This document shows, piece after piece, positions 1 through 64,000 of a stretch of DNA of 64,000 nt (its first letter is position 1; each line of letters starts with the position of its first letter). The notes beneath the pieces were generated by a model. It was not told the DNA's origin and did not search any database. It worked only from the letters and a program-made list of their open reading frames with translations. Source of the stretch: Eutreptiella sp. 'Long Island Sound 2002' (lineage: Eukaryota; Protista; Euglenida); assembly GCA_964036045.1 (NCBI GenBank), contig OZ038378.1:187984001-188048000 (forward strand). The letters run 5' to 3'. The translations under genes were made by a program, and so were the position numbers.

Positions 1-1350
1 GGGCCTCTTTTGGCAGCCTGCCCGAAGGGCCCCTGCCAAAGGGGGGGGAGGGTTGGGAAAGGGGCTCCTTGCCCCCCCCCCCCCCCGGGACATTTATTCC
101 CCCACCCGCCCCCTGTCCGTCACCGCACGGCCAATCCACAGCCTGAACCCGCGGCGCCACCTCTTGAATGTCGGGCACTTGGCGGCACCTTGGCACCTTC
201 TCCACCAGTCATCTGAGGAACCACGCGATCAATCACGTCAACGCGCGCGTCTCGGTACTGATGCATCTTTTCTGGCAACGGACCCCACGATGGACCGGTG
301 ACAGTTGAGCGTTGCAAGGGCGAGGACTTGGCGCGGCGGGCGCGCGGCGCACCTCTGCGGGCCGCGGGGGGCTTTGTTGAGTTCACGGGAGGCCTGGGGG
401 GGATGCGTGTGGTAATGGAGTTGCCACTACGAGTGCGCCTCCGGGGGGTTGGGGGCTGGGATGTCACCGATGTGCAATGCAGTGCGTCAGGAGGTAAACA
501 CAAGTCCGGTCTTCGGGTGTATTGGTCCCTGATTGTTAGCCAAACGTCAACCCGACACCTGCTCCACGGGCCAGCCCGGCGGGAGTGGAAGGAGCGCGGG
601 CACTAATCCGCCCGTTCCGGGGAGCGCCGATGCCAAAGGGGCGTGTGGCGCAGGCACTCCTCCAAAGAGTACTCCCCACGACAATCCCCCGCCTCCCGGA
701 CGATGCGGCCACAGAAGTCGCTGCAGGAGAGATGTGCTTTGCCGCTGCAGGCACTGCACTTCGTTGCGTGACAGTGATGTGCTTGTCATGTACCATTGGA
801 CGGACGCGCTGATGATGAAGGATCCGGGCCCCCATCCCGGGTGCTTGATCTCGCCCTCCCCACTGGCTTGTACATACCCCCTGTATCCCAAACAGGACAG
901 AGATGGCGACGGTTAAAGATGATCCTCAACACTGGCCACACCTGCGGAGGGGGTCCCCCCCCCCCCCCCAAACCCCAACCCTCAGACACTGTTAGTTGGT
1001 GGGGCGGTCACAGCCAAACTGCACGGGGTCCCCCCCCCCCCCCCCCGACAGTCGCACTCCCTTCTTCAGACTGGACTTGGGTTGGCCACTGACCTCCTTA
1101 CGCTGCCCCCGACACTCGTGTCCTCCCGCACGAGCCTCTGAGCCCGAACGAGACTTGGTGGTCGTACTGCGCATTGATCTGGCCCGCCCGCCGACTCCAA
1201 TTCCACCGTCTCTTTGAGGCATAACCCCCCCCCCCCCCCCGCCACCCCCCTGTCCAATGGGCAATGAAGTGGTGGGCGTTCGCAGGACAAATATGGCCAA
1301 TGGGGACCAGGCCATTGCTTCGTGGGCAAAGTACAGAGGGTCAGTTGGCC

Positions 1351-1487
1351 AAAAAAAGTTTGTGTACCTAAAATCGGCCTCAAATTTCCGGCCCGTTTGA
1401 TAAATTTTGTTTTTTGCCGGAACAAAAATTTTCTGATGTTGGTGGGTGGGTGGGTGGGCCGGGGGCTGGCCAGGGCCCCAAACAACC
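1351..1487. repeat. Dispersed short repeat, related to 58166-58302
   Basis: AAAAAAAGTTTGTGTACCTAAAATCGGCCTCAAATTTCCGG...(GGGT)n...GGGGCTGGCCAGGGCCCCAAACAACC occurs at both places with few mismatches. Confidence 0.85.
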
Positions 1488-2638
1488 TCCACCCCCCCCC
1501 CCCCCCCCGAGTCACCAAGCAATGGCCTGATGGGGACGCTGGTGCGCACGCATTGCAAAGTGTTCATACGATCGCATTTACCGAGCCCCTCTTTCAAGCC
1601 TCACTCTGCCCTGGGTATACACCCGTGTCATGGGTTATGGGGAGATGAGGATGCCTCCAGAGCAGATGGTAACAAATATGTTTGGGTGCACTTTTCTGTG
1701 CTTCCGGGAGGTCATGGTTGTCAATACTACGTGGGCAGGCATGTATTAGAACGGCCGTACACCGTAGGACCCCCCCCCCCCCCCCTGGACCCCCCACCTG
1801 CCCTTCCAATGTTTGAGGCGGACGGCCAAAATTTTGCTTCGACGCCTTTGGCGCCAGGAGGATTTAAGCTGAAAAGTTTTGGGCCTGCCTTCGGCGGGGA
1901 CCATAGGGGGACCCAAGGAGGAGGGGTGTCCCAGCCACCCCCCCCCCCCCCCCTTTCAGAACCCCCCTTCCCACCTTCTAATACATCCCTGCACGTGGGT
2001 TCCGGCAACAAATGTGCATGCAGTACGCATGCAGTACGGACGTAGTGCTTAGTCGTCCCCAATGAATCACCAACAGATTTGGGGGGTGCGGGATAGGGGC
2101 ACGCTTCTGGCCTCCCGCTCCCGGGCAGGGGATGTTGTGATTGCGGCCGCATCGCGCGCTCACCAGAGATGCCATTAGAAGGGGTCAGGTTTCTGAATAG
2201 GGTCTGGCTGTCTGCCACTCACTCGCGCATCGAGCGTGGCAGATGCAGTAACAGTTGCATGGACCCTGGCAAGAACAGAGTGGGTGTCGAGAACAGAGCC
2301 TGGATGGACGAACCCCCCCCCCCCTCCCCCTCCCATGGCCCACCTACACCTTTACTTAGCTCACCTTAATGCCCCCCCCCCCCCCCCCCCGCCCATGGTT
2401 TTTGCCCCAAACGCATCTGGTATCTGCCATCCGAATCATTTTTTGGGGGGCTGGGGGAGGGGGTTTGGGGTGATTCAGACAGATAGCAGTGCCCTACAGA
2501 CCCAAGGTACAGCCCACGAAAAGTACAGCACTGCCCCGGCTGTCCCATTGCTGTCGTTGGGTGCATCTGAGGAGGATGTGCGACAAACTGAAGGACGTGT
2601 AAGAGGGGGGCTCTGACAGGACCGCCCCCCCATCCCAG

Positions 2639-2662
2639 ACGTACCGCGACCTCATGAAGTAG
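2639..2662 (+). CDS. Possible terminal micro-exon (TYRDLMK*) of a gene starting upstream
   Basis: A C-rich tract + CCCAG precedes ACG TAC CGC GAC CTC ATG AAG TAG, with the GC3-rich codon style of the real genes in this window. It is too short to verify. Confidence 0.2.
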   Translation, partial: TYRDLMK

Positions 2663-5600
2663 GGGCCTGCGGTCACAGTTGGCTGCCGCCCGGGCTCTCC
2701 ACACGCTGGCGGGCTCCCTGTGTCACAGTGATGTTAATGAATCCGGGTATTGTACCATTGCACTGGCGGTGTCCATACCGGCTGCATTTCACGTCGTCTT
2801 TGCACTCGAAGCCCAAATTGGTCTTCACCGAACCGACGGCTACAACAAAACAACAACAACACCGCACATGTCCCCAGCTGTATCAGAATGAATCAATGGA
2901 AACAATCATGAGCAGCAGGGCCATCAAGCATCCTAAGCCTCGGACGACAACAGAATCCTACCACAGACCCGGATATGTTGGATCCCTTTCAGCTAAAGTA
3001 TGACTCAACCGTGGCACACCAGAGCTGGGTGGTACGGGGATGAGGATAAGGGACCTGGCACATGAGCAACTGGCACATCTGAGTGGAGCCAGAAGAACCT
3101 GATTTCTGCAGCAGTGAGGACTGACCTCAAGCATCCCAAATCCCTAACCAGGTCCATTCCTTCCCTTGACTTGTTGCACCGAAACGTCCTTTTGGCACTG
3201 GCCCCCATTGGGGGACGGTGAGTGGATTGATCTTTGTGCTGTGGTTGTGTTGCTGAGTCAAGGTGGGGCTGGAGTGCATGGTCGTCAGAGCAGGCTATTG
3301 GATCACACAACCCACTGTGAACACGGGATTAACCATGGTGGTGCTGGCAAGGACAGTTCAAGGGGAGCGGAGGGGACTCTCAGTCCAACATACAGCCAGT
3401 AGGCTTCATTTGGAACAGCAATTGCACACGTATCCCCTCATTTTGTCCATGCCACACTGAGTGATTCTGCAGGGTGATGACCATCGTCGCTTTATGGCCA
3501 AGCCGTGCTGAGTTGTGTATTGAGGATAGTGATATGGGCAAGTATCAATGGGGGTACAGCAGACTGTAGCACGGATGTCAGTGATAGTTGGTGTCTGATA
3601 GTGAGGAAGGGGTGATGAAAAAGCTCAGAAACAGCTTGCAGGGGCCCAGGGGCACCGAATGTGGACAATATCAAGGTAATTTTGGTTTTCTGAATGGTGA
3701 CAACCATCGCCTTTCTTATGGCCAAGCCACGACAAAACGTGCACACCTTCCCGTTGGCATCGGCTTACTTGGGCCCCATCTTCTTTGCTCATATGTGCAG
3801 GGGAGACTAGGGACAGACACGGGAAGTTGAGAACTAGACACCCATCCAAACCACATCACCCCTCACGACAACACCATCCGCAGTAGGTGGTTTTCAATGC
3901 TTGCTTGATCAAAATGAACACGGAAATTTGGAATCTAAGTGGGCCACAAACGGACATAGTGGAGCCCAAGATTGTGGGCCTATTACCCTGAGACAAGGAT
4001 GGCATGTGGTCTTTTTGACTTCTGATACTTGATATGACAAGGGTTATGCAACCATGTGAAAGCATATGCTTGTATTCTGGTTCATGTAGGCTACCTTTTT
4101 GGGGTGTGTCCTTTTGGGGGCCGTTTCCTAGTAACCACGTCAAAAGTGGCATGCCATGCATGCATAGAAATGACACTCCCTCTAAGGAAGCGCTCTGCGA
4201 GCAACTATGAGAACCCCAAACGGTTTGCAAGTAACCCCTCAGTGTTAGCCACATTACAGTGGTTAATCATCATTCACCATTTTCTCGATACATGGCGCAC
4301 TACCTTTTCTTTCGCAACTAGCATTCTTTCTTGCGCTCTGGTAGCACAGTGGGTGCAATGGGCCTAGTAGTTCCTGCAACCTGTCCTTGTATCAAATTCA
4401 GTTCATCCTCACTGTGTGTGATGTTTTCGCTATTAGGTTATTTTGTGATACAAGTGTAGCATTGCGTAGCTCTGATCGTTGACTCCTATAAGAGTGGTCC
4501 GCCAACTTTCCTAGGTCTAGAACCCTTTCTTCTGAGAAAAAAAAACAAGTCAATGAGCAAATATTTTTCAGTTTGTTCGGTTGATCGCAATTCTTTTCTT
4601 GTTCTTTCCCTTTACGTCAACAATTTTGGTCTTGCACTTTGGATTTTTGCCCCCTCTACATGGGGTGCTGCCTGTGCAATATGCGCGCGGTACAAGTATT
4701 TGGGTGTTAGGGCGGCCTGAGCACCCATTGTTTGAGTCAGTTGTGAGACAAAGTCCCAATTTGTTCGCCAACTACCACTCAAAGATGGTTGCCAATGTGG
4801 TGTTGCATGTTTCCATCCAATGAGGGATGGTGTGGGGTGGTTGCTTTCCCTGTTCCACTATCACCTATTGCATGCAATCACTATCTGTCCTCTGATGGGG
4901 GGCACTTTGTGCACCATGCACGCCTTGTAAAAGCTAGTGTGTATTGATGTGATTGTCCCACATTCCTCCCCACTTCCCCTACCTCATCTTACCCATTTCT
5001 TTCATTGCATAAACCATCTCAAACATTAATTGAATGACCTCTTCAGGCCAGCGACGACTGAATGTTATCTCATGCACCCTAGTAGAGTAGCCATGAGGAC
5101 ACACACGAAACAAGATGCACCCAGTAACACAGAAGGGAGGAAGGGGGCCAAGCATTGACTGCCTCGTGAGCAGTGGACACTATGGCCTCTACACCCGTAG
5201 ACTCAGCCACAGGCTACACCCGAGTTGCATTTTTAGGTTGCATACGGCCTTGACTTCGTCAAAATTGAACGTTTGACACGGGCTCTACCTGATTTGCATG
5301 GACATAGATATTGATCTGGCCCTGTTCCAACACAAGCAACGTGAAAGCAATGGGCTCATGCTTCACCTCATACACATGGAATGCACTTACCACGCTTGTT
5401 TTGTATGAATAGAGTCCATTTGAATATCACAGATGAAAGGCGCAACCAGGCAGCCTGAATTACTGGGAGTTGATACCTTCAGTAAGGGCTGAAATTGTCT
5501 ACTGTACAGGTATTCAATCAATCGTTGCTGACCACCAATCCCATAGCAGGTGTCTTTCACACATGCTGGTTTGCCCTCCACTTCAATGTTGTGGCTGATC

Positions 5601-5749
5601 AGCGGGCAGCTTCCTCTGTAGTATCACTTGAAGAATAGTGTCCCCTCTCTTTGTGAGGGGTCGGCCCATCTTAAAGGTACTACATGACTCTGGTCTTGCA
5701 CCACTGTGGAACAGATACCTCAACTAGAGAACTCACTTTCACAGCCGAT

Positions 5750-6850
5750 AGGTTGTGTCTCTGGAATACAAAAATATTTACTTTCTGCTTCATCATGGCA
5801 GGTGTCTTTAAAGATGTTGCTCCGATGGGTTGAAGAATCTCTACAATGGATTCTTTTCATGTTTTTGCATGTTGTGCCACAACCCATGGATATTGGGATG
5901 CAAACCTATGAGGAATGTGGGTGTGACAGCAGCACGTGCACGAGAACCACAACAATAGGGTGCATGCATGGGCTTCTTCATACTTGTGCATTGGGTTTGG
6001 GAACTACTTGGGCACCTGGACTTAGTCTTGTTGTGGGCTTCGTGGGGGGCGAGTTTTGTGGGCATTTGGAAGGGGGGGCAATTTGGAGGCTTTTGGGCGG
6101 AAAGTATGTTCCAAAAGTAGCTCGCAGTGCAAGGATTCTCCCACAGAAAAGGCAACAGAAAGTTGCCCCACATTTTCAAATGTGCCTTCCCTGCCCACAT
6201 GTCCTCCCCCGTTCTGTTGGATCTGCAGCCCCTAGTAAGGGAGTAAGGGTGCAGTGTGCCTGCGAAGCGGCCAGCCCGCATGGTGCATGGTGGAGCAAGT
6301 GCTTGTAACACACCTACCGCACAGTCAGAGCAACACTGAGGTCTTCCTCCATGAAAGACAACCAGTCAAACCCAATGCATATCTCTCTGGGACGGTGGGG
6401 AACATGCCAACACGGAGCGTTTTCAGGGGTCGGTGCAGTTGTTGCCTGATTTGTGCTCACTGAGTGTCCCGTAGGTAGGAGTATGTCGGGTATATTCGGA
6501 AAGCCCTTGAAAAGGGCTTTTCGGAGATGTATGGGTTAGGGGGGGGGGTCCGGAACCATACCCCTACCCCCATTATTCCAACATATGGGCATATGAGGGT
6601 CACGTCATTCAGGTGGATTTGTTGCATTTGATGAGTAGAAGACATGTGCAACATGGGTCCCCTCAAGACCCCAATATGTTGAAGACTTTGACCAATAACT
6701 ACGGTGATGCCTGGTGCAACTTGCAGCATCAAGCTCACCAGAGTGCAAGAAATCAAAGATGGCAGAATTTCTCAAACAGGCTGTCAAGTTGGGACATGAG
6801 ACCACAATATTTGGATTCAGCACGTCAAAATGCATCCATTTACCTCATTT
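5750..6850 (+). pseudogene. Highly decayed non-LTR (LINE-like) reverse transcriptase remnant
   Basis: Frameshifted fragments occur in the expected RT order: QGFSHRK (~6130, cf. QxGFR), GVR..LPPLF (~6546-6580, cf. GVRQGxPLSPLLF), GFVAFDE* (~6612-6637, cf. FADD). Many stops and indels. Confidence 0.4.
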
Positions 6851-7367
6851 CACTTTGCTCCAACTCCACAATATGTCAGAGCACCCAGGGGAAAACCTGT
6901 GAGTTGGTGTCCCGCACGCGTGAGCGGAGCAGGCTGAGGCCCAAAAACCCTGAAACGCCGAAAAGTTCGGCCTCGGTACTCAAAAATATGGTCACCTATC
7001 CCCCCCCAACCCATACATTTCTGAAACGGCCTTTTCTCACAGATTTCAAAAAGCATTCACATACCCCCCCCCCCCCCCCCAAGGTAACGACATTTTGGTG
7101 CATTGGACTAAAAGTTGAGAAAAACCGGGAAAAATGTGAATTTGCTCCGTGTTGGCATAAACCGAATGTCCCAGAGAGATATGGGTTGTGCCTGTGTGTT
7201 GATGCGTACACTTGTTGGGGCAAGACTTGTGTATGACGCTCAGTAGATGCCACATTTGTGCACTTTGAACACGGGGATTTGGTGTTCTGTCGTACTCCGT
7301 AGGGATGGTTTTGGGGTTGATTTCGCTGGTGGGGTCGCAGGGTTTTATTCTAGTTCCTCGCCAAATG

Positions 7368-7382
7368 TTTTTTTTTTTGCAG
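7368..7382 (+). promoter_or_regulatory. Splice acceptor (T11-GCAG) 3 nt upstream of ATG; candidate spliced-leader trans-splice site
   Basis: TTTTTTTTTTTGCAG|GACATG. Cis versus trans splicing cannot be resolved from DNA alone. Confidence 0.6.
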
Positions 7383-7385
7383 GAC

Positions 7386-9014
7386 ATGGCAGTCCGCTAC
7401 TGGAACTTAGTGCTCCTTCTGTTTGCTGTGACCTCCAGTGGCCATGCACCCGTGCGGCTGGATCCTGCCACCAACGTTTTGCATGGCAAGTTGGAGGTGC
7501 GGTGCACAGTGTCGGACTGCCCGAGGATGGCACAAATGCATGGGACCAAAGCGGTCACGGCGCAGCGCCGAACGCTGGTTCGGGGGAGCTTTTGGGCGGA
7601 CCCATTGCGCTCTGCAGTGCACGCACACCCAATCCCCAAGGCCCAACGAACACTTCCGTCACCGATACATTCGATCGCTGTTCTGCTGGATTGGCTGCTG
7701 CTTGTGGCTGGTCTGAGCGTCGTTGCTTTGCTGGCACGCCGCCTTCGGAGGCGGCGTGCTGTGGAGGCCGACGGCATGGCTTTCTATTGTGACGTTGAGG
7801 CCGAGCAGGGGCTCCTTGCCCTCGACGCCAGCCCGATTGCCCTTTTTGCTGCCTCTGGAAACCCGTCGCCTGATGCACATGGCAAAGGCAAGGGGCAGGG
7901 CAAGGGGCAGGGCAAGGGGCGGGGCAAGGGGCGGGGCAAGGGGCAGGGCAAGGGCAGGCGGAAGGGGCAGGGGCAGGGAAGAGGCGGCCGTGGCGTGGCT
8001 GTGGAGAAGAAGGTGGACGGGCCCATTTCCTCTGGAGCCCTCAGAACCCTCAACAGAGAGATCACGGCGGTGCAGGGCTTCTTTCACAACTACTTCCCGG
8101 TCCGCAAGGGAGGGTTCCCCATGACGTCCGGCAACCGGGACGACCGCAGTCAAGTCCTCGCTCTCGATATCGAGACGTTGCGCGTGGAGGGCAATGACCG
8201 CTGCCCGTCCCGTGTGTCGCTGGTGTCGTTGACAGGAGGCGTGCTTCTGGATGAGTTCGTGCAGCCCCCGGCCCCGGTCGTGCAGTACGGGCTGCTCAGT
8301 GGCATCACAGAGGAGCAGGTCATGGGGGCCGAGCTGACGCTGGTGGAGGTGCAGGAGAGGGTGCGGCAGCTGGTGAGCAGGGACGATTGGCTGGTGGGCC
8401 ACGCGCTCCACTGGGACCTGCAGTACATCGAACTCCAGCACCCCATCAAGAAGGTCATCGACACGGACCACCTCTTCCGCCTCCCGTCCATCCCGGGCCG
8501 CTCCTTCCCGCTGAGGGACGTCCACGAGACTGTGCTGGGGCAGTCCATCGACGCGCACGACAGCGTGTGTGACGCCGAGGCGTGTCTGGCATTGCTCTTG
8601 GATGTGGCCGACAAGCAGTCGGCTGGTGCCCGAGGCCCTTGGCTGCCGGACCTGCCTCCCGTGGCCGGCCGCACGCTCTACGTCGGGGGGATTCCGCTGG
8701 GCGCCGAGGCTGACGTCGTTACGTCCCTGCTCCCAGCGGACGTGCCGTTCCGGTTGCTATATCCTGGGCTGCCCCCGGATGTCGAAAGTGACCTCGATCC
8801 CCTCCGCTTTGATCCGGGGAAGCAGAAGGGCAGGACACGGGTTCTCTTCCAGTGCCGGGAGCATGCGTGGCGAGCCTTCAAACAGCTCCCGGAGGGAGAT
8901 GGCCTGTCTTACAGTGCGTTCTCTGGCGACTGCAGCCGCTCCATCCCGCTGGGCTCGGACCCGGACAACGTGCTGAGGTTCACAATCATAAGCCTGCACC
9001 CCCCAAAGTTGTAG
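7386..9014 (+). CDS. DEDDh 3'-5' exoribonuclease (REXO1/SDN-like) with C-terminal RRM-like domain and tripartite N-terminal targeting leader, 542 aa, intronless
   Basis: ExoI LALDIET, ExoII LVGHALHWDL, ExoIII HDSVCDAEA. RRM-like TLYVGGIP...KGRTRVLF..REHAWRAFKQL. N-terminal hydrophobic signal, second TM helix (aa 97-117) followed by RRLRRRR, and GKG repeats at aa 166-203. The ATG at 7386 is preferred over the track start at 7305. Confidence 0.88.
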   Translation: MAVRYWNLVLLLFAVTSSGHAPVRLDPATNVLHGKLEVRCTVSDCPRMAQMHGTKAVTAQRRTLVRGSFWADPLRSAVHAHPIPKAQRTLPSPIHSIAVLLDWLLLVAGLSVVALLARRLRRRRAVEADGMAFYCDVEAEQGLLALDASPIALFAASGNPSPDAHGKGKGQGKGQGKGRGKGRGKGQGKGRRKGQGQGRGGRGVAVEKKVDGPISSGALRTLNREITAVQGFFHNYFPVRKGGFPMTSGNRDDRSQVLALDIETLRVEGNDRCPSRVSLVSLTGGVLLDEFVQPPAPVVQYGLLSGITEEQVMGAELTLVEVQERVRQLVSRDDWLVGHALHWDLQYIELQHPIKKVIDTDHLFRLPSIPGRSFPLRDVHETVLGQSIDAHDSVCDAEACLALLLDVADKQSAGARGPWLPDLPPVAGRTLYVGGIPLGAEADVVTSLLPADVPFRLLYPGLPPDVESDLDPLRFDPGKQKGRTRVLFQCREHAWRAFKQLPEGDGLSYSAFSGDCSRSIPLGSDPDNVLRFTIISLHPPKL

Positions 9015-10654
9015 GACCGCACCTCTGAGGAAAGGAGGGGGCTTGTGCAGATCGGCAGCGGGGAATTGGGTCCTCTGGGGAGCTGCTGTGCCATGTTGGG
9101 TTTTGGCAGACACATCTTTAAGCGGATCCGGCTCTGTCTGCCCACACCACACGCTCTGTTCCCTTGAGTTTGTGCTGCGGTAACGGAGGACAGCAGTTTG
9201 TGTGTACAAACTGTTTTTCAGCAAACGTTCAAGGAAAACTGACTTGGATTTTTGTACAAAAATTGTTGTACTACATTTTGCGAAGTTTTACCAAATGCCC
9301 GTACCCCATTCCCTGCTCCCCTGGTCCATAAACACACCTCAACACACCTCATGCCCTGCAGCTTCTGTCCACACCACATGCCCCGGTGTTTTGGGACCAC
9401 GACAAGGATACAATCTGTCCTTCAAGAAACGCTCTTTTTCTTGGTGACGGGCAGCACCTCCAATTGCTGCAGGCGTGTGTGTGTGGTACTGCCAGCTGGT
9501 TCACTGTCCTGAGGTGGTGCAACCCCTCGCTTTTGTCTTGGCCCCTTTGAAACCAAATCCCTCAGTGGTATCTAGGCTACATTTCTGCACAGGAGAGGGA
9601 TGTCAGTACAAATTTGGAGATTATCTTTTAAAATGGGGGTAAACTTGGGGTGAGTCCCGGAGCTTCGTGGCCGCATCCAACACAGACTGCTGCTGCAGGG
9701 GTGCACAGGTTTGCTTCGTGGCCAGGCAAATGGTCAGGCAAACAGGGAAATGAGCAGTGCCAGCCAAGGTACTAGTGAAAGGTCGGTTGGCAAGGCAAAC
9801 AATCAGTTGGCCGATGAACGTCCATTGGTTCGGGTGACAGCCCCATCCCTCGGGGTCCCGGTCCGTCCATCTCCTTCACAATACGGGCCTCAACAAGCAT
9901 GTCAGCTTGCTTTGCAATCCCTGCTGACAGATTTCGTTGCAGCAGAGCTTAGCGATGGAACGGGCTGGGCTGATGTGAGGAGGACAACACGCAGGAACTA
10001 ATTGGCTTGAGCTGACAGTCATCCTGTCTACTTCAGCATTACCGGCAGCCTATTCCAAGAGCAGGAGGTTGGGTATTTCCTCACCCACCCCTGCCCGCCA
10101 AAATTGGGTTTGGGATGCACTGACTTTGCTCAGTTTAACTGATGCTAGACCAAAAAATGCTTTTGATTGTTGATACAGCCTGTACCACACACCCCCAATC
10201 ACAATGTCAATCCATTGCCACTCACTGCTGCTTGCATGCAGTGGTGCTGAGCAGAAAATCAGGAGACAGAAATCTTGAGCCTCCTAAGGAAACACCCTTG
10301 TCGTTGACCGACGTACAACGCAACATGTGTGTCACCGCCGCTTACATGCACGTGTATCATGTGGGAGCAAGAAGTGCAACAAGTGGCCATGGTCATGGCA
10401 CAAATGTCGCCAAAATTTGTCCAGCTGTGCCATGCAGCCCAATGTTACATCAGGGTGAAATCTCAATACCATTGAAAAATGCAGCTCTTGCCCTCAAAGT
10501 GCCCCACTGTGTAACAAAGCACACAGATGTTTGCACAGAAATTGTCCTAGAAACCACTGATAGCGAGAAGGGGGTGCAAAAAGAGGAACCTCGCCCCCAT
10601 GCCCGCAGGGTGTGGACTCTACAGGCACAGCATACTGTATACAGCATTCCATAA

Positions 10655-10855
10655 CTGTTGTAAGACGGGGCGTCTTACAAAATCTAAGACACATGTAAGA
10701 CGCATGTAAGACGCATGTAAGACGGATGTAAGACGGATGTAAGACGCATGTAAGACGGATGTAAGACGCATGTAAGATGCCCCGTCTTAGATTATCTAAG
10801 ACGGGGCGTCTTAGATTATCTAAGACGCCCCGTCTTAGATTTTCTAAGACGGGGC
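10655..10855. repeat. Left TIR plus subterminal array of 11-bp (GTAAGACG[C/G]AT) and 24-bp palindromic (TAAGAC-N5-GTCTTAGATT[T/A]TC) units
   Basis: Read directly from the sequence. Confidence 0.95.
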
Positions 10856-11234
10856 TTCTGGTACTTGGAATGTGTATTGCAGTGTGTGATGGATTGAACG
10901 AATAATCCAATAGTAATAGAATGAAAAATATGAAAAAGAGAGGTGTGTAGGACGGGTTGGTCATATAGATCTAATACCATGCAAATCCTAAAGATTTGCG
11001 TAAATAATCAATTCCCGGCACAAGGTGTTATTGTCCGCAAAAAAAATGTGTAAAAAATTAATTATTGGCTTCATGCCTTACGCAAAAATGGGTTCCCGGA
11101 AAAAAAAACGTAAAAATGAAATATTTTTTTCTGCTGCCCCCCTTTTTGCAAGAATGCCAGAATCGTGGGAGAGTTTGCCCCACTGCTTGTTGTCCCCCTC
11201 TTCCGTGTCTCATGCCCCATTCTGCACGTTGCGC

Positions 11235-11366
11235 CCAATCCAATCCCATCCAATCCAATCCCATCCAATCCAATCCCATCCAATCCAATCCAATCCAACC
11301 CATCCAATCCAATCCCATCCAATCCAATCCCATCCAATCCAATCCAATCCAATCCAATCCAAATCC
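11235..11366. repeat. (CCAAT/CCCAT)n 5-bp microsatellite inside the KDZ element
   Basis: About 130 bp of CCAATCCAATCCCAT reiterations. Confidence 0.95.
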
Positions 11367-11557
11367 TTAACCGGGCCCTCTTCTGCGAAGGTGGTTGCAA
11401 ACAGGGAAGGTTAGGGAAGGTATGCCTGTTTTTCTCTTGTAGGTTTCGTTTGGCGAGAGCGAACCGTTTATGTGATCAGCAGTAGTTTATTGCAGCGAAA
11501 GTGAAAATCGGACGCAGTATGAAAACAAACGCAAATAAGGTTGGTTTAACAAAAATA

Positions 11558-11805
11558 CTCTCCCTTCCAAAAACCGGGCAAGCGACCTGGGGCCTAGCCA
11601 CAGGGTGGCAGGTGACTGTCAAGCAAGATATTGCTTTGTGGTAAGTAGGATATCGTGCTCTCCCTTTCAAAAACCGGGCAAGCGACCTGGGGCCTAGCCA
11701 CAGGGTGGCAGGTGACAGTCAAACAAGATATTGGTTTGTGGTAAGTAGGATATGCTCTCCCCTCCCAACCCTGGGCGACAGACCTGGGGCCCAGCCACTG
11801 GGTGG
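11558..11805. repeat. ~100-bp tandem repeat, about 2.5 copies
   Basis: CTCTCCCTT..AAAAACCGGGCAAGCGACCTGGGGCCTAGCCACAGGGTGGCAGGTGAC.. starts at 11558, 11658 and (diverged) 11755. Confidence 0.9.
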
Positions 11806-12402
11806 CGGGTATGCGGCCTATCGTGTTTGAGGAATGGATGCAACTCGCCGGTGCCACGTGGTGCTGACGAGTTGCCGGTATGGTAAAAAGCAGAAACCTG
11901 CCGGGCGAGGGTTTCGGCTGGGAGGGAAAAACAGCCCAATCCACCAAACCAAGGACGGTCGGCTCATCCCCCCACATAGGCAACAGCCCCCGTGGGCCTT
12001 GTGGTCCCCGTGTGGCTTCACAATCATGGTCCGGCCACGGCGCTTGCAGGGGTTGAGCGTGGGCTCTCCCTGTAGGTGGTCGCGAAAGCACACCCCCCAG
12101 ACCCCAGGCAAAGGCCTATGGCAGATTCCAAAGGGGATCCACCCTTACTCCGTCTCTCGTGGCGGTTGGGTGAGCGGGGCGTCGTGGTGTCGTGCGGCCA
12201 CTACTGAACAGGACAACAAAACTCATAGCACCGCTCATCAGGTGCACAGACAACGAGCTGGGAGACCTGGGTGACGGGGTACAGAACGTTGACGAGGTAT
12301 AGTGACAGAGCAGCACTAGTAAAGATAGGTAGGTGTAGCAGCAAATGTTTTGTTTACTGTTGTTTACTGCTATTTTAGCGCGGCAATTTTCAGCCTAGAA
12401 GC

Positions 12403-12895
12403 AAACCAGGGTTGGCGCCGGGATGGAAACCCGAGGGGTCAACAATGCCTATGGCGGCTCTGGTTTGTTTCTGCGAAACAGCAATCTCTCTTTGCGGCAC
12501 TGATGCCGTGAAGTTAAGACTGCCCCTTAGCGCCCTGCATTGGCTATGCAAGAGCGAATTGTCAAGCCGTGTCGTCAGGTGAGTCTGGTATATGAGGTAC
12601 TGGTACCCCGGGGAAACAAAACAGGGTTGGCGCCGGGATGGAAACCCTGAGGGTCAACAATGCCTAAGGCGGCTCTGTTTTGTTTCAGTGAAACGCGGTC
12701 TTTTTTTTACGGTGCCACCGCCGTGAATCTAAGATCGCCCTGCATTGGCACTGTAGGTGCGACTTGTTTGCCCTGTCTTGTCTGGTGTGTGGTGATTGAT
12801 TGGGGTACTGGTACCCCCACAAAACAAACCAGGGTTGGCGCCGGGATGGAAACCCTGAGGGTCAACAATGCCTAAGGCGGCTCTGTTTTGTTTTT
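12403..12895. repeat. Three spaced copies of a ~65-bp repeat
   Basis: CAGGGTTGGCGCCGGGATGGAAACCC..AGGGTCAACAATGCCTA.GGCGGCTCTG near 12403, 12618 and 12826. Confidence 0.9.
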
Positions 12896-13125
12896 ACGAA
12901 ACTCTTTCTTGTCATGGGGTAAACAAAACGCGACCACAGGGTTGGCTTGCCAGGCTGTGCGCGCAACATACCCCCCTTGCGCAAGCACGCTGAAAGTTAG
13001 CAAAACGACGGTAACACAGGCTCATGTGCTTAGACGAGGCCGTGCTTGCGCGCGACGCGCGGTACCAAAAGAAGGTATGTCACCGGAAACCTGCCCATAC
13101 CTCACCCTAAGCACAATTGTCGCCA

Positions 13126-13211
13126 CAGGGCACTACAACACAATGTGCAGGCAAATTTCAGCGAGTTCTGGAGGTCCTCACTGCCCATCAGGGCCATCAG
13201 GAGCTGTGGAA
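13126..13211. repeat. Diverged dispersed repeat, inverted partner at 50456-50541
   Basis: CAGGGCACTACAACACAA...GTCCTCA.TGCCC.TCA..GCCATCA.GAGC is shared with the reverse complement of 50456-50541. Confidence 0.65.
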
Positions 13212-13734
13212 TAGAAGCCCTTTCCCACCTTGCGCCTCATCTTGAACAATTGCACATGCTTGCTAACAGCTATGCCAGGTGTAGCAACATGAGCCATGGC
13301 TGAAAATCACATTAACAGGGACATCATTGGGTTGCAATTGCAAGCAGAATGTTGGTATGAGCACGAAGAACTACCACAAGCATGATCAAGCCCCCCTTTT
13401 CCCTCTACAAGCGAAGCACAATCGCATAATGTTACATTTCCGACCATAAAAACCGTGGTCAGAAAATTCCACCAAAACGACGGTAACACGTGCTCATGTG
13501 CTAAGACAAGGCAGTGCTTGCGCAAGGGGGGGGGGGGGGTAGGAGTCAGAACCCCTTGGGCTCTGGACTAGGGGTCCTAACCAAGGGTCTTGTCCCCAAG
13601 GCGTGTTGGTGCTTGTCTGTGCTATGGACTGCAATCGCACACTGCAACTTATCCAGATTTGTATGCCTATGTAGGAATGGACTGCAATCCCAGAGTCCAT
13701 TTTTGGAGGGAAAACAGGCGGATACAAGTGCAAT

Positions 13735-13945
13735 TCTTCACCCCCCACTATCTCTGTAGGTCCCCCTGCGAGGGGGGACCTTGTCAAATTTCCTTCACCC
13801 CCCACTATCTCTGCAGGTCCCCCTACGGGGGGGACCTTGTTAGGGAGTTACAGGTGAAATTCTTTACTCCCCACTGTCTAGGTAGTTACAGGTGAAATTC
13901 TTCACTCCCCACTGTCTGTGCAAGTCCCCCTGCGAGGGGGGACCC
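13735..13945. repeat. ~55-bp repeat units carrying a GC hairpin
   Basis: GTCCCCC-TGCGA/TACGG-GGGGGGAC stems at 13758, 13815 and 13924. Confidence 0.8.
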
Positions 13946-14920
13946 TATCAGGCAGTTACAGGTCAACATACCCCTTAAGCCCCTCCCCCTTGCTCTCGAC
14001 CCCTTCCCCGACCTCCGGTGCCTTTGGCACCAGCCATTCCCAATCAAGGAAACAAACAAAAGTCTGTTAAACACAAGGGGGCCACTGGCAACACCGCTTT
14101 CGCAAATTTTATTTTTTCTTTTTTGGGGACTGTCTCTTTCAATGTTAAACCGGTGCAGTCTGATGGCTAGGTGCCTGGGCAGGCAGGTTTCACCTTCTTG
14201 CCCTACAGGGGGGGGAGGAGAGGACGCCCAGGCACCCAAGGGGTCCAAGAGAGCATGGTGGGATATAAAAATAAAAACCTGTAAGTTCCTCTCCTGCCCT
14301 CCCCGCCAGGGCCACCCCCGCCTTGTTTGCCCCCAGCCTTCGGGTTCCACACATTCAGTGACTTTAACGAGTCAGGATGTTGAAGACTTTAAAATTTTTT
14401 GTGGTGTGTATGTGTTAGGATTCACATGGTTCATTACTCAGGAATTGCACGCAGCCCCTCCTGTTTTGCACTCTTTTGTGACGGCTTTGTAAAGGAATTC
14501 GTTAGGGAAAACCTCAGCATAGGCCACAGAGGACAGACTCATTGACCTGCAGCACTGTCGAAACCCCCTCTCCCCTGCGGTGTTGTGTTGTGACGTTGTG
14601 CCAACGTGTGTTCTGCAGAGTTCCAAATTTGTGTGTTGCATGTCAGCATGTATTAGCAAGAAGTATTGACAAGAAGGGTGAAAGGAAGGAAGAGAATACT
14701 TCCAGCAAAGTACATGGATGCAAGCAGTTGTAAAGAAGAGATTAGAACAGGAGAAGGGAACAACACCACATAATAGAATGGGATGTTGCTGATGTGAAAG
14801 TGGACACGGCAGAAGTCATGGTGCAGCCACTGTTGCTGTGCACCCTGCTACAGGGTGCACTTGTGTTGCTTTGTGACGATGTTGTACACTCTTGCCTTTC
14901 ATAGTAAACTACTACATTGA

Positions 14921-15277
14921 TTGTGCCATGCTTGTTATCCTGTACAGGAGCACTATATGTCTGCATTTTAGCGTTGTGAGGGCTGCTTGTGGCCTTTGGA
15001 TGCTGCAGGCTGGTACACAAAGGGGCGATGGCACTGTGCTCCTTGTGGTTGCCCGTTCAAGAATGATGGATCTTGCCCCCGTTGCAACCAAGTAGTGTGG
15101 GACAACAATTTACAATACTACGTTCCACTCTTGCAAGACACACAGGAAGACATGGTGGCGGCAAACGTGTTGGACTCTGGGTTCGACAGTGGGTGGGATG
15201 CCCCATCTCTACAATGGTCACCGACACCACCACCTTCGTTCCGGGAGTTTGAGTCTTCCTCGGACTCCGATTTTTGA
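14921..15277 (+). other. Cys-rich reading frame (CHAC, CEGC, CAPC, CPRC); possible 5' exon/CxC domain of the KDZ transposase or an accessory zinc-ribbon ORF
   Basis: Four CxxC pairs in one frame, with a single TAG at 14969-14971 that also reads as an acceptor (TTTTAG|). Confidence 0.4.
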
Positions 15278-15726
15278 GAGGGTCCTGAATGCCGTTTCCA
15301 TGAAGACTGGCACACGGTGTTTTTCAACACCACTGATTGCCCCATTTGGTGGGGCCATTTGAAATTGTGCTGTGTGTCTTTTCGTAGTTGTTGCACAGGC
15401 AATTGATTGACGTTTGGAGGCCTAGGTACTCTACCCCCCCCCCCCCGGGGGGGTCTGCGTGCTATTTTTTGGGATTTTGGGTGCCCTCCGGTAACCCCCC
15501 CCCCCCGTGTTCGGGGCAAAAATTTACCACTGTACGGGCCACTGTGCGGGGCGGACCTTTTTTGGTAGAAAACCCTCAGCAGGGCATTGTGTGGTGACCC
15601 CAATCACCAAAATATGTTCAGAATCTATACCACCAATAAGCCAGATGTCAGCAGAGACATGTCATACCTGAGTTGGTATATGCATGTGCTCACAGCTGAG
15701 GGGTCATGGGTTCAATACCCACATCC

Positions 15727-15937
15727 GGCACCTTTTTTGGCGCTTTTTCTGGCGCTTTTTCTGGCGCTTCTGGCGCTTTTTCTGGAGCTTCTGGCGCTTT
15801 CTCTGGCGTTTTTTCAGTATTACAAGTGCACATGACATGCATTGGACACAATCACAAACAACCCGGAACCTTTTCTGACGCTGTTTTCTGCGCTTCTGGC
15901 GCTTTTTCTGGCACTTCGGGCGCTTTTGTGGCGCTTT
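15727..15937. repeat. Degenerate (TTTTCTGGCGC)n tandem repeat, two blocks, just upstream of the transposase ORF
   Basis: Read directly from the sequence; the first block ends in TTTTTTCAG (possible acceptor). Confidence 0.85.
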
Positions 15938-15944
15938 TACGGCA

Positions 15945-18638
15945 TTGTACGGCTACGACACAGTAACAGTGGGTGAGGGTGAGGACGAGGAGGTGTACAG
16001 GTTGTCACTTCCGAGAGATCACATTGTAGTGGCACGCAATGTGTTTGGCCGCCCATATGTCCATGCGTTACAGCAGCGCATAGTATTGCAGTTTGCAAGC
16101 TTCAAGGCAGAGGGTGGTGTCAAGGAAGTACCGCGCACCAAACTCCAAGAGGTTGTTTTCTTGGATTGGTGCATGCCGTACTACCGTGAGGCGCGAGGGC
16201 AGGCCCTTTTTAGGTGCCCAGATTTGCACACTGTTGTCTCAGAGGTGACAGGGTTCCTTCGTCTCAATGGCTTGCCCAGTAAACATCATCAGTGCTCTGC
16301 ATGTGAGCCCGCTCATCTCAATCACATTCGCGGTATGCCAACGGTACGCCCAAACATAAAACGACATACAGCAGAGGTATATGATAGGTGTGTCGTCGTG
16401 GATTGCATTTCAAAGGTGTGCAGACGGGTTTGCATGTACTGTATTCGGCAGAATAAGCGTGACCCGACAACTGGCCTGCACATACAAGCACAGTGTCGCA
16501 AAGCACCCGTGCCTAGTACGTGCTTCTGTAAAGAACATTCCACCCCTGGGCACGTGGTGTACACACAGGTGCTTGAAGGTGATGATGGCAGTGATGTCAT
16601 GGAGGCATTGCCAGAGGCTTCATCAGGGGACTCTGAGCATGAAACTACAGATGCCTATAGTACTGCACAGGAGGAGGAAACTGCTGTGTCACGGAGTGCG
16701 CAGCCCACATTGGACACAGAATACACATCTATGCTCCATGAAATTGCTCTTTTTCAGGCTACAGGTGCCACCTGCACTCCAAGCGCAACAACAACGCAAC
16801 GGTCACGGCAACAGCCACCACACACGGCAGCAGGGCGGGGGCGGGGAAAGGGTGGTCACCAAGTGGGTGCAAAGCAAAAAATGCGCCGCAAGACAGTGTG
16901 GTCCGTTTTTGCTCAAGGATGCAAAAAGAAGGTTGTCGTTTTCACTGGGTTCACCAATGGTTTGATGACAGTGTCTCGCCCTTGTACAGTTGTTGTGCAT
17001 TTCGACGAGATGGTGGGAGCTGAGGGGTCCCACCAAATTTTGTACAATTTGTGGTCTATCGTGACCCGCCACAGAACAGGCGGAATTTCTTTTGATTGGA
17101 TTTTGTTTGATTATGCATGCAGGCTTTCGCAAACATCTGCCAAATACAACGTGCTGTCTGATGTGCAGTGCGTGTTGGACCGATTTCATGGTACCGTGCA
17201 TAAATGTCAAGGGTACGGGATGTCACAATTCCCAGAGTTGTCGCGCGTGAACAGCTCAGCGGCTGAACAAGGCAACAGTACGACAGGTCGCTATAGGTTT
17301 GCTGCTAACCACAGGGACGCGGACACTTTTTATTTTTACATGGCCAACTGCTTGGAGGGCCGCAACAGGTACATCATTGGTGGCCATAAGGCATCTGCTA
17401 TAACCGCGTTGGGAGGTTTGCAACTAGTCGAAGGAGTACATGATGATGAAGACCCAACGTCGTGGGTCGTAGATGTTGCACCACTTGCAGGCTCTGGCCA
17501 ATTTTGCACTTTTGTGGCCCGCCTAGCCAAATTGTACCACCTTCGAGCTACGTGGGCTGCAGACCCGTCTTATGTCCCCTTTAATCCCTTCTCCGCTTTT
17601 GCTCATAGGGACAGTGTGAGGAATGTGCCAGCCCTCAATCCGCATACCCATGGTTCTGCGCGTAGTACTTCCAGTATCGTGGCGCGGACACCTGCCGCAT
17701 CTGCTGCATCTACCGTTTGCACAACTGCAACATTTGGTAGCCCTGCAGTGACTACATCCAGTGCTACTGCACCATCTGCTGCACGTGTGGTGAATCCCAC
17801 CTCTGTGCCCATGGAGACCATTTCTGTCAGTAGCGATGATGATATTTCGACAGCCCCAGTGCAGGACCCTGCAGTCCTAGGATTGTTGAAGACTGAGCCT
17901 GGTGACAATGTCCCTCCTTCCCTGGGCACAGGTGCTTCCGCTGACGTGCTGCAGGACCCCTTTTCCACTGCACAGGACGTGTCTACATCCCCCCCTGTTG
18001 ATCCCTATGCACGCAGCCCAAGGTTGTCTCCCCATGCATCATTGGATGACATTTCTTTTGGTGAGGATGATGCTTTGATGGCTGCAATGGAGGACACAGA
18101 CCCAGAGGTCCTTCGTCATTTCCTTCGGCATAACTACACTCTACTTGGAGATGTGGACCGGGGTCATTTCACAAGAACACAGCAGCCTATTCCTCTACAA
18201 TCCGGTGTATGGGACTACGCGGCCCAGCCTGAAGCATTTCGGGCCCTCTTGGCCCCACCCTTTGGCATGCAACAAGTACACAGTAAGCCCAACATGCTCC
18301 AATTGCTGCAGAAGGTGAAAGGGAAACAACTTTTTTCTGTGCGCAGACTATGGTCCACCCTATTTGCAAATAGGAAGCACCCCCCCTCCATGTCACAATT
18401 CAAGGCCATGCTTGTCCATATCCACCAGGCACATTTGGTACTGCTTGTGATCGTGGGTGCCAGGGCCAGATCATGCGCATGTCTCATGCTGCCTGCCCCC
18501 TGCCCTGCCCCTGCTATTCTTGTTCAGAACAACATTACGGTGGAGGAGTGGGATGCACGTTGCTCTGCGGATTGCTTGTACTCCGTGGCATTTGACCAAA
18601 GTTCAGTGCCTAAGCCACCACCTCGGAGGCGGCGGTAA
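15945..18638 (+). CDS. KDZ-family transposase (897-codon ORF; true start uncertain, probably spliced)
   Basis: Candidate catalytic D (VVVDC, 16401), FDYACRL (17106), LDRFHGTVHKC, and VNSSAAEQGNS (E at 17265), plus TNGLMTVSRPC and a CxxC...CxCxxH finger. This is the motif series typical of KDZ transposases. C-terminal PPPRRRR is a candidate NLS. The track start is TTG, not ATG. Confidence 0.85.
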   Translation: MYGYDTVTVGEGEDEEVYRLSLPRDHIVVARNVFGRPYVHALQQRIVLQFASFKAEGGVKEVPRTKLQEVVFLDWCMPYYREARGQALFRCPDLHTVVSEVTGFLRLNGLPSKHHQCSACEPAHLNHIRGMPTVRPNIKRHTAEVYDRCVVVDCISKVCRRVCMYCIRQNKRDPTTGLHIQAQCRKAPVPSTCFCKEHSTPGHVVYTQVLEGDDGSDVMEALPEASSGDSEHETTDAYSTAQEEETAVSRSAQPTLDTEYTSMLHEIALFQATGATCTPSATTTQRSRQQPPHTAAGRGRGKGGHQVGAKQKMRRKTVWSVFAQGCKKKVVVFTGFTNGLMTVSRPCTVVVHFDEMVGAEGSHQILYNLWSIVTRHRTGGISFDWILFDYACRLSQTSAKYNVLSDVQCVLDRFHGTVHKCQGYGMSQFPELSRVNSSAAEQGNSTTGRYRFAANHRDADTFYFYMANCLEGRNRYIIGGHKASAITALGGLQLVEGVHDDEDPTSWVVDVAPLAGSGQFCTFVARLAKLYHLRATWAADPSYVPFNPFSAFAHRDSVRNVPALNPHTHGSARSTSSIVARTPAASAASTVCTTATFGSPAVTTSSATAPSAARVVNPTSVPMETISVSSDDDISTAPVQDPAVLGLLKTEPGDNVPPSLGTGASADVLQDPFSTAQDVSTSPPVDPYARSPRLSPHASLDDISFGEDDALMAAMEDTDPEVLRHFLRHNYTLLGDVDRGHFTRTQQPIPLQSGVWDYAAQPEAFRALLAPPFGMQQVHSKPNMLQLLQKVKGKQLFSVRRLWSTLFANRKHPPSMSQFKAMLVHIHQAHLVLLVIVGARARSCACLMLPAPCPAPAILVQNNITVEEWDARCSADCLYSVAFDQSSVPKPPPRRRR

Positions 18639-18763
18639 ATGAACCATGCCAACTTGGCAGCCCCGAAGCAATGGCAGAACATTTGGCATGGACCGGATTT
18701 CTGTTCGTCAGTGGTGCTTTGCTGCCTTTTTGTGTCTCACACATTAGGGACAGGATGCTTGAT

Positions 18764-19300
18764 TGCCATATGCATCTATGCCCAAACTGCTGTGTTGTTA
18801 CTCCAAAATGATTTGTTGCAAAATGGGTGCAGAATTCAACAACAACACCCAGCTCTAACAATTGGGCCTAGGGGTCTCCCACCTCAGTACCCTACAGGGC
18901 AATCGAGGCTTAACCTCTGAAATCGGATGATACCACGGGACATCCTCAGAGTATGGCTGCTTCTGCCATCAGAAGGGAGACGATGCTTCAGTGCCATATG
19001 CATCTATGCCCAAACTGCTTGGTTGTTACTCCCTGCAAAATGGGTGCAGAATTAAACAACAACACCCAGCTTCAACAATTGGGCCTGGGGGCCTCCCACC
19101 TCAGTACCCCATAGGACAAACGAGGCTTAACCCCTGAAATCGGATGGTACCCGGGACATACTCAGAGTATGCCTGCTACTGCCACCATAAGGGAGACGAT
19201 GCTTCAGTGCCATATGCATCTATGCCCAAACTGCTTGGTTGTTACCCCAAATGATTGGTTGAAAAATGGGTGCAGAATCAAACAACAACACCCACCTGCA
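18764..19300. repeat. ~220-bp tandem repeat, about 2.4 copies
   Basis: TGCCATATGCATCTATGCCCAAACTGCT starts at 18764, 18992 and 19208. Confidence 0.9.
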
Positions 19301-19542
19301 ATTGTATTGGGTGGGGTCGGGGGGGGGGGGGGGGGCTCCCAAGGGACTAGTACACAACCGGCTTATGTAGTTTCTCACCCTATACAGGTGAAAAAACGAA
19401 ATTTCCGAAACTGATTTTTTTGATATCCCGGCCACTCACAATGACCATCCAAGCTGTGTAAAGCATGTTTTGAGTAGCATTTAGGTGTTTTCCACCCTAT
19501 TTGGGTATTGAGTGTGTTTTGGGGGGCATCCCATCTACAGTT

Positions 19543-19863
19543 TGTAGACACTGTCTGCCCCAAGTGTCTGCCCCAAGTAGACGCGGCCTGCTAATTGTAG
19601 ACACCGTGGGCATGTTGTAGACGCGAAGTGCCAATATTAGGGAAGGGGGCCGAAGGCCCCCTTCCCCACCAAACGGTCCGCTGGCAGCGTTCACCCGCAC
19701 ACACAGGCATGGTGTTCTGGTCTGTAGACACTGCCTGCCCCAAGTAAACGCGGCCTGCTAATTGTAGACACCGTGGGCATGTTGTAGACGCGAAGTGCCA
19801 ATATTAGGGTAGGGGCCGAAGGCCCTCTTCCCCACCAAACGGTCCGCTGGCAGCGTTCACCCG
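19543..19863. repeat. 180-bp tandem repeat, 2 copies
   Basis: TGTAGACACTG.CTGCCCCAAGT...GGTCCGCTGGCAGCGTTCACCCG at 19543 and 19723. Confidence 0.9.
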
Positions 19864-19977
19864 GCGCAGGTAGGGTGTTCGGTAGTTTGTGGTTTGTTTC
19901 CTACATTTGTATTATGTCCTGATCTTGTCCACTCCATCAGCTTTTTGAATGAAAAAAAACTGCACCTGTACTTACTC

Positions 19978-20298
19978 TAAGACACCCCGTTCTTATTAAT
20001 ATAAGAGGCCCCGTCTTAGATAATCTAAGACGCCCCGTCTTAGATTTTCTAAGACGCCCCGTCTTAGGTTTCTAAGACGCCCCGTCTTAGATCATCTAAG
20101 ATGCCCCGTCTTAGATTATCTAAGACGCCCCGTCTTAGATTTTCTAAGACGCCCCGTCTTAGATTTTCTAAGACGCCCCGTCTTACATAATCTAAGACGG
20201 ATGTAAGACGCATGTAAGACGCATGTAAGACGGATGTAAGACGGATGTAAGACGGATGTAAGACGCCTCCGAATCTAAGACACCCCGTCTTACAACAG
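19978..20298. repeat. Right subterminal array plus TIR of the KDZ element
   Basis: Repeated TAAGACGCCCCGTCTTAGATTTTC units, then GTAAGACG[C/G]AT units, ending TAAGACACCCCGTCTTACAACAG. Confidence 0.95.
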
Positions 20299-20401
20299 CT
20301 CTTGATCAGGATTTGGTGTTCTGTCGTACTCCGTAGGGATGGTTTTGGGGTTGATTTCGCTGGTGGGGTCGCAGGGTTTTATTCTAGTTCCTCGCCAAAT
20401 G

Positions 20402-20417
20402 TTTTTTTTTTTTGCAG
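20402..20417 (+). promoter_or_regulatory. Splice acceptor (T12-GCAG) upstream of the second exonuclease copy
   Basis: Same as 7368-7382 with one extra T. Confidence 0.6.
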
Positions 20418-20420
20418 GAC

Positions 20421-22049
20421 ATGGCAGTCCGCTACTGGAACTTAGTGCTCCTTCTGTTTGCTGTGACCTCCAGTGGCCATGCACCCGTGCGGCTGGATCC
20501 TGCCACCAACGTTTTGCATGGCAAGTTGGAGGTGCGGTGCACAGTGTCGGACTGCCCGAGGATGGCACAAATGCATGGGACCAAAGCGGTCACGGCGCAG
20601 CGCCGAACGCTGGTTCGGGGGAGCTTTTGGGCGGACCCATTGCGCTCTGCAGTGCACGCACACCCAATCCCCAAGGCCCAACGAACACTTCCGTCACCGA
20701 TACATTCGATCGCTGTTCTGCTGGATTGGCTGCTGCTTGTGGCTGGTCTGAGCGTCGTTGCTTTGCTGGCACGCCGCCTTCGGAGGCGGCGTGCTGTGGA
20801 GGCCGACGGCATGGCTTTCTATTGTGACGTTGAGGCCGAGCAGGGGCTCCTTGCCCTCGACGCCAGCCCGATTGCCCTTTTTGCTGCCTCTGGAAACCCG
20901 TCGCCTGATGCACATGGCAAAGGCAAGGGGCAGGGCAAGGGGCAGGGCAAGGGGCGGGGCAAGGGGCGGGGCAAGGGGCAGGGCAAGGGCAGGCGGAAGG
21001 GGCAGGGGCAGGGAAGAGGCGGCCGTGGCGTGGCTGTGGAGAAGAAGGTGGACGGGCCCATTTCCTCTGGAGCCCTCAGAACCCTCAACAGAGAGATCAC
21101 GGCGGTGCAGGGCTTCTTTCACAACTACTTCCCGGTCCGCAAGGGAGGGTTCCCCATGACGTCCGGCAACCGGGACGACCGCAGTCAAGTCCTCGCTCTC
21201 GATATCGAGACGTTGCGCGTGGAGGGCAATGACCGCTGCCCGTCCCGTGTGTCGCTGGTGTCGTTGACAGGAGGCGTGCTTCTGGATGAGTTCGTGCAGC
21301 CCCCGGCCCCGGTCGTGCAGTACGGGCTGCTCAGTGGCATCACAGAGGAGCAGGTCATGGGGGCCGAGCTGACGCTGGTGGAGGTGCAGGAGAGGGTGCG
21401 GCAGCTGGTGAGCAGGGACGATTGGCTGGTGGGCCACGCGCTCCACTGGGACCTGCAGTACATCGAACTCCAGCACCCCATCAAGAAGGTCATCGACACG
21501 GACCACCTCTTCCGCCTCCCGTCCATCCCGGGCCGCTCCTTCCCGCTGAGGGACGTCCACGAGACTGTGCTGGGGCAGTCCATCGACGCGCACGACAGCG
21601 TGTGTGACGCCGAGGCGTGTCTGGCATTGCTCTTGGATGTGGCCGACAAGCAGTCGGCTGGTGCCCGAGGCCCTTGGCTGCCGAACCTGCCTCCCGTGGC
21701 CGGCCGCACGCTCTACGTCGGGGGGATTCCGCTGGGCGCCGAGGCTGACGTCGTTACGTCCCTGCTCCCAGCGGACGTGCCGTTCCGGTTGCTATATCCT
21801 GGGCTGCCCCCGGATGTCGAAAGTGACCTCGATCCCCTCCGCTTTGATCCGGGGAAGCAGAAGGGCAGGACACGGGTTCTCTTCCAGTGCCGGGAGCATG
21901 CGTGGCGAGCCTTCAAACAGCTCCCGGAGGGAGATGGCCTGTCTTACAGTCCGTTCTCTGGCGACTGCAGCCGCTCCATCCCGCTGGGCTCGGACCCGGA
22001 CAACTTGCTGAGGTTCACAATCATAAGCCTGCACCCCCCAAAGTTGTAG
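20421..22049 (+). CDS. Second copy of the DEDDh-RRM exonuclease, 542 aa
   Basis: Identical to copy 1 except D422N, A511P and V529L. Confidence 0.88.
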   Translation: MAVRYWNLVLLLFAVTSSGHAPVRLDPATNVLHGKLEVRCTVSDCPRMAQMHGTKAVTAQRRTLVRGSFWADPLRSAVHAHPIPKAQRTLPSPIHSIAVLLDWLLLVAGLSVVALLARRLRRRRAVEADGMAFYCDVEAEQGLLALDASPIALFAASGNPSPDAHGKGKGQGKGQGKGRGKGRGKGQGKGRRKGQGQGRGGRGVAVEKKVDGPISSGALRTLNREITAVQGFFHNYFPVRKGGFPMTSGNRDDRSQVLALDIETLRVEGNDRCPSRVSLVSLTGGVLLDEFVQPPAPVVQYGLLSGITEEQVMGAELTLVEVQERVRQLVSRDDWLVGHALHWDLQYIELQHPIKKVIDTDHLFRLPSIPGRSFPLRDVHETVLGQSIDAHDSVCDAEACLALLLDVADKQSAGARGPWLPNLPPVAGRTLYVGGIPLGAEADVVTSLLPADVPFRLLYPGLPPDVESDLDPLRFDPGKQKGRTRVLFQCREHAWRAFKQLPEGDGLSYSPFSGDCSRSIPLGSDPDNLLRFTIISLHPPKL

Positions 22050-25000
22050 GACCGCACCTCTGAGGAAAGGAGGGGGCTTGTGCAGATCGACAGCGGGGAA
22101 TTGGGTCCTCTGGGGAGCTGCTGTGCCATGTTGGGTTTTGGCAGACACATCTTTAAGCGGATCCGGCTCTGTCTGCCCACACCACACGCTCTGTTCCCTT
22201 GAGTTTGTGCTGCGGTAACGGAGGACAGCAGTTTGTGTGTACAAACTGTTTTTCAGCAAACGTTCAAGGAAAACTGACTTGGATTTTTGTACAAAAATTG
22301 TTGTACTACATTTTGCGAAGTTTTACCAAATGCCCGTACCCCATTCCCTGCTCCCCTGGTCCATAAACACACCTCAACACACCTCATGCCCTGCAGCTTC
22401 TGTCCACACCACATGCCCCGGTGTTTTGGGACCACGACAAGGATACAATCTGTCCTTCAAGAAACGCTCTTTTTCTTGGTGACGGGCAGCACCTCCAATT
22501 GCTGCAGGCGTGTGTGTGTGGTACTGCCAGCTGGTTCACTGTCCTGAGGTGGTGCAACCCCTCGCTTTTGTCTTGGCCCCTTTGAAACCAAATCCCTCAG
22601 TGGTATCTAGGCTACATTTCTGCACAGGAGAGGGATGTCAGTACAAATTTGGAGATTATCTTTTAAAATGGGGGTAAACTTGGGGTGAGTCCCGGAGCTT
22701 CGTGGCCGCATCCAACACAGACTGCTGCTGCAGGGGTGCACAGGTTTGCTTCGTGGCCAGGCAAATGGTCAGGCAAACAGGGAAATGAGCAGTGCCAGCC
22801 AAGGTACTAGTGAAAGGTCGGTTGGCAAGGCAAACAATCAGTTGGCCGATGAACGTCCATTGGTTCGGGTGACAGCCCCATCCCTCGGGGTCCCGGTCCG
22901 TCCATCTCCTTCACAATACGGGCCTCAACAAGCATGTCAGCAATCCCTGCTGACAGATTTCGTTGCAGCAGAGCTTAGCGATGGAACGGGCTGGGCTGAT
23001 GTGAGGAGGACAACACGCAGGAACTAATTGGCTTGAGCTGACAGTCATCCTGTCTACTTCAGCATTACCGGCAGCCTATTCCAAGAGCAGGAGGTTGGGT
23101 ATTTCCTCACCCACCCCTGCCCGCCAAAATTGGGTTTGGGATGCACTGACTTTGCTCAGTTTAACTGATGCTAGACCAAAAAATGCTTTTGATTGTTGAT
23201 ACAGCCTGTACCACACACCCCCAATCACAATGTCAATCCATTGCCACTCACTGCTGCTTGCATGCAGTGGTGCTGAGCAGAAAATCAGGAGACAGAAATC
23301 TTGAGCCTCCTAAGGAAACACCCTTGTCGTTGACCGACGTACAACGCAACATGTGTGTCACCGCCGCTTACATGCACGTGTATCATGTGGGAGCAAGAAG
23401 TGCAACAAGTGGCCATGGTCATGGCACAAATGTCGCCAAAATTTGTCCAGCTGTGCCATGCAGCCCAATGTTACATCAGGGTGAAATCTCAATACCATTG
23501 AAAAATGCAGCTCTTGCCCTCAAAGTGCCCCACTGTGTAACAAAGCACACAGATGTTTGCACAGAAATTGTCCTAGAAACCACTGATAGCGAGAAGGGGG
23601 TGCAAAAAGAGGAACCTCGCCCCCATGCCCGCAGGGTGTGGACTCTACAGGCACAGCATACTGTATACAGCATTCATAACTAGAGTAGTCAAGCAACAAG
23701 AGGGAAACATTTTGGTTGCAGGTAAAAAAACATTCCTTCTGGTCCATCATCTTCTGGTGGTTCAATTTCAATCACACTCCTCATCCACACCGCTGGCACC
23801 TTTTGGGGGTATTTCCTGCACTCCTTGACAGGTTGTTGGAACCCACTTCCCTTCAGCTCTTTCACAAAAACATCGTTGCTTCATGACATGGCAACACTAT
23901 GCATGTGCATTGCAACCCTCATTGTTGGTGATTGGTGGCCCCAGCCTACTCTTGGGGCTCTCCGCTCGCCACAAAGCTTAATTGTGGCCATTGGTTGGGG
24001 GATAAGGATAATAGCTTAAAAAGGGCTCAGATCAGTGGTGTCCAACCAAGATGATGATAAACAAGCCTGGCAATACCCAAAATGACGCCTACAGTGCTAT
24101 CCTTGGGTGCGTCCCTTCACGTTATGTGCACTGCATGGGCACAGCATCCAGTAAATGAATGCCACCATGCTCAGCCAATGATTTTGCCCTGTCCCCCCCC
24201 CCCCCCCCTTGGTACTCGCAGTCGCTAACGCCACTCACAGCCCCGCACGAGGCGGCGATGCCCAGCACACCGCCGGTAACACAGTCGTACACCCCAGTTA
24301 AAACGCCATCAGGACGCCCAACCCCCCTCTCACCACTGTGGGATATCGAGGTGTGTACACCGGTGCAAATCAAAAAGAAACAACGCCAGGCCACACCAGG
24401 ATCCACACTCCAGTGGTCGGCGGTACGCGGCCCGTTGCCTAATCACACGGAGGCCACGCCAGCCACAAGCCGGCGAACGAGCACGCCCTACCGTGTGGGA
24501 CCAGCGAGAACCACGTTCCACACGCCACAATCCCTGTCACCCATGTCCCCCCGAGTGTCCCTGCAGCTGCTAGCATCGTTGGAGCTGGTGGCAATGGAGG
24601 GCGAAGAACCCCTGTCCCCCCGGAAGGAACTGAACTATGAGACTTCGTCACAGGAGCCCCACTCGGATGCATCCGCGCCGGGCTCCCCCTCCACGGCTTC
24701 AACGATGTCATGCAGCACTGAAGGGTCACGATGCCTTACCCCCTGAGTGTTGAATGTTGAATGTCTTTGACCTTAACCGATCCTGTACCCACTGGGTTTT
24801 TCAACCTAAGGCCCCAGCAAAGCCCGACCTAGTGTGGCCGAATGGGGCCAGCTACAGCAGCACCACGGGAAGGGAGTGACCTTTGACCTGGATGCACGCA
24901 TAACCCTGTAGAGCCCAGGAAGCGAATGCAGCGAGCGGACACAGGGACGAGGGATGAACTGCTGAACAGACCTCGAGCTGAGGCTCCGCCGAACATTGGC

Positions 25001-25289
25001 AGATTGGACAGATGGCGATGACAGCTGTGGGGCAGGCGCAGCCAGAGCCAAATGCGGACACTGCAACCTGACCATTTGAGGCCCGTAGTACTCGCCCTTG
25101 CATCTGGGGGGGGCGAGGGAACCGTCACTTTCTGTTTTGCAAGTTTACACAGAAGGTTGGATATTGAGCTTCTCGGGCGCATTTGCTGGCTAGCCAAGGT
25201 GGTATTATTGGTGCATCTGTGCACTTCAGGTTTCTTGCATCCAAGGCACCCCACGTACCCTGTATGATGCAGAACACTTCTGTTTCTCG

Positions 25290-25480
25290 TAATTTCAGTC
25301 ATGGATTAAGCAGAAAGATAAGGCGAGATGGAACAAAAGCTTTGTGCATGGATAGTAGCACAAAGGAACAACCGTGTCATCGTGACCAAGAACATGTGCT
25401 TGGCTTTGGCCAGGAAATGGGGCAGTGCATCAGACATTGAGATTATGTGGGCCAAGAGTGCACCTGGTGTCTGGGGACCG
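25290..25480 (+). pseudogene. pogo/Tigger (CENP-B/Tc5-type HTH) transposase remnant
   Basis: SWIKQKDK followed, in another frame, by MEQKLCAWIVAQRNNRVIVTKNMCLALARKW, matching the Tc5 HTH pattern E..L..WI..QR....VT......A. No DDE domain or TIRs found. Confidence 0.5.
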
Positions 25481-27092
25481 GCAAATGGGGACTGGCAAAT
25501 GTTTTTGCCAACAGAAAAATGTACTACACGTGTGATGTCCTGAGGCAAACTGCTTGCCGGAGCCCCCTGCCAAGGCCCCCCTGCCAAGCCTGCCCCCAAA
25601 GCTGCCAAACCTCATGCCAAACCTCAACCAAGAGTGCAGCCAAACATGCTGCCCAGGTGGCAGCCAAGTCTGCAGCCCTGCTTGCAGCTGGAGAGCCCAT
25701 TCCTGTGGCTCATGTTGAGCATATGCAGCTGTTCAAAGGCAAATTCTGCGTCCAGAAAAAGTGGCACACATAGCCCGTCTCTCAGTAAAGCTGAACATGT
25801 ATCCCAATACGCAGTTTCTGGCTCATTTTGTGGTTCATATGCCTTTGTGTCTGCATGTCTTGTTTCGTGTCGCAGGTCCTTTGCATAGTAATCAGGGGGG
25901 GCGAGGGAACCGTCTCTTAGGGTATGCTCCCTTGGGGCAAGGATACTGTCACCTGCAGGTGATTACTATTCAAGGGGGTGGGTGGGGTACTCTTCAGCAA
26001 CTGTAGTTCCGTAGGAACGAAAGTTCCGTGCAAAGGGCTGAAGGGCGGGACGGGCGAGCATGAAAGGCTCAGGACTGTTTACACATGTTTGCGCACACAC
26101 TGTCTGTCCTGTCTATCAGTGCTTAATTTTGTGAGCGCCTCTATCACTAAATATGCCCTCCGACGCTGATGTTCGCTCTGGACAATCTCCGGTGCGGCAA
26201 AGTGCCTCTTCGAAGCAGGATGTGCTGCCCTAGCAGCAGCAAGGGGCAGGGCGGAGGGGGGGGGGGGGTGCGAGGGAAGCGGGGAGCGGAAGGTTAGGAC
26301 TCGGACTGGGCCAAGCTTGCAGCAAACGACCCCAAAGTGTTGGACTGTGTGTGGTCTTCTTTCTTTGCAGCTCTGCTGCACCTTGCAAACAAACTCCCGT
26401 TGGAAAGTCGAAACGCCGTATTGGACTGTGGCTACACTTTTTGGCATCAATCCGACAGCCTCAATACGACGAGAAGTGCGGTACTCTTCGGGGGAGAACT
26501 TGGAGCTCCAATTGTTAGCAGCATTTTCACCTACTATCGGCATGTGTTCCTCTTCGCTCTGGCCGTTCGGTGGGACATCAATGTGGCCCGTTTTGATCTG
26601 ATTCTAGAGCAGCCGCAGGCAGCGCGCGCCTTCGTGGAGCAAGGACAGAGTAGCCAGAAGCCCGCATGGGCACTCAGTGACCAAAATTTCCGAACCACAG
26701 ATGTTTATTCTTGATTCACAGACAACCAGTTCAGTTTCTCATTAAAGAAAAACCTGTACTATCGCAAGTGGATGAAGGGTAGAGTAAACAAGATGCCATT
26801 GCACGTAGAACGGAACATGGAATAGCACGCCATCTCAGTGATATAATTGTAGTTACGATTTCGCACTCCACAGCTTGCATCCAGTGCAACGTTATTCTGT
26901 AGTGACATGCTGGTTGAACCGTGACATGGCTAAAAGACAAGAATGCAGTCAGAAGCAGAATGCAAAATTGAAACAAATATCACAGCGATACGTTAAAGCG
27001 CACAGAAAACAATGTAGAACACATCAGGTGCAAAGATGCCTATGTGCGACTGGCGCTAGGATATGTAAGAGCAACAAGCATTTGCGGAACTC

Positions 27093-28460
27093 AAGGGACG
27101 ACTCCACCGATGAGCAAGAGCTGCTCGCGGGTATGCTGGTGCTATGTTCTCAGTCGTGATTATTCGGGAACAACCTGTGGTTTGGCTATGCGACCAAGAA
27201 CCAGTCCGCACTTTCCAAAAGTGCCCCCCACATAAGAAAGCTGAGCTCCGACGTTGGTGGACCTATTTGAGCCGACAACGATTCACAGCGCACCCTATCC
27301 AAGGTCACATCAGCCGCAACAACTTCGACGACCTCATTGGTGCCAAGTCTTGGGAGTTAGCTGAGGAGGCTTTCACCCGTATGGATGTACACCTCGACCT
27401 GAACATGACTATGATAAGACCCCTTGATGGACTCCAACAAGTTGAGTACCCGAAGGAGTTTGGGGATAGCTACAAATGCGCAGAGAAGCGTCTGGAACCC
27501 GTCCTGGTTACCCAGGAGCAGTGGAAACGAGACAAGAACTACATCTGGCATGAGCACCAGATTGTGGTAGCTAGCGAACGGATTCCGGTCCTCTTCAAGT
27601 GGACCCATGAGTCCAGTGGCTATGTCGGGGCTGACCGTACTTTGCATCTGTTCAAGGAATGCTTCCACGCTACGTGGAGTGATGACCAGCTACGGAAACC
27701 CCTCCAACCTATCCTAGACAAATGCCCATGCAGGTTCCGCAAACATGGAGACGTGAAGAATATAGGTCTCTATTTGACCCTTCCCGTTCCAAAGTGTGCC
27801 AATAGTGTGCGCTACTTGGAGTACACCGAGATGCTAAAGTTTGGGGGCTATGACTTCACCGTAGTGGTGACTTGTGCGCGGACCAGGTTCATTCGGGTGT
27901 TTCTCCGCACCAAGCGCCTCACCGGCAAGGGCACCATCAAGCTTCTCCTCGAAAGATGGTTCACTATCTATGGTGCACCTAAGGAGATGAACTCTGACGA
28001 AGATGTTAGGCTACGTTGTGACACCGGTTGGTACAAGGGGGTCCCAAGAGCTCTCAACGTCCAAGTGTCTACGGAAATTCTTTCTACTCATAGGAGGAAC
28101 CCTCTATGTGAACGACAGAGCTGAGTTTTCAAGGAGAATGTTTGAATATGGTGCAAGTCGGAACACACCAAGGACTGGTAAGGCTATTCCCCGTCTTTGA
28201 TGATGATCTCCCAGGAGAGTTCGGCTCTTGGCTACTCACTCTGCCAAGTATTCATGGGACGTCCAACGTGGTTCCTACACACAGTATCCTGAAGATTCCT
28301 ACTCCACAGTGGGAGTTGGCTCAAGGAACAAGAGAAGAAGATGGACAAGCCCAAGGCTATGCTCCAACGAGTGAGGGAGCGATAGTGGGACAAAAAAAAC
28401 AAGCACCAGGCCTGCCACCTACGAAGAGGGTGAATGGGTGTTGGTGCGCCACGGTCTTGG
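27093..28460 (+). pseudogene. Decayed Ty3/gypsy RNase H-integrase fragment, same lineage as the intact element
   Basis: EQELLAGMLVL, VVWLCDQEPVR, WTHESSGYVGADRTL, EMNSDEDVR and NPLCERQ align with Pol at 36694-38600. Contains deletions, frameshifts and stops. Confidence 0.92.
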
Positions 28461-28463
28461 TCC

Positions 28464-28730
28464 ACAGCCTATACATTTTTATCTATTTTTTCATGAATGC
28501 CTACTTATCCTACTAGTATGCACCCCAAGGGCAAGTGCACCTCTTTTTGAGAGGTCTTGGGTTCAAAACCCATTAGCCTAGCTAAGTAAGATGAGCCGTG
28601 ATGATATGGCGGTGACCTTGGTGTCACATGCCATGGTACCTCAGCACCTATGGGACCAAAAACAAAGGGTTCACCTCTGAGAGTGACGCTATTTCAGAGA
28701 GGGTGCCCATGAGGGCAACTTTCATCGTTT
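28464..28730 (+). repeat. Diverged LTR fragment of the decayed gypsy copy
   Basis: Aligns to the reverse complement of the intact LTR (TATGCACC...GCACCTCTTTTTGAGAGGTC.TGGGTTCAA...CCTCAGCAC.TATGGGA.C.AAAACAAAG). Confidence 0.85.
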
Positions 28731-31700
28731 GTTTCATTAATTTTCTAACTATCTTTTGATTGCTGCACTCAGGATTAGATCTATTGTTGTGAATATCCTA
28801 CTTTTGTAAAGCTCCCATCTCCTTTGTACTGTAGGTTTTCATGTTTGGAGTTATTGGATCATGATCACGTGCAATTCCTTATCTAGTTTTGAATATTTTG
28901 AAAACCATTTGCAGAAAAACTTGTAGAGGAACAAACACCAACAGCAAAATAGCAGGCAATAACATCCAGAAGCAACGGGGATGCTAGAAGAATCAGTGCA
29001 CAAATTTTATAGCAACCCCAACTTTTAGATTTGTTCTCATCTATTGGTTGCTTTCGGGTCATCACTTGAATCCTCCTTTTTGCGAGACTCTGTTGCCGCT
29101 TTGTCGTCTTTGGTTTTGTCTCCGTCCGGCTCATTATGTTCATCGGTCACGCTCGAATTTTCCGAGTCCATGTTGGCACCATGTGGAGAACATTTGTCCA
29201 AAATATTTGATCCCATATGACCTTCACCACACTCAGTGGCCACTATCTTGCAATCCGAAGAAGAAAAAATCTTGAATACGCACAGACCGTGTTTGTTCTC
29301 CATGTCCAACTTGCCATGCACCACACCCGTGATGGACTTTGCACATTTTGACTTTTTGAAAAAAACGACGGTTGTGACATGGAGTGACTTTTGCCGCAAA
29401 TGGTTTGGTATCGGGGTTTCGAGGACAATTTGACCAAAAAAATTTTAGCATATCTTTGAATCTCAGATTTGGATCGCCTGGTGCGGCGATCGAGATAGCC
29501 GGAGCGCCGTGAGCAATGGCGTATTCTGGTTTTCAGGATTTCAGAAGGTGTCGTAAAAACAAAGATCCGAATCATTTTTTTATGTCACAAAGATCAAGAT
29601 TTGTGAGGGATTCTGGCTGGTTTGGCTCAAAGCCACCTTGGACCGAATCGAGTATCGACCGCAACAATGAATTACCGTCGAGTGTCCCCAATCCAACACA
29701 GCACTCGACTTGCATAACCGCGTTGTGCTTTGCATTTCAATGTCGCATGTTGTTTGCTTATTTTAAGCTTGTTGAATGTATTGTTGGCTGAAATACATGA
29801 CCTCATTCACGATAACAATATCTCACGATATGTGTTATGTTGGTCTTGTTGTTGACTTGTTTCATGCCTAAACGTTCCGAACTAATGTCGACTCCATTTG
29901 CAAGGAATAGCTTCATTCCAAGGCCAACATGGCCACATGTAACTGTGGTGACGTAAAGGATGGTTCTCCTCTCCCCACAAGTGATCGAGCCTTGTGAACG
30001 CCTCAAATGGGATTCAAGGGTGACCAGTTATGTTTTGTGTTGCCTTGGGAACAAGCAAATAGGATGGGTGTTGCATACCCCAACTACCCCGAAAGAAGTC
30101 ATTCTTTGATTTCGATTTTTCAATCCATTGTTATATCTCCAAACCCGCATTCGGGCATTGATTGTACATCAACATGGGACCATGTTTGACTCCCATGTTT
30201 CATGAACCACCCCTACTCCTTTTATGCTTGGAGATACATTACCAACACAATGGACACTTTCAGTATTTTGTCCATTGTACACCATAATGGCAAAGGCATA
30301 TCTTCGAGTCCTTTGGGATTTGAGAAATATCCTTTGCACAACATTAACATTGGATTATGGGCAAGAATGATTGATTATAGTTCATTTCAACTTCACGCAT
30401 GCTTGGAGATCAAATCAAACTCATGTTGTCATTTGGACATAAATTTAAGCCATTTTCATCACGATCCATTTGCAAGCATGTATATGAACGCAACATATCT
30501 CCAAGTGTATAGTGACTTGAGACCCGCACTTCTAGGATGCATTGCTACCTGATGCATGTGCATTCTGTGCGTGTTGTGCTCTCCTCCCCACTCATGGATA
30601 TGGAGATATTGACATTTTTACAATGTCATTTCCAATCAGTCTTTTCCGCATATCTGCATGTGTTTTACTCCTCGTACCCCTTTGTGAACTAAAGATTTGG
30701 AGGTGTAAAAACGTGGGTGATTAGTGTGTGAGTTGCTACACCCTTTCACCCTCTCATCGCTATTGTTTTGCTTCTATTCCTCTTTTGTTTGGTGCTACGA
30801 TCCTTGCATCTCAGGACCTCCTCCTCGTGCTCTTGATGATGAGTCGGTCGTCAGTACACCGGAGGAGTTCCATGTACGTCGCTTAATTGGCAACCAGCTC
30901 GGCCCATAAACCGTAGTACTCAACACAAACCTGTGGTGTCCTGGATCTTTGCATTGTGTTGCCGTTTGCTTGTGTCTTGGGGCTGAATAAGTAGGTTTTC
31001 TACTTGCACAAACTCCTCCCCAACACACAAGGCGCCGGACACATTTTGTTAACTCTGCTTAACAGGTTGCATTTGGGGGTAAAACCGATCCTGTGCCTTT
31101 GGTTTTCAATTTAAAGGAAAGGTGCTTTCCTAGAGTAGTAAGACTATTTGGATTGCTTATTTTCTCAAAGTGACAACCGAGGAATTCATAAGCTCCCACC
31201 AAGCTTCTTACATATGGTACCACGCCACACCATGTTTTTTCGCATATGAACAATGGTAGTGCCCACCGGCTAACCGGAAGGGAGGGCGGTGCACCCTTTT
31301 TTCAATTTTCCATCATCTATTTGTGCTTCCATCTTTTTGCATTTGCGGACATACAATCTTTCATTCACTTCCATCTCTTGTTTCTCTCTCTCAAGTAGCT
31401 CTGACGTGGCTTCGATGATGTACGCATGTGTACAGACAGACTAGCAACATAATGAAGCGGTACCCAGGACCCCATGGCCCATAGGGCAAACGTCTGTCCT
31501 TCCCCGTCACCTACGCTTATTCCCCGTCTTGCTCGTCGGGATATGTTTCCTCTTGCCCGATGCAAACCGGCATGGGACCGATCCCGTCCCTAACCTTCCC
31601 AATCGATTGAATTGATCAGGAATTTTTATAATTTCAATTGAATGATCGAATCTTGCGGGAAATCGATTCAAAATGATTTTTCTGACCCGAATTCTGGCCG

Positions 31701-33614
31701 CCGCGAAAATGCTGCCTGTCGTCGCCTGCGCGCGTGTTGGCGGCGTGTTTCCGTGGTGCGTTTTGTTTTGACTTTTTCTCCTGCACCTTGGAGGTTGGAA
31801 AGGAAGTTAAGGGATGGATTTGTACGGCTTTTCATGTACTTTCATCCGGTGTACTCAAGCAGGGCACCTGGGCCTCGCACAAACGGAAACGCAGCGAGGC
31901 AAGTTGTGGACAGCCTAAGGACGGAGGTGTGGGGACAGCAAAAACAGTCAAACGACCCCCGCAACAACCGGCACAACCCCAATACGCCAACTATTGGGCG
32001 CTGATCGCGCGCAAAAGGCACACCCTGCCACATCCACCACAGCCCTAGCACACCAACCACTGGGCTCTGCGAACGCGGAAACGACACCAGCACGAGCACC
32101 GGCAGCAACGGCCGACAGAAAGCGTCAACCCGACGCAACATGCGAAGGGAAGAACGGGTGACTGCCCCGTAAAGAAACAACAACCAAACGGAATGTCACA
32201 CAGGGGGGGGGGGGGGCGAGAAAGAGTGGCTCATGAGCGCACCATAACTTTTGCTTAAGTTTGTGTACCAAAAATAGCCCAAATCAGTATTTCCTTTTGT
32301 AAAGTTCATTTTTTTCCCACTATGGAATCCGGGTCCAGGGGGGGAGGGGGGTTAGCCCCCCCCCCCCATCCAGGAGATGCTGAGTTGTTAAGCAAAACTC
32401 TGCCTGCCAGCCTGGTACAGCCATCCGTCCTGGCTCTGTCTGCCGGGGGGGGGGGGTTATCGTGTTCCAAAATGGTCTCCGAGTCCACCCCCAGGGTGAT
32501 CGCCGAATTATGGTCAGCCAGCAGGATGACAGGATGGCCATGGGGAAAGCATTCATGGCCTGTTTCAGTTTCTGCCACTGGGCTCTCCGTTTATCCGGTT
32601 TATCGCTGATCTGGGATGCAATGAAAGTGATCTGAAGTCCCTCAGAACTTCATAAGATTATGTAGTAGCCGTCGCGTCTGGGAGAAAATTGACTCGCAAG
32701 CTTTTCCCTGAAATGACCGAACTCATGGTTCTCATAGACCATGAGTTCTTAGGGAACTCTGCATCTCCTGCCTTTCCCTTCCTTTCATGCCCCTCTCACA
32801 TGGGCATATCTCTTCCTTTGGGGAAGCGACTTATAGGGGTGTTTTTGAACACACATGGGTGCAAAAAGTCAAAATCCTGCGCAAACGCTAACTTTGTGTA
32901 CTTGTGAGCATGAACGTAAACAACTTAATGCTCACAAGAACAATGGCCTGAGGCCATTTTCGATTTTGGAGCCAACTCAACGACGGCTGCACGCAATTCA
33001 ATGCGTACCAAAACATGGTGGTTTGAACGGACAACTTTTTCTCTAAAATTTGGCCAGAATGGCCGTGGCGCCAAGGCCCGTTCTCGAAGCCAACGGCGAT
33101 ATGAGCCTCAAACCAAGGCAATATGGAAAGTAGAGAGCACGGACGACATGTGGCATAGCTTGCTTGATTGTTCCAAGCATATCTACTATTTTATATAACA
33201 TTGCCCTGTGAGCACGCGCGCCTATTCTGCCTTTTTCCACACGTGCCCATATGCATGCATGATGGACTTGGGATCCAAGGGAGGGCTTGACCCATAGCAA
33301 GTATGTTTGTGAACACGGTCTATAGGTCCTTCAATTTGGGTATATGCCATATTATATGGGCTTTGGTGTCCCATGGGTATATATGTCCCAATATTGCCAT
33401 TTATGCCATTTTTCCCACTTTTCGTGTGCTCCAAGGGCTGAAGCGTTAACGATGGTCTTCTTGCGCTTCGGACCCGAACCAATGTTGATAAAGGGACTCA
33501 AGGCTTTGGGTTACTTCCATGCAAAAGCCTAAAGTCCATCTCCCTTGGGAACCGGAGATACAATTTTTGGAGTAAACACTTTTGGGACTACTAACCCTCT
33601 TTTTGACCATAATG

Positions 33615-34430
33615 AGAAAAGTTTATAGTGTTTTCAGCACTGTGTTTTTGCTTCTCCTGCTGCTTGTTGTTGCTGTAGGGTGTCCTGCTGCTGGTTTTGG
33701 ATGATGAAAAGCTTTTGTTTGTTGAAATACAATAAAGCCAACTCAATCCAGGATAGCCCAAGCCAATAGTATGCAAGGAGAAGGTAATTCAGGATCAAAG
33801 CATGAAGGGCTGCAGTGTACACAGTGAAAGATGATTAGATATTCACAGAAACTGCAACTCAGGATACAAATGAATGCTTATTCACAGAGATAGCTGAAAT
33901 GTTTTGGGAAAAGAGTTGGAAAACTGCCTCAGGTTCACTCTCTCTCCATAGTGCCATCTTAGGAGATGTGCACTCTTTGTTTTGGCTCCCATATGTGCTG
34001 AGGTGGCATGGTATGTGGCGATGAGGTCACTGCCATGTCACATGGGATCTTCCTACTTAGTTGGGATCTTCCTACTTAGTTAGGCTGACCAGGAATTGAA
34101 CCCAGGACCTCTCAAAAAGAGGTGCCTAACCCCCTATGGTGCATACCACTAGGGCAGATAAGTATTCATGGAAAAACATAGATAAATTCATAGGCTCTAC
34201 CTTAGGTATGTCAGTGCTCAGTCAACTCAGGAAAAGATGTTTTACTTCTGATTGAAAGGGGATTAAGGGGTCCACTCCATATCCTGATTGGGTGTTTGGT
34301 TCCATAGGTCAAAATGTGTTCTCACCACTTTTGGCTGGACCAATACTAAGATAAAATGCATGGATGCTCAGTGCATCTCTAATACAACTAGAGTATGTCC
34401 CAAAGCAATGGAAAAGCACTTTTTCTTACT
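33615..34430 (-). repeat. 3' LTR (816 bp), termini 5'-AGTAAG...CTTTTCT-3'
   Basis: Boundaries are fixed by LTR-LTR identity, the TSD and the adjacent PPT. Confidence 0.95.
34083..34140 (-). other. tRNA-derived segment inside the LTR (A-box-like, hairpin, B-box/T-arm); also at 44691-44748
   Basis: TAGGGGGTTAGGC-ACCTC TTTTTGA GAGGT-CCTGGGTTCAATTCCTGGTCAG. GGTTCAATTCC fits the B-box, but there is no acceptor-stem pairing, so it is not called a tRNA gene. Confidence 0.6.
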
Positions 34431-34438
34431 CCCCCCTT
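34431..34438 (-). other. Polypurine tract (AAGGGGGG)
   Basis: Immediately 5' of the 3' LTR on the element strand. Confidence 0.85.
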
Positions 34439-36693
34439 GTGCTGTGGTGGCCACCACTGTCGCATCTTAGGAAAAAGGGAATTTTTCTTGGCCTTTCCTT
34501 GGTTTCCACATCTACTTTAAAATACCTACAGTCTCCCTCACACTGAAAAATGGGCGCTCACCATGGCTGGCGTCCTTTTGCTGCTCTGATTGTACAGTTT
34601 CCTACAGAAGACTCAGCGCTCTTGGCGCTGCCGGGGCTCCTGTGGCTTGGTTGGGTTAGATTGGGAGCATGCCAAACATGTGCATATGCATCCCTTCCTC
34701 CAAGACGCAGCGTCGACACAACCCAAACGCAAGACACATTATACACACTCGCATGGGTTCTCGTAAACCTGCTGGCGACCTGTGACCTGTCTTAGGGCGT
34801 AGGGAGTCGAAAAGGAATTAATTTGCCCCTTGGTGGGGTCTTGGTTCTGCTCAGTCTCTCCAGGCACCTGCGTTTCGGCCTGAACACGGCCTACTCAGCG
34901 AGGCTGCGCGTGGGTATCTGCAGAGGCAGGAATGGGAGAATTATGGACGAATCCACGCAAAAACGAAGCGACAACAACAAAATCCGTCAAATGACGGCGC
35001 AGAATTTTTCTGAAACGACACACCTGAGCAGAATCCAATTGTGCATCTTCAGCACATTTTTATAGAAATTATAGTCATCTCTGGATTTTTTAAGTCCAGA
35101 AATTCATACGCATAAAATGGCGGCGCGCAGGAGCGGCTCCTAGCGAAGCGCCGGAAAATGGAAAAATAATGGAATTATAAACGTATGTATCACGTAGTCT
35201 TGAAAATGACGAGACACACATTAATAAACAAACATACAGATTCCACCCACACTAAAAGAAGCTTCAAAAATTCAAGAATTCGAAAATCAATTGAAAAGAC
35301 TTCAATGAATCAGGTATAAACTACAGGTATGCTCGTCTTGCATGCCGCATACACATTGCTCGTCTCGAGTCTCCGTGACCGAGTCGTGTAGCAGCGTTAA
35401 CAACGATAACCACGATAGAACGCGGTAGAGGGATTGATTAGAAAGATTGCAGATGATTAGCGGTCAGATCAGGGTGATTAGTCATACACACAAGTGCATA
35501 GCAACGTTCTTCGCGTGCGCCCCTCTCCTTGCTTCACTTCCCAGCGGTAGGTAAGGTAGGTACGCCCAGGCGGGGCCACCCCCTGGTGGAGTCAAGATTG
35601 TCGTGGAGATGGGCAGGTTTGCCCACGTGATCGTGCATAGTCGTGCATGCACACACGCATTAAAGGGTAGGCCACGCGAAGTGCGCACGGTAAACCTTGT
35701 TTAGGCTACCCAGGGGCTCCTCGGTACGTTCTTTAAGAGAACCTGAGGAGTCCCTTAACGCTTGCTTGCTTGATAAGGGTAGCTGCTCCATGCAGCGTGT
35801 TTGCGGACAGCGTATTATAGGGCACACTGAGAAGGGTATAATACCTGGAGTGTGCCTTGGTTCCTCCGCCGCAAACGCCCTTTCATTTGCCTTTGTTTTA
35901 CAGGTGGGCAGGTAGGGTGAGTGGTGCAGCAGCATTTTTTTTTATGCCCTGCTAAACAGGGGCGCAGATCACACAAACAAGTAACTCCGCTCCGCCTGTG
36001 GCAGAGCAGGGAGTCCGACTTCATCGACATCTGCGCCTTGCACACGAGAGCACTCCTTCCCTCCAAGCCCTTGCAGGGGAAACGCGTTGTGGCGTCCCCT
36101 GTGAGGCCACAGTTGCTTAGCAGCGCTGTGTTCTCTTGTCATTTCACAGGTGGGTCGCTAGGACCCTCGAGAACTTCCTCTTCGCAACGCCAAGTAGAGT
36201 GTGCGTGTAGGAGTGGTAGTCCTGCGTGGGGGCTAGAGCCAGTTGCCCAGCGCTCGCCCACCAGGATGGTGCCACTGTAGGGTGTGTAGGACCTGTAGGG
36301 GGCGTGTCACTGTCCCACCCTTTTCCTGCAATTTTAGCTGGGTTGGTGGGCTGTGACAGTGGGTTAGGCTAGTGTTTTTGGCCACATAGCAAACAGGCGT
36401 TTTGCATGCCTTCATAGCTTTTGGCCACCCCTCCCTGTAGTAGACAGGTAGGTAGGGAAAACAATACCTGGATTAACACTCTGGGTATTCCCCCAAGGTT
36501 TTGCGCCAGCACAGAAATTGGGCGCATAGGGGAGGGGAGACCCGGGGCGTACCCCGTGGCATCAATAAGCCAACCCTCCAGGTTCAGCAAGGGCGCAGAC
36601 TTGGGTATAATTAGGACACCACTTCTGCGGCTTGCTCTCAGGACCTTAGGACTAGCACACTCACACATACGCTTTGGCAGGTAAGGGTAAGGT

Positions 36694-39600
36694 TCAGTCC
36701 CTAGCTTTATTCTTGGAGGCAAGCATCTCAGCGAGCCTCAACAACTCACCAAGGTTGTTCTGGGACAAGTAGTCAACCAGAACTGAGTTTAGGCGTCCCT
36801 CAGGTAGAACAAATGCAGAGAAGGGCTCCCAGGTGGCCTCTTCGACTCCAAACCCTTCCCAGAGGGTGAGGAAGCGCCAACCCTGGCGATAGCGGTGGCG
36901 TAGGACAGACTTCACCAGGTAGAAGCCCTCCTTAGCCATCTCCTCGGCGTTCATGTCGGGGAGTTCACCTTCAACTTCCATAGGGCTGGCAGCCCCTTGT
37001 AGGTCCAGAGCGGCGATTTCCTCGTCGTTCAGCTCCCACTCCTCCCCACAGAGGTCTTCAGGATCATGGTAGCGCTTCAGGTGTTGAGCGGCGCACACCA
37101 GGGTCCCCCCTAGACGGGGAGAACATCGCACGGTGATACGGTGTCCATCCACAGATAGGATCTTGTACGGCCCGAAGTATGGGTCATCGCTGGTAGAGCG
37201 TGGCCAGGCGGGTAGTCGACTGTGGTGCACCAGCACCCAGTCCCCTTCTTGGTAGGTGGCCGGTACACGGTGCTTGTTCTTCTTGTTCCACTGACGCTCC
37301 CTCACTCTCTGGAGCATAGCCTTGGCCTTGTCCACCTTCGCTTGTTGCTCTTGGACCCATTCACCCACAGAAGAATGGGTGTCCTCTGGATAGGGGGCAT
37401 GTAGGAACCATGCCGGGCGCCCCATGAACAGCTCATGTGGCGAGTAGCCAGTAGCTGAACTCTCTTGGGAGTTCATCATCAAGGATATGACGGGGAGTAG
37501 TCTCACCCAGTCTCTGGTGCGTTCAGTTTTGCACCATATCCTGACGTTCTCCTTCAGGACACGAATCTGTCGCTCACATAGGGGGTTGCTCGTGTGAGAG
37601 TAGGGAATCCCCGTAGACACCTGGACATTGAGGGACCTCAGGACCCTCTTGTACCAGCCAGTATCTGAGCGTACTCGTACGTCCTCATCGGAGTTGATCT
37701 CCTTGGGCGCCCCATAGACACAAAACCACTCCTCCAGGAGTATCTTGATAGTCTCCTCTCCGGTAATGTGCTTGGTACATGGGAACACCCTGGTAAACCT
37801 GGTCAACCCACAGGTTACCACGAGGGCGAAGTCATAGCCCCCGAACTTCGGCATCTCCGTGTAGTCCACGTATAGAACACTGTTAGCACAGTGAGGGATG
37901 GGCAGGGTCGAGTAGAGACCTCTGTCCCTGATATCCCCTGGTTTACAGGACCTGCACGGGCACTTGTCCACGATAGGCAGGAGCGTCTTCCGCAGCTGGT
38001 CGTCAGTCCACGTAGTGTGGAACCACTGCTTGAACAGCCTCAGGGTACGGTCAGCACCCACATGACCACTGGACTCATGGGTCCACTTCAGCAGCGCTGG
38101 GACTCGGTCACTAGGCACCACGATGCGGTCCTCGTGCCAGAGGTAGCTCTTGTCCCGCTTCCACTGGTCTTGGTTGACCAGGAGGGGTTCAAGGCGTTTC
38201 TCCAGGCGCCGGTAGATATCCCCAAACTCCTGTAGGTACTCCGATTGTTGGAGTCCATCCAGGGGGCGTATCATGGTCATGTTCAGGTCCAGGTGTACGT
38301 CCATACGGCTGAACGCTTCCTTAGCCAGCGCTTCAGACCGGGCACCAATCAGGGCGTCGAAGTTGTTGCGGCTGATGTAGTCGGCACACTCGTTCTTCAC
38401 TCCCTGGATATGGTGTACCGTCAGCCGTAGTTGACTGAGGTAGGTCCACCAGCGACGTAGCTTGGCCTTCTCAGGTGGGGGGCCCTTCTGGAAACTGCGG
38501 ACCGGTTCTTGGTCGCATAGCCAGACCACAGGGTTACTCCCCAACAGTCGTGCTTGTGAGGATAGCACCAGCATACCCGCGAGCAGTTCCTGCTCATAGG
38601 TGGAGTAGTTCCCTCTGGCCTGGTTCCACTTCCAGTTCCAGTGGCCCAGAGGTACTAGGACCCACTTGTCGTCAGGGTAGCTGTGCTTGAGGGTTCCATC
38701 TCGGTTGAGACCTTCCGTCCCCCATTGGGAAATGGCCGAGTCGAACTCCTCCTTCTCTAGTGCTTGCCATTGGAACAACGTTCCACCACCGCCCACATTG
38801 CTGGCGTCGGTCACCAGGATAATCTCCCCTTGTGCCCTAGGCACGCCCAAGCACTTAGCGTTGGCTACCTTGTCTTTGAGCTCGTCAAACGCTTGTTGCT
38901 CTTGTGGGCCCCAGCGCCAAGTAGTACTCTTCTTGATCAAGTCAGTCAGTACCGCGCTGGTGTAGGTGAAGTTTTTGATGTGGCGGCGATAGAAGTTGCA
39001 CGCCCCAATGAAACTGCGTACATCATGAAGTCCTTTCTTGGGGTCTTCGTGTCGTACCTTGGCATCCATCAGGGGTTTGGCCTTAGAGGCCGCTGGGGTC
39101 CACCACCCATAGCCAACGTCAAACCCCAGGTACTGCATGGTCTCCTGCATGAACTCACACTTCTCCAGCTTGAGTCGTGTGTGGTTCTCCTGGCAGACCG
39201 CAAAGAACTCACCCAAGAGGATTAGGTGATCCTCCTGGGTATTGGTCCCTAGGCATACATCGTCGATGTGAGCCTCCATCTGGGCCCCACGGGATATGAG
39301 CTCCTGCACCTTAGGTCTCCGTCGTAGGATGGACAAGATCTTGTTCATCAGCTCTTGGAACAGAGCGGGGGCGTTAGCCACGCCGAATGGCATGACCTTC
39401 CACTTGAATACCCTCCCCTGAGGGGTGATGAAGGCCAGTAGTTCCTGCGCGTTGGGCGTCAGGTCCACTTGCCAGAATCCACTTCGCTTGTCCATCTTGG
39501 TCTTGTAGCGACAGGAGGCTATCTTCTCCAGGGTAGACTCCATATTGGGAATGGACCCTGAGTGGTTCAGCGTCTTCTTGTTCAGCTCTCCATAGTCTAC

Positions 39601-41622
39601 TACCAGCCGTTTGGCTGTAGACCCAGGTTTAGCCACCAGGAAACAGGGGCTGCAGTGTAGGGGGTAGTCCCCATCCTTGTACTCCAGGACTAGGCCAGCG
39701 TCGATACATTCTTGTATCTGTCGCTCAATCTCGTCGGCCTGCTCTTTAGGAGCTGGATAGGGTCTCCTCCGGATCTTGTGACCCACGAACTCGGGTTTCA
39801 GCTTGAGGTCCATCTGTACCAGCTTGTCGCATGAGGCTGGAGGGGGTAGTTCTCCGAACACCTCCAGATAGGTCCTTATCAGCTTTTGTACCCGCGGGTC
39901 CAGTACCTTGATCTTGTCCTCCATGTCCTCGTCGGAGTGTAAGTTGCTTGCCCCTTGAATAGACGTCGGGAGGTGGTCCTCCACCGACTCTTCGCCCGCG
40001 GTAGCATCCTTCAGCCCTTGGTAGGCATACAGAAGGTCTTGCTCAACCATCTCCGGTGGACGATGGCAACATAGGCACGCTTTAGGGGGTTCACATACAC
40101 ATTCCTCCGAGAGGTCGTCCTCATCTGGGGTCCTCACATGGGCACCCCATACGCTCTTCATGAGCTTGAGATCTACCTCCCTTTGCCAGGTGGTGATCTT
40201 CTGTTCGAGGTCCTCCTTCAGTTGGGATAGGTCTCCCATACGTCCTTGCTTCAGTGGCCACGAGCTGCGGGTAGGCTTCGCGTAGCATAGCTTTTTCGCC
40301 ACCAACTTCCTCTTGGAATCCACATACTCCCTGAGCCTGGATCTAGGGTCCAGCTCTTCATCCACGGGGTCTTCCACCCTCATGGAAAGTAGGGGTTTTA
40401 GTGGGGCGACGTACTCGGCGTTCTCCACTTCTTCCACCGCAGTCTGCACGAAGAAGGCGTCGTGCTCAGTTTCGTCGTCTGAGTGGATAGAGCTAGGTAG
40501 CTCAGATAGTCCACACTCAGAGACTCCATCAGGAACAGGTACATGACAGGGAGAGTTGGGGGCGTTGGTGTCAGTCACGACGTACTCATCTCCTCCGGGT
40601 GTAGTTTCAACAGCATCTTGAGGTCGTAGGCGATCCTTCAAGTCACCCAAGGCGAGTCCATCGCTTTCTCGTTGTATAGCCTGGACCAGAGTAGGGTCCA
40701 GGTCTTCCCAGGGGATGGTGGTAAGACTTCCGTCCACCACGCTGAGCATACTCCCCCATCCGGGCTTCCCAATGGGCGTCTTGCGTCCCAGAGGCACGTA
40801 GATGGCCTCATCAGGTAACCGCACAGAGCTGATAGTCAGCTTGTCAAGGAGGGTTCGCCAGTACTCGTTGCCCCCATGGGCTCCCCAATCGGGGGAACAC
40901 AGGACCATACGGGAACGTTCCAAGGCCACCTTGGTCAGCACCTTCCCCAGTTCACTGAATCTGGGGTTCCCGTAGGCCATCCCGAAAGAGGGCCAGTAAA
41001 ATTTGTAGCTGCAGTTCTTCCCCTTGCTGCAGTATAGGTCCAGTACATGCTGCTTGTCGCTGGCGAACAGTTCCACACTTAGGTCTTCTCGAGAGTAACC
41101 CAACTCCTTCAGACCTTGGTCTAGGACTTCCCCCAATAGTTGATAGTCCTCAGTTTTGGAGGCCGCCATCATGTTCGAGGGCTCCTCCTTCGATAGTCTC
41201 AGGTAACTCGAGGTATGTTCCGACTGCTCCAGTGGCACAGACTCTCTGCCACTGCCGTGGTCCACGTACAGGAGGTAGGGCGCTTGCAGCGTCAGGGATT
41301 GTATCTGGGAGTGCTGCACGAAGAAGTCAGTACCCAGTACAAAGTCGAAGGCATCAGTGTCCATCACATAGAACCGATGGGCGATAGTCTTGGAGCCCAT
41401 AGGTACCTCCACTTCGCAGTCCCCGCAGCTGTGCACCACATGTCCATCCCCCATCCGTATAGCGGCGGTGGTCATGGTGTTCTTCAGGCTCCCACAAGGT
41501 AAAATTTTCTTGGCCACTATCGATATTGTGGCTCCAGTATCCAGTACCCCCAGGTATTCACGTCCCCCTAGTCGGATACGTACCCAAAACACCAGGTCTT
41601 GGGTGCCACCAGAGCGTCCCCG
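36694..41622 (-). CDS. pol: Pol: protease - amino-MTase-like domain - spacer - RT - RNase H - integrase - chromodomain; in frame with gag after one UGA
   Basis: LDTGA (PR); VELFAS/YGNPRF/LCSPDW (MTase-like); KMDKRSGFWQ, MPFGVANAP, HIDD (RT); TDAS, EQELLA, CDQ, ADYISR (RNH); HESSGH..CPCRSC, YVDY, NSDED, LCERQ, GPY (IN); FYLVKSVL..WEGF..EATWEP (chromo). Open from the codon after the gag stop. Confidence 0.95.
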   Translation of the reverse strand, partial: RGRSGGTQDLVFWVRIRLGGREYLGVLDTGATISIVAKKILPCGSLKNTMTTAAIRMGDGHVVHSCGDCEVEVPMGSKTIAHRFYVMDTDAFDFVLGTDFFVQHSQIQSLTLQAPYLLYVDHGSGRESVPLEQSEHTSSYLRLSKEEPSNMMAASKTEDYQLLGEVLDQGLKELGYSREDLSVELFASDKQHVLDLYCSKGKNCSYKFYWPSFGMAYGNPRFSELGKVLTKVALERSRMVLCSPDWGAHGGNEYWRTLLDKLTISSVRLPDEAIYVPLGRKTPIGKPGWGSMLSVVDGSLTTIPWEDLDPTLVQAIQRESDGLALGDLKDRLRPQDAVETTPGGDEYVVTDTNAPNSPCHVPVPDGVSECGLSELPSSIHSDDETEHDAFFVQTAVEEVENAEYVAPLKPLLSMRVEDPVDEELDPRSRLREYVDSKRKLVAKKLCYAKPTRSSWPLKQGRMGDLSQLKEDLEQKITTWQREVDLKLMKSVWGAHVRTPDEDDLSEECVCEPPKACLCCHRPPEMVEQDLLYAYQGLKDATAGEESVEDHLPTSIQGASNLHSDEDMEDKIKVLDPRVQKLIRTYLEVFGELPPPASCDKLVQMDLKLKPEFVGHKIRRRPYPAPKEQADEIERQIQECIDAGLVLEYKDGDYPLHCSPCFLVAKPGSTAKRLVVDYGELNKKTLNHSGSIPNMESTLEKIASCRYKTKMDKRSGFWQVDLTPNAQELLAFITPQGRVFKWKVMPFGVANAPALFQELMNKILSILRRRPKVQELISRGAQMEAHIDDVCLGTNTQEDHLILLGEFFAVCQENHTRLKLEKCEFMQETMQYLGFDVGYGWWTPAASKAKPLMDAKVRHEDPKKGLHDVRSFIGACNFYRRHIKNFTYTSAVLTDLIKKSTTWRWGPQEQQAFDELKDKVANAKCLGVPRAQGEIILVTDASNVGGGGTLFQWQALEKEEFDSAISQWGTEGLNRDGTLKHSYPDDKWVLVPLGHWNWKWNQARGNYSTYEQELLAGMLVLSSQARLLGSNPVVWLCDQEPVRSFQKGPPPEKAKLRRWWTYLSQLRLTVHHIQGVKNECADYISRNNFDALIGARSEALAKEAFSRMDVHLDLNMTMIRPLDGLQQSEYLQEFGDIYRRLEKRLEPLLVNQDQWKRDKSYLWHEDRIVVPSDRVPALLKWTHESSGHVGADRTLRLFKQWFHTTWTDDQLRKTLLPIVDKCPCRSCKPGDIRDRGLYSTLPIPHCANSVLYVDYTEMPKFGGYDFALVVTCGLTRFTRVFPCTKHITGEETIKILLEEWFCVYGAPKEINSDEDVRVRSDTGWYKRVLRSLNVQVSTGIPYSHTSNPLCERQIRVLKENVRIWCKTERTRDWVRLLPVISLMMNSQESSATGYSPHELFMGRPAWFLHAPYPEDTHSSVGEWVQEQQAKVDKAKAMLQRVRERQWNKKNKHRVPATYQEGDWVLVHHSRLPAWPRSTSDDPYFGPYKILSVDGHRITVRCSPRLGGTLVCAAQHLKRYHDPEDLCGEEWELNDEEIAALDLQGAASPMEVEGELPDMNAEEMAKEGFYLVKSVLRHRYRQGWRFLTLWEGFGVEEATWEPFSAFVLPEGRLNSVLVDYLSQNNLGELLRLAEMLASKNKARD

Positions 41623-44124
41623 TCAGAACTCCGCGGGACAGGTCACCTCGAACCCCTTGTTCCGCAATTTGCGGGCCATCCTCATGAAACGGCTTCTCTT
41701 CTTTGCGTTGCCGTCGTCACCACCTTCATGCTCACGCTTGGCTCCTTGTTCTTGCTGGGCCTGCGTCTGTGAGCGTGTGGTAGGTCCAGACTGCCCTCCA
41801 GAGGGCTCGGAGTTCCCCCCTGGATTAGGGTTGGGGTTACCTCCGTTCTTGTCCTTGTTCTTGTTGTCGTTCTGGCGATTAGCGCCTCCTCCTCGTCCGC
41901 CTTGACCCTTGTCTTGACCACCTTGACCACGTCCTTTCGACTTGCCCTTGCCGGAGTCGTTGCCTTTGGCCTTGCCTCCACCTTTGCCTGAGCTTTTGCC
42001 AGGATCTTCCCCCTTAAGCTTCGCCGATAGGCGTTGCTTATGGTAGCACTCGTCCTCATAGTGCTTCCGCTTACCGCGGAATGCACACGTGATGGTGCAG
42101 CGGTAATGATCCGGCATCTTCACCTTGGCGCCGGTGATCTTTTCCTGCTGCTTCCCCTGGACAACAAAGCAGTCTCGCTGCTCGCAGTCGGAGGCATGCT
42201 GCAGGTGGCCCTGTTCATCTCTGGCATCACACCAGAATAGCTCCTTCACGTTCTCCATTAGGCGGGCGTGGGCGTGTTTGGGGGTAGTCCCCTGCCCAGG
42301 TCGGGACCCTTGGTACCCTTTACCTCCAGAACCTCCACCGCCAGGACGGTAGTGGTTCAGGTGTTGGTCGCTCTCCTTCTCCAGCGCCATCTCCAGGAGC
42401 AGCACGCATAGATCCTCGTAGCGGAGGGATCTAGCCTTGCGCTCAGCCGTCAGACGGCACTCGTCCCATAGCTCACGGGGGAGCTTGGAGCACAACCAAA
42501 ACAGCAGGTCGTCGCTGCTGTAGGAACCGGGCGTCAGTCGTCCAGCCCAGTGGTCCAGGTCCGCCAACAGCTCGGAGACCCTGCCGGGTTTGGGGTTGTT
42601 CGGCAGCACGGGCAGGTTCTGGATCTCGGCCCTGATGGAGAGGTCGGTCTCGTAGGTTGGATACTGCCTCTCCAGGGCAACCAACACGTCGGCAAAGGTG
42701 GCGGAGTTGGTGACGATCTGCCTGACCTGCTTCTCCAGGTACTTCGTCTTGCAGCACTGCAGGAGCAGGTCGCACTTCACTCGCCCACTCGCGTGGGTTT
42801 GGCCGGTCAGTCGTAGGAACCGGCCAAAGTTCTCAGCGAACTCGCTGAGGTCCTTGCCTGTGAATTCAGGCAGGTTTACCACAATCTTGGAGGTGGCAAT
42901 AGCCTTCGCCTCCTGAGCTCGGCGTCCTTCAGGGCGTCGGGTCTTCTTCTTCTTCTTCTTCTTCTTCTTGCCCTTGGGGTCCTCGGGGTCCTCAGGGTCT
43001 TCGTCATCCGATGGCGAAGAAGAAGTCATCGAAGGCGGCCCATCATCGGAGGGGTCTCCGCCTAGATCACTGGAGCCATAAGGCTCCACGTCCACCATAG
43101 CTCTTAGGGCTGTCAGCCCCAGCTGGTCCAGCTCGGCCCTCGTCGAGTTCGTCACGTGACTGTAGGGCGGCTGGGCTGTCCTCGGGACGAATGGGCTTCT
43201 TGGTACTGCTGCAGGAGTCGGCATCGGTCGGCTCCTCAGGCTCCCCAGGGTATTCGTCAACCCTGCCGCCAGGTGGTTAGCCTGTACTCGGTGGGGTGAC
43301 ATCCCCACTGTCGTAGGTGACGCATGGGACGGGATCATCAGGGGCTGCAGCTTCTCCCTGATCTCTTGCGTGAGGTCGCTCACGATTTTCGAAGTGGCTC
43401 CTTGGAGCACCTCGTTGATCTCCGACCGCGTCAGGGACCTGTTGGAGGATCTTCCCGATCCTCTACTCCTGCCTCCCAGAGACTCTGGTCCTCTCCTCAA
43501 CCCACTCAGGGGTGCATACCCAGGTGCACACCCAGGAGCATACCCAGGAACTTCCATGTAGGTTCCAGTGGAGTGAAGTGGATGGGGATGGTCAGCCGCA
43601 TACCAACGCGGCGCAGAGCTGGAAGCCACCGGCTCACTGGCAGTAGTTGCCTCAAGGAGCGCAGTGGTAGGTGGGCCCATGCCATAGGCGGGGTAGTGAG
43701 GCATGCCAGTAAAGCCTGTGCCCTCTGCCATAGGCTGGTTGGTTGTGGAAGTGGATGTAGCGGCGGCTGGGTGTGTGGTGGTTATGGGAGAGGGTGATGC
43801 TTGGAGGCCAGAAGCGCTTGGTGCGCCTTCGAAGGTAGGGATATCCGTCGGGTCTTGCCCTTGCTCCTCTCCTTCGTCTGTTCCTTCTCCAGCATCCTTC
43901 TCGCTCTCGTTTCCTCTCTTCCTCTTCACAGGCTGAGGCTGAGAGACCATTTCCTTCACCGACAGGGCCCCAAAGGCCGTCTGGAGGCCATCCAAGGAGT
44001 CCTCCGCCGTATCCATTGGCCCATGTAAGGGCTCCACCGAAGGTACAGCGTCAGGCGCCGGCCTTGCCGGTGTCTCTGGCGCTGGCGCTGTGTTCACCTC
44101 GGCGTCCACTCTTCCTGGATCCAT
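41623..44124 (-). CDS. gag: Gag polyprotein, 833 aa
   Basis: ATG ~100 nt from the 5' LTR; poly-Lys tract; capsid-like region (NLPEFTGKDLSEFAENF); knuckle CAFRGKRKHYEDEC; G/K-rich tail; TGA at 41625-41623. Confidence 0.9.
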   Translation of the reverse strand: MDPGRVDAEVNTAPAPETPARPAPDAVPSVEPLHGPMDTAEDSLDGLQTAFGALSVKEMVSQPQPVKRKRGNESEKDAGEGTDEGEEQGQDPTDIPTFEGAPSASGLQASPSPITTTHPAAATSTSTTNQPMAEGTGFTGMPHYPAYGMGPPTTALLEATTASEPVASSSAPRWYAADHPHPLHSTGTYMEVPGYAPGCAPGYAPLSGLRRGPESLGGRSRGSGRSSNRSLTRSEINEVLQGATSKIVSDLTQEIREKLQPLMIPSHASPTTVGMSPHRVQANHLAAGLTNTLGSLRSRPMPTPAAVPRSPFVPRTAQPPYSHVTNSTRAELDQLGLTALRAMVDVEPYGSSDLGGDPSDDGPPSMTSSSPSDDEDPEDPEDPKGKKKKKKKKKTRRPEGRRAQEAKAIATSKIVVNLPEFTGKDLSEFAENFGRFLRLTGQTHASGRVKCDLLLQCCKTKYLEKQVRQIVTNSATFADVLVALERQYPTYETDLSIRAEIQNLPVLPNNPKPGRVSELLADLDHWAGRLTPGSYSSDDLLFWLCSKLPRELWDECRLTAERKARSLRYEDLCVLLLEMALEKESDQHLNHYRPGGGGSGGKGYQGSRPGQGTTPKHAHARLMENVKELFWCDARDEQGHLQHASDCEQRDCFVVQGKQQEKITGAKVKMPDHYRCTITCAFRGKRKHYEDECYHKQRLSAKLKGEDPGKSSGKGGGKAKGNDSGKGKSKGRGQGGQDKGQGGRGGGANRQNDNKNKDKNGGNPNPNPGGNSEPSGGQSGPTTRSQTQAQQEQGAKREHEGGDDGNAKKRSRFMRMARKLRNKGFEVTCPAEF

Positions 44125-44210
44125 CTTAATCCACCCTTCTGCTTTTGTTTGCCTGCTCGGAGCACTGGTTGTACGGCGCGGGGTCGCTGCCGGTGCACAG
44201 AGACAGGCTG

Positions 44211-44223
44211 CCTCTTGCTACCA
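44211..44223 (-). other. Primer-binding site TGGTAGCAAGAGG (initiator-Met tRNA-like), overlapping the LTR by 1 nt
   Basis: Begins with TGG. Matches the recalled eukaryotic tRNA-iMet complement TGGTAGCAGAGG with one extra A; the host tRNA sequence was not available to check. Confidence 0.7.
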
Positions 44224-45039
44224 GAAAAGTTTATAGTGTTTTCAGCACTGTGTTTTTGCTTCTCCTGCTGCTTGTTGTTGCTGTAGGGTGTCCTGCTGCT
44301 GGTTTTGGATGATGAAAAGCTTTTGTTTGTTGAAATACAATAAAGCCAACTCAATCCAGGATAGCCCAAGCCAATAGTATGCAAGGAGAAGGTAATTCAG
44401 GATCAAAGCATGAAGGGCTGCAGTGTACACAGTGAAAGATGATTAGATATTCACAGAAACTGCAACTCAGGATACAAATGAATGCTTATTCACAGAGATA
44501 GCTGAAATGTTTTGGGAAAAGAGTTGGAAAACTGCCTCAGGTTCACTCTCTCTCCATAGTGCCATCTTAGGAGATGTGCACTCTTTGTTTTGGCTCCCAT
44601 ATGTGCTGAGGTGGCATGGTATGTGGCGATGAGGTCACTGCCATGTCACATGGGATCTTCCTACTTAGTTGGGATCTTCCTACTTAGTTAGGCTGACCAG
44701 GAATTGAACCCAGGACCTCTCAAAAAGAGGTGCCTAACCCCCTATGGTGCATACCACTAGGGCAGATAAGTATTCATGGAAAAACATAGATAAATTCATA
44801 GGCTCTACCTTAGGTATGTCAGTGCTCAGTCAACTCAGGAAAAGATGTTTTACTTCTGATTGAAAGGGGATTAAGGGGTCCACTCCATATCCTGATTGGG
44901 TGTTTGGTTCCATAGGTCAAAATGTGTTCTCACCACTTTTGGCTGGACCAATACTAAGATAAAAATGCATGGATGCTCAGTGCATCTCTAATACAACTAG
45001 AGTATGTCCCAAAGCAATGGAAAAGCACTTTTTCTTACT
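44223..45039 (-). repeat. 5' LTR (817 bp)
   Basis: Matches 33615-34430; one extra A in ATAAAAATGC. Confidence 0.95.
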
Positions 45040-46487
45040 TAATGGCACCAAACCCCATCTGCCCCTTAATGGTCGCCCCCGGGTTGTGTGCACCCGTTGT
45101 CCAAGGTTGAGGGCGATTTTGAAAGGGGACATAAGCCCGCCTCGAATAGGGTGTGTCCCCTTGTATCCTCTCCTTAGGATGGGAGAGCCATGGGTGGCCC
45201 AGTATGGGGTATGTCGCCATTTGCCATTCCTCGTGTACCATCTTTCCGCTAAGGGGAAAAATGGATAGAGGCGACCTTGAGGGTTGACATGGGGCATATA
45301 TTGGGAACTGAGTCCCATGTGTCCAGAGCAACTTTGGTTAGATTATTGCTCGCCATGACCACGGATATACGGGATCATGAGTATGGGCCGTCTCGGCCAA
45401 TTTTCGCTTTTTTTGCCGTTTTAGGCCAAGTTGAGAACAGCATATCTCCATGGGGCAAAGGACCCAGCCAGGAAAGAAGTGAGAATCTTCTATCATATGA
45501 CCAAGGGTCAATTGCCCTAGAGTTTTGTATTTGCTCCTCCAGCCTAGCCGGAGTTATGCAACTTTCAGTGCGTGCCACGTTGCCAAATTTTGCCTTTCTT
45601 GCTGTTTTCTGCCCCGTCGCGTGACCATCCCCTCGGGGAGCAGTAAGCAGCCAACCTGACAGCAGGCCAAACCCCGATGCACGGGACCAAAGGGGATATC
45701 AAGGCTCGTGGATCAAGGCTTGGCTTGACGAGATCGCCACAAAAGCTAACCCTGGCTGGCCACCCGAGATGGCCAATTTTGCCAATTTCGGCATCTTGAC
45801 CCCACGTGGCGACCCTGTGGCGCCAAGATACCAGGAAATCTGGGGGAACCAAGTTGAATGGGGCCTCTAAGGAGCTTGTACGCGAAGGGTACAGGGTTGG
45901 TTGCTTCGCCCCTGCCCTGGTGTGGCCCGGCCGAGGGGTCAATTTTGAACTTTTTAGAGCCAAAGTCAGCATGGGCTGAAACAGCGCTTTTTCAGCCCCC
46001 AACTCCTAGGGAATAATGCCGGGGCCATATCTCCGGCTCAGGGAGGAGTTGGGACCTGCCGTCAGGGGAGCATAGGGAGCCACTGTCGGTCGACCTTGCA
46101 GCTGATTGGCTCCCCACAACGCACCCGTGGCTGGTTGGGAGGCTTGTCCCTTGGCAGGGATCTAGGGTCTAGTTTTGGCAGGTCCGTGGGTTGCGTTTGA
46201 ACCCCCGTACCCGCATGCCACTGAGGAGGTGGGACCTAGGGATGGGATACGGTTGGGGACTAAGTGTCTATTGTCCTGAGGCGCCCTTAGCTTAGACCAT
46301 GGCTTAACCAACCTGTGTACATACCCTGATGTGTTTTTTGTACAAACTTTTGCTTTGTTTCAGAGTGGCAAGGATCCTAAAACACTTTGTTCTATGAGGA
46401 TGCCCATGTGAGCGCAGTGCTTTGCCTGCGTGCTTGCTTGCGTGTCCGCTGCAGCGTCCCGTAGCCAGGCCCCCCCACGGGAACGCG

Positions 46488-46691
46488 TCAATACGGCGCT
46501 TCGCATTCGCTCGAAACATGCAATATTCCACACTTGTAGCAAAGGCGGTACTTTTTGACCATGGAAACATTCCATGCATAGCCCTTTCCTTTGCCTTTGC
46601 TCTTCTCTGTGCCTTTGCCCCCGCCTTTTCCCTTGCCTTTGCCGCAGCCTTTACCATATCCATATCCGTGTTCTCGGACTCTCCATTCCAC
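46488..46691 (-). pseudogene. Gag/ORF1-like remnant: GKG-rich tract plus CCHC knuckle
   Basis: GYGKGCGKGKGKGGGKGTEKSKGKGKG followed by CYKCGILHVSSEC. No associated pol recognised. Confidence 0.45.
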
Positions 46692-49600
46692 GTGGACTCA
46701 TGACCATTCGTTGCTTTCCAAGTCGAATCATATGTGCCGTCGGCTTTCCCTCCACTATATTGATTTTTATGTTCTCAATCACAGTGGACCCAGGATGTTT
46801 CACAAAATGACCAAGACATTGCAGCATCGGATATTCAATCGGCGTACTGTGGTTCTCCGTAATGTCGTGGAAGTACTCAGTAAAATTAATATATTTAGTG
46901 AGGTTGTCAAAGAGGTACTACGGTAGCTCAAGTCGGTCTCACAAGATCATCGTAGCAAAGCACAAAACGACCCCAACTCTTCATACGGCCATTTGGAGTG
47001 AAACACAGTGCAAAAAGTCTCTTCGTCCTCTTTCCTTGGCACCAGCCATGTGCTTCGCAAATGTATACAATCAGCGGAGTTTTTTATTTACAAAATAACA
47101 AGTAAAGTTAGGAATGATGTGTGTGCACAGGCCGGCCGGCGCGCATGCTACCTGTATCCGCTCTGTCCATTATGCTCCATAATGGCATAATAGTGCAAAG
47201 CACGGTCCGAATTACTCAATCGCCAAGTTGCATTCAAATAAAACCCCAAGCTCCTTGCAATAAGATCCTCGCCCCCCTCGCTCCGCACTGGACACAAAAC
47301 AACACTATCTATTGCCCAATAATAGCCACTGTTGTGAAAAAAAACTTGCTCGCCCACTTATGCTAAATTCACCCCCCCCCCACCAGTGTTCTTCTCATAG
47401 CTACAGCTCAATGTGCATCTTATTTTGAACAAAAAATCCTACAACAGGAAGATTTGTAATCCATTTCGGAGTGGTTCTTTTTTGACATTCTGAAAACCTA
47501 TTTTGTGCGAATCTGATCTTTTGTGGTGCAACACCGGGAAGTGATAGAGAAAACGTAGAAAAGTTTATCTTCTCCGCGCCTAATATGAGGTTCTTGGCTA
47601 CATGACGGTGAACAAACCAGTAGGAAAGCTAAGATGGGGTACAAAAAGAGGAAAAGGGTTGGGGGTGTGAATGACAGGACGGCAGCCAATGGTAAAAAGA
47701 TTGGCAAGTAGGAGGAAACGTAGCTGCAACGCGAATACGAAAACAGGGATTGGGACAAGTGGAGAGCATCAGTCAGTAGAGTAGGTAACAAAGACAACGA
47801 CAGCAAAGAGGGAGGTGCTCCTAGAGCGTACGGCACGCAAGAAGTATGATGCTCAGACACGCAAACATTAAATGAGAAATAGAGCAAAAAGGGCCCCATG
47901 ATGCGGTTTGCATAAGAACTATGTCACACAACAATTATACCATACGCGTGCCCATCGACCTCCCGCCCCACTAGCATTGAGCTACGGGACGTGGGGTGAA
48001 CGGGGGGTCCAATGGGGAGAGATGACAGAGGAGTGCCGTGGGCCCTTCTGCCGCACCCCCACCCGCAGCACATAGATGTGTACCTGAGCATTATACACGA
48101 AACCAACATGAACGATGAAATTGCAGCAACAAGGCGCATAAAAAGGCACAAAGTCGGGTTGGGGTAGGGGAGTAGGGGTAAGATGGCACCATCAAGAGTC
48201 CCACGATCAAAAGCAGGCCAACTTAATCGGGTGAAGTGTCCTTTGGCCACCTGCCTTCTTGTGTGATTGAGGAGGATTGGAGGTTTTTGGGAGGGGATTA
48301 AAGAATAGCAGATCATGCGGGGTACAGGACAAAGTGTTCAGTGGAGGCAAACAGCCCCATGGGAAAGGCGGGAAAAAGGGGCTGAAGGAACAAAAGAAGC
48401 GGTACAAAAAGTAGAGACAACATTGTCATGGGGTTGCCTTGCCAGTCGCTATGCAGTAGGGAACAATGGGCTAACAATGGGGAACCTTGCCACGGGAATT
48501 CGGGAAAACACCGTGCCCCGAGCAACTGTGAAGCGCGAATAGAGGAGGGTTGACACTAAAGCCCCTAGGTCAGTGGTCACAAATCAGTCATGAGCCCGCT
48601 CGGGAAACATGGAAGGGGGCTGCCCCCTGCCTTCTAGCCGCAGATGGACAATAACCAAGTGCATCTGGGAGCCGAGTGGGTACTTCACCTAGTGAGGGAT
48701 GGGGAGTGGTGGAATGTGTCGGAGACAAATGCGGGCAACGCAATCCACAGAAAGTCTGCCCGCGGGCGCCCAAAATGCTGCGCCAAAGGTGGGGTGGGCC
48801 ACAGGATATTGCGAGAAGTGACTCAAAGGGGCACAACCTGTGAGGGCTGCAACCAAGAGGAAGTCACACCCGGTCGTGCCCTGGGGAAACCTACGTGAAG
48901 TTTTCAGCCGTGAGGTGGAACTCTAGGGCAACCAATGGTGGAGAGCTCTCCCCCCCGCTAGCGGCAGCCACCAAGTTAAATAATCAAGGGGAAGATAGCC
49001 TTGGCTGTACACTCCATTGTAGGATTGTAAAGGCTAAATCGATTTTCGCTGTTTTTTTGGTGCTCATAAAAGCACACTTTGTGGTGCATGAAGCCAAACA
49101 GCCACCCCGACCACACAATCAAATTTGCCGCCAAAATTGCATACTTCAGCTTTGCGCTGGTGTACTCCCCGAGCAAATGTACAATTTTGGTTGTTGTTTG
49201 CCATCAGTAGGGATGCCAGCTTGGTATGTTGCATAACACTGCAACAATGTATGCACCGAAGTGTCCCAATGCAAGTCTCAAAAGCACTTTTATTCCTGGG
49301 TGCCGCTTTGCTGCCAACTGTTGGCGATTTGTTGCTATTGTGTATCGGCCAACAATAGCTACCAAATGGCTGCCAACAGTGAAACATAAACTGCTGGAGG
49401 CAGGAGGTGTCGGACATTTCAGTCGGTAGCCATTTCTGTCCAGTCGGGGACAGAAACCCTTCTCCTAACCCTCCTTCTCTGTATGTTTATCTGTAAATGT
49501 TGCGAGAAATGCTTTTTGCAAGAGCACAACAGAATGGCCAGCATCGAATGCAATCGGCACAAAAGTGTAAACTTGGATACTGTGGTGCTTACTGTGTTGT

Positions 49601-50455
49601 GACACGGGCAGTAACAGAGATCCCTTCTGAATTCACAGACAGGCACCAGCTCAAAATTTCAAAAGCCGCAATGTGGTCTTGGACCCAATCCACCTTGTAT
49701 CAACTGATCATCGAGACAATAAATCAGTGCAGTGTGGTTCCAGCATGGTGGAAAATTAAGGGGAAAACCCAAAAGGGGGGTGAAAAATCCTCCCCGAGCG
49801 GGGAGAAAAAACCCCCTTGGAGGCTTGGGTACCCGTGGCACAAACAACCACCCCCTCCCTTTGGGGTGAAACCCCCCCCACCACCCTTAGAATATCCCCT
49901 TAATGGTTACCCCCCCCCCACCCTCCCCTCTGGGGATGAACCCCCCCCCCCCACCCCTGGCATGCCCTAACCATTTCAATGCAACAAATTCCGGGCCCAA
50001 AATCAAATTTCTCTGCGGAGCTCCCATGCACGTTTCAGCCTCATTAGGTCAACAGCAGAAATTCAGTGCTTGGACAAGGCCATGCATGAGCACCAACCAT
50101 GGAAAATCTGCCGATGCCTCACCCACACCAAATTTCTCACAACAGCGGGGCCCTCTCCCTAGATTGAGTGCCAGAACATGCTCGGTGACAGGGGCAGCTT
50201 GTATATTCTGTGATGTGTGATCGTACGAAACTGGGTGCTGCTGTCAATTTTTGCATCCTGTTTTGATGCTGTTTGAAGTTGTAGAATTTAAATTGTCACA
50301 CATCATTTTGGTTGCCAATTTTCCAATGCACAATGTGCGAGGTGCATTAGAATCGAAGGTCACGCAATGACATGTGAGTGCACACTCAGTGTATTGTTTC
50401 ACATTGCTCTTTGTATGTGTGATTTGGTTGTGTTCTTGTGTCCATGCAACCAACT

Positions 50456-50541
50456 TCAACAGGCTCTTGATGGCTGTGACGGGCACTGAGGACAGCAAGA
50501 ACATGCCAAAGGTTGCTTGCATTTTGTGTTGTAGTGCCCTG
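50456..50541. repeat. Inverted partner of the 13126-13211 repeat
   Basis: Reverse complement aligns with 13126-13211. Confidence 0.65.
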
Positions 50542-53235
50542 TTGTTGCACCAATCTTGTTGTGCAACCATGCCGTAGCCCTGTGTCCACTTGGTTCGCCA
50601 CCCACGTCGCAAACCCCATCCCACACCCCGTTGCAAAGCAGGTCTATCTCAAACCCTGTCCATACCCCGTGTCTACTTGGACCCAAAACAAACCCCATCC
50701 TAGACCCCATGCCCCAACCACATCTGCAAGTTTGTATCCAGCCTGGTCAAATGGCAATTCATCCCCTGCTCCAAGTGCCCGCCGCCCACGTTACCCTGAA
50801 ACACGCAAAGCAAGAGCAATGTGAAACAGAACACGGAGTGTTCAATCACGCGGGGTTCCGTGACCTTGCATGACCTCTCCTAAAGCCCCCACCCCCCCCC
50901 TCCCCCGGTAATAAAATCCGGTACTGGACATTGTTCATTCACTGGATATTATTTTGTTACTAGTCATTGAAAATAAAGTCCAGTACCGGATATTGTTTTC
51001 ACAGGTCAAAATTGATATCCAGTGCCTTTGGATGATTCCTATTGTTGTTACCTCTTGGAGCACAAGCAGCATCACCGGCAGAGCAGCACAACTGTGCCCT
51101 CAATCAACGTTTTCACTTGCTTAAGAAGTAGGAAAGCAAACTGTTGGTGTGCCTCTGGGCCACTAGGGCAGGGGGTGGCGAAATTGTTCAAGGGGGTTTA
51201 CCTAAAATGGAAATGGGGCAAACCCCCCCTCCCCACCACTTGTGGTAGAACCACAAGAAACAAATCGTAGGATGTAGGGCATGAGGGCCTTGCGCACCTT
51301 ACAAGGGTGTTCTACCTACGCCACACCATTTCGACATAAGGCAAGCTGTCTTCCGGTACTCTGGTTCCTGGTTTGCATAGCCCAAGTGTGATAAAACCAC
51401 CCCAGGGGTCCAAAATGGCGGCTTGGGGAACCCCCCCTCCCCCAGTGCACAACACCCCCCCAACAGGGAGACCCCCCCCCAAATCACAAAAAAACCACCC
51501 ACCATGGCACAATGAAGCCATCCAGCAACGGATACGTGGCCACCGAGAAGCCCCCATAGCACAATCAAGGAGGAATCAGCGTGGGGGGGGGGATAGTTGA
51601 CCTTGGTACACCCAGGCCGGGGGGGGGGTCCACAGAGGGGGCGGGGTTAACTAAACTGGGGAGGGGGTTGGGGGGGGGGTTTCTCCCCTGTTTGGGGGTT
51701 TTTACCACTCTGGGGAGGGGATTTTCCCTGTTTGGGGGTTTTTTTACCACTTTGGGTTTTTTCCCCCGCCTTTTTTTGGGGGGGGGGGTCAGGATGCACC
51801 CACCCTACCTGACACCCAGCCTGGGCTCGAACACAGACTCACTCCCAGAAGATACTAAAAAGGTCAAAAAAATTACTGCAAAAACCGACGAAATGTACTG
51901 CAGTAGCCCGGGTGCGTAAAATAAATAACATGCCCCTAGATACCACTAAAATGCACATAAAAAACCCCAACTTGTACCAAACCTCCCTAGTTGTACGAAA
52001 AAACCCTTAAAAATGCCCCCAAACCCCCCCAAAAATGTATCAAGAAATCCCCGGGGTGTTTTTCGACACATTTTGGGGGGTCTTCTGGTACATTTTACGC
52101 TCGGGTATGTTTTGGTACATTTTGCGACGTTTCGGCGGTTTTTTGGTACAAAGCGAAGGTTTTTTGGTATTCACCAGAATGGTCTCTGAAACTCTTGTTC
52201 TATATAGGCTAGGTCACAGCTTGCGGCTGGGTGCATCACTTACCCATTAAAAAGGGGAAACGGTGCTGCCATAAGGGAGAGCAACGCTGAATGCCGAAAC
52301 AGCGCTGGAGCCTAGAGTGAGAAAATTCATCATCTTCAGTGTCACTGACACAGCCTGAGCCATGGGGCACACGCCTGCTGGCCCCTCCGAAACACATCAG
52401 CTGCGTGCCCAGTACCACTGCAGAGCGACTTCTAAATACCATCCGGATCACGGTCCTGTGCAGGACACTGTGAGGCCGTGTGTCAGCCAATTCAAACACG
52501 ATGAGGCGTCGCCAGATCCTACTGCACCGTGCATTGCGTGCAGCCCTGTGTGGCACATGAAACGGGCTCATGAGACACGGTCGTCCTGCCACTGCCTCGC
52601 ACCCCAAGAGAGTGCTTGCTCACCAGCAACCGCCGTCACGCAGCCCCAAACCGCCCTTGGCAAACCAAAGCCGTCAACACCATCTCTTGGCCACCTCCAT
52701 GGACAGCCCTGGTCTCGTCCACAGGACAGCCTTTGGCAAAAATTGGAAACTTCCATTCAGTTCTGTACTCCAAAGCCCGTGGCGGGGGCAGGGGGGTCCG
52801 GAGTTGGGGGGAAGGGGGTTACATTAATCTTTATGGGATTTGGGGGGCTTTGTTCAATTCCCCGTTTCACTCCGAGCATCTTGAATACACACAAGTCCGG
52901 GGGGGATACAACCCCCTTTCAGCATTCACCATGAATGGGGGGCGGGGGGGGGGGGGGGATGGGGGAAAAAATCTGTGCCCCGGTCCACAGAGACCAAAAA
53001 AATTATATCACGGCGCCACTGGGGCCCAAATTCGTTGTTCCTTTTTGTTCACCGTCGGTGTGGGTTGGGGCACTCGTCGGCGGCGCCCGTGCATTTGCGG
53101 GCATGGCCAGTCGATGCGCAGAGCCGTGAGGAACACCATCGTGCTACCCCCACGTCGGCCTGTGAAGTTCAACATCGGCCTCCACATCGAACTCCAAATC
53201 CTCCCTCCCTCCCTCGCCTCTGCCCCCCCCCCCCC

Positions 53236-53693
53236 CTACCCCTGCTCTTGTCCCTTCACCACATCCACAATCGCCTGGATGAGAGTGTTCAGATCCTCTT
53301 CACTGATGACAAACGGGGGCATGACGTAGACCAGGCGCCCAAACGGCCGCACCCACACGCCCCGGTCCACGAATTGGCGCTGCATGACCCCCATGTCCAC
53401 GGGCTGCCGCAGCTGCACCACCCCAATGGCCCCGAGCACGCGCACGTCCGCCACCTGCGGCAGGGCCTTGCAAGGCCCCAGGCCCTCCCGGAGCTGGCGC
53501 TCGATGCGGGACACCCACGTCCGCCAGGGGCTGTCCCCCAGCAGGCGCAGGCTCTCTGCCGCCACAGCGCACGTGAGGGGGTTTGCCATGAATGTGGGCC
53601 CGTGCATGAACACGCCGCTGCCGTGCGGCCCGTCGCAGATGCCAGCGGCCACTTCGTCTGTCGCCAGGGTCGCTCCCAAACTCATGTAGCCTC
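53236..53693 (-). CDS. bioA: bioA exon 4 (G-GYMSLGATL...MHGPTFMANPL...GVWVRPFGRLVYVMPPF...*)
   Basis: Acceptor CCTCCTCTTCAG|GA; collinear with the C-terminus of bacterial BioA; TAG at 53238-53236. Confidence 0.93.
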
Positions 53694-54014
53694 CTGAAGA
53701 GGAGGTTTGGGGGGAAATGGGCGGGGGGGAGGGGGGGAGGGAATCGTGGTTCGGAGGCTCAAAGACTGTCATGGGATCGGTCGTGGCTACCAATGGCCCA
53801 TGAGGCCCTTGAGCCATAGCCTATCCTTCGCAATCATGAAGTCTGTCAAGGATTGAGGGTGACAAGAGGGTCCTTGATGCGAAAAAGAAACATCTCTTTG
53901 ATGTACGCCTCACCCAACAAACACACACACCGTTGGCCATTGGCCATTGACAACCCGGGCACTGCAAACCAGTAATACATCCGTCTGAAGTGTGTCATTA
54001 GTACAGAGGAGACG

Positions 54015-54163
54015 CATGACCCTTCACCCGCGGTCGGTGCTGAATGAACGGAAAAATGGACCAGCAACCGCCAGCGGTCGGCGGTTGCCCGCCCGCCCAG
54101 AGGGCTGTCCTTAAGGGGCTGGCCTTAGTGGTAACACACAAAACAAAAACTGGTTGTCAAAAG
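54015..54163. repeat. Intronic dispersed repeat (partner 57713-57859)
   Basis: CATGACCC...CAACCGCC.GCGGTCGGCGGTT...CCCAGAGGGCTGTCCT.AAGGGG...TGGTTGTCAAA is shared between introns 3 and 2. Confidence 0.85.
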
Positions 54164-56702
54164 ACTCCGGGAGGGTGCGGTGGGTTGTAGAACACTTGTC
54201 GGGTGATGCTGCGCATGCGTCACTGGGTATGGAGGAGGACTGCTGATCGACAGTCTCCGGTTCCAGTCCCCGGCAAGGAACAGCGTGCTGCGGTGGGCGG
54301 GTGTCCATGGTGGCCCGCCGAGCTGGAGGGGATACGCCTGTGGGGAGGGAGGGGCACAGTCCGCAGACCCGAGATGTATTAAAGCCCCACCCCCTCACCC
54401 CCCGTCCCCCGATGACGAATGGCGAAATACGAAATTTGGGTGGAGTCTCCAGGTGTGTCTCTCCTGGCCAAAGGAGGTGGGTGATCGAAAAAATTTCTAT
54501 CCCGCCGCCCACGTATGCTTGTGGGAGAGTCGTGTTTAGGACCAGCAGTGACTACAAAACAAAAAAAGTGAATCCATAAATACCCACAAATACTATGTGT
54601 ACCATGTGCGCACCACGCGTAGCACCGCTCGCTTGCTTCCCTCTATATGCATGGTGAGTAAGGGGCACAATTGAACATGCACGAGTGAACCTTTTAAGCA
54701 ACATGTTCCACTGAGGACTGCATTGTGGAAGCCTAAATGCTGTTCACTTGTTGCGAAGCAGGTGTACTTTTTGCAACCCTCAGGCACGATGGGGGGGGGG
54801 GGTGCATCCAGACTGATGCTTGAGAAGGAGGAATAAGAGCGATGGGGTGTTTCAAGGTTATACCCTTGCCGGGTGAATCCCCTATTCCTACCCGCCTCAC
54901 TGCACATGGGCATTTTTGGTGGAACATGCAATCTGTGCCCAGTCCCTCTGTCCTTAGGCAAAACATCATGTGCAACGGGTCCACTAAAACCGTGCCCAAC
55001 AGAGTCTTACTGCTGCTTGTTTGCCATGCTTTGCCAAAACGGGACGAACTTCAGACGCATCACTGTCAGAGGCATCAGACCTCAGGCTGAACGATGCGTC
55101 AACACACGCAGGACCACGTGATGCACTACTGCACCTGCGAAGAAATCTAGGGTGACAGTTCGAATTTTGTGTTTCGTAATTTGTCATCACAGCCCTCAAG
55201 AGCCCCCCCCCCAAACCAGCACCAGAACACCACCTTACTATGATATTCATCCCCGCTGGTGGTAGACAGGGATCTACCTCCACGAAAACCCACCCTTTCA
55301 TTAGCATTGGCCACTACCCACTTATACTGACATCTGTCAGGGCTGCGCAGGGGGCGTCAGAAGCGAGGAAGAGCCCCCGGGATAGAGGTCGGTCATGACA
55401 GCACAGGCTAGGGGCCCACAGTACGAATGTGTCGAAAAGGAAGCGCACCAAAGAGACGCACTGGCAGCCACGCCAGTGGCTCTGGAGTCGTATCCCCGGA
55501 CTACAAGGAATTTCTTTTTGGTTCAGGCCATGGTGAGCTGGCAAAGCCCTCTCACCCGATGGTACTCCAGGAAACTCTCGGAATCAAGGGTCAGAGCTGT
55601 CCTGTGCTACGGTTGTCCCACAGAGCAATAGGGTAGCGCACATAACACGCAGTGAGGATGAGCTAAATCTGGTGCCAGTAAGTAAGCACCCCGACTACAA
55701 TGAATGCACCAGAGCAAGACATGCCAGTACGAGAAATACTTTTCAGAGTGCCTGCAACTGATGGACGGGCACTGCGTTCCTTATCGTTACATACTCCCAG
55801 CACAGCGTACTTTGAAGGTTCGGGCACGCTAAACAAACATCACAGCATCCACAGCCATGGCGGGAGCAAGGGGATCGTTGGGGTTGACTATTGTAGAGGG
55901 CTGTAGACGGTGGCTGAGGGTGCGGGAGGTACGCGCACCGCGGAGCGCACCGCGCGCGTTCTTTCCATCGTAGTCTCGAAAATTTTCAGCGATTTTTCAG
56001 GTTGTCAAGGATGCGGTGGCCTAAGGGGTAAGCATACAACAACGGAGGCCTCCACTCCATCCTCCGCACCAATTGCATGGTGGTTGTAGCCACCCACACC
56101 CCCTGACGGAGGGGGCCGTTGGTTGATGATGAAATGACATGCTCCGAACGTGCACGCACGAAACTATGCCCATCATTTGCCTTCGTCTTCCACTTGGGCA
56201 TCTCCCTCTTCGGGGGCTTCGGAACAGGGGTGATGGACCCAAGGCGGCCACCAAACCCACCATCCAACAAGTGTGGTTCCCCTCACCCCCGCCCCCTCGC
56301 CCTACATGCGCTTCCGCGGAAAACGTTTGTGCCTCTGCTTGTGGCTTGTGGTTTTCCCTGCAGGGGAGGGGTTGAGGCACCCCTGGCTACTGTCCACTAT
56401 CGCAACATACTATCGCGACAGCCATCGCAACCTGGCTTGGCGCCCTATCCCGCAGCCACGGCAGATGGGCTCACCAGAGGGGGGGTGCTACAGGGCCGAT
56501 GAGGTGCTGAGAAAAAGCACAAGGGGGAATTATGGGAAAAGAGTCAGCCGCACTACCCAAAAGACCGCGCACCGCGTGCACCGCACGCCGTACCTCCCCC
56601 GGTAGTAGAGGGTTGTAGAAGATTGTAGAGGAATATAGAGGGTTGTAAATGGTTGTAATTTGTTGCTGAGGCTTACTGTGATGGTGACAGGGGGTGGCAC
56701 AC

Positions 56703-57056
56703 CCGTGAGAGCCTTCCCGAGGCACATAATGTCTGGGGCATGACCTGCGTGGTGACACGCAAACAGTTCACCCGTGCGCCCAAATCCTGTGGCAATCTCG
56801 TCGTAGATCAGCAGCACCCGATACTGATCGCAGAGCTGCCGGACACGCCGCATGTACTCGGGGGAGTACATCCACATGCCCCCCGCGCCCTGGACCACCG
56901 GCTCCAAGATGACCGCGGCCAAATCGGAATGGTGCTCCGCGAATTGCGCCTCCAAATCCGCGGCGTACTGCTCGTCCCACGGGTCCGCGTATTTGCAGCC
57001 CGGGCGTTCCGTGAACACGTACTTCGGCAGCAGCGACCCGAACATGTGGTGCATCC
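56703..57056 (-). CDS. bioA: bioA exon 3 (GMHHMFG...EPVVQGAGGM...YDEIATGFGRTG...DIMCLGKALTG)
   Basis: Contains the class-III aminotransferase DEIATGFGRTG motif and the PLP lysine (GKALT). Acceptor CAG|GG, donor G|GTGTGC. Confidence 0.95.
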
Positions 57057-57712
57057 CTGTGATCACCGAGCACGCGACCGGCAAAGAGACAAACGGACTG
57101 CAGCAGGGCACATTGAGGAGGGTGTGCCATAAACGCTGAGTGAGTATGCCGGTTGGGACTTCCGGGTGGTACTTTTTTTTGGGGGGGGGGGGCTGAAATA
57201 TTACTGCTTTTCCGGAAGTTGGCAGCGCCAATCGGCTTCTGGCCACTCACGAAGATCCACCAATGCCGCCGGATCCGTCTCGCCATCGAGGGTGGGTCGT
57301 GGCACCAACACATTGAAGGGTCCACACGGCAGCACTCTTCAGGGCGGCGCCCAAACACTCTTCCCCGGCGGAGTGCCTCGCGGCTCCGCAAGGCCGCAAA
57401 ATGGCACATGGGGAGGGGGACAGGCCTCCCTCAACGGGCACAGCAAACCCCTGCTCACGTTCGTCGGAACAAACCGGGTCATTGCGGAAGGTTGCGCACC
57501 GGATGGTCACGAGTTCTGATGGAGGTACGGACTACCACGTGGGGGCTGCCTCTCCCTTGAGGCGTTTGTTCTGTGACCCCCGTGTCTCTCATGGAGTCAC
57601 GCCTCACACAACAAACGAGCACACGACGCCGGTGGAGAAGGCACTCCGTGCACTGCACGCAGCGAAGCTTCAGATCATCCGTCTGAAGCGTGTCGGTGTT
57701 GAAGAGAAGACA

Positions 57713-57859
57713 CATGACCCTGCACCCGCTGGCGGTACTTCAGGAACGAAAAATGTTGGCCATCAACCGCCGGCGGTCGGCGGTTATCCGCCAGCCCAGA
57801 GGGCTGTCCTGAAGGGGGTGGTCTTGGTGGAAATACAACAAAAATCTGGTTGTCAAAGG
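57713..57859. repeat. Intronic dispersed repeat (partner 54015-54163)
   Basis: Same alignment as its partner. Confidence 0.85.
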
Positions 57860-58165
57860 ATTCCTCTGCGGATCACCGACTGGTCGACGTCAGTGACGCG
57901 CTGCACTTCCCGCTCGTGTGCCCGTGTGGTGCTCGTGCAGTGTGCCCCCTGTGCCCGAGGCCAGGCTTTCACCAGCAGTTCTGCACTGGAGCTCTTCGGA
58001 TCCTGCAGCCCGAGCGCGCCGCGGCGAGGGGGGGATGAGACCTAACTCAGGTGAGTGAGGGGAGGATGGGGAATGGGGGCTGGGGGCGGGGCTCATTCAG
58101 GCTATTGCTTAAGGACCCAAGGAGAACCCCCCCTCCCCTGTTCCAGAGGCCCCCAGGTCAGAGGC

Positions 58166-58302
58166 AAAAAAAAGTTTGTGTACCTAAAATCGGCCTCAAA
58201 TTTCCGGTCCATTTGATAAATTTCGTTTTTTGCCGAAGGAAAAGTTTTCTGATGTGGGTGGGTGGGTGGGTCGGCCGGGGCTGGCCAGGGCCCCAAACAA
58301 CC
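58166..58302. repeat. Dispersed short repeat in bioA intron 2 (partner 1351-1487)
   Basis: Same alignment as its partner. Confidence 0.85.
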
Positions 58303-58371
58303 CCCCCTATGCAATAGCCCGGGCTCATTCGTGGGCCCGTCGGTGCGCAAGGGGCCCTGGGTGGGTGCGAC

Positions 58372-58627
58372 CTGTGACCGGGTCGCACACCGACATGGTG
58401 TGGAACGTGTCACCGTGGTACCCGCCTCGGGGCGTCAGGAACTTGCGCTTGCGGGGCTCCCCGATCGAGTACCAATACTGAAGGGCCTGCTTCATGGCGA
58501 CCTCCACAGCAACGGAGCCCGAATCGGAGATGAACACTTTGGTGAGGGGGGCCGGCGTCAGGTCCACCAGCGCTTTCGACAAAGCGGCAGCGGGTTCATG
58601 GGTGATGCCGCCGAACATGACGTGGGC
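58372..58627 (-). CDS. bioA: bioA exon 2 ([12 protein letters not shown]...[13 protein letters not shown]...[15 protein letters not shown])
   Basis: BioA-specific motifs; acceptor CCAG|GCC, donor G|GTCGCA. Confidence 0.95.
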
Positions 58628-59946
58628 CTGGCATACGTGCGGACAGAGCTTATGGGGCCAAAGTGACGGGGGGCGTTAGGCAGGAAACTTGGGAGACTCG
58701 GATTTTGGGAAGTGCAAAATCCGGAGTGGAACGCTTGGGCAACTCGCTTCTCGCGTGTCACTGGAACTGTTTGGGGGAGACGGACACACCCCAGCACACC
58801 ACAGCAGCACCGCATCCCGTGCAGCACAACATGACACACCACAGCACACCACAGCACACCTCCGCAAAGCACAGCACACCCAAGTCACACTCTGCGAAAT
58901 GAGATATCCTCTCGACTCTGGGCGAGGGCATATCAACGCCACCAGTGCGGAGTGCCCACGGGCAAAGATGCATTAGAATGGACCTCAGAGGCAGCCCCAG
59001 AAGCGGTTAGATCGGCGGTTGGAGGAGGTTGCCAAAGCAGTCCCGAGGCTTCTCTCTGAGGGCGTGGGATTCACAACGCAGGGGCCGGCCAGACAGAGGG
59101 GTGCCGGATTTCACCCTCGCCGCCTAATTTCGAGGAGACTGCGGCGACACAGACTGACGCTACAGTGCAAATATGGCCTGGTCCATCGCCTGTCTGTGTT
59201 AGTTTTCCTTGAGCAAGTATGTTAGTTTGGAGACAGATGAGATTTCGAATGCCCTTTTGCCACGGCAAAGGCCATGTTGGCCTGACTGCAACTGGGGAGC
59301 CCGGGCTGCAGGGTCCAGCGGTTGCCATCGCTGTTGGGGTCATTGCAGTGGGAGCCCAGGGTGGGGGTTGAGGCCTCAGTCGGCTGAGGCCCTCGCTTGG
59401 TCGCTTTGGGGTCAAGGGGGTGCAACGGTGCACATGACGGGGTGATGGAGGCCCTTGCGCAGGTGTTTGGCCACACTTTGTTACCTTTGGTCCCGGTGCG
59501 AGCCTATGTGGCCTGGCGGCTTACGGAGGTGCAGGGTTCTATCGGATTCGAACGATTGGGTGCAGAATTGGTCCCCTGTTTGTTTGGGGCACTCGGCTTT
59601 TCTGTGTCCCTGTATTTGTTTCGTTGCGGCAGGATGTCCCACTGGTGCTTGCATTGTCAAATTGCTGCCAGTGGAGCTGGCGGTTTGGGGGGGAATGTCC
59701 CGTGCAGACACTGCACTTTCTGGAAAGAACGGCTGCGGTGGTGCACCCGTGGGCAGGGATGCATTGGAAAAGGGGGGGGGGGTAACCCCCCCCCCTTTGC
59801 AGGGTGCCCAGCCTATGGCCGGCTGGTATCTCCTTGATGGCAAGTGCCAGCGTCAATGGCATTTGTAACCGACAGTAACCGCCCCCAACAGGGATTCATC
59901 TCCTGGGGGGGGGGTCGATACGACCCTCTGGCTAGATCCCCCCCCC

Positions 59947-60206
59947 AAAAAGGCTCAATTGACGGGACCCAAAAATCCTACCGAGACTGACCACGGGGCC
60001 CCAGAGGTGACCCGGACCCAACATTCGGCAAAAAAATGCAAATGGGATTTTTGGAATCAGCGTGTTGAGGGGGCCAGAAGAGTCATCTTTTGCCATGTAT
60101 TTGGTGAAAAAAAAATTGACCATTTTCAACGCTCAAAAAGTTTTCGGCCCCTTCAGCGCCAGAGTTCATAATAACTGATTCATGGTCCTGTCAATTGAGC
60201 CCTTTT
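59947..60206. mobile_element. MITE-like element (~260 bp) in bioA intron 1
   Basis: 23-bp inverted termini AAAAAGGCTCAATTGACGGGACC / GGTCCTGTCAATTGAGCCCTTTT (21/23 match). TSD is ambiguous in C-runs. Confidence 0.6.
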
Positions 60207-60809
60207 CCCAAACCACCCCCCCTCCCAATTTTGCCCCCCTAACCAGGAGTTGAAAACCCGACTTCCCCTGTTGAACGAACGCAAGCTGCACACAGGCGTC
60301 AGCAATCCATAAAACAGAGGGCAGGCTCATCAGTGGCCGTGTTGGACCATAGGCACCTTTCTGTCACAAAAGAGGGGTGGCTTGTGGCAGGGCACAGACC
60401 GGGGGCGGTATCGACTCATGCCGCCGCCCTGTTGACCTCGATTACCCCGAAGTCCATTGCTTGAGCCACAGCAGGGCACCTGACACGCGACTGGTACTGC
60501 CTCGTTCCCTTCCTGCGGCAAAACTAAACTCAGGTGCATCAACGTCACGTACTGAAGGGAGGGGCAAAAAACAGGCAGGACAGTAGAAAGCATCCCAGAT
60601 ATATCATCCCCAGCCCCGAATCGCAGGAAAAAACAACCAGAAAAGGGAACCGCCAAATTCCACGGGTTCAAAAGTTGCGGAAACAACACCTTTTGCTCCT
60701 ACGACACGGGCAGGGCTGTTGCAAGGGGGGGCTTTCCTTACCAGCCCGGCTCAGACAACGGGTTAACAGGCATCCCGTCTCTCCACCCTCACCTTCTCAG
60801 GGGAAGGAC

Positions 60810-61262
60810 CATTTTCTTCAGCTGCCGCTCCACGGCGCTGTTGAGGCGCGGGTGATTGTACCCGTGTATCGCTGTCCACCAGGACGACATCCCGTCGATC
60901 AGCTGCCGCCCGTCCGCCAGCTCCAGCCTCACCCCTGACGCGCCCACCACTTCGTAAGTGGGGAGGGGCTTGGTCAGGGACGTGTAGGGGTGCCAGACGT
61001 GGTAGCGGTCGAATTCCCGCAGCTCAGGGCTGAGCCCCGACGACGGCTTGTGGAGGCTGCCCTGTGAAGCGGGTCCGGACGTCGAAGCTGGAGGGCGTCC
61101 CCAGTCTTGGGCCTCACTGGGACTTGCAGAGGACGCGGGGCTGGCGTAAGAGGGGCTGCTACTGGACCGGGGTGTGCCCAGGAAAGCCGCAGTGTGCGAG
61201 AGTGGGCGCCTGGCCCGGCAAACGAGGCGCGCGCCGTGCGGCGCAAAGCGCCTGCATTGCAT
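60810..61262 (-). CDS. bioA: bioA exon 1: ~80-aa N-terminal extension plus FDRYHVWHPYTS...DGMSSWWTAIHGYNHP...QLKKM; whole gene 1521 nt = 506 aa adenosylmethionine-8-amino-7-oxononanoate aminotransferase
   Basis: Strong BioA N-terminal motifs. Joining exons of 453+256+354+458 nt with GT-AG introns gives one uninterrupted frame. ATG at 61262. Confidence 0.93.
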
Positions 61263-61304
61263 CAGTGGCAACAGAGTGGAACGACAAGAGACCCTTTGCA
61301 GGAA

Positions 61305-61347
61305 GTCGCGCGTGCATTGGTCGCGCGTGCATTGGTCGCGGGTGCAT
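61305..61347 (-). promoter_or_regulatory. 15-bp tandem repeat (about 3 copies) 43-85 nt upstream of the bioA ATG
   Basis: Minus strand ATGCACCCGCGACCAATGCACGCGCGACCAATGCACGCGCGAC contains two CCAAT. The regulatory role is inferred from position only. Confidence 0.35.
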
Positions 61348-64000
61348 ACGGGCGCCGTATTGCAAACCTGTCAACTTGAGGTACCACGCACACCCTTCGT
61401 CCCAAATGCCTCAGTTTTGGTCCCACAGATGTCACAGTGACCTCCACATGCACCAAACGTCGTCTGAAAGCCGACGGTGCCGTTTGACCAGAGGGTCGGC
61501 AGCATACCAATGAACCCAAGGGTGCTGCCCTTCAGCAGAAAATGTAGGGCCGGGAGGCGGTCCGATGGCAGTTGGCGGCTTCCTTGCAAATTTGGTGGCC
61601 CAGACAATGGTCAACAAGACGGTTTTCCCAACGCATTGCAAAAGGCATCCCTGATGTTTAACGGGGGAGGAAGCATCGACAACTGCTGCCTTGCGTTTGA
61701 CCTCCTGCGTGTCTGTCAGCTCCTCCTTGAAATTTCCTCACTCCAGCACAAACTTGACCACGATTACATAAAGGAAAAAATTGAGCATTTGGCAAAATCG
61801 GATTCAATCAGGGGCGTCCCCGAAACTCCCCCCAAAATGGTGAAGCATGTTCCAGAATTGAGGAACAGATGGTAAACGCAAGGGTCCAAATAATATTATG
61901 GGGAACGCACTTTCATTGTTATCTGATGATGATCCATCCGCATCTCAAGTGTCGTGAAAAATTGCGGGGGGGGGGGGGTCGCTGTTTTCAGTCCCCCCCA
62001 ACGCGGTGAAACGCCAAATGGCCACTGCAGGTTGGGGGGGCGGGGGGGCGTGCACATGACCGCAGAGGTACGTGTTTGGGTGAGTATTGCCCGCCACCTG
62101 CAGGCCATGCATATTCAACAACAGCCCAGGGGACTAGGCACAAAGCGGCGCAGGTTCCGGAGGTCCAACCTTATTCTGTAGTGAACACAAGCCTTTTCTT
62201 AGCAACGGGGGAGGGAGGCGGTGGGGGGGGGGGGCGTGAATGCAAAACTGCTGCAGTTTCTTCATGTGGCAATACGATGCATTCAGCATGGCTGAGGAAT
62301 GATTTAAGTATCTTGTGCCCCCCCCCTCCCCAAGGGGCTCCGTTGACACAACCAAAACACGTTCGGACCTACAGAGGGTCGGAATGTACAATGGCGAGAG
62401 GCCAAAAGGCGCCGCCAAAAGCAAGCAAACCAACACCATGGCCTCGTGCCAACCCCCCCCCCCAAGGCTATCCCCATCCCTACCCCATACTATTGCTGAA
62501 ACATAGTACGGGCGAGTGCACATAGTGCACGTGCATGTATGCTTGTAGTGCATATTGACTGCTTTTCCAGGAGACCCCGCTGGACCTTATGTCTGGTTTG
62601 CAATTAGGTACTTCCCCCATGTGATAGGCACTGTATGGCACTTTGCGTTTTTTTTATTTTGCGCAAAACAACACCTTGGACCGGGAATTAATTATTTCCG
62701 CAAATAATTAGGATTCGCACGGTAGCCCCAAAACTTGGGCTACTGGGTCGTCTGATGGCAGTGATGATTCCTGGGATTGCAGCTGAGAGGGCTGCGACGC
62801 TTGGGACGAGTTGTTGAAAAAGCGCGTCATGGACAGTGGCGTCCCTTGACAATGGGGGAAATGCCTACGCGATGCCTCTTGCCCCGGCCATGCAACTTGC
62901 CTCGGCAATGCAACTGATAAGACTGTGTGTCAGGTGTAGCTAGAAGTGATAAGCGCTCACCACAGGGACATGTCCACCCATAGGCATCCCGTTGGCCCAA
63001 TGCGATGTTGATTGCCGAAGACATCTAAAAGGTCTGCGAGGAGAAATAGCAAAAAAACACGTACCATGGAACCCAAATCTTAGTGGATTCTTGTTAACCG
63101 GACCTTCTCCCACTCACCCTTTTTTCTCCCTCGCTCCCTGTGCAATAGCCCAAATCCCTCTTTCTTTCCCTCTTTTGTCTTCTCCCTAACGATTGATTGC
63201 GGCTCTCTACAACCATGCAAGCATGCAAATAAAATCAAGTTCGCGGCCCCTTACTTTTACCTCAGTAGTAGTTCATGTGCCAATTTCATACAATGTAGCA
63301 AAGTGAGGTTACATGCAAGTTTAGGTAGCACACAATACAAAATTCCTCGGGGCGAAAAAAATTTCCACATGGGATGCTAGCCTTTTTTTCGGGGGGTACC
63401 CCCGGAGGGGGGGGGGTTCAAAAAATATTCGCACCAATTTTTTTCACCCACCCCCCTGGCTCTTGGCCCCATTCATGGTATGGTGCCTTCAAACCTTGAC
63501 AATGAAGTATGGGGGCACTTGTTGGTTGGTGGGTGGGTGCATCTTGTCTTCGGACCCCCCTTGCCCCCGTGTGGGTTAGGCTCGCTCTTGTGCCTCTAGC
63601 CCCAAAGTGGGTGCCTGTCCTTTTCATTTGCTTCTCTTCCACTGCAAAAACCATGGTGCAAAACACTGTGGTCCAACAGGGCCTCTGTGGTTGGGCCATG
63701 GGGCAGAGTGCAATGTCACACTTTGGACCTCTACCTACTCCACTGTTGCAGCACCGAGGTTGCAGGATTCACCCACCTGCTGTGTGGTGCCCACAAGGGC
63801 AGTGGCACATGCAACCATCTGCATACCCCACCCCCTTCCACTTGCGCAGGGGTACACTCACTAGAAACCCGTGCTTGTGACCTAGGGGCAGGTCTGTGAT
63901 GTACATACTTCAGCTTGTCATGCCGCGCACCCGGGGGGTTCAGTGCGGACTCTGTTGGTCTGCTTGTGCCATGAGTGCTCAGAGTACGCCGTGGATCTTG

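Follow-up and report, generated by a model that had tools for sequence, protein, structure and literature searches.

A KDZ-type transposon without a target site duplication between tandem copies of an exonuclease gene in Eutreptiella

We analysed a window of 64,000 nucleotides from the euglenid Eutreptiella sp. 'Long Island Sound 2002' (contig OZ038378.1, positions 187,984,001 to 188,048,000 of the forward strand); the coordinates given here are those of this whole stretch, which is free of gaps (N count 0). Along the contig the locus comprises a left flank (X), one copy of a 3.4-kb segment (A), a transposon, the five bases GATCA, a second copy of the segment (A') and a right flank (Y). Copy A (7275-10649, plus strand, 3375 bp) and copy A' (20309-23675, plus strand, 3367 bp) both have AGCATTC as their final bases. 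BLAST and global alignment of 7275-10656 with 20309-23681 gave 99.56% identity over 3383 columns, and the A-transposon-A' arrangement described in an earlier note on this DNA is borne out with corrected coordinates. The global alignment contains four substitutions and three indels: a run of 11 or 12 T at 7368/20402, a 9-bp deletion in A' that is flanked by GC and lies opposite 9905-9913 of A, and a single base at 10649. Apart from the indels, the two copies differ by 0.12% at the level of substitutions. An assembly-wide search placed DNA specific to A at two sites in the 2.28-Gb assembly, both inside the window. The left flank carries a high-copy dispersed repeat (6900-7185) that lies outside the duplication; the 40 that were scored, of about 2400 first-look candidates, are 90-94% identical to it, over query positions 1-283. 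The best reading of this arrangement is that a 3.4-kb segment holding one gene was truly duplicated in tandem.

The gene in A is an intact open reading frame of 542 codons (7386-9014, plus strand; gene call P0052, 542 aa) with matches to SDN1/ISG20-type DEDDh 3'-5' exonucleases (PDB 5z9x, E 3.3e-19; ISG20, E 7e-7) and a weak Pfam match to RNase_T. The encoded protein is a predicted RNA-trimming enzyme with an N-terminal hydrophobic leader and a low-complexity (GKGQ)n stretch, and an acceptor-like T11-GCAG tract lies 5' of the reading frame. A' contains a second intact exonuclease reading frame (20421-22049, plus strand) whose product carries the substitutions D423N, A512P and V530L relative to that of the first.

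The transposon between the copies is a KDZ-type DNA element of 9654 bp on the plus strand (10650-20303), with termini set from about 30 copies of its family. Its outer sequence runs from CATAACTGTTG at the left to CAACAGCTCTT at the right; the left terminus is CATAACTGTTGTAAGACGGGG and the right terminus is CCCCGTCTTACAACAGCTCTT. The earlier note had placed the element at 10655-20298. The terminal inverted repeats on which that placement relied are real, but in some 30 other copies the conserved termini extend beyond it by 5 bp at either end, and a 16-nt inverted repeat is set 5 bp inward of each family terminus. Left ends of the family begin with CA and right ends finish in …CAGCCCTC or …CAGCTCTC, that is, in …CCCTC. 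Among 36 right ends compared, the last base is T in the window element and C in all 35 others. The motif TAAGACG/CGTCTTA occurs 15 times in the left subterminal region (10650-10900, plus strand; about 60 per kb) and 22 times in the right one (19950-20303, plus strand), of which the final T is the last base. A scan of 1-10649 and 20304-30000 found neither this motif nor the terminal motifs in X, A, A' or Y, and the locus therefore holds no second or third copy of the element. The nearest sibling element differs from it by 0.7-2%. Taken together with the 0.12% divergence and the real indels between A and A', this indicates that the event is recent and that the repeat is not a trivial artefact of identical sequence.

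The longest open stretch of the element's transposase gene (15945-18638, plus strand) spans 897 codons and has, by homology searches, a KDZ core (…FDYACRL…DRFHGTVHKC…) at about 17100-17600. Pfam searches with E values up to 10 returned no family, and hence no PF18758, for either the 897-aa reading frame or its 1082-aa sibling P0002, and a word-indexed homolog search with the transposase returned the element's own family alone. The assignment to KDZ made in the earlier note is upheld through remote homology only. A phmmer search of 1.8 billion representatives matched P0041, P0045 and P0047 at query residues 406-553, and these three proteins exceed the Pfam cut-off for KDZ. Profile alignment of the family with KDZ-bearing homologs in hhalign gave a probability of 99.9% and an E value of 2.7e-35, PF18758 being present in 6 of the 8 target proteins. 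Catalytic-core homology to KDZ transposases (YDNAC…DRFH…H..C motifs) is thus found by way of remote homologs, and in a protein atlas the cluster nearest to the transposase is KDZ (0.93). Its atlas neighbours carry CxC5/CxC6 and its N-terminal part is Cys-rich by eye; the query has no Pfam match to CxC, and a remote homolog, P0039, has a weak match to CxC4. Judged by remote homology, the transposase is a divergent KDZ enzyme.

A survey of other family copies for the length of the target site duplication (TSD) showed a 7-bp duplication in all 29 pairs examined, 27 of them perfect and 2 matching at 6 of 7 positions, and not the 8 bp that had been expected from Zisupton-type elements. The window element is the sole paired copy without such a duplication, being flanked by AGCATTC on the left and GATCAGG on the right. 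The earlier observations that the TSD is missing and that the flanks form no direct repeat thus hold for the corrected flanks and against 29 control copies that all have one. Given the 7-bp rule and the corrected termini, the missing TSD is a real exception and not a boundary error. Zisupton and Dileera elements have TSDs of 8 bp and Kyakuja elements of 7 bp (PMC12730594, citing Böhne et al. 2012 for Zisupton). The euglenid family shares the KDZ transposase class, cut-and-paste transposition and terminal inverted repeats with Zisupton, and a KDZ-type core, a 7-bp TSD and the CA start with Kyakuja. In TSD length and CA start it therefore resembles Kyakuja and not Zisupton. However, the fungal Kyakuja elements have CA..TG termini and no terminal inverted repeats (PMC12730594), whereas the euglenid family has a …CCCTC end, a 16-nt inverted repeat and dense subterminal repeats, and it is missed by the Pfam KDZ model.

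The junctions of the locus provide the main evidence on how the duplication arose. The left joint is exact, with A stopping at 10649 and the element beginning at 10650. At the right joint the element stops at 20303 and the start of A' is 20309, which moves to 20304 if the bases GATCA (20304-20308, plus strand) belong to the original flank. With corrected termini, the 10-bp filler claimed earlier shrinks to these 5 bp, which are either untemplated filler or the first part of the original 7-bp target of the element, GATCAGG. At the outer left junction (J1; 7265-7276, plus strand, from alignment), X is joined to A as …TTTGAACACGG/GGATTTGG, a possible excision footprint. Of GATCAGG the start of A retains just GG plus a relic, GAACACGG, the 8-mer immediately 5' of A, which lies within two edits of the right-flank GATCAGG (null P 0.041, post hoc). 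J1 may accordingly be read as a weakly recognisable excision footprint, with GAACACGGGG as the candidate remnant of GATCAGG/GATCAGG. At the end of A', AGCATTC occurs once, matching expectation for an unduplicated target. The first six bases of Y, ATAACT (23676-23681, plus strand), equal bases 2-7 of the left terminus of the element (single-site chance 2.6e-4, post hoc). Target-site mimicry, in which the family would favour targets similar to its own left terminus, was considered for this identity and dropped: a strict prefix was found in 2 of 29 copies (P 0.015), and a broader comparison by identity did not reach significance (P 0.06-0.12).

We lean modestly towards the view that the transposon's own ends produced the tandem gene duplication by a reaction of the hybrid-element or sister-chromatid type. 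After replication, or between homologs, the left end on one chromatid would be used together with the right end on the other, and the transposase would then insert this hybrid element at a nearby site. The products would be one chromatid with the order segment-element-segment and one with the matching deletion, the latter having been lost. In the sub-variant we favour, the element would originally have been located just 5' of the gene at the target GATCAGG, so that the present right junction would be the original one; the left end would next have been joined precisely behind AGCATTC, 3.4 kb downstream, and the old donor site would have been repaired, leaving a footprint at 7267-7276. In this reconstruction we infer that transposase and not recombination made the novel joint, which of the two ends is new, and that two chromatids were involved. 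The use of hybrid ends is supported by the left end abutting A exactly while only GATCA (5 bp) separates the right end from A', by the TSD that is present in all 29 other pairs and missing here, by the single AGCATTC at the end of A', as for an unduplicated target, and by the presence of one element at the locus and of the segment nowhere else in the assembly. The favoured sub-variant is further supported by the 8-mer 5' of A that falls within two edits of GATCAGG (P 0.04) and by the terminal C-to-T change, which, from the sequence, appears to fall in a CpG formed with the flank. Two observations count against the hybrid-end reading: one of the two junctions departs from a clean strand-transfer joint, and the identity between the first 6 nt of Y and the left terminus of the element is not predicted. 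The imperfect junction could be either the right one, as GATCA filler of 5 bp after a right end minus its last base, or a heavily edited X/A footprint of 10 nt where 14 are expected, with internal changes. We know of no work on how KDZ elements excise and what footprints they leave, nor on the chemistry of their transposases.

An alternative route that we regard as unlikely has two steps. The element would be excised from X/A with the J1 footprint and reinserted, on one homolog or chromatid, 3.4 kb away behind AGCATTC; unequal homologous recombination of this new copy with the old X/A copy on the other homolog would then give X-A-TE-A'-Y and a deletion. All its steps are ordinary, a local hop followed by mitotic crossing-over inside the 9.6 kb of identical sequence, and its four junctions match those of the favoured model exactly. 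Since descent would make the two element copies identical, the one-step and two-step routes look alike in sequence. The two-step route, however, assumes that a single locus underwent two rare events and passed through a heterozygous intermediate, and the J1 footprint on which it depends is weakly recognisable (P 0.04). Two other loci of the family with Left-Left-Right ends (C24:15430732-15453540 and C6:128087288-128105787) are also explicable under recombination, and we set them aside as independent proof of aberrant transposition since nested self-insertion followed by recombinational collapse fits them equally well. End-joining is a poorer candidate still: an element end freed by transposase or another break would be joined by NHEJ or MMEJ to a second break on a sister or homolog, either as a right end minus its last base plus the filler TGATCA or as a left end annealed through CATAACT microhomology. 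It accords with the untemplated GATCA, the palindromic TGATCA, the right terminal T found in just 1 of 36 ends, and the match of ATAACT in Y plus its preceding C to the first 7 nt of the element. Yet a second, independent break would have had to fall at exactly the required position, annealing through the microhomology would leave one C less than the sequence shows at 10649/10650, and with a sister chromatid a second element copy would be expected at A'/Y, where there is none.

Assembly error is an unlikely cause of the structure. The specific form in which two haplotypes, with and without the insertion or with different insertion sites, were strung in tandem appears very improbable, although the divergence between A and A' could be allelic and the structure is known from assembled sequence. 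A mis-join would not place both novel joints on the true termini or no more than 5 bp from them; a simple heterozygous insertion would require AGCATTC and Y to follow the right end, which they do not; merged insertions from two haplotypes predict a pristine GATCAGG at J1, which differs; and the window has no gaps. Two further scenarios were rejected. Insertion into an older tandem duplication needs a 1-in-3400 positional coincidence plus loss of the TSD. Duplication of A together with the element, followed by excision of the second element, would leave a second AGCATTC that is absent from A'/Y. Non-allelic homologous recombination between dispersed elements should leave three copies, at the outer edges and the junction, where one was found; a variant with a heterozygous intermediate may still have acted. 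The proposal of the earlier note that KDZ transposition made the gene duplication is thus retained as the best explanation, with the qualification that the two-step route gives the same structure and that one junction is unclean.

Closely comparable events are known from other transposon systems. In work by Preston et al. in 1996, P-element hybrid insertion is said to have produced direct duplications and deletions beside a single element without a matching TSD. Common to that system and to the reading favoured for this locus are a lone element, the joint use of its ends from sister chromatids or homologs, and insertion at a nearby site. The differences are the transposase (P as against KDZ), the host (a fly as against a euglenid) and the evidence, which here comes from one fixed genomic structure with one imperfect junction and not from events seen de novo. 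Hybrid-element insertion is a defined term for P elements (PMC2775673), and for Drosophila that source and PMC3439972 both cite Gray, Tanaka & Sved 1996 and Preston, Sved & Engels 1996. Alternative transposition of P elements yields flanking rearrangements (PMC3744419). The reversed-ends signature of maize Ac comprises two element copies that each start a repeat, the first with a TSD and the middle one with half (PMC3744419). The maize Ac/Ds case and this locus are alike in having duplication endpoints at transposon termini, a middle element without a matching TSD and the involvement of sister chromatids, which here is inferred; the euglenid locus differs in that its only element lies between the repeats and the outer edge is empty. 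A single element between the copies fits the hybrid-element or sister-chromatid class; the reversed-ends type that the earlier note also drew from maize Ac/Ds needs two element copies and would fit solely if an outer copy had been excised later, as the footprint reading of J1 would allow. Our literature search found no paper tying KDZ, Kyakuja or Zisupton elements to alternative transposition and none tying Euglena to KDZ transposons.

To our knowledge, duplications that transposon ends have generated are documented well for P and hAT elements only. They come mostly from genetic screens and are seldom encountered as fixed genomic structures; a maize study found just three candidates in 7611 hAT insertions (PMC3744419). 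A clean natural case in a distant eukaryote, involving a third superfamily whose biochemistry is unstudied, would demonstrate the generality of the mechanism. The family also provides a first anatomical description of KDZ elements in a euglenid: the termini are asymmetric, the TSD is 7 bp long and arrays of TAAGACG occupy the subterminal regions. As both exonuclease copies are intact and three amino acids apart, the locus is in addition a young gene duplicate, one with a probable mode of birth. More tentatively, KDZ transposases may be able to pair element ends that lie on two chromatids, giving rise to tandem gene duplications, and this family may have done so repeatedly, here and in partial self-duplications at the Left-Left-Right loci on C24 and C6. 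In this genome, gene expression by polycistronic transcription and trans-splicing needs no private promoter, so a duplicate would be functional on arrival. If this reading of repeated duplication is true, a cut-and-paste transposon would directly supply the genome with new gene copies.

The duplicated segment comprises two direct copies, A (7275-10656) and A' (20309-23681), which were recovered by a repeat scan and by BLAST of the region, with 99.56% identity over 3383 columns. Their differences, all listed from a global alignment, are four substitutions (8649, 8916, 8970 and 9055), a T11/T12 length difference (7368/20402), a single differing C at 10649, and a deletion of 9 bp from A' opposite 9905-9913 with GC microhomology at its borders. 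Nowhere in the 2.28-Gb assembly outside this window is there A-specific DNA or either of the A|flank junction regions, so A is not a dispersed repeat; searches with the same sequences found no empty-site haplotig in the assembly. The window contains no N bases. As far as sequence alone can indicate, the structure A-element-A' is real. The earlier note correctly placed the element exactly at the duplication junction, while its coordinates, flanks and 10-bp filler required revision. A dispersed repeat of ~285 bp (6900-7185), probably a SINE-like element, precedes the duplication and stops ~90 bp short of it; this repeat is very abundant, with ~2400 first-look candidates and scored copies that are 90-94% identical.

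Each copy carries an intact exonuclease ORF of 542 codons (7386-9014 in A and 20421-22049 in A'). The best solved relatives of this ORF are Arabidopsis SDN1 (5z9x, E 3e-19) and ISG20, and a public gene call (P0052) is the identical single-exon ORF. The T11/T12 difference belongs to a pyrimidine tract right before GCAG, 7 bases upstream of the ATG, and leaves the frame unbroken, contrary to the indication of a mechanical ORF list. All three ORF substitutions between the copies are non-synonymous (D423N, A512P and V530L), a number too small for a selection test. Only 111 bp of duplicated sequence lies upstream of the ATG. Euglenid mRNAs receive a trans-spliced leader, and given this established knowledge 111 bp may be sufficient for expression of the duplicate. 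Within the ORF, a 12-bp tandem repeat (GGCAAGGGGCAG-like; 7851-8014 and 20886-21049) encodes a low-complexity (GKGQ/GKGR)n linker, the source of Pfam TrAA12/EBNA2 and PDB ribosomal/Sm matches that were dismissed as spurious.

The element occupies 10650-20303, with ends set by the conserved termini of other genomic copies. Both ends contain inverted copies of CTGTTGTAAGACGGGG and dense TAAGACG arrays, whose motifs number 15 in the left 250 bp, 22 in the right 350 bp and one in the 8.9-kb interior, with none elsewhere in the window. Dozens of genomic matches were obtained for each of the left 300 bp and right 349 bp, and at both sides the ends of these copies extend terminus conservation 5 bp past the previously proposed TIR. 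The left end begins with CAGTA, or with CATAA in a sub-family to which the window copy and its 99% sibling (C1:164.44 Mb) belong, and continues with CTGTTGTAAGACGGGG; the right end is CCCCGTCTTACAACAG plus a final CCCTC, which in the sibling reads CTCTC. The two ends are not mutual inverted repeats in their outermost 5 bp. A census of end patterns yielded 57 left and 36 right ends, and a final T instead of C was found only at the right end in the window (1/36). An internal repeat with a ~167-bp unit is present as two units at 19565-19890 and as at least nine in the C24 copy (L023 1-1495).

Using the corrected boundaries, 29 independent left/right end pairs were formed, and these are flanked by a 7-bp direct repeat that is perfect in 27 pairs and matches at 6/7 positions in the other two. 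The element's family thus generates 7-bp target site duplications (TSDs) and not the 8 bp expected for Zisupton-type elements. The window element is flanked by AGCATTC (left) and GATCAGG (right), which have nothing in common, and this control set strengthens the claim that an element without a TSD lies at the duplication junction. The sole sequence between its right terminus and A' is the 5-bp GATCA (20304-20308).

No Pfam match even at E 10 was obtained for the longest ORF of the element (15945-18638, 897 codons) or for the sibling copy's 1082-aa protein (P0002), and a word-indexed homolog search retrieved only these two proteins. Searched exhaustively with phmmer, 1.8 billion representatives yielded 49 proteins, the nearer ones without a Pfam match; three distant proteins (P0041, P0045 and P0047) align at residues 406-553 and exceed the Pfam gathering score for PF18758 (KDZ transposase). 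Alignment of the element-family and distant-protein profiles by hhalign (probability 99.9%, E 2.7e-35) matched the motifs YDNAC(H/R)L … (I)DRFH … H … C, with PF18758 present in 6/8 proteins of the target profile. In a protein atlas, independent of the profile search, the nearest clusters were KDZ, CxC5 and CxC6. Because these lines of evidence agree, the KDZ label of the earlier note is right, and the transposase represents a divergent KDZ branch missed by the Pfam model. Zisupton and Dileera TSDs are 8 bp, and Kyakuja has 7-bp TSDs, CA…TG termini and no TIRs (Kojima, PMC12730594). The element's family shares the 7-bp TSD and CA start with Kyakuja, but has TIRs and another right terminus.

With X and Y denoting the left flank of A and the right flank of A', the four junctions in order are J1 (X|A), …CACTTTGAACACGG|GGATTTGG; J2 (A|element), …ACAGCATTC|CATAACTGTTG; J3 (element|A'), …CAACAGCTCTT|GATCA|GGATTTGG; and J4 (A'|Y), …ACAGCATTC|ATAACTAGAGTAG. 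The best explanation is that the duplication originated from transposon ends. Both ends of a single element, each on a different chromatid, would act together: the original junction persists at one end, a new target is attached to the other, and the old donor flanks are joined together. Such joint use leads to two mirror scenarios. In one, J2 would be original (target AGCATTC), J3 new and J4 the repaired donor site, requiring that the strand-transfer joint contain a filler of 5-6 bp and that the donor site be restored perfectly. In the other, J3 would be original (target GATCAGG), J2 a new precise joint after AGCATTC, J4 the untouched target and J1 the repaired donor site. GATCA would then be original flank and not filler, the terminal C-to-T change would fall in a CpG between the element's last base and this flank, and the only irregular place would be the donor site, where deletions and insertions are a normal outcome of end-joining. 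No more than two edits separate GATCAGG from the 8-mer that precedes A (GAACACGG), a post hoc resemblance reached by 4% of random sites that would argue weakly for an original J3. We prefer the scenario with an original J3 only modestly.

The same junctions arise if the element hopped locally from X|A to A|Y and its new and old copies on homologs then recombined unequally; by sequence, this route is indistinguishable from the one-step model. GATCA and the odd terminal base would also be explained if a cleaved element end was joined to a second break by end-joining, which requires an extra break at the right place. Microhomology joining at J2 is suggested by the presence in J4 of CATAACT, the first 7 nt of the element, but the joint would then have one C fewer than it does. 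Under classical NAHR between dispersed copies, three element copies would be expected; one is present, and neither flank contains element motifs. The probability of an assembly artefact is small, given that the novel joints are located at true element termini and J1 is not a pristine GATCAGG site.

The first bases of Y, ATAACT, are the same as bases 2-7 of the element's left end (single-site chance 2.6e-4). Terminus-mimicking targets in the element's family were nominally positive by a strict test (2/29, P 0.015) and not positive by a broader one (P 0.06-0.12).

Irregular arrangements were also observed among other family copies. A Left-Left-Right layout (loci L023, L024, L015, L021 and L026) occurs at C24:15430732-15453540 (15.43 Mb) and C6:128087288-128105787 (128.09 Mb), where the outer left end has a 7-bp TSD in common with the only right end, and a precise inner left end adjoins element-internal sequence at approximately coordinates 9078 and 7068. 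These loci are partial tandem self-duplications whose joint is formed by a left terminus; transposition of hybrid ends into the element itself and nested self-insertion followed by collapse of adjacent repeats fit equally well. At C6:82346774-82347089 (L004), the left terminus and at least 15 nt of flank are present twice, 295 bp apart, as a small tandem duplication across the element/flank junction. Two right-end-like termini (CAACACCTCTC variant; C1:5067732-5067752 and C1:5074604-5074624) share one orientation and are separated by 6.9 kb; no left end was found near them, and they may represent another irregular arrangement. A full-length 12.2-kb copy with a perfect TSD (CCAACGG) is located at C1:188112161-188124400, ~108 kb downstream on the same chromosome and in the same orientation as the window element. 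Short non-autonomous derivatives of ~150 bp to 1.4 kb occur at C21:39187549-39187705, C8:70550799-70551154, C4:168208444-168209007 and C15:29559444-29560871; perfect 7-bp TSDs were read for the C21, C8 and C15 copies, and the family therefore has MITE-like members. The small unplaced contig C1915 (6001-6021), probably a haplotig or redundant contig, has the same left end and 15-nt flank as C22:10227903-10227923.

Hybrid element insertion reportedly gives rise to direct duplications or deletions next to a lone element (Preston et al. 1996, among the references of PMC3439972). This process of P elements, in which the ends that insert nearby come from sister chromatids or homologs (PMC2775673), is the closest known one. 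Maize reversed-ends duplications have two element copies, one at the start of each repeat (PMC3744419). The single element observed here would match only if an outer copy has since excised; the earlier proposal that a KDZ element made the gene duplication is retained for its origin in transposon ends and not for the maize structure. The literature searched contained no paper tying KDZ elements to hybrid-end-type events, and none connecting Euglena with KDZ transposons. The mechanism is of a known class, and the novelty lies in the superfamily, the host and a first description of the element's family.

Follow-up and report, generated by a model that had tools for sequence, protein, structure and literature searches.

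In DIRS retrotransposons, which have a tyrosine recombinase and ITRs or split repeats, a methyltransferase (MT) domain of unknown function follows RNase H (PMC3266345), and the role of the Dam/MT domain in retrotransposons has been in question since it was discovered in these elements. A preprint of May 2026 (bioRxiv 10.64898/2026.05.21.726589) describes Dam domains in non-DIRS LTR retrotransposons as well. These DAM-LTRs, some of which have a chromodomain, include a group in Euglena gracilis, and 6mA is enriched on the E. gracilis DAM-LTR set. They were screened for by hmmsearch at E<=1e-5, and the triplet Asn-Pro-Pro holds in almost all DAMs; elements that combine DAM, DNMT and a chromodomain are called EpiLTRs. 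When placed in E. coli, canonical DAM domains of eukaryotic transposable elements yielded no 6mA. The same preprint suggests an RNA:DNA hybrid as the DAM substrate, and proposes that the Dam domain helps elements exploit permissive chromatin marked by 6mA.

The window analysed here is a stretch of 64,000 nucleotides from Eutreptiella sp. 'Long Island Sound 2002' (contig OZ038378.1), and it contains the complete retrotransposon described in Table 1. The two LTRs, of 816 and 817 nt, are 99.9% identical and differ by one 1-nt indel. Together with the LTR pair, the Pfam order PR-RT-RH-IN, with an integrase of the rve type, identifies a Ty3/gypsy element. An H2C2 zinc finger (PF17921, E 0.007) lies N-terminal to the integrase core, and the putative chromodomain has an aromatic pattern that is typical by sequence, with a PF00385 score under the cut-off. 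The open frame of pol begins immediately past the gag TGA, 10 codons upstream of the first GTG, and totals 1642 aa; the frame shows that the methyltransferase-like domain would be translated within Gag-Pol, past an in-frame UGA.

Pfam returned no match in the gag ORF, no match anywhere in aa 96-653 of Pol, and no tyrosine recombinase in Pol. Nor did it return a cytosine-5 DNA methyltransferase (DNMT) domain in either Pol or Gag, and we therefore rejected an EpiLTR identity for the element. An Atlas feature search with the linker, which has no Pfam domain, was uninformative, recognition being below threshold. The 2.26 kb separating pol from the 3' LTR contain no ORF that reaches 120 aa, and none that is convincing.

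Table 1. Features of the retrotransposon, in window coordinates.
Feature	Position	Strand	Remarks
Complete LTR retrotransposon	33615..45039	-	11,425 bp; direct repeats at both flanks, gag and pol between
5' LTR (element orientation)	44223..45039	-	blastn of the two flanks
3' LTR	33615..34430	-	blastn of the two flanks
gag ORF, 833 aa	41623..44124	-	terminates in TGA then CGG, in frame with pol
pol ORF, 1632 aa from first GTG	36694..41592	-	
Aspartic protease (PR), LDTGAT, Pol aa 1-95	41308..41592	-	Pfam gag-asp_proteas/RVP, E 2.7e-4 to 7e-4
Dam/DIRS-type methyltransferase-like domain, Pol aa 147-324	40621..41154	-	AF2 model, structural matches, sequence chain to PF05869, dN/dS
Motif I-like strand VELFAS (family consensus VDLFAS)	41059..41076	-	strand E44-48 of AF2 model
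Motif IV NPRF (family consensus NPPF)	40957..40968	-	
Linker, ~330 aa	39634..40620	-	between methyltransferase-like domain and RT
Reverse transcriptase (RT), Pol aa 654-825	39118..39633	-	PF00078, E 3.9e-28
RNase H (RH), Pol aa 894-1054	38431..38913	-	PF17919 and PF17917
Integrase (IN) core, Pol aa 1234-1332	37597..37893	-	PF00665, E 4.1e-7
Chromodomain, weak, Pol aa 1558-1590	36823..36921	-	PF00385, E 0.013, 15.8 bits (cut-off 25.1)

The earlier note on this DNA had read a Dam-like, DIRS-type amino-methyltransferase module between protease and RT. Its translation of 40723-41151 is identical to the minus-strand reading, in frame within the 1632-aa Pol ORF, and its NPRF does lie at 40968-40957; the interval it gave for VELFAS, 41073-41059, covers ELFAS, whereas the Val codon begins at 41076. 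The order of motifs on which it relied is a real signature rather than a product of chance, since a phmmer search of 1.84 billion representatives with the window domain finds 448 proteins (E<=0.001) with the same conserved blocks, NPPF-bearing relatives being matched at E 1e-20 to 1e-45. These relatives emerged from exhaustive search; a word-indexed protein search (source ENA) yielded near-identical proteins only. Aligned, the relatives have in common the blocks VDLFA...N...LYC..NSA..W...ANPPFS..VLTKVALE...TPDW, and the DIRS-type order DLFA ... W ... NPPF ... vL.K ... P.W is present in the window domain with the variants ELFA and NPRF.

The window domain by itself has no direct profile match: searched alone and within the whole Pol, it matches nothing in Pfam at E<=1, PF05869 included, nothing in PHROGs at E<=1, and no PDB sequence by phmmer. 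Its membership in the Dam family therefore rests on transitive homology and on structure. With regard to homology, 16 of the 25 relatives tested match PF05869 (best E 1.2e-6). The matching relatives are 34-48% identical to the window domain, score 15-24 bits, under the gathering cut-off of 28.1 bits, and align to profile positions ~30-105, which cover the profile in part. Moreover, a second family in the same genome is PF05869-positive (40-45 bits), with the motif NAPF and a Dam domain likewise upstream of RT. A profile of our family matches this second family at E ~1e-18, and direct BLASTP of the window domain does so at E 1e-5, with NPRF aligned to NAPF. Relatives also match phrog_111 of PHROGs ('DNA methyltransferase'), and one of them weakly matches PF12237. 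The sole match of the family profile among PDB sequences, an antibody chain, was rejected as spurious.

With regard to structure, the AF2 model of the domain (pLDDT 87.8, pTM 0.84; by blocks of 10 residues, pLDDT >89 from 21 to 190 in the 201-aa query) has a class-I Rossmann methyltransferase fold resembling phage Dam. Its best VIA match is PCIF1 (6irx; Z 9.1, rmsd 3.1, 130 aa), ahead of DIMT1/KsgA/Erm (~7.3), EcoDam (6.5), T4 Dam (6.3) and TaqI (6.3), and Foldseek against the PDB returns the same set of enzymes. Among the predicted structures of BFVD, DNA N6-adenine methyltransferases of phages rank first, at E 2e-7 to 2e-5 and with a TM by target that reaches 0.76, and giant-virus PCIF1-like proteins are matched as well. 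The nearest ESM Atlas models, at TM 0.57-0.65 and rmsd 1.8-3.1, are those of phage Dam and of eukaryotic (animal) RT-RNaseH-Dam polyproteins; an Atlas feature search with the domain agrees with the Dam reading and also lists a PCIF1_WW cluster. The PF05869 chain and the structural matches, from PCIF1 and KsgA/Dim1/Erm to phage Dam, establish the homology and fold of the domain as those of a Dam/DIRS-type amino-methyltransferase, within a PR-RT-RH-IN Pol with a putative chromodomain, as the earlier note had proposed.

It is useful to set the domain against each of its known counterparts. It belongs to the same domain family as the MT domain of DIRS1-like tyrosine-recombinase retrotransposons, with the same motif order, but its place is between PR and RT, and the element around it has LTRs and a DDE integrase. 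It has the fold and core motifs of phage and bacterial Dam (PF05869, T1-type DNA N6-adenine methyltransferase), but it falls below profile detection, carries NPRF rather than NPPY/F, and is embedded in a polyprotein. The best matches among solved structures, PCIF1/CAPAM and KsgA/Dim1/Erm, all have an N-x-P-aromatic catalytic loop; unlike the window domain, they are RNA enzymes with extra domains, and sequence identity to them is 10-15%. KsgA and Erm vary position two of the motif (N-I/L-P-Y), unlike NPRF, which varies the third.

The closest counterparts are the DAM-LTRs, with which the element shares a Ty3/gypsy-like LTR organisation, a Dam domain of DIRS derivation within the polyprotein and a euglenid host with 6mA; the chromodomain, frequent in DAM-LTRs, is here a putative one. 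The earlier note had not recognised this architecture, but it is not new: it is already catalogued as DAM-LTRs (bioRxiv 10.64898/2026.05.21.726589), which, as that note itself allowed, ends the claim to novelty. Very probably, then, the element is a full-length, recently active Ty3/gypsy chromovirus-like retrotransposon of the DAM-LTR class, with a Rossmann domain descended from phage-type Dam (PF05869) between PR and RT. It differs from described DAM-LTRs. Its motif is Asn-Pro-Arg, the Arg being residue 211, where almost all DAMs have Asn-Pro-Pro; and its Dam-homologous domain, although in frame within the element ORF and joined to Dam by the homology chain and by fold, does not reach the hmmsearch threshold of E<=1e-5, the window Pol having no PF05869 match at E<=1 and the NPPF sister family in the same genome one of only E 0.02. 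Since that threshold is reached by neither family, the NPRF family was probably not scored as a DAM-LTR in the preprint.

The change from NPPF to NPRF can be traced within the genome. A motif-context search finds 4,209 matches for the NPRF family (~4,200 copies). Among the first 100 of these, the Arg codon is AGG in 64 and AGA in 32, so that Arg stands in 96 and Pro in none, while the same context with CCN (Pro) at this codon has zero matches in the genome. The consensus of the wider superfamily is NPPF, and the family alignment agrees with the earlier note that NPRF replaces a canonical NPPF. The NPPF sister family (~2,850 copies) has a common architecture with the NPRF family and an overall Pol identity of 55%. 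The R clade, which comprises 18 rows and has support of 100/98, falls inside NPPF clades when the NAPF family serves as root of the tree, and this places the P-to-R change, as a derived state of single origin, at the base of the clade. The R clade retains all other conserved columns of the superfamily, differing only by this change and by A-to-G at position -1. The D-to-E and N-to-Q changes in the VDLFAS...N block were considered as NPRF-specific and rejected, for the NPPF sister clade has both.

The family is very abundant and young, and the element recently active. Over the domain, 100% identity is shared by at least 150 copies, of which 113 have the full 1642-aa frame, and the 90%-identity protein cluster containing this Pol has 6,186 members. 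Because most copies are nearly identical, conservation within the family is by itself uninformative, and the relevant comparison is between subfamilies. Against three other NPRF subfamilies (dS 0.7-0.95), dN/dS is 0.06-0.10 for the methyltransferase-like domain, 0.07-0.11 for the protease and 0.14-0.21 for the first part of the linker (aa 301-460), the pairs compared being single genomic copies, of which some are decayed, and not reconstructed masters. By this measure the constraint on the domain equals that on the protease, and the Arg of NPRF, whose codon varies synonymously, is kept by selection.

We suggest, then, that the element would depend on the domain in order to propagate. Since the domain keeps the catalytic Asn and the stacking Phe, together with every other position conserved in the family, it most likely still uses its adenine/SAM pocket. 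Our best guess is that the domain would act in cis, on new insertions or on intermediates of replication, whether cDNA or RNA:DNA hybrid. It is a serious possibility, if short of an even one, that this cis-acting domain is an N6-adenine methyltransferase whose catalytic loop is non-canonical; that it is instead a binder which uses the pocket with little turnover would be unlikely. In either form, it might bias the chromatin state of the new copy jointly with the putative chromodomain, as has been proposed for DAM-LTRs (bioRxiv 10.64898/2026.05.21.726589). The suggestion in the earlier note of a catalytically altered module gains interest from the Arg being fixed and from purifying selection acting on the domain. 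More generally, but only tentatively, the P-to-R change may be the mark of a Dam domain that has been neofunctionalised, through altered chemistry, an altered substrate or adenine/6mA binding, and on which the most abundant young family of retrotransposons in the genome would depend.

The same substitution invites another reading. Active amino-methyltransferases almost always keep the second Pro of (D/N)PP(Y/F/W), and catalysis may therefore have been lost when it was replaced by Arg. The domain would then persist in the polyprotein only for a structural role or to bind other proteins, perhaps recruiting host AMT1 or chromatin factors or aiding Gag-Pol folding or processing, much as METTL14 stands beside METTL3. 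Strong constraint would fit any such essential role. Known dead paralogues such as METTL14 (EPPL), however, lost the catalytic and stacking residues. In the NPRF domain, those residues and the other family-conserved positions have been kept across subfamilies at dS ~0.9, and the neighbouring A-to-G change resembles local accommodation rather than decay. Even granting that canonical transposon DAM domains are already inactive in E. coli (bioRxiv 10.64898/2026.05.21.726589), we regard a dead scaffold as rather unlikely.

A changed substrate is less probable still. Here, the remodelled loop would have retargeted the enzyme from DNA adenine to the element's RNA, at an adenosine either next to the cap, as in PCIF1, or internal, or to an RNA:DNA hybrid. 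The best match among solved structures is indeed an RNA cap m6Am methyltransferase, PCIF1, and the giant-virus PCIF1-like matches, the weak PF12237 match of one relative and the PCIF1_WW cluster point in the same direction, as does the hybrid substrate suggested in the preprint (bioRxiv 10.64898/2026.05.21.726589). Yet phage DNA Dam and domains of the DIRS type are equally good matches or better ones in the predicted-structure libraries, and a fold in common does not fix the substrate. Finally, that the domain is a neutral relic carried by a successful element, its conservation merely reflecting young and nearly identical copies, is hardly credible, being already contradicted by the dN/dS between subfamilies, by the synonymous variation of the Arg codon between AGA and AGG, and by a protease-Dam (PR-DAM) arrangement retained across clades only 34-48% identical and in an environmental contig.

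The present analysis thus adds to the described DAM-LTRs an NPRF motif that is a single derived change, present in ~4,200 copies under protease-like constraint, with an NPPF sister family in the same genome. Thousands of young copies of the two families within one genome offer a natural test of 6mA writing. If the neofunctionalised reading is true, the NPRF/NPPF pair would directly reveal what transposon-encoded Dam domains do, because the NPPF sister family has been amplified alongside in the same genome. The NPRF family and most of the PR-DAM lineage escape HMM screens at E<=1e-5, and consequently DAM-LTR counts and 'DAM-lacking LTR' control sets may be off in euglenids; the published comparison of DAM-LTRs with non-DAM-LTRs in Euglena would, if that reading holds, have counted thousands of cryptic DAM copies as controls.

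Contigs of ~99% identity, with NPRF retained, occur in three estuary metatranscriptome runs, although contigs from RNA libraries are no proof of transcription. Two of the near-identical proteins, P0010 and P0015, were traced to this same genome.

The minus-strand translation of 40723-41151 reads exactly as the earlier note had quoted it, in frame within a Pol of 1632 aa. Its NPRF motif is confirmed by translation, and so is its VELFAS motif, although the span of 41073-41059 that had been assigned to the latter must be corrected (see the table). Pfam likewise recovers the supposed order PR-RT-RH-IN-chromo around the domain, albeit with a weak chromodomain match, and finds no domain in Pol aa 96-653. 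At the gag/pol boundary (window 41575-41640) nothing but one in-frame TGA, with CGG as the next codon, separates the two frames; since pol continues in the frame of gag, Pol is presumably made by stop-codon readthrough. Between the pol stop and the 3' LTR (34431-36693, about 2.26 kb), a stretch unusually long for the 3' region of a Ty3/gypsy element, we find no convincing ORF, and none above 119 aa on either strand.

Features of the element and of two related copies in the same genome
Feature	Position	Strand	Basis or remark
LTR retrotransposon, 11,425 bp	33615-45039	minus	bounded by direct repeats
Direct repeats (LTRs), 816/817 nt, 99.9% identity	33615-34430 and 44223-45039	minus	compared pairwise
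gag ORF	41623-44124	minus	terminates TGA then CGG; pol in same frame
pol ORF, 1632 aa	36694-41592	minus	translation
Protease	Pol aa 1-95	minus	Pfam
RT	Pol aa 654-825	minus	Pfam
RNase H	Pol aa 894-1054	minus	Pfam
Integrase	Pol aa 1234-1332	minus	Pfam
Chromodomain	Pol aa 1558-1590	minus	Pfam, weak match
VELFAS	41076-41059	minus	translation
NPRF	40968-40957	minus	translation
NPPF sister family, copy L053	G000:C7:4826500-4836400, ORF 3648-8426		this copy reads NPPL
NAPF family, gypsy-like copy L050, Pol 1768 aa	G000:C8:59947000-59956999, ORF 2816-8122	minus	

Searched by itself, the domain finds no profile match in Pfam, PHROGs or PDB, and its identity is reached through its relatives, of which an exhaustive phmmer search recovers 448. 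Those at 34-48% identity share the consensus VDLFAS...N...LYC..NSA..W...ANPPFS..VLTKVALE...TPDW; 16 of 25 of them match PF05869 (Dam; best E 1.2e-6), and one relative matches the phage family phrog_111, ‘DNA methyltransferase’, in PHROGs. A gypsy-like family of the same genome, with the motif NAPF, scores 40-45 bits, above the curated PF05869 cut-off. It is found by a profile of the superfamily to which the window domain belongs at E about 1e-18, and by the window domain alone at E 1e-5, with NPRF aligned onto NAPF. In its copy L050 the Pfam-detectable Dam lies at Pol aa 489-558, upstream of RT-RH-integrase, and the adjoining upstream ORF bears a CCHC zinc knuckle.

An AlphaFold model, computed with 30 family sequences, has a pLDDT of 87.8 and a pTM of 0.84. 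Among solved structures it most resembles PCIF1 (Z 9.1, rmsd 3.1 Å over 130 residues), and then almost exclusively N6-adenine enzymes: DIMT1/KsgA/Erm (about 7.3), EcoDam (6.5), T4 Dam (6.3) and TaqI (6.3). Phage DNA N6-adenine methyltransferases rank top among predicted viral structures (E 2e-7 to 2e-5), and the closest ESM Atlas models are eukaryotic RT-RNaseH-Dam polyproteins of DIRS type together with phage Dam (TM 0.57-0.65, rmsd 1.8-3.1 Å), in agreement with the Atlas feature search. Given both the chain of sequence matches and the structures, we conclude that the earlier note was right to identify a Dam/DIRS-type amino-methyltransferase module; judged by homology and by the model, the domain is Dam-derived and well folded.

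Among the fetched relatives, the third motif position is Arg in one clade and Pro in the others. In a maximum-likelihood tree rooted on the NAPF family, all Arg-bearing sequences fall into a single clade (18 rows, support 100/98) deep within the NPPF clades; thus, the change from Pro to Arg is one derived event. The 30 bases around the Arg codon have 4,209 genomic matches, against 0 for the reversed control. Arg is encoded in 96 of the first 100 of these matches listed (AGG 64, AGA 32, other 4, Pro 0), and the identical context with CCN occurs nowhere in the genome. The Arg clade keeps every other position conserved across the superfamily, the catalytic Asn and aromatic Phe among them, save for the residue preceding Asn, which changes from Ala to Gly. 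Two substitutions in the first block, D-to-E and N-to-Q, are ruled out as specific to the Arg clade, since the NPPF sister clade has both.

Between the window copy and three copies from other NPRF subfamilies, at dS 0.7-0.95, dN/dS is 0.06-0.10 in the domain, 0.07-0.11 in the protease and 0.14-0.21 in the linker after the domain. Therefore, strong purifying selection on the domain persisted long after the change to Arg. Over a stretch of 217 aa, at least 150 copies in the genome show 100% identity, with the full 1642-aa frame open in 113 of them, and the protein cluster at 90% identity has 6,186 members. The domain, which is translated in the Gag-Pol polyprotein, is maintained by selection with its N-P-R-F loop fixed, and the element presumably needs it. 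Because Asn, Phe and the remaining pocket are conserved, we favor a domain that would still use its adenine/SAM pocket, acting on nucleic acids of the element itself, whether for catalysis with an unusual loop or for binding. A pure scaffold ranks second to such pocket use. Given the strong likeness of the model to PCIF1, the substrate may also be RNA or a hybrid.

The architecture itself, which the earlier note did not recognize, is not new. In DIRS1-like elements the order is RT-RH-MT, with an MT of unknown function (PMC3266345), and Fernandez-Moreno et al. (May 2026; bioRxiv 10.64898/2026.05.21.726589) describe non-DIRS LTR retrotransposons with Dam domains, or DAM-LTRs. As presented in that preprint, Dam moved from DIRS into LTR elements independently at least 4 times, Euglena gracilis has a mixed DAM-LTR/DIRS group, ‘EpiLTRs’ combine Dam, DNMT and chromodomain, almost all DAMs keep Asn-Pro-Pro, no DAM activity was seen in E. 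coli, and 6mA is higher on DAM-LTR insertions. Its Dam screen is described as hmmsearch at E<=1e-5, a threshold that would exclude the window family along with the greater part of its superfamily; we infer, therefore, that thousands of their copies were counted there as Dam-less LTRs. What NPRF adds to this class is genuine, if moderate: the variant is fixed under selection, invisible to profile screens, and accompanied by an NPPF sister family.

That sister family, the closest NPPF clade, is large and young, with 2,855 motif-context matches in the same genome (Pro in 96 of the first 100 listed) and a best E of 0.02 against PF05869. Its architecture is identical to that of the window element at 55% overall Pol identity, but RT-RH-IN is visibly closer than PR-DAM-linker, which suggests either that rates are unequal or that the families have recombined. 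The PR-DAM order is constant throughout the superfamily. A 7.9-kb environmental contig (L039, JGI metagenome 3300002026) carries gag, PR-DAM (NPPF) and RT-RH-IN-chromo in the order of the window element; since the latter two are called as separate ORFs (500 and 1038 aa, about 210 nt apart), its PR-DAM may be a separate unit, or the copy may be damaged.

In three runs of estuary metatranscriptomes, contigs of up to 2 kb at about 99% identity span gag, PR and the domain, with NPRF codons that show no difference from the window, and weakly suggest that the family is transcribed. Contigs from the same runs cover gag and pol and leave 44248-44643 of the 5' LTR almost bare. Directly past 44218, which lies five bases in from the LTR/internal boundary, one of them passes into Illumina adapter; the bare part of the LTR and this junction may mark where a transcript or cDNA ends, or simply result from the assembly of repeats.
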